From: Adineta vaga
Lineage: Eukaryota > Animalia > Rotifera
NCBI GenBank assembly: GCA_021613535.1
Contig: CP075494.1
Span: forward strand, 2,914,001 to 2,978,000
Reading direction: 5' to 3'
Length of the DNA: 64,000 bases
Shown here piece after piece: positions 1 through 64,000 of the stretch. Within the stretch, counting starts at the first letter, position 1, and every line of letters begins with the position of its first letter. The notes beneath the pieces were generated by a model. The model was not told the origin of the DNA and made no database searches. It saw only the letters and a program-made list of their open reading frames with translations. Position numbers and translations under genes: made by a program.

Positions 1-1417
1 CCATTATTTTTTCTTTTTAATGGACAAATAAAACAAGGACCAATACTTGTTGTATTTCTCGATGTACCTGGAAGACATTCAATTGATTTATAGATTTCCA
101 TTGTTGTTATATCATGTTCAATTTGACATGAACAATAACCCGGAGAACTACTTGATAAAAGAAGTACAACACCAATATTAAGTAGTATACCTAGATGAGA
201 ATTATAAGATATAATTGTTAATATACTATATGGTAAAGATTCATAATTTAATATCGGAAGTATTTGTTGATTATTTGGATAAATTATTTCTGGTGTCGAA
301 TTGAATTCATCAAGAGAATAAATCTAAATATTTAATTTAAAAAGATGATATTCATAATCAGATCTTGTCTGTAGACTTTAGTCTTTTAATCGATCGAAAA
401 ACTCACTTGTATTTGTGATGTTGACCATGGCAGTGTTGATAATGAATAAGCAAGTACAGCAAATGTTTTATTATCAAGTAAAACAAGAGATTTTCCAAAT
501 AAAATTCCTTTTTGTGGATGAATATAGTTTTGTAGAATTAAAATTTCATTATTTATATAAAAAGTTTTCCAAGACAAAATCATAATCATATTTAAATAAG
601 GAATTCCAATAATAAATAAATCAATATGATCAAGAAGAGATATTGATATCATAGAATTACGCGTTATATCAATTGAACTTGAACCAAAATTATATTTAGA
701 TAATTCAGTTAATGAAGAAATAGTTAAATTATCTATTGAAGTGAAATTTAAAACAATTAAATACGAAAGAAATTGAATATTAATAAATCTTTGACCAACA
801 ATAAATAGAAAATGATTTTCATTAATTATTAAAGATTTTGGAAAGAAATAATTTTCATTTTTATGAACAAATTCTGTATTAATTATCGATGTATAATTTG
901 TTTCAATATCGTAACAAATAATATAATAAATTCCAATTGCATAAGCTCGTTTTCCATATGGATCCATTCCAACAAGAGAATGTTCTTGCATTCGAAAATC
1001 AGTTATATTTATTGAAATATAATTCGAAATGCTTACACAACCATTTGAAATTGATGTAAGAGAAACAATTGATAAGAAAACATCTCGTCGTCTATTTTCA
1101 TTAATATAAGAAAATGTTAATTGATGTTCAGTTTGTTTTATTCCAATAATAATATTATAAATAAAATGTGTTAATGACGTTAAACTTCTTTCAATTGTTC
1201 TATAAGGTAAAATACATTTAATTGATTCATTACTAAATGGATTTCGAATAATTGTAAATTGTTCTTTATCATTTTGAGCAAATATACTTAAATATTCATT
1301 TATTGCTAAAAGAGATCCATATGAATCATATTCATTTATATTATTTGGTGGAAGTACAAATTCATTATGAACAAATCTATTTATAATAAATAAGAATATC
1401 CAATAGAAGAAATTCAT
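1..1417 (-). CDS. Secreted/membrane protein of unknown function (partial, runs off the window start)
   Basis: Hydrophobic N-terminus (MNFFYWIFLFII). The ORF continues after a GT-AG intron (324-406) as IYSLDEFNSTPEIIYPNNQQ...CLPGTSRNTTSIGPCFICP, a Cys-rich ephrin/TNFR-like repeat. Confidence 0.6.
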
Positions 1418-2202
1418 TTTTCTTTCTTTGGAATTCTATTCAAATGATTATGATAACTCTTACTTTCAGTGTTATATGATCTTTATGACACTCAATATAT
1501 TTATTAAGATTATAGATATGATCCACTTAAGATTTATGTACTTTACTTTTATTATTTCATTAATCATTGTTTCTTATAGATGTACGTATACTGTAAAACA
1601 ATTAAAATACATAGAATGACAAAATAGAACTGACTGAAATTGTCATGTATTTGTTTATTCTGTTATATTGATATAACAAACTTTCAAATGTATTAAAGAT
1701 TGAATTGTTGAACTAGAAAGTCAGTTTTTTTTTCTAATCTGTTAGTTCTATTATTGATCATAGTTGAAAGAAACGATATTTTTGTTGAAGAGAAATACTA
1801 CTATTGACTCATAATAGCGTCGAACTGATAAGGAATTCTAAGACTTTATGAATTAAATGTCGTTGATAATAGAACGATACATTATGTACTTTTCATTTTC
1901 AGGATAGAAAAAAAATTAGAAGAAATTTATTTTTCCGAAAGAATTTTTAGTATTTTAGTTGTTAACTATTATGAGATGTTTCTATTCCTCTCTAATCACA
2001 CACACACACACACGCACACTAACACTGACTGTTTACAATGAAAATATATCTTTTTATGTAGAATCTGGAAGATGTTCTGTAAGAATATTTTTATCAAAGA
2101 TTTATATCGTCTTCTTATCTTTGGTTTCATTTATTACACATAAAGATACTCTTTTCTCCGAATAGTAAAGAACATTTGTGTTGGAAAAATTTAAACTTCA
2201 TA

Positions 2203-3471
2203 ATGTCTAAAGCACAACGAGAAGTAATTCTTGATGTTAATGAATTATCAAATACTAATATAATTCCTGAGGAAGAAGAAGAAGATTTTTTCGCTCCAAG
2301 AAAACTACCCGTGCCATTAGCTAATTTAAAACAATATGTCGACTCGAAATTCTGTTACTATTCGAAACCTATTAATATTGCTGAAATCATCAGTGTGGAG
2401 CCAAAAATTGCCTATCAATGTTCAATGAAAATATTAACGGAAACAAGAAAATTACGTATGGTAGTACGACCTCATCCATGGAAAACGGAAAAAGTATGGG
2501 GAAGTCGTGGATTAGGTAAGCTAAATAAACTAGAGAGGAAGATTGTCATTCTGAGTTCAATAATGCTATCAATCTAATAAAGGTCGACTGGTTGAAGATA
2601 CGGAAATTACTGGTGAAGCAGTTGGAAATATGTGGACTGATTATTCGATTCCAATTCCATCAACTGATCGATCGAAACAAGTTTTTTCTTTATCTGAGAG
2701 TACGTCATATTCAAGATGCACAAATTGTCGAGCAAAATGCATTGTTACATGTAGCTCGTGTAAAGGCAGTGGTCAAAACTATAATGCGTATGATTCATTA
2801 GATTTCCTCCTAGTGAATCGATTGATTATACATGATATTTTGTAGGGAAATAACAGAGAGATGTTCTAGTTGTCGTGGTGCTGGAAAAGTTGCTTGTGGT
2901 GATTGTAATGGCTTAGGAGGTTTTCGTCATGTACCAACATTGACTGTTAAATGGTTCACTCGACAATCGATATGGTTTTATCAAAATTCTTTTCTACACA
3001 CGAAAAAAATTCGTAAAGGACAACGAATACTAATCTGGTCGGTTTCACGAATACCATGGTCAAAAGCTGCAGCAATTGAAGGATGTGTTCAAACAATACG
3101 TGAAGATACTCGTGATATTCCTTTAAGAGAAAATATTATTCAAGATTATCATATAAAACACTTAAATCCTGTGCAAAATAAAAATAATGAAATGCGACGT
3201 TTAGATTTCTCTATAGAACGAATGAATTTCGAAGAAGTTCGTTATACGATGGGAGAAGATTTTGTCAATAAACGAGAACCAACACTAGGTACAAATACGT
3301 TTATCTCTTTCGTCTTAATATTCTATTGCTTTAGATAATACATTTCGATTCTGTCAATATCCTGGAAATCAAGAACAAACTTTGATCTACGAAAATGATT
3401 ATCCATACAACTGTTGTGGTTGTTTTGGAGAAAAAGCAGCTTGTTATGTACCATGCTGTACGATTCTTTAA
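2203..3471 (+). CDS. SSUH2: Protein SSUH2 homolog (DnaJ-type CxxCxGxG zinc-finger repeats, C-terminal CaaX), multi-exon
   Basis: CTNC, CSSCKGSG, CSSCRGAG and CGDCNGLG repeats across ORFs 2176-3338, joined by short introns. The last exon ends YPYNCCGC...PCCTIL*. Confidence 0.8.
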
Positions 3472-3818
3472 CGATAAACGATTGAATAAAATCAACTAAA
3501 TCTGACGTTCTTTTTGTGATAATTTGTTTCTTTTGTTTATTCTACATACGCAAGAGAACAATATTTCATTCATATATATGTAAACCACGTGTTATTTCAT
3601 GAATAAGAATGAATATATTCATGATAAACTTGTTTTTTTTCTCTCGATATACATGTAAACGAGTAAATTCATTGATGTTTATTCATATACACTATCAATG
3701 TACTTTAAATTACATGACTAATAAGTTTATTCTCGTCGAACGTCATTATTACGTCTGTTCATTTGAGAAAAAGAATAAGAAGAGAAACTAATATATTTAT
3801 TACTTTCTCTTTTACAAA

Positions 3819-5846
3819 ATGGACATCTTATCAACAAATGAAACTGTAACATCGGTATATGCCACTGGACAATCAACGATCAAATGTCCAAAAGATGCTA
3901 TAGATATTCTCTTTAAGAAATCGAACCATCATTTACGATCAAAAGTCAAGCATGAATTACTAAAACATGAAGTAACACAAGAAGAAATCGATTCTGCAGC
4001 AAAATATGGTCGGTTTTCTCAACGTCCGAGTGATTTATTTCTCAAAGTATGTATGTTATCAATTGTAAAGAAAAAAAAAGAGATTTTTATCGATGAATTT
4101 TAGCTATTTCATTGTGTAATTCGTACACTTGAATATGAACCACTGAGTGGATGTGTTTCACCAAAATTAATTGGTACATCTGGTGTCATTCCTTTAACAA
4201 TTATTTCAACAATTCCAGATATTATGCAACATTATCATCATGTTATTGTCCATGCTCAAAAAGAAGTTCTATTTGCAACATGCTGGTGGTTAAAAGGTGA
4301 TACTGCAATTATGATTGGTAATGCCTTACGAGATTTGAGTAAACGTGCTGCACAAGAAAAACGACAAGTTATTGTTAAACTTATGATTGATCATTTTACA
4401 AAAAGAAATTTAATTCATTCTCATAATATTCTTCCATCTAGTGAATGGACTCATTGTAATATTCCTTCAGCTGAAGAATTACCTTTCATTACAATGGAAG
4501 TAAATACTTATCATCGAATAATTCTCGGTGCATTTCATTCAAAATTTTTAATAGTTGATCGAAAGATTGCACTTTTAAATAGTAATAATATTTATGATCG
4601 ACCAAATTTAGAAATGATGGTACATTATGAAGGAGATATTGTCAATTCATTTTATGATACATATCTTATTACTTGGCAACTACCATTACAACCTAATCTT
4701 GTATGTTTACAAGAAGAAGCATCGAATGATCAAGAATTTGATTTTGGTATAGATAGTGCAGTAGGTTCTTCGGTCAAAGGTTCATTAAAACGAGCAGTTG
4801 CTAATGCACGATTCCGGCTTCGACGTTATTATAGTATTGATGAAAATGAGATGAATCTTAACAAATCTCCTGAAACTTTTCCAAATATTGTTTCAAAAGT
4901 TTTATTAAAAAAAAAAAATTCATATTCACCAAATGTACTTGTTAAAACAACAACTGAAATCGCGGGTAATGTCATTCATATTGCTACTTCTCCTCGATTA
5001 CAACATCCACTTACTACTCATTTGAATGGAACCTCTCCAATTGCTCAAAGAACAAAAACTGCAGAGAATCTAACTCAACAACAATTGCAAAGTCTTTCGG
5101 TTGATTTTTCACCTTTTGTCTTTCATACTCCACATGAACCAATTCCTATTGCACTTGTCAATCGTGAATCGCATGGTCGGCCAGGTCATGGAGATATTAT
5201 AAATCCACAAAATGCTGCATGGTTAGGTGCATTTCGATATGCACAACGTTCAATATTCATTCAATCTCCAATGTTCAATGCAACTTTAGCAATCGATGGT
5301 GTTATCAGTGCTTGTCGACGTGGAATTAAAGTGATTTTATGGCTTGATTTAGGTTATGATGCGCTGAAGGAAGGTTTTGGAACATTTCAAGGTGGAACGA
5401 ATGATCATGTGGTGAAGAAAATCTACAAACAATTAAAAGGAGATGGTCAAGGAACTGAGAAAAATCTTGAAGCTTTCTGGTACACAGCGAAAGGTAAGTC
5501 GAATGGCTGAATCGATATAAATCTAAATCGTTTTGTATTATAATAGATCAAATACGTCCTTTTAATTTTTCACAAAAACAACGTAATTGTCATATTAAAT
5601 TCATGTCCATTGATGAACAAGTTGCCATTATGGGTAGTGGAAATATGGATACACAAACTTGGTGTCATTCTCAGGTAAATATTAACTTTCTTTTATAGAT
5701 TTTTTCTACTATATCTTCCATAGGAAATGAATACAATGATTGATTCACCATTAATTGTTAAAGAATTAATCGATGCTCTTTATAAAAATCAATCAACAAA
5801 CAAATACGGAAGAGTGGGTGAAGATGGACAATGGCACGACATTTAG
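3819..5846 (+). CDS. Phospholipase D superfamily protein (two HKD motifs), fungal-like, multi-exon
   Basis: FHSKFLIVD...NSNN in the large exon and CHIKFMSID...GSGNMD in the exon at ~5530-5674. Three GT-AG introns. Confidence 0.85.
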
Positions 5847-6502
5847 ACTCTAAATATATATGTTTTTTTTTTTGGTGACAGAACTTTTATCGATGTTAGT
5901 TTGTGTTATTAAATATGCACTGAAAAGGAAAAAAAGAACGAAAAAAGTAATTTCGCATGTGATATTGTCATATAAAACTCGAAAAGGAAGAGGAGACGCG
6001 TGATGTTTGTTTTCCGTTCATTTATATTTTTGCTTCCAAGTTAATAATACATTTTACGAAATAAATATTCGAACAATCAGCATCAGATTAGAAGAACGAT
6101 TTTCCTGGTAAATTTCAAGTACTTTTTCGTAATATAAAATTGCTTACAAACATAGCCTTCCATATTTTATACAACGAAAAATGACTGAAAACGGGTATGT
6201 ATAATTCAGTAATTACATTTTATTAAAACTAAAAAATGTAAGAAGGAAGAGATTAGATTGGAAAATGAAAAAAGTTCGTTAATGCCAACAATTGTCGAAG
6301 AAAATATTTGGTAACTATTGTAACTCTTTGTTTTCGCCATATATTCTAATACGGAAAGAAAAACAAAATATTTTAAAATCAAAACCTTCTGCATATCATG
6401 ACGTAAAAGAGAAATATGCAAACGGTCACATTAGTATCGTAGCAGACAAAATACACTACAAGATGTATCATCGAAATCCTATATCAATACAACGCACCTA
6501 GT

Positions 6503-6640
6503 TTAACGGCCAGGATTTACAATTGGAAGGTTAAAACCAGGTCGACCACAGTAAATGCCACGAGGGTACATATAACAAACATTAGGAGCACAGCAACGAA
6601 CTTTTTGACAAACACCATAAGCACATTGAGGTTTTACGTA
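6503..6640 (-). CDS. Cysteine-rich inhibitor-cystine-knot-like peptide exon, with no start codon found (remnant or unspliced exon)
   Basis: Hand translation: YVKPQCAYGVCQKVRCCAPNVCYMYPRGIYCGRPGFNLPIVNPGR*, with C-C-CC-C-C spacing. Confidence 0.55.
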   Translation of the reverse strand, partial: YVKPQCAYGVCQKVRCCAPNVCYMYPRGIYCGRPGFNLPIVNPGR

Positions 6641-6807
6641 TTTGAGGGTGTGGGTGTGGGTATGAAGGAAATAACTATATCTTTATGCATAGATAATTAA
6701 AAGAAATTGTGTCCGGGATTTCTTTGTTTATTAATTTATGAATTGAAAAAAAAAGTATCAGTCTATAGTACATTATGTAAAAATACATAAATCTCTGTGA
6801 TTTTGAT

Positions 6808-7771
6808 TTATTTGATAGAAAATGGAATTCGAACTTTTAATTGTTTATCTTCATCGATTTCTTTTGTCATTTGATCAGGTTGTGCACCACTTGGTAATGT
6901 TGTTAATCGAAAGAAACGTGCTCGTTTTGAATGACGATCTTCTGTACGTTTACGTTCACCTTGAATAATCAAATCATTATCTTTGATTGAAACATCAATT
7001 TCTTCCAATGGAAATTCTTTTACATCAATTGTCATTTGTAATATTTTTCTATTGTCATCAAGTTCAACAATGCATGGATGAAAATCTGCATTGACTAAAC
7101 GTTTCATATAATTGGCCAATGAATCATTTGATTGATCTGATTGTGTTGTATTTTTATTTTTATTATTTTCTGTTTTTACAAGACAACCACTTTTTTGTGA
7201 ATTTCCATAAGGTACTTCGATAAGAAGAATTTTGTCTGATATCATTTGTGAAGTCATACGTGTTGCATCTATATGTTAATAAGATTTAAGAAAATGAATA
7301 GTTCAAAATTACTTTTTGTTACTAACCAGCTTGTTTTGGGATTGTATATGAATTTTTCAATTGTTGAACACCACAATTACAATGTTTTTTGGGATCTCCT
7401 TGATTAGCTTCGACAAATAGTTTTCCATTTTCAGCTTTTATTTTCACATCTTTCTGATCGAATCCAGTAACATTCACACGAATGCAGAACTTTTCAGGTT
7501 TTTTATCGCATGTTTTTGGTACAAGACATTTCTTGTTATCATTTTTGTCTGTATTTCCTGATTTATTTGGTTGTGTTGAACGTTTATCTACTTTTGATGT
7601 TGATTTGTCTGGTTCTGCTACTGGTGGTTGAGATTTTTTATTGCAATATCGATTAGCTGGAAAACAACAAGATGGTGGACATTTATCGAAACAAGGCCAT
7701 GGATCACAAATATTTTCTTCATTAGATGGAGCCTTGGCAATATCTCGTGAAGATTTTTTATCATTTACCAT
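6808..7771 (-). CDS. Small heat shock protein with two alpha-crystallin domains
   Basis: Two ACD-like blocks (FCIRVNVTGFDQKDVKIKAENGKLFVEA; MTIDVKEFPLEEIDVSIKDNDLIIQGE...TTLPSG). Intron 7269-7326 joins the two ORFs in frame. Confidence 0.8.
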
Positions 7772-8877
7772 TATGAATGTAAATTAAGTGAAAATGAGTG
7801 TTGAATTTCCTTCATACACGAAAATTTATACACACATTCGTACAAATATACAACCAAGACACGTTAAATGAGTACTGAAGTGCAACATTTTCATTTCTTA
7901 CATCACCATCCGTCATGGTTAGTTCTTTTTTACGTAGGTTTTATTTTTTGTTTCTTTCGCTTCTATTTGGAAAAATTTGAAAACATTTTTACATTAATTA
8001 TTTTTTGGCGTCGTTGAAAAAATGTTGCGTTAACTTTAAAGGGTCAAGGGTGGGTGTCCCTTCGTCACTCTCTAATTATTGTTCTCTATCAAATTCAATA
8101 GACAGAGTAGAAAAGAAGAATTGAACATTATATACGTGTGTACTTTTCAATCTCAAGGAAGGAGTTATAGATAGATAAACTATACAAAAATCGAAGATGA
8201 TGAATCTAAAAGTATTTTTTGTTACGTAGGAAGAGAATATTTCTAATATTTTCATGGCTAAATCTAGAATACACCATATTACAAGTTTTTCTATATATTT
8301 GCTTGTATAGAATGAAAATTGACAAGTCATACACAATATCTGAAATATTCTCAAAACGAATCATTATGTTTTAGAGATATTTTTAAATAAAACAGTTTAG
8401 TACAGGAATTCTTGAATTATAATATTTTGTACAATTTCTTTCAAGCTCAAACGAATTTCAGTCCAACATTTTTCATGAATGATTTGCTTTGTTTAAGGTA
8501 ACTGGTCAAATTTGTCGAGAATTCAATCGAACTACTTTGAAACCACATATTTCTTTTCACTACAATGATTGTTACATGTCACATTCTCACAAGCCCATTG
8601 AACAAAAGATTATATGGGTTGCGGCAAAACTGGTGATGGCAAATAATTCTCACTGTTTGAATCTTCAATATAACGGAAGAATATCATCTATTGTCGTTAT
8701 CTGATCTCTCTGACTCGATAGGTATGCTTTATTCATCTAAACTCATATTCATATCCATACCCTCACACCCACATCATGACTCACACGTTGATATTTATCA
8801 ATCAAAACTTAGACAACAGATAGAATTGAATTTTTTTTTCGAAAAAACTGAATAAAAGGTATAAACGTTGAGTAACA

Positions 8878-9522
8878 TCAGTTTTGAATAAAACGCACTT
8901 GAACACTTTCACCTATGTATGATTGAATCTTTTCTCCTAATATATGAAAAGCCATTGCTTCCAGACATTTTTTGTTTTCTTCATCGTTCAATTTTGCTAA
9001 AACTTTCTGAATTTCTTTATCATTTCCGATATTGAATAAATCGTACCAAATACCGAGAGGAAAAAGAATTGCTGCAAAAGGAAACAAAGGAATTGCCAAT
9101 AGGAAAAACCGGGTCACTGGAAATGGAGAATTTGGACGTACAGTAAATGTTTTTTCCATCGAAGCGATTAAAATCTTGTGTTCATCGGTTGTATTTGTTT
9201 TTCTTCGACTTGTAACAAAAATTGAAACAGATATATGAGTTTTAGTACCAGTAATTAAAGCTTTGGCCATGTTTGTCCCTTCTGATATAAATTTTAATCG
9301 TTGAATATAATTCTTAACTTCTTCATTGGCATTTTTATGTTGTTCAAGTAAAGTTTCTATATATTTATCCATATGCGAATGTTTAATCGTATTTGTAACA
9401 ACTTCGAAATCATCTTGTTGTCGATCAATATATTTGTTTTCAAGCAAACGATAAGCTTGTTCAACCAAATTATTATCTACTGGTATATTCACTACTAAAG
9501 GTTGACCGATTGAAGATGCCAT
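8878..9522 (-). CDS. Intronless protein of unknown function, paralog A (carries an extra hydrophobic segment)
   Basis: 214-aa ORF sharing PLVVNIP, DEHKILIASM, KLN-E--KKCLEAM, LGEKIQ and VRFI with the ORF at 9891-10493. Confidence 0.75.
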   Translation of the reverse strand: MASSIGQPLVVNIPVDNNLVEQAYRLLENKYIDRQQDDFEVVTNTIKHSHMDKYIETLLEQHKNANEEVKNYIQRLKFISEGTNMAKALITGTKTHISVSIFVTSRRKTNTTDEHKILIASMEKTFTVRPNSPFPVTRFFLLAIPLFPFAAILFPLGIWYDLFNIGNDKEIQKVLAKLNDEENKKCLEAMAFHILGEKIQSYIGESVQVRFIQN

Positions 9523-9890
9523 AAATGAGAAGAAAACTTTAATGCAATTACAAAATACGTCATTTATTTATGAAGAATAAATTGGAAATTTCAATGCATC
9601 CATATACTTCAGGTTTTATTTATTTAACAATGGAAATTTCTCCAACACGATTAAAAGTAATCTTAAGTAAATATATTTGAGAATAAATTCATTCTGTGTA
9701 TGTAAGTACATATCTTGTTCTGTTCTATGAATAATGTTAAGCAAACGAAAGATAAGGACAAAAATATTGACATATGACTAATAGAATAACCAGGAATTAA
9801 TTTTTTACTGTCGGAATTTTCACAGTAAATCTTATTTAAAAAGGAATATACAACTCGTCAAATTTTGTCTTCAATTGATATCCAACAAAC

Positions 9891-10493
9891 ATGGCAAGCG
9901 CGATTATTCCAGCTACGACATCAACTGTTCTACCTTTGGTAGTGAATATACCAATTGTGAATCAAGATATGGTTAAAAAAGCATTCACTTTATTAACAAA
10001 TCGTCGTGTAAAACAAAGTGAAGAACATTTTCTTATTTCTACTGAAACTATTGATCATGCCGATATGAAAGAATACTCAGAATTACTTTGTGAACAATAC
10101 AAAGATGCTGATAAAGAGGTACATGATTATCTTGTACGATTACATTTAAATAAAGAAGGAACACAAGTAGCAAAAGCAATTATTGTTGGTACAAAAAATG
10201 AATTTTCAATTTCACTTATTGCAGTAAGTCGACAAAAAATCAATGGCAATGATGAACATAAAATTTTAATTGCTTCTATGAAAAAAAAAGTACAGATGTC
10301 AGCAACATGGAATCTATTTGCAACATTATTTGGTATTCCAACTCAAGAACAAAAAGAATTAGAAAATATTGTATGCAAGTTAAACAATGAAGATAGTAAA
10401 AAATGTCTTGAAGCTATGGTTTTACAAGCATTAGGAGAAAAAATTCAACAATTTATGGGTAGTAATGTAGAAGTTCGATTTATCGAAAAGTAG
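9891..10493 (+). CDS. Intronless protein of unknown function, paralog B
   Basis: 200-aa ORF colinear with paralog A and divergently oriented. Confidence 0.75.
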   Translation: MASAIIPATTSTVLPLVVNIPIVNQDMVKKAFTLLTNRRVKQSEEHFLISTETIDHADMKEYSELLCEQYKDADKEVHDYLVRLHLNKEGTQVAKAIIVGTKNEFSISLIAVSRQKINGNDEHKILIASMKKKVQMSATWNLFATLFGIPTQEQKELENIVCKLNNEDSKKCLEAMVLQALGEKIQQFMGSNVEVRFIEK

Positions 10494-10748
10494 TTCAAAA
10501 CTTTACCCGGCAAACAGACAAATATTTGAGAAAAATAGCGCATTTTCACACCACGATTATGAACCTTTCATGTCCAGTTTGTTTGAGGCGTGAATGGGTC
10601 ACAATCACTTTTTGTCAAATTCTCGTCGGTTTGAATATATAAAATATTTCTTCTTTTATTTCTTATAAAATATATCCTGATGTGAAAAATTCGATGATAT
10701 TAACAACAAATACACAATTGAAAGGCTTTTCTTGGTGTTTCTGAATTT

Positions 10749-10800
10749 GGTGTGGGTGTCGATGGTATCTTAGTATCCTTACACCCACACCCACCCTCAA
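10749..10800. repeat. Telomere-repeat mini-palindrome
   Basis: GGTGTGGGTGT...ACACCCACACCCACCCTCAA. Confidence 0.7.
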
Positions 10801-11006
10801 CATCGCTCCAGATCCTAGTTGAATTTGATAGAATTCATTCTCCTGGAGACACCGAGAAAAAGTCAAATAAACCATTGAGCATAATATTTTAATAGTAGAA
10901 TGAAATAAAATAATTAGTAATGAACGTTATTGGCGACAATAATTCGTTGAAATTGGACATTGACTCAGATAAATATCGATTCTATTGAATGTATAATTAT
11001 AATTCT

Positions 11007-11951
11007 TTATGATGATGTTGACACGATCCGATTGGAACAACCATTGATTATTTTCTTTATAGGCGTTTTGATTGCATCTGTAAACTGAAATAAAGTAATC
11101 ATCACAAATGCTAATGATATATTAATAAATGCATAAGCAATTCGAAAATGATATGTTGGTGGAGTAAGGAAAAATGAAGTTAATATTAACAATACATAAG
11201 GAATTTTAATTGCAAATAAAATCATGACAAGTATGGTTGTTCGACGAACCATTTTCAGTTCTTGTTGTGTACGAAGTAAAGTATTTGTAACTATACCACG
11301 TTTATTTATTCGATGAACATATAGAACTAATTTAATATAGATAACTGTAAGTAACCAAACTGGAGTTATATAAACACAAAATGCGGCATAATTGATTGAA
11401 AATGAAAGTCGAAGTGGTAGTTGACAGATTTGGTTGGAAACATTATAAATGATTTCATGAGTTAACATAAATGGAATAGGAAATAAAAAAGCAAATATCC
11501 ATATTAAACAAATAAGTGATATTAATGTTCGAGCAGATTGCCAAGATAAACGACTTGGATGAATAATAGTAATATATCGATAGATCGATTGTAATAAATA
11601 AGAATAGTTTTGTAATGCACATGCACTGTAACTTAAATATCCTCGAAATACACAAAATGAATCTTCATATTTTATTTGTTTAAGATCATTTTCTAATGTA
11701 AAGATAGACATCCATAAGATATTACCTCCCAAGATAATTTCACACAAACACAAATTGGCAACTAATATCATTGGAACTGTATGACATGCTTTATCAAAAA
11801 CTACAATCAATAAACCAATTATTGCAAGTCCAACAACTATGATATTACAAATAATTGACAATACATCCAGAGAAATTAACCATAACTCAACTGTTGTTGA
11901 AATCGAATTATTTATCGATGCTAATGGTATTAAGAACTCTGTTGTATTCAT
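11007..11951 (-). CDS. Rhodopsin-like (class A) 7TM GPCR
   Basis: Seven hydrophobic segments, C in TM3, YRY (DRY-like) motif and ECL2 Cys. Confidence 0.85.
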   Translation of the reverse strand: MNTTEFLIPLASINNSISTTVELWLISLDVLSIICNIIVVGLAIIGLLIVVFDKACHTVPMILVANLCLCEIILGGNILWMSIFTLENDLKQIKYEDSFCVFRGYLSYSACALQNYSYLLQSIYRYITIIHPSRLSWQSARTLISLICLIWIFAFLFPIPFMLTHEIIYNVSNQICQLPLRLSFSINYAAFCVYITPVWLLTVIYIKLVLYVHRINKRGIVTNTLLRTQQELKMVRRTTILVMILFAIKIPYVLLILTSFFLTPPTYHFRIAYAFINISLAFVMITLFQFTDAIKTPIKKIINGCSNRIVSTSS

Positions 11952-12754
11952 TTTTCTAGAATAAAGAAATGAATGAAGAGAAAGATGAGTTGAATTATAA
12001 TCGAGATTATATATACGATTGTTTTTATGAATGGTAATTTCTCTTTGAGTGTTAATAATATGATCATTACCTTGTTTTTTTTCGCTTCGAAGGATTTGTT
12101 CTAGATTTTACTTAATCACCATGTGAATAATTTTAAGTTACTTTGACAAAACTTTTCCTGTAGATCAACCGACGGCAAATTCGACGATCTATTTTTGTAC
12201 GAATCATATCATTGTTGAACTAATATGATGAGAATAAAATTTTCCGATAAGCATATCATTTTCTTGTCTCATCTGATCTCTATAATCGTTTAAAAAGTGG
12301 TACTCAAAACTATGACATGCAATATGTTACAATCGTACAATTTCTATCCAATTTTGAGCGACATTGGATATCGCAGTAATATTAGTTTATCTACAGATAA
12401 ATGTGTATATTAGAGCAGTTTATTGAGTATTTTCATATATTTAGATAATTAATGAGTGTGAACTTTGATTGCGTGCATTTTATTTGATTAACTTGAATAA
12501 TCTAAGAGTACAGAGTGCTAAATTTGAAAAATTAGGAAACTGTAGCACGGTTGTCATACTTTCCGATTGAAGATAATTAGACACATCTTCACGGATATAT
12601 ACTTTATTATTAAAATCGAGAAGGTGTTACAGAAAATGGAACAATATGAGTGTTAAAATCAAGATATAATTGAGTGTTATCTTCACATATGAATCTTATT
12701 GAAAGTCTATCATTAAGTATATTCCTTTTTTTTCTGAAAGGAAGAGTTATAAAG

Positions 12755-12890
12755 TCTTGAGGGTGTGAGTATTTCAGGATGTGGATGAGATTGATATGCA
12801 AATGTACTACCCTCACACACCGCCACCGTCTTGAGGAAGGGTGTAGGTGTATCTTCTTCAGTCACATTTACACCCACATCCTCATTAAGA
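12755..12890. repeat. Two adjacent telomere-repeat mini-palindromes
   Basis: TCTTGAGGGTGTGAG...CCCTCACACACC and TCTTGAGG..GGGTGTAGGTGT...ACACCCACATCCTCA. Confidence 0.65.
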
Positions 12891-13704
12891 ATTTCTACGA
12901 TTCGTGGATTTTTTTGTCATTGAATCATCTAAAACATTTTTTGTATATTTCATTGCAACAATCTTTCGATGTTGATTCATTGTTTTTCTTTAAGCTAATA
13001 AATCATTTTGAATTATAACGCTCATGTTGATAATATCTTTTATTCGCTCAGTTTGAACTTGAATATAATTATCATCTAATGTAATTACTTGTTTTGATTC
13101 AATTTGACTTTGATTACTATTGTTCATTTTCGTTTGATTTATAATGATCAGTATTGATAATTGACGACTATTCGGTTACTTTTAGGACAAATAGTGTACG
13201 CGTTAATATTATTTTCTGTATAGTTAAAATGAAGGATAAAAAATTATTCACTTGCATTTACATGAAATAGTTGTTATGGCATTTTCACACGACTAAATGC
13301 GAATAATATAAGAGTAGATAGATATTATTATCAGCATCATACATGAACAGCTTCTAAGTAGGATACGGATATCAACAGTTTCAATCAACGTCTATAACTT
13401 CGTAATCTCACGGAAAAAATTCAATCAATACCGCAGTGTCAATGACGGTTCTTAGGTTGAAGGTTTGAAACGGTTATTGTCAACCGCAAAAGTCAGACCT
13501 TGCATTATATACAGGTAAAATATTAAAAACTTTATGAATATTTCCTATTGATTGATGATATCTGTAAAATTTGTTCAAATTTTCTCTGACAGTTATTCAA
13601 GGAAAGAACATGTTTTTATTATATTGTGTTCATTTAGAATCATAAATTATTCTTTATCAGAAGCATATTTCTATAAATATATTCAATTATAAAATATATA
13701 AAAC

Positions 13705-14346
13705 ACTACCGGAGATGCCCGCTTCAAAAACGACACAATTTACGTTTTTCATCTACAGCAGTGCTTTTCTTATCACCCACAGGACCTCTCCGTTCGTATT
13801 TATCCGTCGTGTATCAAAAAATCCTCACACCCTCTTTTTCCGCCCTGACTTAGTTAGTGTAATCTTTCAAATCGTCACCCACCCTCACGTTACCTGTCTT
13901 CCACACGTCTTTCTCCTCCGTACTGAGATCCATCCTATATCCCTTTTCGCGTCATGCACCAGCTCTTTTTTTTCAGAACTTCGCATGTCTTCATTAGTTC
14001 TTTCCTACTGATTTTGTCTCGCTATGCATGCGATATACAACTCTGTTCCTTTTAAATCCACACCCACACCCTCAAGACACCCACACCCTCAAAATAAATT
14101 TCGACCTTCCCGTGGGCCTAGAGAAGCGTTGTGGAAAGTTTGGTTGCGTTAGCTATCACGGAACTGCCTGGGTGAAATTTCACCCACGCTTCCCACCCTC
14201 ACCCCCCGATGACCATTCTAACCCCATGTCGACCTTTCCTGAGACCTAAGGAAGCATCGTAGAAAGTTTGGTGATCGTGGCTATTACAGCGACTGAATGC
14301 ATAGCGAACAGACAGACAAACTTTCTTCTTTATATGTATAGAAGAT
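13705..14346 (+). mobile_element. Non-autonomous Helitron/Helentron-associated (Lep1/DINE-like) element, tentative
   Basis: GC-richer non-coding block with an internal ~128-bp subrepeat (14101 and 14229). It ends in GAACAGACAGACAAAC...TTTATATGTATAGAAGAT, and a homologous partial copy lies at 44007-44125. Confidence 0.5.
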
Positions 14347-14767
14347 GTATAAGAAAAATGGCCATAGTTTTAAAATAACATCTCTGCAGTATTCATTTCA
14401 ATAGTAAATCTACATTTTCTTTTATTTTGTTTAAATATTTCGCTAAGAATTGTCATTGCAACTGGTTTTCAAGTTCATAAACCAACAATAAATGAACAGA
14501 AATTATCATTATTATATTTTTTTTCTATGTATACGCATACCGATGTGGAATTTTCCTGACGAAGCCATTAAGTGTAATAATGATTTTTCCCTTTGAATTG
14601 CAATGCAGACGACGACAGAACGAAAAAGACATGGCAGAATCCTAGAAAAGGAATGTGTGTCACAGGTTATTTCATAATATATTTGTGAGTCATCACATTG
14701 CATTGTTTGGTATAAATAGTCAAAGTTTTCTTTTCTTTTCTCATACATTTGAAAGTGAAAATAAACG

Positions 14768-17620
14768 ATGGCTAGCTATTTCAAAACTCCTTTTCAGATC
14801 GGTGGTGAGTCTCATTTCATCGAAGTCAAGGTGCCGAAAGTTGATGCATCAGCCGGCGACAATATCATCTGTTGCGTCGATGTTTCTGGTTCGATGGCTG
14901 GCGCTCCACTTCGCAATGTCTGTGAAGTTCTACGTGATATTTACAAACGAACACAGATGGAATATGGTTTGTTCACTTATGATACAACGGCGAATACCAG
15001 TCGAACAATCAAAGATGTGGAAAATCAAGATTTAAGAGCCGGTGGTGGAACAAGTTTCAGTGCGATCTTCAATGCCATTCAAGGGCATTTAATGAGGAAT
15101 CAAAAATCCGTGACATTCATCTTCATGACTGATGGACAGGATGGTGATTCTCAAGAAGTATTCAAACAAGCCATTCAAAAACTGAGGTTGACGATCAGTG
15201 CATTGCCGAAATCAGTGACGGTGACTTTTCATGTGATTGGATTCGGTGATGTGAATAGCAATTTCCTCGAACAAGTACGAAAATTCGGAACGAGAGAAGG
15301 TCTCTTTCGTTATTCCACAGAATCGGCGGAATTACAAAATAACTTTAACGATATGTTCGAGTATGCCATGTCATCGAGAGAATTCACTCTCGTTCTCAAT
15401 GGACAAACGTTCACATCGAGCAGCAACGAAGACACCGTTGGTTTTCTCATCAATGGCATGAAGATCGATAGTTCCTCGCCGACAGAAATCATTCTAAAAT
15501 CGAGCGGTAGTGAAACGAAACTCCCTCTCGAACCGATGGTCAACGTTCGATCAATCCATGTTGTTCATGCGTTGAATCTCGTCTCTCCTGACAATGAAGA
15601 ATCGGTTCAAGCCATTCGTTCATTTTTGGGTTCGATTGTTTCGGTGTCTGGGACAGAATTGATGGAGAAACTGGAATTGGAACAAATAAAAAGGGAGATC
15701 GACGATCGAATGATGGAATACAAGAAACTCTTTACTGAGATGAAAATGGCTCAAGTTCCCGAACAAGTGCAATTGAAATTGAACGCCTTGAGACACGACG
15801 CAACATTCGCCAATGTTCAACGACGAAAGAAACTCGACTTGCGCGTTAGTAAGAATGTCGATTACTTTCGCAAGACAGATATTAGCGGCATTCTTGACGG
15901 ATACCGTAAATCGATCGATCAAGACGGATGGAATCAAATAAAAGAACAAAAATCCGATTGGGTCTGTACTTATTCTAATGATGATATCTATGAAATTATG
16001 AGAAAGACTTCGGATAACATCATGTGTTTGGGTATTCTCATCGAGCGTAACGAACAAGCGATTACTTCTCCGACGAAAGGTCTGAAATTGATCAGTGTTT
16101 CCAACACATTGATCTCCTACGATTCGTTCATCACCGCGATGAACTTCGCCAGGAATGCACAACAGCAAGAGAACACAAATACCGATGGTGGACCGACCTA
16201 CGGGCAATTCTCCGGCATCAACGATACCTTCTGTGTCGTTGGTCAATTACACGAGAAGATCAACGCAGTCATTCCTCTGTACATCAATCATGAACACATG
16301 AAACGTATTCGAATCTTGGAAGGCATCTGGTTGGGTTATATGTTCACCTTAGATTCCTATGGCTACGAGAAACAACAAGAGATCGGTCTACTGAAATTGC
16401 TCTACGATATCGTTATGTTACGTACGGGAACGACGAGAAACCAACAGATAATCAATGAATTCGAGAAAGTCTGTCATTTCATCATCAAGGAATCGACTGG
16501 ATTCAAAACTGCCTATGGAGAAAAGACCTACGAGAATTATCTTCAGAGCATTCATGGACGACAGAATAATACCTACGATCTGTCCATTCCTCTGATCATT
16601 GCTTATCTTAAGAAAGATCTCCAATCAGCCTTGATACCAGTCTACTACGGTCATCTTCGCGATAGATTGCATCAAAAAGTTCCCGAAGATAAAATAAAGA
16701 TCATCAAACGCTTGCTGTATGGAGATGAAAATCAAATTATCAAGACTGTAGCGAGTAACAAAGACAAGGCGTCGATGGATATCAACCAATTAGATCCAGA
16801 TTTCGTCGAGAAGAGTTATATTGATTATTTCCATGATGAAACATGTCAACCGATTGAATTGATTCCTGAGACGAAGACCGGCGAAGATAGAAAATTAATT
16901 CAACAAGAACCCGATGTCGAGTATCTCAAATCGTTTCTTCAAGTGATCGATCCAGAATTGAATATTGCTGTTCCTCTGGAAATAAAAAACATCTTGAAAT
17001 ATTGTCAACTGGATGAGAATTATGTCGAGAACAATCTCGATTACAATGATCTACGAAAAGAGTTACTCCTGATTCTCTTCTACGAAAAAGTGGTTCCTGA
17101 ACAAGCGAGCAAGTCGACTATCATGACGTTAATCGACGACAGTATTCAAGGGAATCGAGATCATTCGGTGACATTCGACATTACTTCCGAAGCGATTCGA
17201 GTGGTCACTTACAAACTGCTCACGGCGAGAACGCTTGAAGGTTTCGCCGGTCTCTTGAGAAAGTATTGTCCGAAACGATTCGGTCCAATATTCAAAGAAG
17301 TTCTCCAGAAACTCGTCACACTGCCAGAATCCGATTTGAGCGATACATCAGGCAAGGCCTTTCTCAATCGAGAGAAACTCGCCGTCTTGATGACAAATGA
17401 AATCGGATATTCTCAAGTGTACACCGGAGACGTTGGCAAATATGTTTGGGAACCCTCAGTATACGTCGATGTCACTCTGTTGCACAAAGTCTTGGGCCCA
17501 GAGAAACTCAAAGAAATACGAATCAAGAATACCGGAAAGATACGTTTTCATGGTTACAGACTCTCCGATATACCCAATCGACATGGACATTGCAACAGCA
17601 ATCCCTATTTGGGACGCTAG
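14768..17620 (+). CDS. von Willebrand factor A (vWA) domain protein, 950 aa, intronless
   Basis: MIDAS residues DVSGS, GGT and MTDG near the N-terminus. Long uninterrupted ORF, visibly GC-richer than its flanks. Confidence 0.85.
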   Translation: MASYFKTPFQIGGESHFIEVKVPKVDASAGDNIICCVDVSGSMAGAPLRNVCEVLRDIYKRTQMEYGLFTYDTTANTSRTIKDVENQDLRAGGGTSFSAIFNAIQGHLMRNQKSVTFIFMTDGQDGDSQEVFKQAIQKLRLTISALPKSVTVTFHVIGFGDVNSNFLEQVRKFGTREGLFRYSTESAELQNNFNDMFEYAMSSREFTLVLNGQTFTSSSNEDTVGFLINGMKIDSSSPTEIILKSSGSETKLPLEPMVNVRSIHVVHALNLVSPDNEESVQAIRSFLGSIVSVSGTELMEKLELEQIKREIDDRMMEYKKLFTEMKMAQVPEQVQLKLNALRHDATFANVQRRKKLDLRVSKNVDYFRKTDISGILDGYRKSIDQDGWNQIKEQKSDWVCTYSNDDIYEIMRKTSDNIMCLGILIERNEQAITSPTKGLKLISVSNTLISYDSFITAMNFARNAQQQENTNTDGGPTYGQFSGINDTFCVVGQLHEKINAVIPLYINHEHMKRIRILEGIWLGYMFTLDSYGYEKQQEIGLLKLLYDIVMLRTGTTRNQQIINEFEKVCHFIIKESTGFKTAYGEKTYENYLQSIHGRQNNTYDLSIPLIIAYLKKDLQSALIPVYYGHLRDRLHQKVPEDKIKIIKRLLYGDENQIIKTVASNKDKASMDINQLDPDFVEKSYIDYFHDETCQPIELIPETKTGEDRKLIQQEPDVEYLKSFLQVIDPELNIAVPLEIKNILKYCQLDENYVENNLDYNDLRKELLLILFYEKVVPEQASKSTIMTLIDDSIQGNRDHSVTFDITSEAIRVVTYKLLTARTLEGFAGLLRKYCPKRFGPIFKEVLQKLVTLPESDLSDTSGKAFLNREKLAVLMTNEIGYSQVYTGDVGKYVWEPSVYVDVTLLHKVLGPEKLKEIRIKNTGKIRFHGYRLSDIPNRHGHCNSNPYLGR

Positions 17621-17688
17621 ACATTCTGTTTTTTACTTTTCTTCTTTGTTCTGATAAATATACCTATGCAAAAAAAAACTTCTAGACA

Positions 17689-17751
17689 TTTTGAGGACGC
17701 GGGTGTGGATTAAGAGTGAAGTATCACCCACACCCTCAAGATTTGGTATAA
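17689..17751. repeat. Telomere-repeat mini-palindrome between convergent genes
   Basis: TTTTGAGGACGCGGGTGTGG...CACCCACACCCTCAAGA. Confidence 0.7.
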
Positions 17752-19189
17752 ATTATCATTATAAAATCATTCAAAGTTAAAATCAAACTTAAGCCATCGT
17801 GTTTTGAAAAGGTAAATATTCACTTCTATAGTATGGATTTTCGAGACGATATTTGATTGATGGTTTCCTTGTTGATGATGTCAAATGAATCGTTTCTAGA
17901 GTATCTTGTAAATGATGAGCAATATTCATAACAGTTTCGGATGATGATGTACGTGAACATTCTTGATAAGTTGTTTGGCATACTCGATCCATTTTATCAA
18001 AATCGTTTAAGAGACTTCCAACATCTTTCGACATAAGTCGATGATGAAGATCAAGTGTTATATCAGTTTTCTTTTGTAAAATATTTAATAATTGTTCAAT
18101 TACTTGAAGATAAGCAGTAGCTAAATTTTTCTTTTTATTTTCATCTTTAAATCGAATTGATTGAGCTACACCTAAATAAAAACTTTACATTTAACAAACA
18201 AATTACAACTAAATATGAAAGATTTCTTACTGTTAACAATTCGCACCTAAACAGACACACAAAAAACAATTGAGAGAAATTTCAATAATTTTAATAACTT
18301 ACAAAACGCCATAATCGAAAAGAAATAAATAATAAAGATATTTCCGCAAGAACATTACTTTTAAATAGAAGATATAAATCAATAATGAATGAAACAACGA
18401 CAATGATTGTATCTAACCATTCCATTTTTTGATGACGAATATTCCACCATTGTCTTCCAAATGCTAAAATTTTCATAATCATTTCAAATAAAAACACAGA
18501 TAATAAGACTAATGAACAAATATGAAGAATTTTATGTATCAAGTCTATTTGATCATCATCATTTTTTTGTTGTAAATCGTACGGATAGAAAGAAAGTTTT
18601 AAATGACAAGGTTTTCGAAGTTTAATTAAATCTAACATGATTTCAGCAATAACAAGTAAACAATCAATAATAACAAGACTAACTATGATTACATGGAAAG
18701 CAGCTTGATCAACAAGATCAATAATTTGATGCTGAAATTGATAATCAACATTCCACCATCGACTAAAGATTGAAGAATTATTTTTATTTGTGACTTTTGT
18801 TTTTTGTTGTGATGATAATAATAAATCATTAGTTGGATCATTATTTTTTTTTTTTTTGGTAACAAAGCTTTATTGTAAAAAAGAACAACACTGTAACATA
18901 AAGTCAACGGAAGGTATTGTACTTCTACATAAGCTGGAGTAGAGAAAAAAAAAAGGACACATGACGTATGTCTTTTGTCCGTGACATAGTAATAAGAACG
19001 AGAAAAATTTTATATGCCAATAGTGAGTGTAGATGGGGTGACGCGTGTAAAGTCTTACATATGTGGTAGAAGAAGAAAAAGAAAAAGAAAAAAGAAAACA
19101 GAAGATATAGTGGTACTATATGGATAGATTGGAGAGGAAGAGAAAAGAAGCTGGATTGTATGTGACATGTTTTAAATCAGCAAATATAT

Positions 19190-19510
19190 TGACTCGATTT
19201 CATATTGCATATAAGAACGAGCAAAGAATTTACTGGATATTGTAAGGATCAGCAAAGACGTTGACTCGACATCATATTGTATATAAGAACGAGCAAAGAA
19301 TTTACTGGATATTGTAAGGATCAGCAAAGACGTTGACTCGACATCATATTGTATATAAGAACGAGCAAAGAATTTACTGGATATTGTAAGGATCAGCAAA
19401 GACGTTGACTCGACATCATATTGTATATAAGAACGAGCAAAGAATTTACTGGATATTGTAAGGATCAGCAAAGACGTTGACTCGATATCATATTGTATAT
19501 AAGAACGAGT
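19190..19510. repeat. 72-bp tandem repeat (about 4 near-perfect copies plus degenerate flanking copies) in the LINE 3' UTR
   Basis: Unit GCAAAGAATTTACTGGATATTGTAAGGATCAGCAAAGACGTTGACTCGACATCATATTGTATATAAGAACGA. Confidence 0.95.
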
Positions 19511-19783
19511 AAAAGAATTTGCTGTATACATGAATCGGTTTAAAGATTGGCTCGATATTATATTATATATAAGAATGCGATCAATAAATAACTGAATAGA
19601 ACGAAAGAACGATACAGCATATAGATTGAATCGACTTCTTATTTTGTATAAGAACGAGTTAAACGAAGTAGCTGAATAGTATATTTGATTGCGATATATC
19701 GTTTTTTACATCGATTCGACTGACACAAGAATAGTCTATTCTCTCGATGTTACTATTATATGTAATGGTTGGTGATTTCTTTT

Positions 19784-22474
19784 TTAAATTTTGTCTAAGA
19801 TGCATTGTAGATGATTCTTCAGTGTAATGTCGTTGTTTGTTGTTGCCTTTTGAAGTGTATGTTTAAGTAGTCCTATTGCATAATCTTTGATTTTTGGAAT
19901 GTTGCTGATCTTGTGGATATATTTGACAGATGTATATATGGGTAGTCCGAGTGCAGCTCTAATTGCTTTATTCTGCATGATTTGTAAACGGTCCCATACT
20001 TTTTGATCAGCAGTAAGGAGAATAGGATGTCCATAAATGATAACTGTGCGTACAATTGATTTGAAAATATTTATCATCGTCTTGTTGTTGGGTTCATATG
20101 CTGTTCTCGAAAGATATCGAAGTAGACCGATCCGAGGAGCAATCTTGCTTTCAATATGTTCGAGATGTGCTCGCCATTTTAATCTTTTATCTATAATTAC
20201 ACCCAAGTAACGTGTGGAGTCCAGTGGTTTGATGATGGTGTCTTCAACTTTAACTTTCACTGGATTCTTGTAGTGTTTTCTTGGATGTATGCTGAAGTGT
20301 ATCAGCTCTGTCTTAGTTGGTTGAAGTTTTAATTTCCATGACTTGCACCAACTTTCGAATGCATCTATGGATTGTTGTAATCTGGTGTTAAGATTTGTTA
20401 AGGTGTTGCCAGATGTCCATAATGCAGTGTCGTCGGCGAACAACCCATGTTCTGTATGAGTTGGTATTCCATTCATCGAATCTGCCGTATACATAATATA
20501 AAGTAATGGTGATAACGGAGATCCTTGTGGTGTACCGCTCTTCAGATTAAACGGACGTGATAATATATTTTCGATTTCAATTGCAGCCGTTCTATTGCTT
20601 AAGAATGAGATCAGATAGTTGATGATGAAACAGGGAAGACGTAGATCATTAAGCTTGTATATCAAACCATCGTGCCATACCGAATCAAATGCGGCTTTGA
20701 TGTCGAAAAGAATGACAGCTGAGTGACGTCGTCGACGTGGTCGTCTAAGTTGTCCTGCAGCGTATCTTTCTAATCGCACGATGTTGTATATAGTGCTTTT
20801 ACCTGGTCTAAATCCGGCTTGATGTTGTGGTAAGATGTTTCGTCGTTCAAGTTCGAGCATTAAACGTTGTTTGATTATTTTCTCCAATAGTTTGCCTAGG
20901 CAACTAAGGAGACTAATCGGTCGATAGCTAGACGGTTGTTGTTTGTCTTTCTTTGGCTTTAATAGAAGAATAATATTAGCCTTTTTCCACATTGCTGGAA
21001 TATAACCTTGTTTCAAAATTGCATTAAACAGATTTGTTAGATGCTGTACCAGTAATTTTGAATGATTCTTCAAACATCGGTTATGAATGTTGTCTGGACC
21101 AGTGGAGCTATTTCTAAGTTGTCTTATATGATTTTTGACTTCTTTTTCTTTGATTTGCTTCCACTTTGGTGTGTTTGAAGAGGTTATAGTTTTACTTTTG
21201 ACTTTGTTTGCTTGGCGTGTTACTTGATCATGAAGTGGCAACGTATCAGCAGTGTGAGAGTAGACTTCATTTTCGAAGTAATCTGCAAATAAGTCTGCTT
21301 TCTCCTTGTCTGATGTTGCAGTTGTATTGTTGTATTTCATGATGTTGGCGTAGGTTTGCTTGATCCTTTTGTTGTGGAACTTGCGCACCGTCAGCCAAAC
21401 TTTGTCCGAATACATTTTCTTATGGCATAAAGATGACATTAACTTGTTGAAGTTATTTCTTCTGTCGTTTCTAAGTGAATTTGTAAGCAAGACTTTGGAA
21501 TTGTAATATAGATGTTTATCTAAGTTGTTTCCAGTCTTCTTCCATTTTCGATATGCTTGATGTTTTTGTTTTATCAGGCTTATCGATACTTCACTTGGTG
21601 TATACGTTCGGATCATCTGCTTTGTTTGTGGAACGGCTTCTTTTGTTGCTTCTAGTATACTAGTGGTAATGAATGATGTATATTCTTCTATGTCTGCTGT
21701 TGAATCTAAATGATGATCATTTTTCCACAGCATCAGTTGTTGATCTAACTTGCACCTAAATTTTGACCATTTTGCTGCTTTGAAATTAAATAAAATTCTT
21801 GACGAAGCCGGTTTGGGTTCAGCTCCGCAAGGAATATCAAATGTTAATGGTTTATGGCCATTTAATGCACCGATTGTTGGATGAGTCTCAACGTTTGATA
21901 TGAATGAAAGAAGTGGTTGACTTGCTAGAATCCAATCTAGTTTAACTTCATAATCATTTTTTTCGAAAGTTGGACTATCATCGTCGACACAATCAATAAG
22001 ACCATCTTTAAATAATTCTTGCAGCTGTCTTCCTCTAGCATTAGCTTGTTGTGATCCCATATTATATAATGTTGCATTAAGATCACCCATGATAATGCAG
22101 TTGTTGTTGACGTTATAAAGTTCGTGGAATAAGTTGATATCGATCTTTGCTTTTGGTGGTACGTAAATGGAGGATATTAGTATTGATTTGAATGATTTAG
22201 TTCGAATCTCTACTGCTATCGCTTCATTCTTGCAGGTTGTTTTGTTTAGTACTTCTTGACACTTGATATGTTGTTTCACTGCTAGTAATACTCCACCCCC
22301 AGCTTGTCCTATTCGATCATTTCTGAAGATGTTATAACCAAAAAGCGTGAATGGTCTTTCGCTCTTTAGATTAGTTTCATTAACAGAGATAATATCGTAT
22401 TTGGAGAATCTGGCTAGGAGTTCATCTTTGTGTTTGGTAATTGAGTTAATGTTGATATGGCATAAACTAAGCAT
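19784..22474 (-). CDS. LINE ORF2: AP endonuclease + reverse transcriptase
   Basis: NIN, VNET, GDLN and LDW endonuclease motifs; YRPISLL, QAGFR, DIKAAFDSV, PQGSPLSP and FADD RT motifs; intact 896 aa. Confidence 0.95.
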   Translation of the reverse strand: MLSLCHININSITKHKDELLARFSKYDIISVNETNLKSERPFTLFGYNIFRNDRIGQAGGGVLLAVKQHIKCQEVLNKTTCKNEAIAVEIRTKSFKSILISSIYVPPKAKIDINLFHELYNVNNNCIIMGDLNATLYNMGSQQANARGRQLQELFKDGLIDCVDDDSPTFEKNDYEVKLDWILASQPLLSFISNVETHPTIGALNGHKPLTFDIPCGAEPKPASSRILFNFKAAKWSKFRCKLDQQLMLWKNDHHLDSTADIEEYTSFITTSILEATKEAVPQTKQMIRTYTPSEVSISLIKQKHQAYRKWKKTGNNLDKHLYYNSKVLLTNSLRNDRRNNFNKLMSSLCHKKMYSDKVWLTVRKFHNKRIKQTYANIMKYNNTTATSDKEKADLFADYFENEVYSHTADTLPLHDQVTRQANKVKSKTITSSNTPKWKQIKEKEVKNHIRQLRNSSTGPDNIHNRCLKNHSKLLVQHLTNLFNAILKQGYIPAMWKKANIILLLKPKKDKQQPSSYRPISLLSCLGKLLEKIIKQRLMLELERRNILPQHQAGFRPGKSTIYNIVRLERYAAGQLRRPRRRRHSAVILFDIKAAFDSVWHDGLIYKLNDLRLPCFIINYLISFLSNRTAAIEIENILSRPFNLKSGTPQGSPLSPLLYIMYTADSMNGIPTHTEHGLFADDTALWTSGNTLTNLNTRLQQSIDAFESWCKSWKLKLQPTKTELIHFSIHPRKHYKNPVKVKVEDTIIKPLDSTRYLGVIIDKRLKWRAHLEHIESKIAPRIGLLRYLSRTAYEPNNKTMINIFKSIVRTVIIYGHPILLTADQKVWDRLQIMQNKAIRAALGLPIYTSVKYIHKISNIPKIKDYAIGLLKHTLQKATTNNDITLKNHLQCILDKI

Positions 22475-23925
22475 CGTTGCTGCTTGTTTTAAGTGTTTTC
22501 TTGTCGTTTATAGATGCATCAGGAGAGTTGTTGGAAGAAAGGGCTCTCTTGTTTGTATTGGATCCTTCTTTTGTATTTTGTGCGTCTTTTGACGTAGTAG
22601 GAGTTGATGGCATAGTAGGTTTATTTGAAGTGACATTCTCTGTTGTAGACGATTTGTCAGCTTCACTCTGTTGTTTTTTTGGTTTTGGTTTGATGATCTT
22701 AACTGCTTGACTTTGTTCGTTGGAATCAGAGTCTGAATCAGTTAATATATATTTTTCTTCATTATTACGATCGAGGAGTCCGAATGATTTTTCGATCTTC
22801 TTGATCTTCTGATGTAGTGCTTTGAATAGTCGATTGGTAGTTTTTTCGATGATGGTTTCCATTTTGCTGGTAAGAGCATTAATGATATCGTCGAATAAAT
22901 TGTCCGTTAATAGTTGTTTTTTGTGTTTGGTTGAATTGTGATAGAGGTGGGAAGTCATGTGTGCTGTAGATTGATGGTGCTTGTGTTACTTGTTTGCTTG
23001 TTGTTGCATATTGGTTAACCATGTTTTGCATCTTCTTTTCTTGTTCTCTATAATGTGAACATTCTTTGGAAGTAGCAATATGATTACCTTTACAGTTGTA
23101 GCACTTGACTGCGTCATCTGTAACAGTACATTTGTCGTTGCTATGATTTTCACCACATCGACTACATACTTGTTGCTTGGTTTTGCAGTATTTGGCTACA
23201 TGGTTGTATTTTAAGCAAATGTAACATTGCACCGGTTTGGAATTTTGTGTGGCTGGTTCAGCGGTGAAGTGCATGCAATCCACTTGTAAACCAGTTTGCA
23301 CAAAGATATTTCGATTTGTTGCATCGCTAAATGATATCTTGACTGTTCGTGTTGGAGTCTTACCATCTTTGCTTGTTAATCGAATAACTTCTGTTACTTC
23401 AAGACCAACGTTCTTTAGTGCTTCAGTTATTCGATCGTTTGGTAGTTCTAGATCGACTCTTTTTACGAAGGCGATCTTTTCTGTGTCCTTGATTCTTTGT
23501 ATAGATCTTGGAACGTATACCGTGGCTGATGGTTGACCGTTTGACGATAATATTGATGAAAAGTCGTTTAATATGTTGTTGAACGATTTAACATCTCTTG
23601 CATATAATGTGAATATTCCATTTCGTCCAAGTTGGATGTCATGGATATTGACTTCAGCAAGATGTTGCTTCAATATATCATTTAGCTGCAATTTGTTTAA
23701 GTTAACACCCTCTAGAATAAGAGGGGCGATACTAAATGTTGGTTGGCTTGATTTTAAAGCATATGGTCCTGCTTTGCCATCTTGTGTTGTTCGTTGTGGG
23801 CTTTGTATGCTTTGTGAGCTTTGTGGCCCTTGTTTTCGTTGTGTGGTGGTTGCTCTTTGTTGGTTGTCCACGCTGTGATAGCGTCTCTGTTGACCACCGC
23901 CACCCCTTCCTCTCTTGGAAGGCAT
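22467..23925 (-). CDS. LINE ORF1 (gag-like, three CCHC zinc knuckles), split by a 1-bp frameshift at ~22917-22922
   Basis: CYICLKYNHVAKYC, CSRCGENHSNDKC and CYNCKGNHIATSKEC. The C-terminal coiled-coil part (22467-22958) is in another frame, and its stop overlaps the ORF2 ATG. Confidence 0.9.
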
Positions 23926-24705
23926 TAAAATCAGCACCAGTTGTTGATAATTTGATGTAGATTGTTTTTGTTTTCTTGTTTGGGTTGATGAAGTACAGAG
24001 GATCTCGATGAAAACCAGTTTTTTTAAGTCCTAGGACTTTTTAGCTGGTCGAAAGAAAAAGTAGAAAGACGAGAGATAAGATATATATGTTTGCACTGAA
24101 TGAGTTGGATCATTAAGAACATTCATTTATAAGATACAAACAACACAAAATTTATAAGAAACGGCTCTTGTGATGGAGAGAAAATGTTAGTTTAATATAT
24201 TCGAGTGATGTAAATTCTAAAAGGGGAAGCCAAGAGAAATATGAATTGTATAAAAACGGTAACGATTTTTCATGTTGGTATATAATCAATAAGTCGGCAT
24301 ATAATTGTAATAATGAAATATGTTTTACGTACTTCAGTTCACATAGTAAATAGAAAAAATGTTTTTTTCTCCGTTCTTTTATCGATACGTTACCTTGAAA
24401 GAAAAATCATTTTTTTTCTCGTTAATGAAGAAAGAGGAAAAAACATACGAATGTGTCTGGTAGAGTAGCAAACAAAAAAAACTATTTGTACTGAAAACGG
24501 AGTACTGAGCGCTACCAAGAAGAAAAAAATGATTGATATTGCTCTCTCATAACATTCACATAAACCTTCATACTAGAAAGTATTGATGCATTACATGATT
24601 CTATCAAATTGAAGGAGATATGTCAATAAACAATCTTGTCTTTCATATGTTTGACAGAGCAAAAAAAAGTGATAATTCCAATGTTAGAATTGAATAAAAC
24701 GACGC

Positions 24706-24772
24706 ATCTTGAGGGTGTGGGTGGGTATTCCTTATTCATCTAAATTCATTTTCATATCGACACCCTCAAAAT
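24706..24772. repeat. Telomere-repeat mini-palindrome
   Basis: ATCTTGAGGGTGT...ACACCCTCAAAAT. Confidence 0.75.
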
Positions 24773-24967
24773 TAGTCAATATATAGTTACAAGATGTGTG
24801 TATTCAATCGACAGATTTTAGGCGATTTTATTTATTTTATGCATGAAAAAAACATTTTGCAATTCTGACTGAATGGTATAGATAAGAATGAGCCTGCGTC
24901 TCTTATGTAGTCTCGTTGTAAACAGGAAATTAAATGAAAAAGTATACATCCACACACATGCTTCAGG

Positions 24968-26342
24968 TTACATATTCAAAATTGATGAAAAAATCATGAA
25001 AATGAAAAAATATCGTTTCGAATAAGTTGTAGCAGATGATCTAGGAGTTGTTGTCGATATTCCAAATGGTACACATTGGTAATAACGTTGAATTTCAAGA
25101 ATATCTATAGCAGTTAAATTAGTTGGTTCACCAATAGTAACGCTAACATTCTTTGTTGGAATCATTGTCAAAGATCCATTTATAGTAAATGAAGTAAGTG
25201 GATAATGCATAACTGATCCATAATCATAAGGTGTATCAAGATCATAAACTAGATTTTCAGTATATTTTTTAAATTTATCGATTTTATCTAAAAATGATAA
25301 GTTTTCTTAATTATAAATCTTGTTTTTAAATTTTCAAAAACCTTTTTGAATATTTTCCCATTCAATTCTAAGATATAAATCACGATCAGGTCTTAATTGT
25401 TCATGACCAAATCCTTAATTCAAAAAAATTTTTTGTTCGAATGAGAAAAGAAAATAATATTTTCTACCTAATGTATGAAGTAGTTCATGAAGAATAATTC
25501 CAATTTCCATACAACTACTAGTCGATGAATGTTCCAAAGTTATTCGATTAAAACCCAATCCTTTTCCAATCTATATAAAAAAGAATTCTTCGAATTTCTA
25601 TTTAAATTCGTACATACAGTTGATGAACATCCTGTGCCATTTTGTATAATAAGATAATTATAATCGAATTCGAATTGACGTTGAAATTGAATACATAATT
25701 TATCATCTATTTTTGTTTTTTCTTCGATTTGTTTCATTGCTTCTTGAATAAGATTGACATGAATTTCAGCTAAAAATCAAATGAAAATAGTTTTTCTTGT
25801 TATCAAATTTATTATACGAACAAAAACTTGAATCGATATAATAACGGACAGTACCATCGTACCATTTTGGATTTATTTTCACTGCGACTCCTCGACTTTG
25901 CTATAAAACAACAGAGAAATATTTTATATTTAATTTAAGGAATACATACGATCATAGTTTCGTCAAGCATTATTTCATCGTCTAAATTTTACCAAAGATT
26001 TATTTTGATAAGATATAATAATTATTATAAAAGATAGTATACTAACTTGTTTCTATCGTTTGTTGTTTTAAGAATACGGAATCATCTTCAATATTCTAAA
26101 TCGTAATTACAAAATAGAAAACTTCTAGATTTTAGATAAATGATGATTACTTTTGAAATATCATTTTTTTCCAACAATAGATTTGTCTGTATTTCCTTCC
26201 TAAATATTTGTCATAAATAAATAAAATTATCTGAAAGTTTTTCTTCTTACCATTCTAATTCATATTTTGATGTCGATGGCATTTCATACGACTTCGAAAT
26301 CACATAATAATATGTTATTAGTATATAATAAATACAATTCAT
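24968..26342 (-). CDS. Astacin-family (M12A) zinc metalloprotease, multi-exon, hydrophobic C-terminal tail
   Basis: HELLHTL|GFGHEQLRPDRD across an intron; YDYGSVMHY Met-turn; GTGCSS; N-terminal signal-like segment starting at 26342. Confidence 0.88.
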
Positions 26343-27641
26343 TGCTTCGAATAAACTTTATACTAGTGAGATTCTTTTATATTGCAATATGCTTATCTCC
26401 TCTATAGTGGCTGCCATGTGACTCAATGATTTTATCACTAACATATAAATGACAAAGTTAATATTTGATCTGTCTTATTCATTCTATTTTCTGACGTAGT
26501 CGCAGTCATTCTGTTACCACGCAGTATATCCACAGTAAAAAAAAAAGAATTTCATATCTTTTTCAGGATAGTTACGATTATTTTTTTTTGGCATTCGAAA
26601 AGATTGATACTAGGTATCTAAACGTACTCTAGACTGGAATTTCACGTTTCTAATTGTTATGGTTACAATGATATGTTTGTCAATAAAAACAAGAGAAAAA
26701 AAGTCGAAATATTATCAATAATCTTTAATTATTTCTTGAATACGTTGCAACATGAATTGTATTGCTTGAAAAGACATTTAGTAGTGGATTCGGTATTTTT
26801 TCCATCATTTCGTACTCTGCCCCCATTGATCATCCTATGCTTTTTTATCATTTACACTAATATCTCCTTTGTGACTTTATTTGAATAAAACTATTCATTC
26901 ACGCTCAGAACATGACACGTTATTCGAATACGACCAAAACTCAATATTATATCAAAATGATGATGTGTTTGACTATGTTTAATGTTAATATATCTGGTGG
27001 TACAATCATAGCTGAGAATATTTTGTTATCATATAATTCATGTACATGTAGGTTGTTCTATCGATCATTCACAACAACTTTCATTTGCATCGTTTGTATT
27101 TCAAGAACAAGGTCATTCTTTACAAGATGAACGACATAAACGACATTGATTTGTATTAGTTTGAGATATCGTTAGTAACGCATTCCTTGATTCAAGTTCA
27201 AGAACAATATCAGAAATCTGAAATTATTTTCATCGTTTTTTTTCTTCTAAAATATGTTCGATGTTCTTTTTGTACAAATAGTTACACGAACGTTTGTAAA
27301 GAATGTACATTACTTCTCGATTTAATTAAAAATACCATGATTCATTAGAAACGCGTTAATCCTTGTTGTTCTGATCTCATTATTTCCATTAGAAATCTTT
27401 CTCTTAAAACTTTCTGGCAGTACAAAGAAAGAAGTATTCCTATGTTATTGTTTGTTATTTCATTTCTTTCTCATTCGCTATAATTTTTCTTGACCTTAAC
27501 GGACGATATTTCGTAAGCCAAGTTGACTTTTTTTTTCATTAAATTTCATCGACGGACGAAAATAAATAAATAGAAAAAGAAAATTGTTGACCTTTAACAA
27601 CCAATGAAAGACATATCTTCTGTTTCATTCTGCTATGTGCG

Positions 27642-27648
27642 TATAAAA
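27642..27648 (+). promoter_or_regulatory. TATA box of peptide gene 1 (a 5'-UTR intron follows at ~27700-27754)
   Basis: TATAAAA about 130 bp upstream of the ATG, conserved in copy 2 (29677-29683). GTAAGT...TTTAG lies downstream. Confidence 0.55.
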
Positions 27649-27777
27649 GCAGAAGATATTTGTATAAACATCAAACTGTTCAACAATCAACAATTCGAAG
27701 TAAGTTTCCCATGTCGAATTTATCGATGTGTGTCATATGTTTGATCTTATTTAGTTTATAAATAAAAATACAACATA

Positions 27778-28077
27778 ATGCATCGGTCACTAATTTTTCT
27801 CACTGTTTTGGCTCTTATTGTGGTAGTTATCTGTGCCGAGGAGCCAATGATCGAGAATATCGAAACGGTGGATGAAGTTCCTTTGACAACAGCACAGACG
27901 TTTCTTGTCGGTGGACACAATGAAGACGGAGATGATCCAGTTGACATCGGCAAACGTTATTGGAATCAATGGGAACGTCGTCAAGATTATCGTCAAGATT
28001 ATCGACAAGATTATCGACAAGGTCAGCGTCAAGATTATCGACAAGATCAGCGTCAGTATCACCGGCGACGAGGGTAA
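27778..28077 (+). CDS. Secreted prepropeptide 1 (signal, acidic pro-piece, KR, RQDY-repeat mature peptide ending RRRG)
   Basis: Hydrophobic signal, E/D-rich pro-region, dibasic KR site, AATAAA at ~28153. Confidence 0.85.
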   Translation: MHRSLIFLTVLALIVVVICAEEPMIENIETVDEVPLTTAQTFLVGGHNEDGDDPVDIGKRYWNQWERRQDYRQDYRQDYRQGQRQDYRQDQRQYHRRRG

Positions 28078-28540
28078 TCAGCTCAACTAAATTGTCACAA
28101 AATAATTGGTGTTTGTATCTAATCAACCAATCTTTGTCAAATAATTCTTGTTAATAAAATTTTGAAAAAACGGAGTTGAAAATCTCTGCAAAATAAAAGG
28201 TTTTACCAAATAGAGGGTGTGGGTTGAGAGTCTAGTACCACCGAAACCCAAAAGAAACAATCGTTAAATGATAAACCATTTCACATGGACACGATTCGAT
28301 CTCAGTATATGCATATCGAAATAACAAAAACTACGTCTTTCGTTAATTGTACAAATATTCTGTGACTCGTGTGATGATTCTTAGTATGTGGAATAGTTAT
28401 TTTTGTTTTTGATTTGAAATACTTAGCTCGAACGGATAATTTAGTCAAATTAGATTTACAAAGAAGAAAAAAAAAGTAACGAATTGTTCAAATGAGAGAA
28501 AAATACTTGATGATCTTCATATATATATATTTATGTTATA

Positions 28541-28587
28541 TCTTGAGGGTGTGGGAAATTCAACAGACCCACACCCACACCCTCTTC
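28541..28587. repeat. Telomere-repeat mini-palindrome
   Basis: TCTTGAGGGTGTGGG...CCCACACCCACACCCTC. Confidence 0.8.
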
Positions 28588-29036
28588 ATTGAATTAGTGA
28601 TTAGTCGCTACGATGTTAGAAAAACAATATTCCCTATATGAGTATGGTGCCGATCAAAATATTTTGGAACTAAACCGTTTACATATATTTAATGTAGAGA
28701 CCGACAGTGTATTACACAAATCCTGGACGCTGAGAGACGCAGCCTATGATTTAAGAAAATCTTTTCGTGAACATTTATCAGAAATAATTTTGCATTGGAT
28801 TAAAGTTGATGGCCAAAACAAAAACACTGACAATGACAATAGTGAGGAGGAGGATGGCATCGACGATGACAAACAATAAACAAAAAGATAAACGTGATTC
28901 TGAAGATTTTTCTGTGAAACTGCGGAGATGACAGTATGATTGTGAGGGCAGAACAGTGAAACGTCTGGTCTCTGTCATTCTCAAGAATTTTAATTGATAT
29001 CAATACGATGCGACCAAAGAAGTGCATTGTCTACTT

Positions 29037-30665
29037 GCTGAGAATATTTGGTTATCATATAATTCAAGTACATGTAGGTTGTTCTATCGATCATTCACAA
29101 CAACTTTCATTTGAATCGTTTGTATTTCAAGAACAAGGTCATTCTTTACAAGATGAACGACATAAACGACATTGATTTGTATTAGTTTGAGATATCGTTA
29201 GTAACGCATTCCTTGATTCAAGTTCAAGAACAATATCAGAAATCTGAAATTATTTTCATCGTTTTTTTTCTTCTAAAATATGTTCGATGTTCTTTTTGTA
29301 CAAATAGTTACACGAACGTTTGTAAAAAATGTACATTACTTCTCGATTTAATTAAAAAAAACATGATTTAATAGAAATGCGTAAATCCTTCTTATTCTGA
29401 TTTCATTATTTCCATTAGAAATCTTTCTCTTAAAACTTTCTGGCACTACAAAGAAAGAAGTATTCCCATGTTATTGTTTGTTATTTCATTTCTTTATCAT
29501 TCGCTATAATTTTTCTTGACCTTGACCGACAATATTTCGTAAGTCAAGGGGACTTTTTCCCATCAAATTTTCATTGACGGGTGGGAAGAAATAAATAGAA
29601 AAAGATAAAGTTTGACCTTCAACAACCAATGAAACACAATGAAAGACATAGCGTCTGTTTCATTTTGCTATGTGCGTATAAAAGCAGAAGATATTTGTAT
29701 AAACATCAAACTGTTCAACAATCAACAATTCGAAGTAAGTTTCCCATGTCGAATTCATCGATGTGTGTCATATGTTTGATCTTATTTAGTTTATAAATAA
29801 AAATACAACATAATGCATCGGTCACTAATTTTTCTCACTGTTTTGGCTCTTATTGTGGTAGTTATCTGTGCCGAGGAGCCAATGATCGAGAATATCGAAA
29901 CGGTGGATGAAGTTCCTTTGACAACAGCACAGACGTTTCTTGTCGGTGGACACAATGAAGACGGAGATGATCCAGTTGACATTGGAAAGCGTCACTGGAA
30001 TCGATGGGAACGACATGAACATCGTCGTCATGAACATCATCATCATCATCATCATCATCGTCGTCAATACCGCCGAGGATGGTAACCAGTTTAACTGAAT
30101 TGCCGCGAAATACTTGTTATTCATATCCAATCAAGCAAACTTTGTCAAATAATTCTTGTTAATAAAATTCAAAAAAAAGGAGTCGGAAATTCTGATTTGA
30201 ACAATTTTGCTCATACCTCGGAGAAGTTGTATGGTGATAAAGAGACACGATCATATGACAATTTACACAGCATGTGAAGTTTTTGGTAGATTAAATAAAA
30301 AGATTGTGAATGATTCGATGGTACTTATATGGATATAAGAAGCATTATAGTATGGTATAAATGTTTTTCAGCTAGCATACACTAGGATAGTTACTTGAAA
30401 TTTTGATATTTTGTGAAATATATTCGTTATTTGTTAAAAAATTAAAAAGAGAGAAGAAATGATACCATTTTTGTATATACTATCCTTTATGGAAAGGACA
30501 GAACTCGAACTTGAGGGTGGTGGTTTCAGAGTGTAGCATCACCCAAACCCACAATCACACCCTTAGCTCCAATAGTTAGTTTATTCAAATTGGATTTGCA
30601 AAGAAGAAAAAAAGTAACGAATTGTTCAAATGAAAGAAAAATGCTTGATGATCTTCAGATATTTA
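29037..30665 (+). repeat. Tandem segmental duplication, copy 2
   Basis: Aligns to 27009-28530, with a divergent interval in the 3' flank. Confidence 0.9.
29813..30085 (+). CDS. Secreted prepropeptide 2 (His/Arg-rich mature peptide)
   Basis: The first 60 aa are identical to peptide 1; mature part HWNRWERHEHRRHEHHHHHHHHRRQYRRGW. Confidence 0.85.
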   Translation: MHRSLIFLTVLALIVVVICAEEPMIENIETVDEVPLTTAQTFLVGGHNEDGDDPVDIGKRHWNRWERHEHRRHEHHHHHHHHRRQYRRGW

Positions 30666-31491
30666 TGTTATAGCTAAGCACATATTAACCATTGCAAAGG
30701 TTTTAAGCGAATTATTAGCAGGAACGTATGCATTGAGAGTACAACGAAATGATGTAAATATAGGTTTGTGAAAATTTGTATATCCATTAAATGTTAAATA
30801 AGATGCTGAAAATACGTGAAGAATAAAAGGAAAGAAGGTACTACCGATACGTTCCATAGTCATTGGATCACCATAACTATTGTATGATGTACAGCTTTTA
30901 CTGATAGTACCCGTGTCATATCTACTTACAAGATGGTTATTGACGATAACGTATGAATTATCCCAATCAAGATTTTTATAGTCATTCGGTACTGTTGTCA
31001 TAGACGGTAGATCATCAAATGTTATGAAAGTATTTCCATTCGTACAATCTATTTTATCAATAATGAAAAAATCAGATTAGTTTGTATTTTTAAAAAGAAA
31101 CATATGTCTTCATATTCGAATTCAAACAAGATTTATTTCTCTACAAAGGTTGTGAAGTTTACCTACGACCGCGGTTGATATTGTCGTCGTAGTTGGTGCT
31201 GATTTGACAAAAAAAATGAACAAAAGTGTTAGAAAAAGACTGCACAGGTTCCCAATTATGGGAGATATATTTCCGTTGTGTTATTCCAGATTCATGACTT
31301 TCATCTTCCGCTCAGGAAAAAGTGACTACTCAGTTTCTTATACAAAAAAAAGAAATTACACATTTCCCACGATTTGAACGTTATAAAGCTGACGGAGACG
31401 CGAATAATTAAGGATTGATTAAAACTCACCAGGTGGAATTCGTTTTCCAAACTTAGCGATCACAGTCACAATATTTGATTGAGTTACCATA
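30663..31491 (-). pseudogene. Degenerate type-II membrane protein with an 'ITFDDL...' extracellular domain
   Basis: TM-like LCSLFLTLLFIFFV and a Thr-rich exon, then DCTNGNTFITFDDLPSMTTVPNDYKNLDW. It ends at the duplication boundary. Confidence 0.4.
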
Positions 31492-32361
31492 CTTATGTTT
31501 TGACTATATATATTCGAAAATAATCGACAGAGATCGCATATCTGGTACAATTGATTGTTTGATAAAAATAAGGTGAAGAAAAAGAAAAGAAAGTTTTGCC
31601 AAAGTCATTGTTAAAGAAACTATAAATTGGTGAAATGAATGAAATTGGAAAAGTGCATTTTATAATACACATCGTTTCATCTGTTGTGTCCTTTCTCTCA
31701 TATCGTGTCTGATATATGCTTGCTTATTATACTCTTAAAAACAAAAACCTGATGTATATCTATTAAATAAAGTTATCAATTCGATTTTTATTCTTAAAAA
31801 ATTGTTATAACGTCCTATTCTATTTTTACTTTAATTATTTGACGATTTGAGAAAAATTAGTTTTTTCTTCATTAACGCTGAAAATTTTGTTCTATCTTAT
31901 ACTAACATCAATTCATTAGTACGCAGTCAATTAATACATTTCACTTTTAATATCATTCTCATTTTTTTCTTCAACTTTTATCAATGGTGTGGATGTGGGT
32001 GAACCCAACAAACCCACGCTCTCTAAATTTGAAGCCTTGGTAATCAAAGGATTAAAATAAGAATTGTTAAATTTAAATTATTCGAAGAAAAATATCTAAG
32101 TCAACATGTTCAAATATCATTTTTCAATAGAGATGACAATTATTTTTGTTATGTTCATTCGATTAGAGATGTTGCTTGTTTATATTCTTTAGTGATAAAA
32201 GAATTTCGTGTAATTAATAAGCCGTTCATATGGTAGCGAAAGAAAATATAGCTCTTTGTCTGCATCACTTTTGTCGTGAGTGTCAATTAACTAATGATCA
32301 ATTACAGAAATATCACGATGAATATCTTTTTCTAAACTGATTCTCTCTCGAAGTGTTGAAA

Positions 32362-33573
32362 ATGTCAAATAAGTGTTCGGTAACATGGTGTTATTTACCA
32401 AAATATCAATTCAATTTTGGTCTTGAAGAAGCATTTGTTGAAGCTCCTCCGGCTTTAAATATCGCTTTATGTGCATTGTCACAGATATTAACAAATAATC
32501 ATCTTATGATGAATATACTGGTATATTACCGGTGAGTTCTGCGATAAAATGTTAAATAAAATAAGATTTTTTTGGTGTTTTTAGACGGAAATATCTGAAT
32601 CAGTTCGAAATCGAATAAAAAATACATTCACTCAAACAAATCTACCATCGACTGTTTTTCAAGATGAAGAACTTCTAATAGCACCAGTGTCATGTGCAAT
32701 TTATGGAAGCTATTTAGGGAGAGAAAAAGAAACAGACACCGAAATTATTTATATAAATAGACAAGTACAAAAAAACCTTTTATGAATAATATTTTCGTCA
32801 TTGAGAATGTAATTTTTAGTTAATCGAATATTCGAAGATGAATAATCATCCAACTGATGTTATTCGATACGGTGCCGTTCTACGTTTCTCAATATTACGT
32901 GAACTTGGACATTGGTCATTCCATCATTTTGCTTGCAATATGGATCATGATTTAGAAACACCAAAAGGTTAAATATTTCCTTCGTTTCTCGATTGATTTG
33001 TTTTTCTAATTTTGATTTTATCTATATATAGGAGTTTTAATGGAAGAAGCCGGTGATGCTATTGAATTTTTATTATTTGGATTTCGTATCCAACATTATG
33101 GTCCTGAACATCCAAAACTAATGGTAATAAAAACAAAACATATCGAATAAGATGTCCCATTAATCGTTCTTGGATTTAGATCGATGAAATTGTTACGAAA
33201 TTCAATCGCAGTTATCGTATTATTCCACTGGATTATCTCAAGAGTTTATTTGAAGAAAATACATATGCAAGTAGATATTACTGAATGTAGAACTAGTTTT
33301 TATACTTATTTGGTTGAATGACAATGAAACTAGCATTAATTATGTCATATATTCACATGAATATTTTCTAATTTTAGATGTAAAAGATCATCTGTCTATC
33401 AAAATTTCAATAAAAAAACTACGAGAAGCGGTTGTACTTCATGAAGAATTACAGACATTGAATTTCAAATGAGTATTCAATCCGATAAACGAACCAACAT
33501 TACAATTAACAACAAATCATACTTACATTCCAACAGGAAAACGTATATTTGATCCACATGATAAAAACTATTG
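32362..33573 (+). pseudogene. Multi-exon zincin-like gene with a frameshift and a degenerate HExxH (RELGH)
   Basis: Spliced exons read TEISESVRNRI...ILRELGHWSF...TPK|GVLMEEAGDAIEFLLFG. Exon 1 needs a frame change near 32497 to splice in phase. Confidence 0.5.
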
Positions 33574-34394
33574 AATTTATCTTCATTTTTACATTTTTTG
33601 CAAAGTATTTTCTCCACTATCAGTTTTTCATTGTCTTGCTTAAACGTTGAAAACACAAAATAGATAAAACGTGATTGAACTTCATCGTTTCCGTATACCA
33701 GGAAACAAGTTAGTATCTAGTACAAAATCAATCGTATTTACTCAACAAAACTCTCAGTCCAAACCATGACGATTTTTAACGAATTGTATAAGATGTCAAA
33801 AGTGTGTTGGTTATGTTCGAATTCATAATATGATTTCTTAGCTATAAGAAAAAATGCAATAAAAAAATCTTGTTTTTGTCAATTATATGATTTGATATTG
33901 AATAGAAAATTCGACGTCATAATTTGATTTTTACACCAAATAATTTCTTGTTAGAAGACAAGTTGATATTTTTTTATTTTCATCAAAGAATATTTGTTCT
34001 ATATAATGTTTAACTTGTGTGTGTGTGTTTTGCTTAAATTCTTTGAAATTTTGATATGAATATAATTTGTTAAGAGAGAAGAAGAGAAAAAACATCAGTA
34101 GAAAATGTTCGAAATAGATTCTATCAAATTGTATAGTTTGTTTTCTTTTCTATTCTGTGAAATTTAGATCTTCTAATTTGATGAAAACATGTTGTTTTCA
34201 TTCATGTCGTTGATTGATATGTTAAAGATCTGATTTCTATTGATTACATAAGGAAAAATATTTTGTTCGAGTTAGTTTTCATATTTAACGTTTAATTAAA
34301 TAAGACTTACAAATACTGATGTCAATTTCTTCAAACTAAAGTCAAACAGAAAAAAAGTCAAGTCAAGTCAAGTCAAGTTTGAAAAGTAAAAGAA

Positions 34395-34886
34395 ATGAGT
34401 TCATCAATCGACTATCATCAACAATTTCTTCGTGCTGATACAAATCGTAAAGGAAAGATCGATGAAAATCAATTTCGATCCTTTCTCGGACCGATTGAAT
34501 CCAAAACTCAAACTCCACAATTCACAAAAGAAGATGAAGAATCTTGGAATGTAATTAAAACAAAAAAGAAAATTTCTCTTCTTCTATCTTTTCTTTTGTT
34601 TTAGTCAACTCCTGTTATGGAAACATACACATATGAAATTGGTTATGATGTTGCCTATTATGGTTTTGTAGAAGATCCATATAAATATGAAGTTTTCATG
34701 AAAAGTTCTGCAGAACCTTATGAACATTCATATCCTATTGGACCAGATGTTGGAATTGGTGCACCCAATATCGCACATAAAGTGAAAAAATATGATCCAG
34801 CTGGATCAATGTTTTATTTTGCTGATTTTAATCATGATTCGTTTCTCGATGAAACCGAATTCAATTATTTAATGAATTCAATTTAA
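34395..34886 (+). CDS. EF-hand calcium-binding protein (2 exons)
   Basis: DTNRKGKIDENQF and DFNHDSFLDETEF loops; intron 34551-34604. Confidence 0.75.
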
Positions 34887-35980
34887 GATTTTATTTTTCT
34901 TCTTCTAATTTGTATATTCATGTTTATATATTCTCTTTCTTTTCTCTTTTTTTTCATTTTCTGCTTATTATTCATATTCATTATATATACATATATATTT
35001 CTATATATAGGTCAATCTTTATGCTTTTTCTTTCTTCTTCATTTCGATGAGAATCAATTTGAAAATTCTCATATATGATTTATAGTATTTTATTTTACAA
35101 ACAAAACTGCGCAGTTAGAAAAGAAGATGTTATTATTCATCTTCCTTTCTTTAGATTTAATCAAAACAAAGAGATATATATATATATTTCATCTTTGTTT
35201 TCTTGTTCTTATGATCGATCATAATGTATAGAATATAAATCAATCTTTTCTTCGTTTTTTTTTATTGAAATAAAAACCAAATTCAATCATTTTTGGAACA
35301 TTGTTTAATATCGATTTCTCTCATGATTATAGAATTTGTTCTTGTTAAAATCGAAATTCCGAATTCCAATAGTATCGAATGTGCCTTATTCGACGATATA
35401 AATCAACGTTTTTCAAAAGTAATATTCAACAAATATTTCTTCGAAATGAAAATGGATCTTGTTTAGAACCATTACTTATCAAAGCGTGTCCAAATGAAAG
35501 TATCGATGTTTTGGAGTTTGAAGAAAATGAAATTGCGCATATTTTATATTCCCGAAATAAACGAATAATTAATAAAAATGTATATACGTATATAGAAAAC
35601 GCTTTCATCTTGTTTATTCTTTTCAAAACGATATCAAAGATATAATGTGTTATATAAAGACATACTATCGTGAACGTGCGACTATCTGTCTGAGAATATT
35701 TTTAAAATGAGATATATTGAACTTGTTCGTAATTACGACTGTACACCTTACACATTTTTTACGCTCATATGATCTGAACGATAATGATGCTGTGTGTCGA
35801 AAACATTTGGCCGATAGTAAAATTAATTTTATTTAAAATGCCATACTATAATCCTATGTACTTTTATCAAAAGAAAATTAATGCTATACTCATTAATGAT
35901 ATTTCCAGATGAAAGAAATTCTGATTCATTGATGTTTATTTTCAAAATTTTTATTAAAAACACGTATTCAGAATGATCAT

Positions 35981-37050
35981 TCAAGAAATGTCTTCAAGTT
36001 CTTGATTATGATTGATTGAGTCCTCTGAATTTTTAGGTACAATACTATTATTCTTCAAACCACACCATAGTTTAAATTGTTGCCAAGCTTTTTTATACAT
36101 GATATACTTCACTTGCCGACGGAAACGTGATGATGAACCGATAAAAACAAAAAAGCCGATCTACAACAAAGGAACATCATCAAAACTATAACTTTTCTAG
36201 AACAAATTTTTACCGTATAATTGGCCGTAGACAGAGAAAATGTGATCGCTTGAATTAATCGTACAATGATGTATCTCGTCATGTCACTTTTTGAAATAGG
36301 ATAGGTCGTAACATAAATCCGACAGATATTATAAGGTAGTGCCAAACAAACAAAGAAGATAACACGTATGAAAACCATTGCTGTCATTTGTCGATCTAAT
36401 CGACGACGAACAATAGGCAATTGTCGACGAACGATTCGTCGAACATTACGATATGCTAATAAACTAAAAAATGATGCAATTGCAATAGGTAATAAACCAA
36501 TTAAAATCGGATAATAAAAAACTGTTGTATATTGAACAAATACTGAATTTGATATGATACATCCAACTGATGGTCGAATGTCAAAAAATAGTCCAAGTAT
36601 AATGCTATGAATAGTTGCAATAGAAACTATTACAAAACCGACATAGTAAGTCAATTTTATTGTACATATTTGTCGTATATAATGACGATAATTTGTTGAA
36701 AAATATTGATCAACAGTAGCAGAACATATCATGTAATATGTAGTAACAGCAAATATTGGACCTAAAATGTATCGTAATTTACACCAAACGGGAAAACGTC
36801 CTGTTCCGTCATCTCCATAGATCCATGTGAACACGGTTAGAGTTATAAAGATAAAATGAAAAAGAAAATTAGAAATTGATTCGAAAATTATATAGAAAGC
36901 ACATCGATTATCTCGAAAGAGTTTCAATTGACTAAAAACAAGAATATTAATTGCATTACCAACAATTCCCAATATAAATATAGTACAACCACTGTAAAAT
37001 GTGTATTGTGTCACGAAATCAAGAACTTTTGTGAAAAACGATGAAGACAT
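35981..37050 (-). CDS. Rhodopsin-like 7TM GPCR (intron in TM7)
   Basis: GN in TM1, CK in TM3, DQY motif; the spliced tail IGFFVFIGSSSRFRRQVK ends at TGA 35981. Confidence 0.85.
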
Positions 37051-38993
37051 GAAGATTAATGGTATGATGAGAGTGATAATGACATATTCATTAAAGTTTT
37101 TCTTCTGTTTTTTCTTTTGAGAACAGGAAAAAAAAATGAATACTAATAGAATCTAAATAGAAAAACAAGAGGATTATTTCATGGTTTTTGATTGGTCTCC
37201 TGGTATGTCTCGAGAAAAGATTTAAACGTCTAATGCAGACTAAAAGACACGTCTGAGAGGAACAAGAATGATATGTTTGCATTATTTCACACGCGACGCA
37301 CATAAGTCTAGTTTTTGAGTACCATTTATAAAGGAAATAATCATCATCAAAATCATACAGTAATTCTCTCTACGAAGGAACGTAGAAAATTTGAGGTTAC
37401 ATGATGAATCTGCTCATGTAAAATAATACGTTCCATTTCATCAGTTTTTGTTTTTCGCTTTTTTTCTCATGAAGAATTGTAGGTTTAATTAGTTTTTTTG
37501 TCGTTCAAGAAATTGAATCTTGTTGTTGAATGAAATCAAAAACGAGAATTCTCATCGTAGAGAAAAACCTAATGAGAAACACTGTTTCCTTATGCTTATG
37601 TATCCATATTTCAGTGCTTAAGGTTACATAATAATTTAAAAAAACAAGGGATTACTTTGCATAAAGCACGAGAGTAAAGTATTGAAATTTGATAACATTT
37701 TCAATTAATTATTAGCTATAGATATAAATTATTGATATTTTTCTTAAAACTTGATAAAAGGATGATCAAGGGTAGGAAACACGATTTCTACAAGAAAACG
37801 GTAAACAAGTCAGCAGGCAGAGTTCTATTTCAAAGTACTTAACCATTTAAGATTCTCAAGATAACTGTAAGTAAGAATTGTGAATCATTGGTAAAGATTA
37901 ACGTGTTTAAAAAAAATCAGAAATATAGCGTTAACATCCAATGATAAGACCGTTTTTGAGTTCTTTTACACTTTCTAGAACAATCAGACATATTCAAGAA
38001 GTTTTAAAACTGACCGTATAGAAACAGAGCACAGATCAAACAACATCAAAATTATGGATTTGATTATTTCGATGTAAGAAAAGGAAACAAAAATAAAGAA
38101 AACAATTAATATTAGAAAGTTTTCAAGGCAAAATTCTTAATGAAATTTAATGAATAAAAGCTGTTTCTGTTATGATTTATGAAAGACACATTGTGAAAAA
38201 CCGTCCTTTTTCGGTGAGATGTACGTAGTGAAGAGGATATTTTGGCTATAATAAAACTAAATGAAAAGGAATACAAATAGGCTAGTTTACAGAGTGTTCG
38301 ACGCTCTATCGGAATATGCTATTGGTTTGAATTTGATTTGTTCACTATACGCTTGTTTAATGTTCATATTGTTTGAAAGATACTTATACATTATTGCGTA
38401 GAGTGACGGTAACATACTTTCTAACTACACTAATGGTACAGCTCATAAGAACTTTAGACCATATAAAAAGAATGCAGACTCTTTATTTATCAAGTTTATT
38501 TCCCAGGAAAAATAACAGAACTTCTGAAATAATAGTCATCATACTCACTTCACTTCTATCTTAAACATCATTTATACATATTTTTTATCCAGGCACTTAC
38601 TGCACTATATCTCTTTTTAAATATTTTCATTTCTTGCCATAGACATTTGTCGAACTAAATCTTCTCCACAATGATATTGGATATGAACTAGATCGCTCAA
38701 TAGCGGAGTCTATAAAACGAAATATAATAATAGACAAACTATAAATGCTTGATTTCGGTTTCTTATAAGCAAAGGTTCGTTGGTTGAAGATATACATACG
38801 ACATACGTATGAAAAAAAAAAGAATTTTATCTGAATCCATATTGGATACTTCAGCTATAGTGAGTATGATATTCATCACTAAATTGTACTCTCAAAATCA
38901 TCCACTTCTAGTTCCAGATGATTTCTATTCTCATCAGTGACTCAGTGTTTTTTTTATTAAAACGGATCCATCTTCTATTTTGTAACATGTATG

Positions 38994-40061
38994 TTAAAGA
39001 TGTGAATTTTGTTCGAGTTCAACACTTGATATTGGTGGAACATTACAAGGACCAATTCGATTGCTACGATGAGGATAAAATCGTCTTTTCCATTGTTGCC
39101 AATACTTTTTTCTCAACACATATTTCACTTGCCGTCGATATGGTGCAGATGACAAGTAGAAGATATAAAAATTGACCTAGAAATATGAGTATGTTATTGT
39201 TAATAATGAAATACAAATGTACAATTTTACCGCATAATTGAGATATAAATTTGAATTAATAATTGCTTGAATTAATCTTTCAACAGCTATTCGCATAGTA
39301 TCTGTCGGATGAATCGAAAGATTAATTGAATAAATACGATAGATGACAAAAGGTGTATTAGTAATAATGTGAAAACAAACACGAAGAAGAACAAGTTTAG
39401 TTAACTGTCGGTCAAGACGACGACGAATCATAGGCACTTGTCGTCGAATAATACGACGAACATTACGAAAAGCTAAGATACTAAAAGAACCTGAAATCAC
39501 AATTGGCAAGAGACCACTTAATATAGGATAGAAAAAATATGAATAATATCGAATTAATATCGAATATGAAGCAGCACAATCACCTGGTTGTTTAGCATTA
39601 AAAAACATTCCAAATGCAAGTGAATGACAAAATGAAAAACATGTTCCACTAATGATTAGATATCGAGCTAATCTCATTGAACTTCTTTGTCGAAAATATA
39701 CTGAATAACTTGTTGCAAGAAATTGATCAATTGCAGTAAAACATATTGTAGAAAATAAGATTAATACAAGTGTTTGTCCTATGATGATTCGTACTTTACA
39801 CCATATAGGAGAAGAATACCATATTTCAAAACCAGTTTGAACAGTTAATAGACGAAGAATAAAATTATATATCAATAAAGCAATATTTATAGTTGATTCA
39901 ACTGTTAAATAGAATACACATTGATTATTTCGATATATTTTAAGGTTTTTAAAGGTGAATATAATCAAAAAATTACCAAATATTCCTATAATAACAAAAA
40001 TAATCATAGTTGAGATGATATAACGCTCGGTAATCGTCGAAATCGCTGACGAAGATAGCAT
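38994..40061 (-). CDS. Rhodopsin-like 7TM GPCR, paralog of 35981-37050
   Basis: Shared RNVRRI.RRQ.P..RRRLDRQ loop and the same TM7 intron position. Confidence 0.85.
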
Positions 40062-41402
40062 ATTTTATTGTTCAATGATTATAATGAAATGTCATCATTA
40101 AAAATACAATGTGCCGTGCGCGCTCTGTTTTTTGTTTTGCAGATGCCGGAAATTCGTTTATTCTTATCCTATTTGATATCATATTAAAATAATTGAGTTA
40201 ATGGAAAACTAGACTTTACAACAAATTCAAATAATACCGGTTAATTATGTGTAATACACGAATCTGTGTATCACTGTTGAAATGCACAGGCAAGGAAGAT
40301 TTTAAAAAAAAAGAACTAGTTGTTGGAAGTCCGGGAGTATAATAAAATAACAAATCTATGTTTCAAAAGTATGAATGTTCATGACTCAATATTCTGAGAA
40401 TCGAACAAATAATAAATATTTATGATTGAGTTGGTTAGCAGGATATTTTCGAACTATTTCAGATTCAGATAAAAGTTTCTCATCTTATGTTTCGGAATGC
40501 GATAGAAATAATCGTTCTTCGAATATAACTATCTACTTTTGAACAATATCATTGCAGTGTTGATATCAAATTCAACAAGAAAAGAATTTGAGAAAAAAAA
40601 CGAGATAAACTTCTTAACCAAAGTTTACCATGATGAAAATCACAGGACGAGCTAATAGATCTTGTTTGGTATTCATCTCTGATAGAAAAAGATATATGCT
40701 GAAGAAAATCATTATCTTCTCAATAATCAAAACGATAAAAGTGAACACGTATTCTTTTTCTACACCCATATACAGAACAATCTTTACTTATTAGAAATGC
40801 ATGACTGAGCACATTTAATGTATGAAAATAGTCAAGAGAAGACAAATTTCATAAAGAAAAGAAATCATTTGAATTTATATCATGACTAATACTAGATGGA
40901 ATTCTACTAATACTTTTATCAACAATACAAATTAATATTATTCAATGAATCAACAAAGAAACGATGGTTATTGTGTTTGTCTATGTTCAGTCAATGAGAA
41001 AATGAATTCATCTGCTACGTATAATCATAATGGAAATTATGGTTATTTGAGATGAAATCCAAATAAGACAAAAGACGACTATAAATAGTCTACATGAAGT
41101 CCAATCTCATTTCTAGCGGATGTGAGTGTTGAGGCAGGTGTGAGTACGTATGCCAGTGTGTATGTGAGTGTTAATAACTTTTCGTATTTCATCCATCTTT
41201 GCAGAAATGGTTTTTATTCGTGACTTTCTGTTCTAGTGTTCCACCATAGTGCCTCTTACTGAAAGGAATGTGTAAGTATGACTCAACCAGACTAAACTCG
41301 CATCATTGTAGAAAGTAAAACAGAGAAAAAAGTCAATCACGAGTGGAGTATTTTGTTTACAGTAAATGCCTACTTTCATACCCACACCCAAACAAATATC
41401 GG

Positions 41403-43546
41403 TTACAACTTCTTTTTTACACGTTCGAGGTTTTGTCTTCGATTTACAAGATCAGGATGATTGTCAGGTAGCGAATGTTCTCCAATTTGTACAGCACGCT
41501 CATAAAATGAACAAGCTTTTAAATAGTCACCCATGTTATCATATAACAAACCGATGTTGTTAAAGGATGAAGCCAAACCAGGATGATTTGAAGGAAGTGA
41601 TTGCTGTTTAATTGCAAGAGCTTTTTCATAACATGAAAGTGCTTTTGGATAGTCAGCCATTTTGTCATATACCACACCCATATTATTGTAGGATTGAGCG
41701 AGATCAGGATGATTAAGAGGAAGTGATTGTTGTCGAATTATAAGAGTTTTGTCATAATAGAAAAGTGCTTTTGCATACTCGTCCATATTTTTATAGACAA
41801 TACCGATGTTGTTGTAGGACACAGCTAAAGCAGGATGATTAGAAGGAAGTGATTGCTGTAGAATTGCAAGAGATTTTTCGTGAAATGAAAGTGCTTTTGG
41901 ATATTCACTCATATCGTTATACATCAAACCGATGTTGTTGTAGGATGAAGCCAAATCAGGATGATTTGGAGGAAGTGATTGTTGCAGAATTGCAAGCGCT
42001 TTTTCGTGATATGAAAGTGCTTTTGGATAGTCAGCTATATTTCTGTATACTACGCTGACATTGTTGTATGAATTAGCCAAGTTAGAATGATTAAGAGGAA
42101 CATTTTTCTCTTCAATTTCAATTGATTTTTCAAAGAATGTTATTGCCTCTGGATATTTTCCTTGATTACGTTTGATCGAACCAAGCTGATGAGAAAGTGG
42201 TGCTTTTTCACTCTCCTCCGTTGTTTGATCTAGTAACATTCGATAAACCTCTTCGGCCTTGTCATTTTGACCCAATTTACTTAGTACCTGACCCAATCTA
42301 TACCATCCTTTGGAGTATGGGAAACTTTCTTCTCGAATACGATCAGTAAGTGCACTTAATTCTTTGTCGTTATCACTTGTAAGTGTTAAATTTACTTCAT
42401 ACAATCTGTTACTGGCATCCATTGGTTTGATATCATGAACACGAAATACACTGTGCATGGAAAACAACACTTCATCTTCGTTTGGGAAATAACTAATACT
42501 ACGAATAGAAGCAAACGGTATTGTTGTTTGTCTTGGGTCAATTTCCATTATAAACAGAACTCCTACTAAATCTGGATTTGTTGTTGGATTTTGAGCAAAA
42601 GGCAGTGAAACTTGTAGAACCTTGCTGGTGGACAGGAAGTTGTTAAATGACATTAATCCTCCTTGTGTTTGTTTTAGTTGTTCAAAATCGGACTTTGATA
42701 AACCTTGTCCACGATAAACTGTAAATATCTGAGCAGTATATTGTTCCTTGTGCACTTTCGCAATGTGTCGGTAGAGATCATTAATAAAGAATCCCATTCG
42801 TGTGATAATATCACCATTTATCTCTCTCAATGCACGATTAAGCATAGGATAGAGAACACTTTCCTTCGTATACCACCATATAGGTGTGTTTCGATGATAT
42901 TTTTGTACCAATTGTTCGATATTCTTCAGTTCTACTTTATTGTCAATCAATGCATCCGGACAATATTGAACAAATTCTTCAATGTGTGCATTGTCAAAAT
43001 CGATGCTTAATAATATTTCTTTCAGGATTTGTGTGTACATAAAAGATGGATCGAGTTGATCTAATCTCTTGCCGGATGCCATGAAGCTCATAGACATTGC
43101 ATTTTGTTCACATTGTTGAGCTGCTTGTTTAAGACCTTGACAGATGGATTTTATTTCTATGAAAACTCCCTTTATTTTGAGCCATTCTTTAGCCCATTTT
43201 TCATGCCGCATCTTGTTGCCACAAAGGATGAAAATCGAATCTACTTGGAACATGTCATGCACACGCGGTACGATATATTGCCCAAGCCTTACGGTCTTTT
43301 ATCGTTTCGATGAATTCAATGCATTGATCAATATCTATGAATATATTAACATCAGTGACAATACGTTGTAATTGAGTGATTATGTTCTGGCACTCTTCAC
43401 TATTGTCATCAATGTTGCTATCTAACCATATGAGAAGGACATTTTGCACATTTTGAATATCGATACATCGACGTTCACGTGCGTCTTTTGAAACTATGGA
43501 TGCGTGTTGAGTTGTATTGACGCTGCTTGCTTTGTTAGTTACCATT
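41403..43546 (-). CDS. ADP-ribosyltransferase (R-S-E type) + TPR-repeat protein, frameshifted near 43283 (possible pseudogene)
   Basis: VYRGQGL, FLSTS and EDEVLF motifs; 42-aa kinesin-light-chain-type TPRs (LPPNHPDLASSYNNIG); the N-terminal domain is in a different frame. Confidence 0.85.
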
Positions 43547-43959
43547 GATTTTATGTTTGTTATGTGCAACGTGAATAAAAGTTTTTTTAAAAATGAGTAA
43601 CGACAGAACGAACAAAATGACTTCTTTTGCAGGTCTCTACTTATAAGATGTTTTTTTCTTTTCTTTTTCGTTATTGCACAATAAGAGCATGTTTTTCTCT
43701 GCTGCTCTAAAGAACATAAGCATGCCAGTAAAATCTGAAAGTTCTGTTCAATTGAACTTTCGATTTAGGTTTTAAGTTAAAACTTTTACAATAGGCATTA
43801 AGACTGTTAATAAATGAGGGAAGTTTGAACAGCTTTCTTTTATTCATATCAAAAGGATCGAGATAAAGTTATTCTATAACTACTATTCCTGTATACATAG
43901 ATATCAAAGGACGGTATTATGATTTTCGCCATATTCAACTGTGATACAATTTTTTTAAT

Positions 43960-44125
43960 CTGAGGATGTGGGGTGAGAATTTCTTCGATCACCATGCCAA
44001 GTCTCAGTCGACCTTCCTTTGGACCGACGGGTGCTTCATGAAAACTTTGGTGATCATATAGCTATTATAGGGATTGAATGCATAGCGAAAAGACAAACAA
44101 ATAAACATTCTTCTTGATATATGTA
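43960..44125 (+). mobile_element. Partial second copy of the 13705-14346 element (3' end)
   Basis: GTCGACCTT...TTTGGTGATC...GCTATT...TGAATGCATAGCGAA.AGACA.ACAAA...TTCTTCTT aligns with 14228-14346. Confidence 0.7.
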
Positions 44126-44461
44126 AATGAAATTGAATGTTCTCGACTGAAATTGACATTAAACAAACGATTAATGTGACAGACAGAATGAAAAAGCAAA
44201 ATAATATTTGACATCTTTTGCGAAATTCACATATATTTTTCGAAGAAAAGTGAGGGAGTGTAAATTTTAAGTCGAGACTTTTTTCGATCCCCTTCATTAC
44301 AGACAAGTCTTTGTTCCAGACAGGGTAGATACCATTACAAACAAGGCACCGCTCATGATGGTTAATGAGAGACCGATGACTGCGGGTCAGCACTAATCCT
44401 CCTCCCCGCTATCCGTTACAGAAATTTCCACTACTCTTCATTACAAGAACAATCCAACTTT

Positions 44462-44783
44462 TTCAAACAAGAAACCAAGTCGATGGAAAAAAGATCGTCT
44501 CGTAATCTTGAGGGTGGGTGTGAGCATGTCTTTTACAGACACCCGCATACCAAGAAAATATTCAAAAACATCATATATTCATACTCTTCTTAAAGTAAAT
44601 CCAGACGAACTGTATAAAACAAAAAAAACTCTAACATTGAAATAATTAAGATAATAAAGTCGATTATGAATTCTAGTTGTTGATGGAACAGCAATTCCTT
44701 TTTCTTGTAAATCATTAACAATTTCATCATTGAATACATCTAATTGTTCTTCATCGAGATCTTTTAATTCATTTGGTTTTAAT
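44462..44783. pseudogene. Patchwork of duplicated fragments: DUF3431 piece, mini-palindrome, and decarboxylase 3' end with an internal deletion
   Basis: 44462-44507 matches 49212-49257; 44600-44783 matches 46729-47018 minus about 100 bp. Confidence 0.8.
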
Positions 44784-44904
44784 ACACTATAGTTGATGTT
44801 TCACTAACAATAATTCTACATGACGTTTCTTGAGAAAATTGAAATAATTGAATCATCAAAAGTGAAAAAGTATGATTAAAAGAAAATAAAGAAAACTTTT
44901 ATTT

Positions 44905-46431
44905 CTATGACGATTGAAAAATTTGGTTAAAAAGAGTTATCGAAGGAATAAACCAATAATTTCCTGTTAATGGTGTTGAGAAATCCATGATTCGATCATA
45001 AATTCCATCATTAATTCCAAGCATACTATCGAGTTGTTTTTCATGTTTATGAGGATTAGAAGCATAGGAGATAAAGAATAATCCATGCTCTTTCATATCT
45101 CCATATGGAAGAGATTGTCGAACTACTTTAATATCGACTCCATTCTCTTTGAGATCCGTTCGAGACACATGAGAGATTGGAATTTTTGGTCGTATCTTTT
45201 CACTATCTTCTCCTTTTGTTCTTCCAATAACATTGGCTTGTTCTTCGTCTGACAATCTAAATATCGTATATGATTATATTTATAATCAACTTTCATTATT
45301 ATCGATATAACTATAACATACTCATTCCATGCGGTTAAATTGTGTTTCCACTTTTGTGTTAGCGCAAAAGAACCTCCGACATGAATAGGTTCATCGTCTT
45401 CTTCTCCTATAAGTGCGGCTTTGGCCTGAAAAAAGTATATGGTAAAAGAGCTCATCGACTGTTATGATGCTATTCAATACCCTTTGCTCATCAACCTTTG
45501 GATTTTCATTACCATCTTCGAAACCTGTAAAATCTTGCGATAGTCCATTTGTCTTCGAACTCATATATGCATAGCCAAATGTATCATCTAACTTAGCAAT
45601 ATTTCGGACAGGAATGGACTGACAGAATTGTCGACCAAGTTCAAAGCAAAGATCTTTTCGATTACTTCGAATATGAACAAGTATATCACCACCTAAAATT
45701 TTCAATCATACTTAATCTCTTTGAATAGATCTCAACTTAATTCACTTTAAGTGACGTTACCTGTATGTGGCATTATTTTTCCTATTGAATTCTTTTTTTC
45801 TTGAAATTCCATCAAAGATTTTGGTAGGGAAATATTCATTCGAGTAAGCCATTCTCGAGATTTTTTATATCCAATCCCGAGCGTTGCTTCCAAACGACAG
45901 CCTTTATGTCGTTGAGAAACTGTTTTTTTGAGTATTGGTAGATTTGCACAAGCTTTCAAAACTGTCTTGTCATCTTCATTGGATAGGTGAACTGAAATGA
46001 TATACTGAACGTGTTAATAAATAGTTTAATTATCCGAGGATTGAAGAAAGTTTCTACCAATGATATAAAGAGCATGTTCAAAGAGATCGAATGGTGTTAA
46101 AATTCCAGTTTGACAATGGTATGTCTTCGAAAAAGCGATACTGATTTGTTGAATACTATTGGGATCTGGTGAATCTGAATTATTAACGATGTTGTGATCA
46201 TCTCCTATAGAACATATTTCGTCGATAAAATGCGATATTTCGCAAGATTGATGGAGAAATTGAAATCTTTTATTTTTTATTTTTAAGATTTTTCTTACCC
46301 TTGGTGATGATCAATAGTTTCTTCGAAAGATGTTTTACCTTCAATTTATCAAAATAATTTTTCTCACCACTACTGATTAAATGTAAGTTTTGATGAGCAA
46401 CGTTCTCATCTATGTGAATTGGTTGATTCAT
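44905..46431 (-). CDS. Dye-decolorizing peroxidase (DyP family), intron-containing; exact start uncertain
   Basis: GFEDGNENP (GxxDG), GGSFALTQKWKH, IGRTK, SHVSR (proximal His) and VRQSLPYG; several GT-AG introns. Confidence 0.9.
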
Positions 46432-46774
46432 GATACTGTCGAAAAATGAAAAAAACTAACATGAAAAAGTATCATCAACCATTTATTGCTTTCACATATA
46501 CATCACCTTTTAACAAAAAAAAGATAAGAGCGTTGTTGAGTTTTATCTATAATTTGAAAAAGAAATGAGAAAATATAAATAGGTAGAGATATAATATAAC
46601 TTCTTAGGAGACCAGAGGGTGGGTGTGGATGTAGGTATCTCTTCTGCAGTCACACACATTCTCAAAATAATATCTGTTTGAAAACATAAAAAATAGTAAA
46701 TTTGTTTTTCTTTTAATTTTTAAGGGAGTCCAAACGAACTGTATAAAACAAGAAAAACTCTAACATTGAAATAA

Positions 46775-48452
46775 TTAAGATAATTTATTCATCAAAGAAA
46801 TTCTCGATTGACATAGATCAATGAGAGAAGAAATAAAAACATGAAAATCGGATAAATTTGTTCGATGATTTGTAAGACAAATTCGAATAAAAAGTCGATT
46901 ATGAATTCTAGTTGTTGATGGAACAGCAATTCCTTTTTCTTGTAAATCATTAACAATTTCATCATTGAATACATCTAATTGTTCTTCATCGAGATCTTTT
47001 AATCTATTTGGTTTTAATCGAAAATTCACGATATTTAATGAAACGGGACTAAATACATGAATGAATTCATATTTTGATAAAAGATTTGCTAAATATTGTG
47101 CTTGATCACAATTATTTTTGATTGATTCACCTAATTTATTCATTCCATGTTCTTTAATAGTAAACCAAACTTTCAACGCTCGACATGGTCTTGAAAGTTC
47201 AATACTCATATCACAAAACCAAGGTGTATCTCCCGCAAAACCTCGTTTTGTTCCAACTAAATAATGACGTGGTGATGAAAATGTCTCTTGAAGTTTCTTC
47301 ATATTTCTTACAAGAAGACATCCAGCTGCATATGGAACATGTAACCATTTATGAAAATCAAATGCTAATGAATCAGCTTGATTTAAACCATTTATTAAAT
47401 TTTGACGAGTTTTATCCAAAACAATAAAACTTCCAAATGCTCCATCAATATGAAACCAAATGTCATTCTCTTTTGCAACACTCGATAGAGATTGTAAATC
47501 ATCAAATGCACCCGTACTGACTGTACCTATTAAAGATGAATAAGTCAATTGATTTAAAGAATTCTTTATGTATTTTACCTGCATTTCCAACAATACAAAA
47601 AGGAATGAAACCTTTCTCTCGATCTTCTTTAATCATTGTTTTTAATGATTCGATATCAATTTGAAATTGATCATTAACAGGTATTAATCTTAATGCTTCA
47701 TTTCCTAAACCTAATAATTCCATGGCTTTTGCAATACAAACATGTGTTTGTGTTGAACAATATGCAACAAATTGAATTCCTAATGAAATTAAACCTTTCT
47801 CTCGTATTTTATCTAACGCATGATGACGTGCAACAGCTAAACAGATCAGCGCAGCCATCGATGTTCCACTAACAATAATTCCACCTGAAGTTTCTTTCGG
47901 AAATTGAAATAAATCTACCATCCATTGAATAACTTGTCTTTCAATCAAAACTCCGCTATGACTACAAAGGCCAACATTAGAATTCATTGTTGCTGTCATC
48001 ATTTCAGCAATTAAACCACCAACTGTTCCTGAACCATGTACCCAACCCCAAAATCTTGGATGTGTATTTCCACCACAGTAAGGTAAAACATCATTTGTTA
48101 TATCTTCACAAACTTCTTCTAAAGATTTTCCTTCGTTTGGTAGATTTTCTGTTGTTAAACGTTGTCGAACTTCTTGAGGTAAGGGTAACCATGCTGGTCT
48201 TTCACGAGATTTTTCAAGAAAATCTAATGAAATATCAAGCATTTGATGTGCTTGAGCACGTGTTGATTTCCAATCAATTGGATCTAATGTCACTGACAGA
48301 GATTCATTGTCATTCTTCTTAATATCATTCGTTAATAATTGATCGATGGAATTCAATAATAATGAATTATCTTCAAGAATATTTTCATCATATGATCTTT
48401 TCATATAATCGTTAAATCTTTCCATAAATTCGTCTTCAAATAAATTTGTCAT
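46775..48452 (-). CDS. Group II pyridoxal-dependent (aromatic amino acid-type) decarboxylase, bacterial-like, one intron
   Basis: HPRFWGW, VSGTSMA, HIDGAFG and DFHKW (PLP Lys); intron 47527-47578 joins NA|GTV. Confidence 0.92.
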
Positions 48453-49113
48453 TTTGTCTTTTTCGAATAAAATACATTAGAAAATTCAATTATATTTATA
48501 TAGACAAATGAAAAATGACAAAGCAAGATAGAATCATGACATAAAAAATACAACGAATCGTCATCATGATATATCAAACAGAATATATAAATGCATTATC
48601 ATTTAAATACTATTTGCCGAATTGATGATTTTGAAAAAAAACATCTAAAATTGTATTTTTACTCGAAGACAAACGTTCATATTTATAGATTAGAATTCAA
48701 GGTAATCTAATCAATTCTTCCGGGAGAATATGGTAGATGAATTATAATCACAAATAAATGTACTTGAAAAACATCTTAAAGAATTGATATATAAGACTGA
48801 CGTAAGGTAAAAAACCAATCTTGAGTCATTAAAGAACAAAAGAAATATGAAATGACAAATTTAAAAAGAAAAAAGATTAGAAAAGGAATTCATTCTCTTT
48901 TTCTTCATTTTTAAAATTGAGATTGACAACAAATGAAATGTTTTACTTCGAAGAGAGAACGAAAAAGAAAATCAATGTTTCAAAATCGTTTTTTCTTTTT
49001 CTTTTAAAATAAACATGAGAATTTCTTTCAAACAAAAATTCGTCTCTAAATGAATCAAATTAACATTCAGTAAGTCTTTTTTTCTTCAAACTAAAGATAA
49101 AACTTCGAATGAA

Positions 49114-50103
49114 TTGAATATCTTTAGAAAATTTTATTTATTTTTAATCTTTATTGGAATATTATTAATTCTCAATCTTTATAAACTACAACGAATTTCA
49201 TCGATTAAAACTTCAAACAAGAAATTAAGTCGATGGAAAAAAGATCGTCTAGTAATCATTCCAGCAATTTATAAAGAAATCGATTGGTTAAATCATACGA
49301 AATGGCCATCCTGGTTACGTTATGGACTTGATTTATTTAATAAAAATCGCAAAAGATCGTATGATGTTTATTTATATCAACGATTAGATCCCAATTCGAA
49401 TTCACCATTCAATTGGCCATATTGTAAGAATGTTCACGAAGAATCAGGTGTTTATTTAAAATTTATATATGATTTTTATCATGATTTACCTGATAAAATG
49501 TTATTTATTCATGCAGAACCATTTAAACATTCATTTACTCCTATTGAAGCAGCACATTGTATTCGTGATGATGTTTATTATACAACAATCAATGATCTTT
49601 GGATTCAAAATCGTCCATGGGTATCGAAACTTCGTGATCCAATTGATAATCATACATTAATTTATAATTGTGCAAAATATATCTTGAGTTTATTTGGATT
49701 TGATGGTGATTCTCAATTAAATCCACATAATATTCAACCAAAAGAACATAGTCTCATTTCAGCAATGTGTTGTGCACAATTTTATGTACGAAAAGAACGT
49801 ATTTTACATTATACATATGAACAATGGTCATCAGTTTATAATGCAAGTCTTCAACCATATTGTACATCACCATTAGATCAAGAACTACCTGGTGGTGTTG
49901 GAATGAAATGGTTTGGTGGAAGTTTAGAATTCCTGTGGCATGTTATACTTGGTCTTTATCCAACTTATATGTTACCACCAAAAGAAAGAACGACAACGGA
50001 TTTATGTCATTCTTTTCGTTCATCTTGTAGCGGTTCTTTATGTCGAAAAATACCGCTTCGATTTCTTATTCATGAACTTCCGAATTCAAATAAATCAGAT
50101 TAA
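49114..50103 (+). CDS. DUF3431-like type-II membrane protein (start codon unresolved)
   Basis: N-terminal TM; EESGVYLKFIYDFYHDLPDKMLFIHA, CCAQFYV and LEFLWHVILG. Confidence 0.75.
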   Translation: MNIFRKFYLFLIFIGILLILNLYKLQRISSIKTSNKKLSRWKKDRLVIIPAIYKEIDWLNHTKWPSWLRYGLDLFNKNRKRSYDVYLYQRLDPNSNSPFNWPYCKNVHEESGVYLKFIYDFYHDLPDKMLFIHAEPFKHSFTPIEAAHCIRDDVYYTTINDLWIQNRPWVSKLRDPIDNHTLIYNCAKYILSLFGFDGDSQLNPHNIQPKEHSLISAMCCAQFYVRKERILHYTYEQWSSVYNASLQPYCTSPLDQELPGGVGMKWFGGSLEFLWHVILGLYPTYMLPPKERTTTDLCHSFRSSCSGSLCRKIPLRFLIHELPNSNKSD

Positions 50104-50272
50104 TTTTCTTGAAAGTACGAATAAGCAAAGAAATCTGTTCGTTGTTAATAGTGTAAAACTCGAAAATTGATTTGATCTATTCTCAATAGACTTCTGTCCT
50201 CATCCACATATTTATTCGTAATCAAATTAGTAATTGAAGATCAGAGATGAATAAAGATAAAAGTCAACGACA

Positions 50273-51211
50273 TTATCTCATGTTAGTAAAACAATAAGAA
50301 TATAATCTCTGTAAGATTTGCATTGTTTGTTGACGAAAAGATTTAGAAACAATGAAATAAACATAAAAAATCGTCGTTTGAGGAATATGTCTAATAAGAT
50401 AAAATAAACTGAATAGAAATTGTTCAAGATTATTTGTTGGATATTCTGTCAATTGTACATAAATATTAAAAGTAAGTATGATCGATGAACAAAACACATA
50501 AATTAAGATTTCAATAACAAGTATCTTAGCCATTTGACGATTTCGTTTTGGTTTATGAATATTTGTACATATTGAACCAGTAGCAACAACAGGATGAATA
50601 CGTGTTCGATATAAATTTCTCAATGTTAAAGTACCAAATATACTCAAAAAAATTAATGGACAAATTGAATTAAATATAAGTGAATTAAAAGTAGCAAATT
50701 TTCGATAATTCTCTTGTTTATAATAACACATTGAGAAACCCGGGAAAAGCTCATAAAAATCAGCAAAAATAATTATTTGAATATAATATAAAAGAATAAG
50801 AGTTGTAACGACAGTAATAGATATATAAGCCAAACGATGTGTACTACGTTGTCGTATCAATGCATTTGATGAAGTAAATAATGTACGATCCATTGAAGCT
50901 AAGACAAGATAATATGAAGATAAAACAATTGAGATTGTTCGAATATAATAATAGATTTTACAATTTATTATACCAAGAGTTGTTAAATCGATGGAGAAAA
51001 AATGAGTTAATAATGCTTGAAATAAATTTGTATATAAAACGATTAGATTGATGAAATTAAATACAAAAAGATAAATTGAACCAGGATTTTTTCGCATTGA
51101 TTTTTGAATAAATATAAAACAATTTAGAATACCACCAATAGTACCTAAACATAGTAGTGTAGGACCAACTATATCATATAAATGATGAATAATATTTGTA
51201 TAAGAACTCAT
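50273..51211 (-). CDS. Rhodopsin-like 7TM GPCR
   Basis: Seven TM segments, CK in TM3, MDR motif, SKSFRQ helix 8. Confidence 0.85.
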   Translation of the reverse strand: MSSYTNIIHHLYDIVGPTLLCLGTIGGILNCFIFIQKSMRKNPGSIYLFVFNFINLIVLYTNLFQALLTHFFSIDLTTLGIINCKIYYYIRTISIVLSSYYLVLASMDRTLFTSSNALIRQRSTHRLAYISITVVTTLILLYYIQIIIFADFYELFPGFSMCYYKQENYRKFATFNSLIFNSICPLIFLSIFGTLTLRNLYRTRIHPVVATGSICTNIHKPKRNRQMAKILVIEILIYVFCSSIILTFNIYVQLTEYPTNNLEQFLFSLFYLIRHIPQTTIFYVYFIVSKSFRQQTMQILQRLYSYCFTNMR

Positions 51212-51684
51212 TAGATTAAATATTACTATAATAAAATGAGATAAATGTAGGATATAAAAAAATAAGTTTAGATGTATGTAAAGATCAGATGATTATGCAT
51301 CGTTTAACAAAGTTATTTAATTCTTTTTATAATTAATTATCAAAAATACTCATGAGATAAACGAACAAAAACTCGACTAAGTATCTTTTCCTTTTCTTTC
51401 TTTATTATTCTCTATCTACACATAATACAGTCGAGCCACTCCTGCATGCACATCATCAACACTTAGGAAAATATCCACTTTACGGAGATGCTCATTATCG
51501 AAACGTTTTCATTATTTTTCTCTCATTCTATTGTACGACTATACAAAGCTCCTTTTTTTATTTCCGACATTCTAATCAAAGTAAAATTAGCTTTTTATAA
51601 AATAATCATGAAGAATTCTTTTAGATTCGACATCACTTATAACTTGATTAATTTAAGAACATTTTGTAATTAAAAACGATGTTA

Positions 51685-52995
51685 TCAAAATGAATCAAGT
51701 CGAAAACGTAAAGTTTCCCAAGCTGCATTATCTGCTATTGATGTTGGTGGATTTGTTCTATCTGGAGTATTTAATTTGATCTATTGAAAATAAATAATAA
51801 ATATTAAAAAAAATTATTTTTAAGATAAAAATATAACCTGTTGAAGAGTATATGGCATTGATAAACCCTTGATCGAAACATAATGAGCATAAGGAAGTTC
51901 CCAAATTGGACGCCATTGACCACGAGTAAGATTTGAAATAGTTGGCCAAGGTCCATTGACGAGAAAAGCATCACAACGATAGAAACTCTCATTATAATTG
52001 ACTGAATAACCAAGATTATATTGTGCAGTATATTCATAACCGATTAATAATCTATTATCAACAAGTGAAAATAAATCATCTTCTTGATTCCAACACATTT
52101 GAAAAGCTTCTCCTAAATTTCCAAGACCAAGTTGAGTATGAGCTTGATCTCTACCAGATTCTGATGATTGACCTTCAGAATTTATTGTACCAGTCAAATT
52201 TGCACATGAAGAATTGTTAATTAAACTTTTTCCATAATCATACATTGTTTCATTATTAAGAAAAATTCCAAAAGCAATAATAGCTTTTTCTCCTGCAGTA
52301 CCCCAATTAGCTTCACTAAAAATAACTATTCACTTTTATCAATTAAGATTCATTTTCTTACAATGGATATTTTTGATCAGAAGAAGGAATAGTTTGACTA
52401 GCTGGTGGATAGAATATATTTACGATCATATTTTCAAATTTTGACATATTAATAGAAGACCATCCAGAATATGTATAACGTAGAATTTCAGCAGCATTGA
52501 TTAATTGTGTACCTGACAATGCAGCTGCAAGTTGTGCATCTGAACCTAAAAGAATAATTTATTTTAGTTTAAACGTATAATAATCTGAATACCATTGATA
52601 ATAATTAATGTATTTGTCCATTCTTCTAATATTTTATTTGCTAATCTTGCATAAGAATCATTATTAGTAATTGAATACATTAATGTTAATTGTAATGCTG
52701 CGATAGAATCATGTGCAAGATGACTATTACCAATATTTGTTTTAGAACTACTTTTATCACGTGTAACTATTGCATCAGGACCTTGTATTGAATAGGTAAG
52801 TAATGAATGATTATCGACTGCAAAAAGTTGAAATGCTGAATACCAAGGCTCTCTTTTGGCAGTAACCATCGATTTCATACGTTGTAAATCAGTTGCTGTA
52901 TGTAATAATCCGGGATGCACAAATTTCTTCTGTGTTTCAATTTTTTCAATGATTAACAAACTCAACAATAAAATATTTATAATTATTTTCTTCAT
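51685..52995 (-). CDS. Secreted alginate-lyase-like protein, multi-exon
   Basis: Signal peptide; FVHPGLLHT, NWGTAG and GQSSESGRDQAHTQLG motifs; three short introns. Confidence 0.8.
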
Positions 52996-53679
52996 TACAC
53001 GACGAATATTAAAGTATCATGATATAGTTAACAGCGAATATAAATATATTCTCTACAAATTATCAATGTGCTTGAATATATAAGATAAGATAAAGACTGC
53101 TAGTTAACAAAAACGAATCCTAGTCGAGAATGTTGGTCCTCGCTTTCCTTCTCATTAGTGACATATCATCTTTCTATATCTATCATAGATAGTTTGACTT
53201 TTTAAATAACTTTTTGACTAAATTACATACGAGATAAATTTCATCTAATATGTGATCATAATTAATATAGTAGAATTACAATAGTTAGATGAAATAACCC
53301 TCAAAACAAGATCAAGATTCGAAATATAATGCGCTTTATTCAATTGCTAGTACTTGAAATCATGAAACCATTGAAAATTGAATCTCTTCTTATTTTAAAC
53401 ATCTTTTCTTCTCACAATGATTATTTAATTATGGCGTGATATACGAAAGCCATTGATTATAAACAAAATATTTCGTCTGTACAAGAATCCATGAGATTGT
53501 TATTTATTTTCATTATAAATAAGAAAGAAATCTTAAAAGTGAAGGACGGATGATTATATTTGTATTTAAATATAGATATTTGCTTGATCAGACGAAATTA
53601 CTTTTGGAAAAAAGTTTTGTCGACGAAATCTTGTTTCGTATGAATAAATTCATTTGAACTAAGCAAGACCAACGAAAAG

Positions 53680-56368
53680 ATGATTTTCATTACTTTTCTA
53701 TCAATTTTATTCGGTATAGTCAATGGTCTCCATTTTAATGGTGGAACAATAACATGGGCACCTGTAAATCCATATGATAATTCAAGTTCTGTTATCATTA
53801 CAATAACACAATCATATTCGTGGAGTTATCCAACAATATCATGTTTGTCTGATGTTCCAATTAGTACGAGTGGATGGAGTGGAGTAAATGATAATTTAAC
53901 TTGTGTTGTCGATTGTACGACAGATGGTAACTATTCTGCTCATCCAATTGATATTTTAACGGATTGTACGTCATCGAGTACGTCATTAGGTATGATGACA
54001 AGTCAACGATCTGTTAATGTTACATTATTGGCTGATGCACATTTTTCAGTAGCTTATCAAGGAGTAGCTTGGCGTGCTTTAGGTTATCCAGCAGTAGGCG
54101 GTCTCGACTGGTCAATTTTATGTTCAATTGATCTACAAAAACGACCTGACGGTTTTATTAATACACCGCCCGTGACGAGTATTGTTTCTCCACAATACGC
54201 TATTGTTAATCAAACAACACAAATTAAAATTCCTGTATCAGATGTTAATCCAACTGATGATATACGTTGTCGATGGTCAATTTTTCAACAAGGATATCGT
54301 CGAAGACGATCTTATGAATCTGATAATGAAAATCTGTTTCATTCTCCACATGATATATATAAAAAAGTTGGTGATGACGAAGAAAACTATATTCGTTTCA
54401 GAGTCAAAAGAGCAGGCACAGCTCCCACAGGTGGTACATCTCCGACAGCTCCTACAGGTGGCACATCTCCGACAGCTCCCACAGGTGGTACATCTCCGAC
54501 AGCTCCTACAGGTGGCACATCTCCGACAGCTCCCACAGGTGGTACATCTCCGACAGCTCCTACAGGTGGCACATCTCCGACAGCTCCCACAGGTGGCACA
54601 TATGCTACTGCAACTGGAACAAAGATAACAACAATTACAACAATTACAACAATAACTACAACAACAACAACGACTACTACAACTATCACAAAAACAACAC
54701 GAACAACTGTAACAACAACGACAGATTTAAGTACAAGTGAAACACAAGGGACTAAAAAATCAACTTCATCATTTATTCATCGGCAAGCGATTGATGAATG
54801 TGGTGGAATCTGCAATACAACTGTTGCACCTGATGATACAACACTATCAAATTGTACACTAACATTTACAGGACTTGTTCCTGGTGCTTGGTATGCCATC
54901 GCAATTCAGGTTAGAAATCTTAAGAATGATCTAACACAAATTTTGTTTGTATATAGATTGAAGATTTTATCAATTCGACAAGTACTAAACCAATGAGTTC
55001 AGTGCCAGTTCAAATATTAATTCATATTCTTCCAACACCATTATGTTCAGTACTACCTACTTTCAGTCCGTTAGCGGATTGTCTGGATGTTCAGGTAAAT
55101 GTTCCAGTTACATTTAATTTATATGTTAATAATTCATGTGATCCATCTGATTCAAATATTACTGATATTATCGTAACAAAAGCAATCTCAGGTTTGACAT
55201 TAGGTCCTTTAAATTTATCGCCCAGTGGTTATTTTGTTTTTGTCACTCTCACTTGGACACCACAATCAAATCAAATCGGATCACAAGAACTTTGCACAAT
55301 TGCTTTTACAAGGTCTCAAATCATATTTTGTTTTTCTAAGAATCATCTTTTATGTAAAATATAGTGAACGTGCCCAATCTAATGAATATTGTATAACATT
55401 TAATGTTCAAACAGCTCCAGCTTGTACAACAACAACATCGACTTCTACATCAACTTCAACAACCATGTAAGAGTACATATACAATCTACATGTCTTCTGA
55501 TTTCATACATATAGTACAACAGTAACAACATCAACAGCAACAACATCAACAGCAACAACATCAACAGCAACAACATCAACAGCAACAACATCAACAGCAA
55601 CAACATCAACAGCAACAACAACAACTAAACCTGCAAGTAAGTTTTATAAAAAAAAAATCATTATTAATATTTATCTATTGAATTAGGTAAAAAAATCGAT
55701 TGGTTATTACTTTTAACTTCATCCTTATTGGCTCTATTACTGCTTTTATGTTGGTGTTGTTGTTTACGTTACTGGCTATGGTAAGTTTTTGAACGTTGTC
55801 ATCAATAGTTTCTAAATGCGAAGCATTGATTTAATTTTATGTATTTCAGTGGTCCTGGTGCGAGACGTCGTAGACAAAAATATGCAAAGGAAGAAGAAGA
55901 ACGAAAAATGCAATATATATTGTTAAAAAGTAAGAATAGTGTAGTGTTTATTTTCGACAATCTAACTTAGATTCACGAAATTTAGATGATACATCTCGTA
56001 CATCAATGAATACGGTTGATAGTCGAATAACATTGGATAAAACTCCACATATTGAAAAAGATATGAATGAAACTCGAATCAATAGATGGAATAAACCCAT
56101 AAAAATTGGAATTGCCAATATCAAAGCACGAGTTCAAAATAAACATCATAGTGAAAATCAAGATAATCAATATTCCTCTACTACTGTTACTAAAGTGAAG
56201 AAAGAAACAGGTAGTTCACAAAACAATCATCAACAAAATTCTACAGTACGTTGGTCAAAGTCAACTCACGATCCTTCAGTCACTCTGTCATTACCAACAC
56301 ATCAGAAATCTAATTTAAATCAAAATGTGGTTGTTAAAAAACTCTCGAGATCATCTCTACAAACATAA
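53680..56368 (+). CDS. Type-I membrane protein (HFNGGTITW family) with furin sites, mucin-like repeats, TM and a Cys-rich juxtamembrane segment; multi-exon
   Basis: Signal peptide; RRRR and RVKR sites; Thr-rich tracts; TM exon at ~55690-55780. Confidence 0.75.
54418..54600 (+). repeat. 27-bp coding tandem repeat (TAPTGGTSP, about 7 copies)
   Basis: ACAGCTCC(C/T)ACAGGTGG(T/C)ACATCTCCG with alternating variants. Confidence 0.95.
55528..55620 (+). repeat. 15-bp coding tandem repeat (TSTAT, about 6 copies)
   Basis: ACATCAACAGCAACA repeated. Confidence 0.9.
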
Positions 56369-56518
56369 GAAGAAACTTAACTATTATTGGAACATTTTAT
56401 TGAATTTTCGATTTACTTCTCTCTGTTTTTTTTATTAGTTGTGGATTGAAATTGTAATCGTATAAAAATGTTCGCTCTTTTTTCCTTCACAATAACCTTT
56501 ATTTATAAAAATATAAAA

Positions 56519-57346
56519 CTACACCCACGAACCATTAACACACATGGTGTCGGACTTACGTAATGCCGATTCTTCATATATTGTACATACTATTTCTTCA
56601 GGCTCAGCAGGACACCATACTCTTATGCCACTTAAATAGCATGGACGTAAGGGAAAAGTCCAATATTTCGGACTCGATTTCCATTTATCATGAGCATCGA
56701 TTCCGGTGAGCATAGGTGTTTTCTCAGTTGTATTATTTGATTGATCAGGATGGTAATCATAAATAGGCCAAATATCAACATATAGACGATCTTGTTGATT
56801 GACGAATCGTGCATTGGGTGTGATGAAATTAATGCCCTGCGATGGATAATACGATCGATTTTCCCATTTGACTATGAACCATTGAGGATGTATAACAAGT
56901 TTATAGATATTCGAATCAACAAACCAGGATAAATTCTCAGCTAATCTTACGAGTTGAATTGTATTTTGTCCCATTATTAGAATATCAACATCACGATCAT
57001 GAGGTAAAAGACCACGTCTTTGAACATAACCTACCAATGTACCGTAAGCTATCCAATATTGAATATGAAATTGACGCGCTAAACGAGTCCATGTTTGAAG
57101 AGTGACAAGAAGAGCACGCTGACGAGCACGATCTGTTGGAGTACAAATAGGAATATTTAGTAAAGCACTTTCGATCGGATCACTGTAGTTAAATGGTAGA
57201 GTTATATAGGAATGAAAAGAATAATAATGATTATAAAATAGAATTCCGATCATGAATGAGACGATCGATATGCAGCAGAGAAATTGATGTGAAGTAACGA
57301 CGATACTATGTTTTGAATTTTGAGTAATTTTGGCAAATATTTTCAT
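56519..57346 (-). CDS. LicD/fukutin-family nucleotidyltransferase-fold protein
   Basis: N-terminal TM; YWIAYGTLVGYV...LLPHDRDVDI; VDIW. Confidence 0.88.
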   Translation of the reverse strand: MKIFAKITQNSKHSIVVTSHQFLCCISIVSFMIGILFYNHYYSFHSYITLPFNYSDPIESALLNIPICTPTDRARQRALLVTLQTWTRLARQFHIQYWIAYGTLVGYVQRRGLLPHDRDVDILIMGQNTIQLVRLAENLSWFVDSNIYKLVIHPQWFIVKWENRSYYPSQGINFITPNARFVNQQDRLYVDIWPIYDYHPDQSNNTTEKTPMLTGIDAHDKWKSSPKYWTFPLRPCYLSGIRVWCPAEPEEIVCTIYEESALRKSDTMCVNGSWV

Positions 57347-57592
57347 TGTTGATCTACTCTAATGCTAGTGATACGATCTATACGACTTATTAGACAGTAA
57401 AGTTCGTAGAAAGAGATGCCGCAAAAAAAAATTCAATCTTTCTTTCTTCATTCTTTGCCCGTGCACGATTGAAATTGATAGAGGAAGCCCATGTATTTTA
57501 AGTAAATAGAAATACAAACAGTTTTTTTTTTCTCTTTATTCTTTACTTGTCTAGATATCCTTCTGAAATAATTATAAATCTTATGTAGAAAA

Positions 57593-58654
57593 ATGAAAAC
57601 GTTCTCTCTAGTACTTCGGAGACAAATGAGAATTCTTCGGTATTGGCAATTTCGTAAAACTTATTCTTTCTCTGTTTTTCGTCTTCTTCTTTGCATTGTT
57701 ATCATTTTAATTGTAATTCATATTAAAATCGATCTATGTTATCGTTCTCCAGCTGCTTCTCTTCTCATCTTATTATCAACATCTGCCAATAACTCATTGA
57801 ATCGCACAGATGAACAATTATCAATCGATCATCTTTGGCTTTGGTGTCAAGAACTTCAATCTCATCTTGATGCTGAGAAAACAATACCGAATTCACCGCA
57901 AATTCATTCTCCTTCAAGAATTAATCATCGATTTCCACATTTACCATATCGTTATTCTAATTGGAAATCATCATCTCTTCTACATCGTCGATTTACTCCA
58001 TGTGAACATTACATCGCTATGCGTCTTCTAATGGTTATTGAAAAAATCTGTCATGAACATGGTTTGACATTCGCAATAGCCGATGGAACACTATTAGGTT
58101 CATGGCGTCATCATGATATTATTCCTTGGGATGATGATATCGATCTAATGATGCCCATCGAAGATCAATTAAATTTTCTTCAAGCACTCGAACAATACAA
58201 AGATACTGTTCTTCAATATTATCTATTAGAATATCCTCGAAATAATCTTCCCTATGCAAAAATATTCTTTCAATACAAACCATTTCTTGTTCAAACGACA
58301 TGGACTTTTCCATTTGTTGATATTTTCTTTTATTTAACAAATAAAACTCATCTTTGGTATAGTAATGATCCTGATATCAACATGGAGCTCAAACATGTCT
58401 TTCCACTTATGATGCGTCCTCTTGGAAGTTTATGGTTACCTGCTCCTCGTCAACCACAATATCGATTTGATTTTGATGCTGAAAAAGAATGTAATAGTCA
58501 TTGGCATGATCATCGAAAAGAAAGAAGTCAACCTTATATAAAACGTAATTGTAGCGAACTAATCGATATTTATCCATTCGTTGAACGAACCAAATCAATC
58601 GAAATCTTAAAACTAAATCAAACTATTATTCAAACGATTATTTATTCATTATGA
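57593..58654 (+). CDS. LicD/fukutin-family nucleotidyltransferase-fold protein
   Basis: N-terminal TM; GTLLGSWRHHDIIPWDDDIDL; FPFVDIF. Confidence 0.9.
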   Translation: MKTFSLVLRRQMRILRYWQFRKTYSFSVFRLLLCIVIILIVIHIKIDLCYRSPAASLLILLSTSANNSLNRTDEQLSIDHLWLWCQELQSHLDAEKTIPNSPQIHSPSRINHRFPHLPYRYSNWKSSSLLHRRFTPCEHYIAMRLLMVIEKICHEHGLTFAIADGTLLGSWRHHDIIPWDDDIDLMMPIEDQLNFLQALEQYKDTVLQYYLLEYPRNNLPYAKIFFQYKPFLVQTTWTFPFVDIFFYLTNKTHLWYSNDPDINMELKHVFPLMMRPLGSLWLPAPRQPQYRFDFDAEKECNSHWHDHRKERSQPYIKRNCSELIDIYPFVERTKSIEILKLNQTIIQTIIYSL

Positions 58655-58693
58655 TCAAATATTTCTTTATAATAAAATAAAATGATGAAAATT

Positions 58694-59449
58694 TTACGAT
58701 CGATCTAAATCAAATCTTTGTATTCTTGAATTGGCAGTATCAACAACATAAATATTTCGTTGACTATCAAAAGCTAAACTTCTTGGACCATTAAATTCAT
58801 TTGATCTTGATCCACTTCGATTTCTTCGAATAACAATTTCACCATATGAATTTCCTTTTGACCAACGTACAGTTCGATGATTATTTCTATCAGCAATGTA
58901 AAGATGAGCATGATCATCTAAAATAATTCCCATGGGAAAATCTAATTCTGTATAATGATTTCCTTGATCATTTCCACCAGCAACAAATTCACCCTTTTTC
59001 TCACCTAATTTCCATCGTATAATTCGATCATTTCAATTATCAACAATATAAATACTTTCAGGAAAACTAAGTTGATCTAATGTATTTCCTTGCATTCCAC
59101 TCACTCCAGCAATCGTAAATCCGTCTCTTTTCCATTTATACTTCGTTGTTAGATTGAATTGTGATATGAATTCTAAAATCAAATCTTAAATGAAGTATTT
59201 TACTTGAAATTTACCTTCATTTTTTGTTGTTGAAATCGTAATCATTGTTGTTAAATGAAAATTGGTTTGATTTTTTGTTAGAATAATTACGACTATAAGA
59301 ATAACAAATAGAAGACAAAGATAATTTTTCTTTTGAATTGTTGTTGATGACTAAAATAATTCATTTGAAAAGAAATGTTTCTTTTCTATTCAAACAATTC
59401 TTACAATGTCATTCAGATTAACAACTCTATTCTTTTCCAAATTCACCAT
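58694..59449 (-). pseudogene. NHL-repeat membrane protein pseudogene
   Basis: NHL repeats (LYIADRNNHRTVRW; IYVVDTANSRIQRF) with an in-frame TGA at ~59033 (IVDN*NDRI). Confidence 0.65.
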
Positions 59450-59463
59450 TCTGCTTATCCAAT

Positions 59464-59846
59464 TCTTGAGGGTGTGGGTGTGGGCCTTGTTGTTGAGTGA
59501 AACTGTGGGTGGGGGTGTAGAGCAGGGTGTTGGCTTGAAATTGATTTCATGAAAAAAAAGTTAACATTCTGTTTTCGAAGGTAGATACATATTTGAACAA
59601 TGAGATGAAAGCCGTTTTCTCGCATCTTAAGTTTCCAGATTAACTCATCTCACTATTGAGTGAAGCTGAAAATACCTGTCCTCCACAGTCGAGGGTTAAG
59701 TGAGTCGGCCCGACCAGCGTTACTTGTGATAAATGAAAAAATAAAGGAGTAGAACCTATCAAATAGTCTCCTGATCAGTATCACTTTAGATGAAAATTAA
59801 TCATCAGCAACTAAGTTATATCATAAGTTATTAAACACTCTCAAGA
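59464..59846. mobile_element. ~383-bp MITE-like element bounded by the palindrome-family termini
   Basis: TCTTGAGGGTGT at 59464 and ACACTCTCAAGA at 59835-59846 (one mismatch). Confidence 0.4.
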
Positions 59847-60158
59847 TGATTTTTCTGTACTGAAAGAGCTTTTTTCTTTTGAAAATTATAATGAAATATT
59901 ATTCCAATTTTGAAAATAGAAAAGGTTTCGTTAATTTTATTATGCCTTTTTTATCAACGATCTTGATCTAGTTTTATTTACATATATACTTTGTTCTTTA
60001 TTCATCAATGAATAATTCCCATAGAAATGACAAATCAAATTAATCGATTTTTAAGGTTTTATTTGGAATTCTACTTTCAATATATTTCATTTTCATTTCG
60101 AATATATCAGACAATAATACATTTATTCTAAACTAATTCTATAAGAAAAATACGTGAA

Positions 60159-62581
60159 ATGATTATTTTTTTAATCATATTATCAATTTACACAACTATC
60201 AGTAATACTTTTCATTTCAATGGAGGTACTATAACATGGAAACCTGTTAATCCTAATGATAATTCTGCATTAACAATAATTACCATCACTCAATCATACT
60301 CATGGATGTATCCAGATGTAAATTGTACTGAAGATGTACCGATTACGACTTACAGTCGTCGATTAGATAATGACAACTTAACTTGTGTAGCTAATTGTTT
60401 GACTCAAGGTGGATATTCAAATAATCCAGTTAATATACTAACTGATTGTATATCGTCTAGCGTTTCATTACGTACGATGACAAGTCAACGATCTGTTAAT
60501 ATCAGTCTTAATATAGGGGCATATTTTTCAATAGCATTTCAAGCGCCTGGCTGGAGACCTCTAGAAAATTCTGTAGGAACTCCTCCTGATTGGTCAATTG
60601 TATGTGGAATTGATCTTCGACGACGTCCGGATGGTATTATAAATACTCCACCTCAATCAAATGTCGCCTCACCACAATATGTCATCGTGAATACAACAAG
60701 ACAAATTCAAATACACGTATCAGATATTAATTAAGGTGATGATGTACGCTGTCGATGATCTCAAAAAAACAAGTATTATTTCTGAGAAAATTCATTTCTT
60801 AAATCTAAGTCAAAATTTGATAAATATTAATATTTTTGTAAATAGTTCACTTGGAGCCGATGAATGTGCCGATGTTTGTTATCCTGATCTCATGCCAAAT
60901 ACAACAAGTTTATCGAATTGTATATTGTCATTTTTCGCACCAACTGTTAATGTTTGGTATGCAATTGCTCTTCAAGTAAATATTAAATATAATTTTATCG
61001 TAAAACAACGAATGGAATGATATTTATAGATTGAAGATTTTATCAACACAACAAGTACTATTCCAATGAGCTCAGTACCAATTCAATTTCTAATCTATGT
61101 TTCATCAATACCGAAATGTACAAAGCCACCTCTTCTTCTACCGGTAATTGATTGTTTAGAAGTTAAAGTTAATGTACCAACTAATCTGACACTTTACGCA
61201 TTTAATTCATGTAATAATACAAAAATAATTATTGGTGATATTTCTTCAACAATAAATACTGGAGGAATGCAAATGAGTGATGTAATTAATTCCACAACAA
61301 ATGCATCATTAGTTTATGTTATAGTCACTTGGACACCACAGATCAATCATATTGGTTTACAATATTTATGTACCATTGCTTATACGAAGTAAATATTATT
61401 TTCTTTATTGTTTTATTCTACAGAAAAGTGTCTCTCTTTTTTTTTTATAAATTTTTTTTTTATAAAATTTAAGTGAGAGAGTTCAATCTGATCAATATTG
61501 TATTACATTCTATGTTAATATTTCAAATCCAAATTGATTATCAACAACAATATCAAATATAATCACAACACAAGAGCTTGATACTTCGGCAATATTATTG
61601 TTAACAACTGAAGCTACAACAATAAATATCTTAGTAACGTGAGTTAATATACGTTTCGAAAAGAACAAAAATATTGATTAAACATTGTCTTTATCCATTT
61701 TAGAAATACCGCACAAACTACACTAGTAATCAATTTAAGTAAGTTCTGATCAAATTTCGTTTTATCTCCAACATATTGTATTATTGCTGTTCAAGCTCTA
61801 AACAAAATAAATATACCATTAATTGTCATTTTGTCATTATTATTTTTATTGTTAACCCTTTGCTGTTGTTGCTATTGGCTGTATCGTTTCCTATGTTACG
61901 TCTGTCTATTTGATTTCTATTATACATTAATCATTTTTTTTGTACAGGAGTACGAATGCAAAACGACATCGACGACAAAAATATGTGGATAAGACGTTTC
62001 ACTTCAAGAGAACAAAGAGACCTTTCTTGCATAATGGATTTATTGAGATCGATAATAATACGAATAGTTTTTGCTCACTTACCAAAACAGAAATAGATAC
62101 TGAGCCGTATGAAGAAACAAATACAACGATCAATTATCGAACTTTGGACAATAGTATACCTACAGTTAAACGCCTTTCCAGACAATCATCATCTACTGTC
62201 ACTACTGATTTAGTGAAAAAGTCAGCGAAGTCCGAAGTAAACGAAACAAAGAATAATATATTTAAATTACCAATCAAAACTCGTGTTACAAAATTATCGA
62301 GATCTGAAACACAGGTGTTACCTTACATCGAACCGATCAGTAGTACAATGAAATCATCCCATATTCCAAGTAGTATTAATGACAAATTGAACAAAACAAC
62401 AAGCTTTATTTATTGTAAGGATAAAGATAATATTCAATCAGTTAACCGAATTGATCATAGAAATTGCTCAAATAGACGATCCTCGAGTGTTGGTGGTGTT
62501 ACTGTAAAGAAAGTGAAGAGAACGGCGAGTCAAACAGAATCAACGAATTCATTCGTATCTCATCGAATAAAACAAAAATAA
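60159..62581 (+). pseudogene. Pseudogenized paralog of 53680-56368
   Basis: Colinear HFNGGTITW...; in-frame stops at 60732 (TAA), ~60756 (TGA where the paralog has W) and ~61535. Confidence 0.75.
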
Positions 62582-62689
62582 TTAGGTATTAAATCTTGTC
62601 TTTAAGTATACGAGTGACTATTTCATGTGTGTATTATTCAAAAAAATGGTTCTTCAAAATAAAATATACCCACCGTGTTGTTTATTTTT

Positions 62690-63024
62690 AACCATACGAA
62701 TATTGATAATGTTCAATTATATTTATTTGGTGCTGACCAATGATATCATTGTTCACTTGTTATATTTAATTGTTTAAGTTGATTAAATTCATATTTTCTG
62801 GCAAAATTATTTTCTTCATTTATTTCAATTGATTTTGATGTGAATTCTGTTAGACAATAAGGAATAATATGTTCAGAATCACTTGTATCTTTAACTAAAG
62901 TATTTATATAAAGACAATGTTGTTGAATATCATTATGATATTTTTCATCTATTAGATAAAGATTTATTTGGGGTATACCAATGACCAGATGAATTAGAAA
63001 AACTAAACCAAACAATGTCTTCAT
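62690..63024 (-). pseudogene. 5' fragment of a secreted/receptor protein with an in-frame stop
   Basis: Signal peptide MKTLFGLVFLIHLVIG; NITSEQ*YHWSAPINIIEHYQY reads on in frame past the stop. Confidence 0.5.
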
Positions 63025-64000
63025 ATCGAATATGATTTGATTATGAAACAATGTTTTTTTCTGCATGAAAAATATATTTATCCTAACATCTGTTGTTTCC
63101 TGAGAGAAAGAGAAAGTGGGTGTCAACTCATTTTGTTAGAAATCATAAAATAAATATTCTTTATTCACTTTTTAATATGACATATGTATTCAATTAGAGA
63201 TGTGTTTGAACGATAAAACTGCTAAATGAGATTATTAGTCAACAGACAACTATCGAAGTCTAAGTATAGTTTTGAGTTAAAGTGGTAAATGATGAGTTGA
63301 GATACGAGAAGAAAAAGAATACTTCCTCTTCGAATATAGAAGAAACAACATTAACTATGGATGATAGAATTGTATACCTGTCACTGCAAATAAAGATTCA
63401 TTGGTATTCAACTGAACGTCAAAGGAATATCTATTACAATTGAAACTGTTCGATTATTGTTATGTTAATTTCTACGCTTCGAACTAACGGTCTGCTTGTG
63501 AAAATAGTAAATCAAAATTTGGTTTGATATTATTACTTGCCTTTGATGAAACACTATCGTTCTAAGCACTTGATTTCTATTGAATTATAATTATATTGGA
63601 AGTGTTATTCTTCATTTCAGGATTGAATACTTGTCTGAATCTTCCAATTTAATTAATACCTCTTGCTCATCTTTTTGGTTTATCAGATGAGTACGGTGTG
63701 CAACCTCAACTTTATTTCTTTTTTTTATAGATTACTTCGTTATCTTTCTGTTTCCCTTTACATTTAAAAAAATACTTGTAAAACGACATATTCTCAAAGT
63801 CTCGGAATACTTTATAATATCTCTGAAATAGATGAAAGATATAAGACAGAGCATATGTGACCATCAAAGAAGATAAATCAGATCATCTTCTAACAAATTT
63901 TATTGAAAATTAATTAAGATAATATTACGATTAATTAGAGAGAATAAGCGAGATTAGAATAAATGATTACAAAGTTCAAATGTGTATTCAACTGTCATGA

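What the first reader, a model, noticed from the sequence alone, without database searches (positions are those of the whole stretch)
27778..30085. Prepropeptide gene pair with an invariant pre-pro region and repeat-generated hypervariable mature peptides
Seen in sequence: both genes encode the same 60-aa signal + acidic pro-piece + KR. The mature peptides share only a (Y/H)WNxWER start and an RQY..RRG end. One is filled with 12-bp RQDY/RQDQ repeats (39 aa, terminal Gly as a possible amidation donor); the other with CAT repeats (30 aa, 12 His, 8 Arg). Established knowledge: a conserved signal and acidic pro-piece with a dibasic site and a variable cationic mature peptide is the architecture of amphibian skin antimicrobial peptides and conotoxins, and His-rich cationic peptides such as histatins bind metals and are antifungal. 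Inference: an undescribed peptide family (antimicrobial, metal-binding or adhesive) diversified by microsatellite turnover.
Basis: partly seen in the sequence, partly recalled or inferred. Interest (0 to 1): 0.8.

Follow-up and report, generated by a model that had tools for sequence, protein, structure and literature searches.

The report
Orphan rotifer secreted-peptide gene pair
Two neighbouring, transcribed genes of a bdelloid rotifer, with no relative found in the databases searched, share an identical front end, likely kept so by gene conversion, and are predicted to release two different repeat-built, positively charged peptides that likely serve in defence against microbes, although glue-like or signalling roles remain open.

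Summary
A ~2.03-kb tandem duplication carries two ORFs (99 and 90 aa), identical over aa 1-60: hydrophobic leader, acidic piece (-11), G-K-R. The tails differ (RQDY repeats, 39 aa; His/Arg repeats, 30 aa), both +5. The host is Adineta vaga or close kin (neighbouring LINE). Contigs of public runs show untemplated poly(A) on both genes and a third variant of gene 1. No relative was found among 1.84 billion representative proteins or in Pfam, PDB, or metagenome and prokaryote scans. Three corrections: (1) the invariance also covers silent sites, UTR and core promoter (1/306 differences against 62/437 in flanks), so it points to gene conversion, not protein constraint; (2) the sign of purifying selection lies just outside that tract, on GKR-xWNxWER (pS 0.83, pN 0.07); (3) the tails have no aliphatic residue or Cys, so they are neither frog-type lytic peptides nor conotoxins, and only gene 1 ends in Gly. 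Best reading (0.45): histatin- or NLP-like non-lytic defence peptides. Rivals: adhesive or matrix peptides (0.25), neuropeptide or pheromone (0.18). Processing and function are untested.

The parts
27011..28188 (+). Copy 1 of the direct tandem duplication (upstream region, gene 1, 3' UTR)
   Evidence: blastn, 89% over 1189 columns to 29037-30194; alignment
29037..30194 (+). Copy 2 of the tandem duplication
27089..27300 (+). Upstream 212-nt run identical between the copies (likely conversion tract; not checked against reads)
27631..27947 (+). Near-identical tract from core promoter to codon 57 (1 difference); likely gene-conversion tract; partner ~29666-29982
   Evidence: contigs fork at its end
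27642..27648 (+). TATA-like box of gene 1 (gene 2: 29677-29683)
   Evidence: motif scan; function inferred
27700..27754 (+). Possible 55-nt 5' UTR intron (GTAAGT...TTTAG; gene 2: 29735-29789); splicing not shown
   Evidence: the one contig that reaches it (X9, 29735-29982) is unspliced
27778..28077 (+). Gene 1 CDS, 99 aa
   Evidence: X16 contig 27801-28175 with 0 differences
27778..27837 (+). Predicted signal peptide aa 1-20 (identical in gene 2, 29813-29872)
   Evidence: Kyte-Doolittle 9-residue windows up to 3.9; no SignalP available
27838..27951 (+). Acidic pro-piece aa 21-58, formal charge -11, ending in Gly
27946..27978 (+). Codons 57-67: I-G-K-R site and (Y/H)WN(Q/R)WER motif, under purifying selection
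   Evidence: 5 synonymous changes on 6.0 sites against 2 nonsynonymous on 27.0
27958..28074 (+). Predicted mature peptide 1: 39 aa, RQDY-type repeats, +5, terminal Gly
28153..28174 (+). AATAAA and poly(A) site of gene 1
   Evidence: A-tails behind 28174 in X9 and X17; genome there is not an A run
29813..30085 (+). Gene 2 CDS, 90 aa
   Evidence: X17 contig 29953-30189 with 0 differences and 0 gaps
29993..30082 (+). Predicted mature peptide 2: 30 aa, 12 His, 8 Arg, +5 without His, contains HExxH, ends in Trp
30161..30189 (+). AATAAA and poly(A) site of gene 2
   Evidence: 16-A tail behind 30189 in X17

Best explanation
Two transcribed tandem genes of a bdelloid rotifer share an identical leader and acidic piece, likely through gene conversion, and are predicted to be secreted and cut at Lys-Arg to release two different +5, repeat-built hydrophilic peptides that likely act in host defence without lysing membranes, in the manner of histatins or nematode NLP/CNC peptides. 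Shown: the duplication, the ORFs, poly(A) transcripts, the mosaic of identical and diverged DNA, and purifying selection on GKR-xWNxWER. Inferred: signal cleavage after Ala20; the -11 pro-piece masks the +5 tail in the secretory granule; a convertase cuts after KR; peptide 1 may be amidated at its terminal Gly; peptide 2 would bind Zn/Cu through its His run and HExxH, and peptide 1 would bind anionic microbial surfaces through Arg, Tyr and Trp. Conversion would keep promoter and secretion cassette in step, so the two peptides would be made together while their tails diverge through repeat expansion and point changes.
For: Architecture of signal, acidic piece, KR and cationic tail, as described for frog AMPs and alpha-defensins, where the anionic propiece neutralises the mature peptide (PMC7073735, passages). 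Both tails have formal charge +5 despite different length and composition. Codons 57-67: pS 0.83 against pN 0.074, Fisher p 5e-4, window chosen after the fact. Untemplated poly(A) on both genes. A third gene-1 variant in 2 of 4 runs laid has 16 substitutions and 6 gap letters over 188 nt (~8.5%, against 1.7% mean heterozygosity in PMC8494291, passages). Four of its changes alter residues (G82D, Q83R, Q91R, H95Y); they raise the charge by 1 and create two new RR pairs, which argues that inner RR pairs are not fixed cut sites. Histatins are His-rich and antifungal, carry a Zn-binding HEXXH, and damage membranes little (PMC4035769, passages). Clustered, repetitive, fast-evolving peptides first labelled neuropeptides proved antifungal in C. 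elegans (PMC2453101, PMC3409374, passages). Conversion: 1/306 differences in the tract against 62/437 in non-coding flanks, p 2e-14; 0 changes on 39.7 silent sites; longest identical runs 226 and 212 nt, first reached in 1 and second in 0 of 20,000 shuffles.
Against: No activity, induction, tissue or peptidomic data. The tails have 0 aliphatic residues and GRAVY about -3.1, and the best hydrophobic moment at 100 degrees is reached by 24% and 9% of shuffles, so the usual lytic mechanism is unlikely. Peptide 1 has 5 Asp and resembles no AMP found here. G-K-R is also the classic amidation-plus-cleavage signal of neuropeptides (own knowledge), and the best-conserved piece is a short Trp motif, which suits a receptor ligand. 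Tyr/Arg/Trp and His-rich repeats are also typical of wet adhesives. With no ortholog found, conservation across species could not be tested. The tandem layout and upstream tract were not checked against DNA runs.
Confidence: 0.45

Rival explanations
1. The peptides are parts of a secreted material (toe cement, mucus, cuticle, jaw or egg coat). The Tyr/Arg/Trp peptide would adhere or cross-link (DOPA or dityrosine) and might self-assemble through its R-x-D-x alternation; the His peptide would cross-link through metal; the acidic piece would help condense both in the granule.
For: Low-complexity repeats rich in Tyr, Arg and His. Repeats, DOPA, hydroxy-Arg and charge-driven coacervation are features of animal adhesives such as mussel fp-3 (PMC4275877, passages). 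A shared promoter tract would give joint expression (inferred). The likeness to ionic self-assembling peptides is from my own knowledge.
Against: Peptide 1 has only 2 Gly in 39 residues; a KR-released 4-5 kDa peptide is less usual for glues (own knowledge); a single-sequence AlphaFold model gives one helix at 54-98 rather than strands (weak, pTM 0.30).
Confidence: 0.25
2. A lineage-specific neuropeptide, hormone or pheromone precursor. The active product would be the short (Y/H)WN(Q/R)WE(R) peptide between KR and the next basic site, or the amidated acidic 37-mer before GKR; the repeats would be loose spacer.
For: GKR at 58-60, RR at 67-68 in gene 1 and RxxR at 64-67 in gene 2; purifying selection sits on this motif.
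Against: No repeated copies of one peptide between basic sites. No Pfam neuropeptide family hit at E<=1. The motif does not match the Adineta Wamides named in 10.1101/2024.07.20.604414 (passages). The constant +5 charge and the His run would be unexplained.
Confidence: 0.18
3. Secreted hydrophilic stress protectants or metal scavengers (desiccation, metal detoxification) with no defence role.
For: Extreme hydrophilicity and a His run. Bdelloid-specific genes of unknown function respond to desiccation and radiation (PMC10809525, passages). Bacterial RcnB-family proteins carry similar RQDY/His low-complexity stretches.
Against: No expression data link these genes to stress. The RcnB domain is absent, and the bacterial matches lie in the repeat only.
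Confidence: 0.09
4. The identical front ends are an assembly or polishing artefact.
Against: In one search the shared contig ends at 29982, and gene-2-specific contigs in 3 of 4 runs start at 29953 with 0 differences, i.e. the graph forks at the first difference. An X16 contig spans gene 1 from codon 8 to the 3' UTR with 0 differences. No second pre-pro version was laid at 85% likeness (contigs can drop variants).
Confidence: 0.03

Closest known systems
Histatins (human saliva)
   Same: His/Arg/Tyr-rich hydrophilic peptides of similar length from two genes; HExxH present in peptide 2; histatin 5 damages membranes little (PMC4035769, passages).
   Different: No sequence homology found. The rotifer precursors have a 38-aa acidic pro-piece and KR, and their tails are tandem repeats; activity unknown.
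C. elegans NLP-29 cluster and caenacins
   Same: Clustered, repetitive, fast-evolving small peptides, first taken for neuropeptides (PMC2453101, PMC3409374, passages).
   Different: No GGY/GGW triplets; induction by fungi untested; acidic pro-piece present here.
Frog skin AMP and alpha-defensin precursors
   Same: Signal, acidic propiece, dibasic cut and cationic mature peptide (PMC7073735, passages).
   Different: No homology; no aliphatic residue, amphipathic signal or Cys in the tails. Pre-pro identity here is a DNA-level tract that includes promoter and UTR.
Mussel foot protein fp-3 and tubeworm cement proteins
   Same: Small, Arg/Tyr-rich, repeat-bearing secreted proteins packed through charge interactions (PMC4275877, passages).
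   Different: Little Gly; DOPA and adhesive tissue unknown; no homology found.
Neuropeptide precursors (incl. Adineta Wamides)
   Same: Signal peptide, GKR and further basic sites.
   Different: No repeated peptide copies and no known C-terminal motif.

Membership tests
Frog skin AMP precursors | Signal + acidic spacer + KR + cationic peptide | tested here: met
   (signal inferred from hydropathy)
Frog skin AMP precursors | Homology of signal and propiece to the family | tested here: not met
   no such Pfam hit at E<=1; 0 hits
Frog skin AMP precursors | Amphipathic, hydrophobic mature peptide | tested here: not met
   0 aliphatic residues; moment not above shuffles
Conotoxins | Cysteine framework in the mature peptide (recalled) | tested here: not met
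   0 Cys in both tails
Histatins | His-rich cationic peptide with HExxH | tested here: met
   peptide 2: 12 His of 30, H-E-H-H-H; not met for peptide 1; the motif is easy to meet in a His run
Histatins | Sequence homology | tested here: not met
   the PDB matches of gene 2 lie on His runs, many probably His tags
Histatins | Antifungal activity and Zn binding | not testable with these tools
   needs synthetic peptides
Nematode NLP-29/CNC | GGY/GGW triplet repeats | tested here: not met
   sequence against PMC3409374
Nematode NLP-29/CNC | Induction by fungal infection in epidermis | not testable with these tools
   only contigs are served, which give no level
Neuropeptide precursors | Signal peptide and basic cleavage or amidation sites | tested here: met
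   GKR at 58-60 and further RR pairs
Neuropeptide precursors | Match to a known family motif | tested here: not met
   Pfam; Adineta Wamides differ (passages only; figures not seen)
Neuropeptide precursors | Neural expression and a receptor | not testable with these tools
   needs in situ work and receptor assays
DOPA-type adhesive proteins (fp-3) | Small, Arg/Tyr-rich, repetitive | tested here: inconclusive
   peptide 1: 11 Arg and 6 Tyr of 39, but 2 Gly
DOPA-type adhesive proteins (fp-3) | DOPA and adhesive-gland expression | not testable with these tools
   needs mass spectrometry and in situ work
Bacterial RcnB (possible horizontal origin) | RcnB domain PF11776 | tested here: not met
   present in L122, absent from both genes; pre-pro matches 0 of 131 loci

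The most novel reading that the evidence does not exclude
An animal two-payload secretion system: gene conversion keeps one promoter-plus-pre-pro cassette identical on two old paralogs and stops three codons before the cut site, so that a Tyr/Arg peptide and a His/metal peptide, each built from its own repeat, are made together as complementary halves of an antifungal or glue-like secretion. These would be the first gene-encoded defence peptides of bdelloids, missed so far because the genes are not in the annotation.
Probability: 0.2. Interest if true: 0.78.

Novelty: new variant of a known kind. Interest (0 to 1): 0.52.

Why it matters
Bdelloid defence has been studied mainly through horizontally acquired enzymes (PMC11258130, passages), and my ten paper searches listed no paper whose title or abstract start describes such peptides in rotifers. 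The genes appear to be missing from the annotated protein set, so gene-level expression studies based on it would not see them. They are short enough to synthesise, and existing infection and desiccation RNA-seq could be re-counted for them at once. The locus is also a clean warning: an invariant pre-pro region can come from gene conversion rather than selection.

Tried and rejected
Homolog searches, all blank: word-index searches with gene 1 (157 candidates, 0 at E<=1), with gene 2 aa 1-66 against longer proteins (20 candidates, 0 at E<=10), and with the two-gene alignment (163 candidates, 0); phmmer of aa 1-75 against 1.84 billion representatives (0 at E<=0.001); Pfam (nothing below E 0.33); PDB (1 weak match for gene 1; 28 for gene 2, best E 0.006, on His runs); ESM Atlas (best 0.77, lead level only, and no hit for gene 2). 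Prokaryote genomes: 14 of 196 stretches passed tblastn, and re-alignment shows RQDY low-complexity matches only; the two ORFs examined are a glycine-zipper and an RcnB protein, so a horizontal origin is not supported. No third copy lies in the window. No whole genome is held, so copies elsewhere were not counted. In one search the stretches between and around the genes had little or no cover (bins with depth, of 30: 8, 6, 11, 5); this is not used as evidence, and depths were not used to rank expression. The A-tail at 28198 lies behind a genomic A-rich stretch and was not counted. The AlphaFold model (one sequence, pTM 0.30) was not sent to a fold search, as it is helices only. Gene 1 motifs were absent from 12 of 16 supplements of PMC11258130 and the leader motif from a 13th; three files and one oversized file were not searched. 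Motifs of both genes were absent from the single held supplement of PMC10809525; unseen tables there may bear on expression. Earlier findings of the scan: none. Neighbouring GPCR genes were not taken as evidence for a signalling role.

Full report
Observation. Two + strand ORFs lie at 27778-28077 (99 aa) and 29813-30085 (90 aa). They are identical over aa 1-60, with KR at 59-60. The front has a hydrophobic leader (9-residue windows up to 3.9; cleavage after Ala20 is inferred, no SignalP was available) and a 38-aa piece of formal charge -11 that ends in Gly. The tails are 39 aa (R11 Q10 Y6 D5) and 30 aa (H12 R8 W3 E3), both formally +5. They are tandem repeats with different units: 12 bp x6.5, and 15 bp x3.1 with a run of 8 CAT codons. 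Only these 2 of 184 short ORFs in the window pass a filter for this architecture, set after seeing the pair. Gene 2 ends in Trp, so only gene 1 has a terminal Gly.

Host and context. The RT protein at 19784-22474 clusters with proteins named Adineta vaga AP-endonuclease/RT, so the window is from this bdelloid or a close relative. The genes sit in a direct duplication, 27011-28188 against 29037-30194, 89% identical. There is no third copy in the window, and no whole genome was held. Of 8 other window ORFs looked up, 3 are in the NCBI protein set letter for letter. The two peptides are not, and no relative of them was found at near or longer lengths. They are therefore probably unannotated.

Expression. 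Twenty of 24 listed runs hold part of the stretch. I laid 4 small runs, all contigs; two are guessed to be RNA and two are unlabelled. A-tails lie behind 28174 (X9, X17) and 30189 (X17), 16 and 23 nt behind AATAAA, where the genome has no A run. An X16 contig covers gene 1 from 27801 to 28175, and an X17 contig covers gene 2 from 29953 to 30189, including the CAT run, each with 0 differences. Contigs give no level or strand. A 55-nt GTAAGT...TTTAG stretch in the 5' UTR has the window's commonest length for such motif pairs (10 of 28 at 50-59 nt), but the one contig that reaches it is unspliced, so the intron is not shown.

Why the front is invariant. From the TATA box to nt 170 of the CDS the copies differ at 1 of 306 sites, against 62 of 437 in the proximal upstream region and 3' UTR (p 2e-14). 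There are no changes on 39.7 silent sites. A second identical run of 212 nt lies at 27089-27300, separated by a stretch with 12% difference. The longest and second-longest runs were reached in 1 and 0 of 20,000 shuffles. Selection on the protein cannot hold silent sites, UTR and promoter, so patchy gene conversion between old paralogs is the likely cause. Signatures of conversion are reported in A. vaga (PMC8494291, passages). An assembly artefact is unlikely for the transcribed tract, because the contig graph forks at the first difference in 3 of 4 runs. The upstream tract and the tandem layout were not checked against DNA.

What selection keeps. Just beyond the tract, codons 57-67 show 5 synonymous changes on 6.0 sites and 2 nonsynonymous on 27.0 (p 5e-4; window chosen after the fact). 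The GKR site and the WNxWER motif are therefore constrained, which is the best indirect sign of processing there. A third version of gene 1's 3' half appears in X9 and X17: 16 substitutions and 6 gap letters over 188 nt, with the gaps in the UTR. It changes four residues (G82D, Q83R, Q91R, H95Y). At about 8.5% it is far above the 1.7% mean heterozygosity and below the 13% between homoeologs. It may be a divergent allele or another paralog. X17 also holds a third version of the upstream region, in one contig of depth 4.1. No change in repeat number was seen, but repeats were partly skipped.

Relatives. None was found: 0 hits among 1.84 billion representatives, and nothing real in Pfam, PDB or the Atlas. 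The 14 prokaryotic matches lie on RQDY low-complexity stretches. Short genes are often unannotated, and no other rotifer genome could be searched as DNA, so 'orphan' is provisional.

Mechanism. I infer secretion, masking of the cationic tail by the acidic piece, and a cut after KR. The tails have no aliphatic residue or Cys, GRAVY near -3.1, and no hydrophobic moment beyond shuffles. They fail the tests for frog-type lytic peptides and conotoxins. In make-up they are closer to histatins, which bind Zn through HEXXH and kill fungi with little membrane damage (PMC4035769, passages). In genomic habit they resemble the clustered, repetitive NLP/CNC antifungal peptides (PMC2453101, PMC3409374, passages). 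I put non-lytic host defence at 0.45. An adhesive or matrix role (0.25) fits the Tyr/Arg/Trp plus His pairing (PMC4275877, passages). A signalling role (0.18) fits GKR and the conserved Trp motif, but no family matches. A single-sequence model predicts one helix over 54-98 and carries little weight.

Novelty. The precursor layout is a known kind; the family and its conversion-homogenised cassette with two repeat-built tails appear new. Ten paper searches (listings only, except the papers cited) showed no description of such rotifer peptides. The library lacks most subscription papers, and several supplements were not seen. Verdict: a real, expressed, probably unannotated peptide gene pair of untested function; interest 0.52.

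Noticed in passing
window 19784-23925 (-): LINE retrotransposon with intact-looking ORFs (gag-like 348 aa, a 163-aa ORF, APE/RT 896 aa); the RT is in a cluster named Adineta vaga AP-endonuclease/RT. A 72-bp tandem array lies at ~19176-19678 beyond its 3' end.
   Followed up: partly
window 28613-28879 (+): An 88-aa ORF with an acidic tail between the two peptide genes; no Pfam hit, not in the protein collection; possibly a transposon remnant (guess).
   Followed up: partly
window 28422-28543 and 30562-30675: A ~120-nt repeat (84%) downstream of each gene, perhaps the far edge of the original duplication; a ~40-nt element at 28213-28253, 30513-30554 and 17701-17741.
   Followed up: no
window 41403-43253 (-): ADP-ribosyltransferase domain plus TPR repeats, 616 aa; a host gene type that I recall as expanded in bdelloids.
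   Followed up: no
window 11007-11951, 36109-37050, 39177-40061, 50273-51211 (-): Several seven-transmembrane receptor-like ORFs; two were scanned and hit 7tm_1 weakly.
   Followed up: no
window 56519-57346 (-) and 57593-58654 (+): A divergent pair of LicD-family genes.
   Followed up: no
window 8878-9522 (-) and 9891-10493 (+): A head-to-head pair of related ~200-aa ORFs, both singletons in the NCBI set, with no confident Pfam family for the one scanned.
   Followed up: no
window 53680-54996 and 60159-60734 (+): Related secreted-looking proteins; the first has GGTSPTAPT repeats and a Thr run and no Pfam hit.
   Followed up: no
window ~24968-25737 (-): Astacin metalloprotease exons just upstream of the peptide pair; no link shown.
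   Followed up: no
window 29549-29561: One NF-kB-like GGGA...TTCC motif upstream of gene 2 only, in the diverged promoter stretch; may be chance.
   Followed up: no
L118:1028-1483 and L122:881-1777: Sphingomonad secreted proteins (glycine-zipper, RcnB) carry RQDY tetrapeptide repeats, apparently convergent with gene 1.
   Followed up: partly
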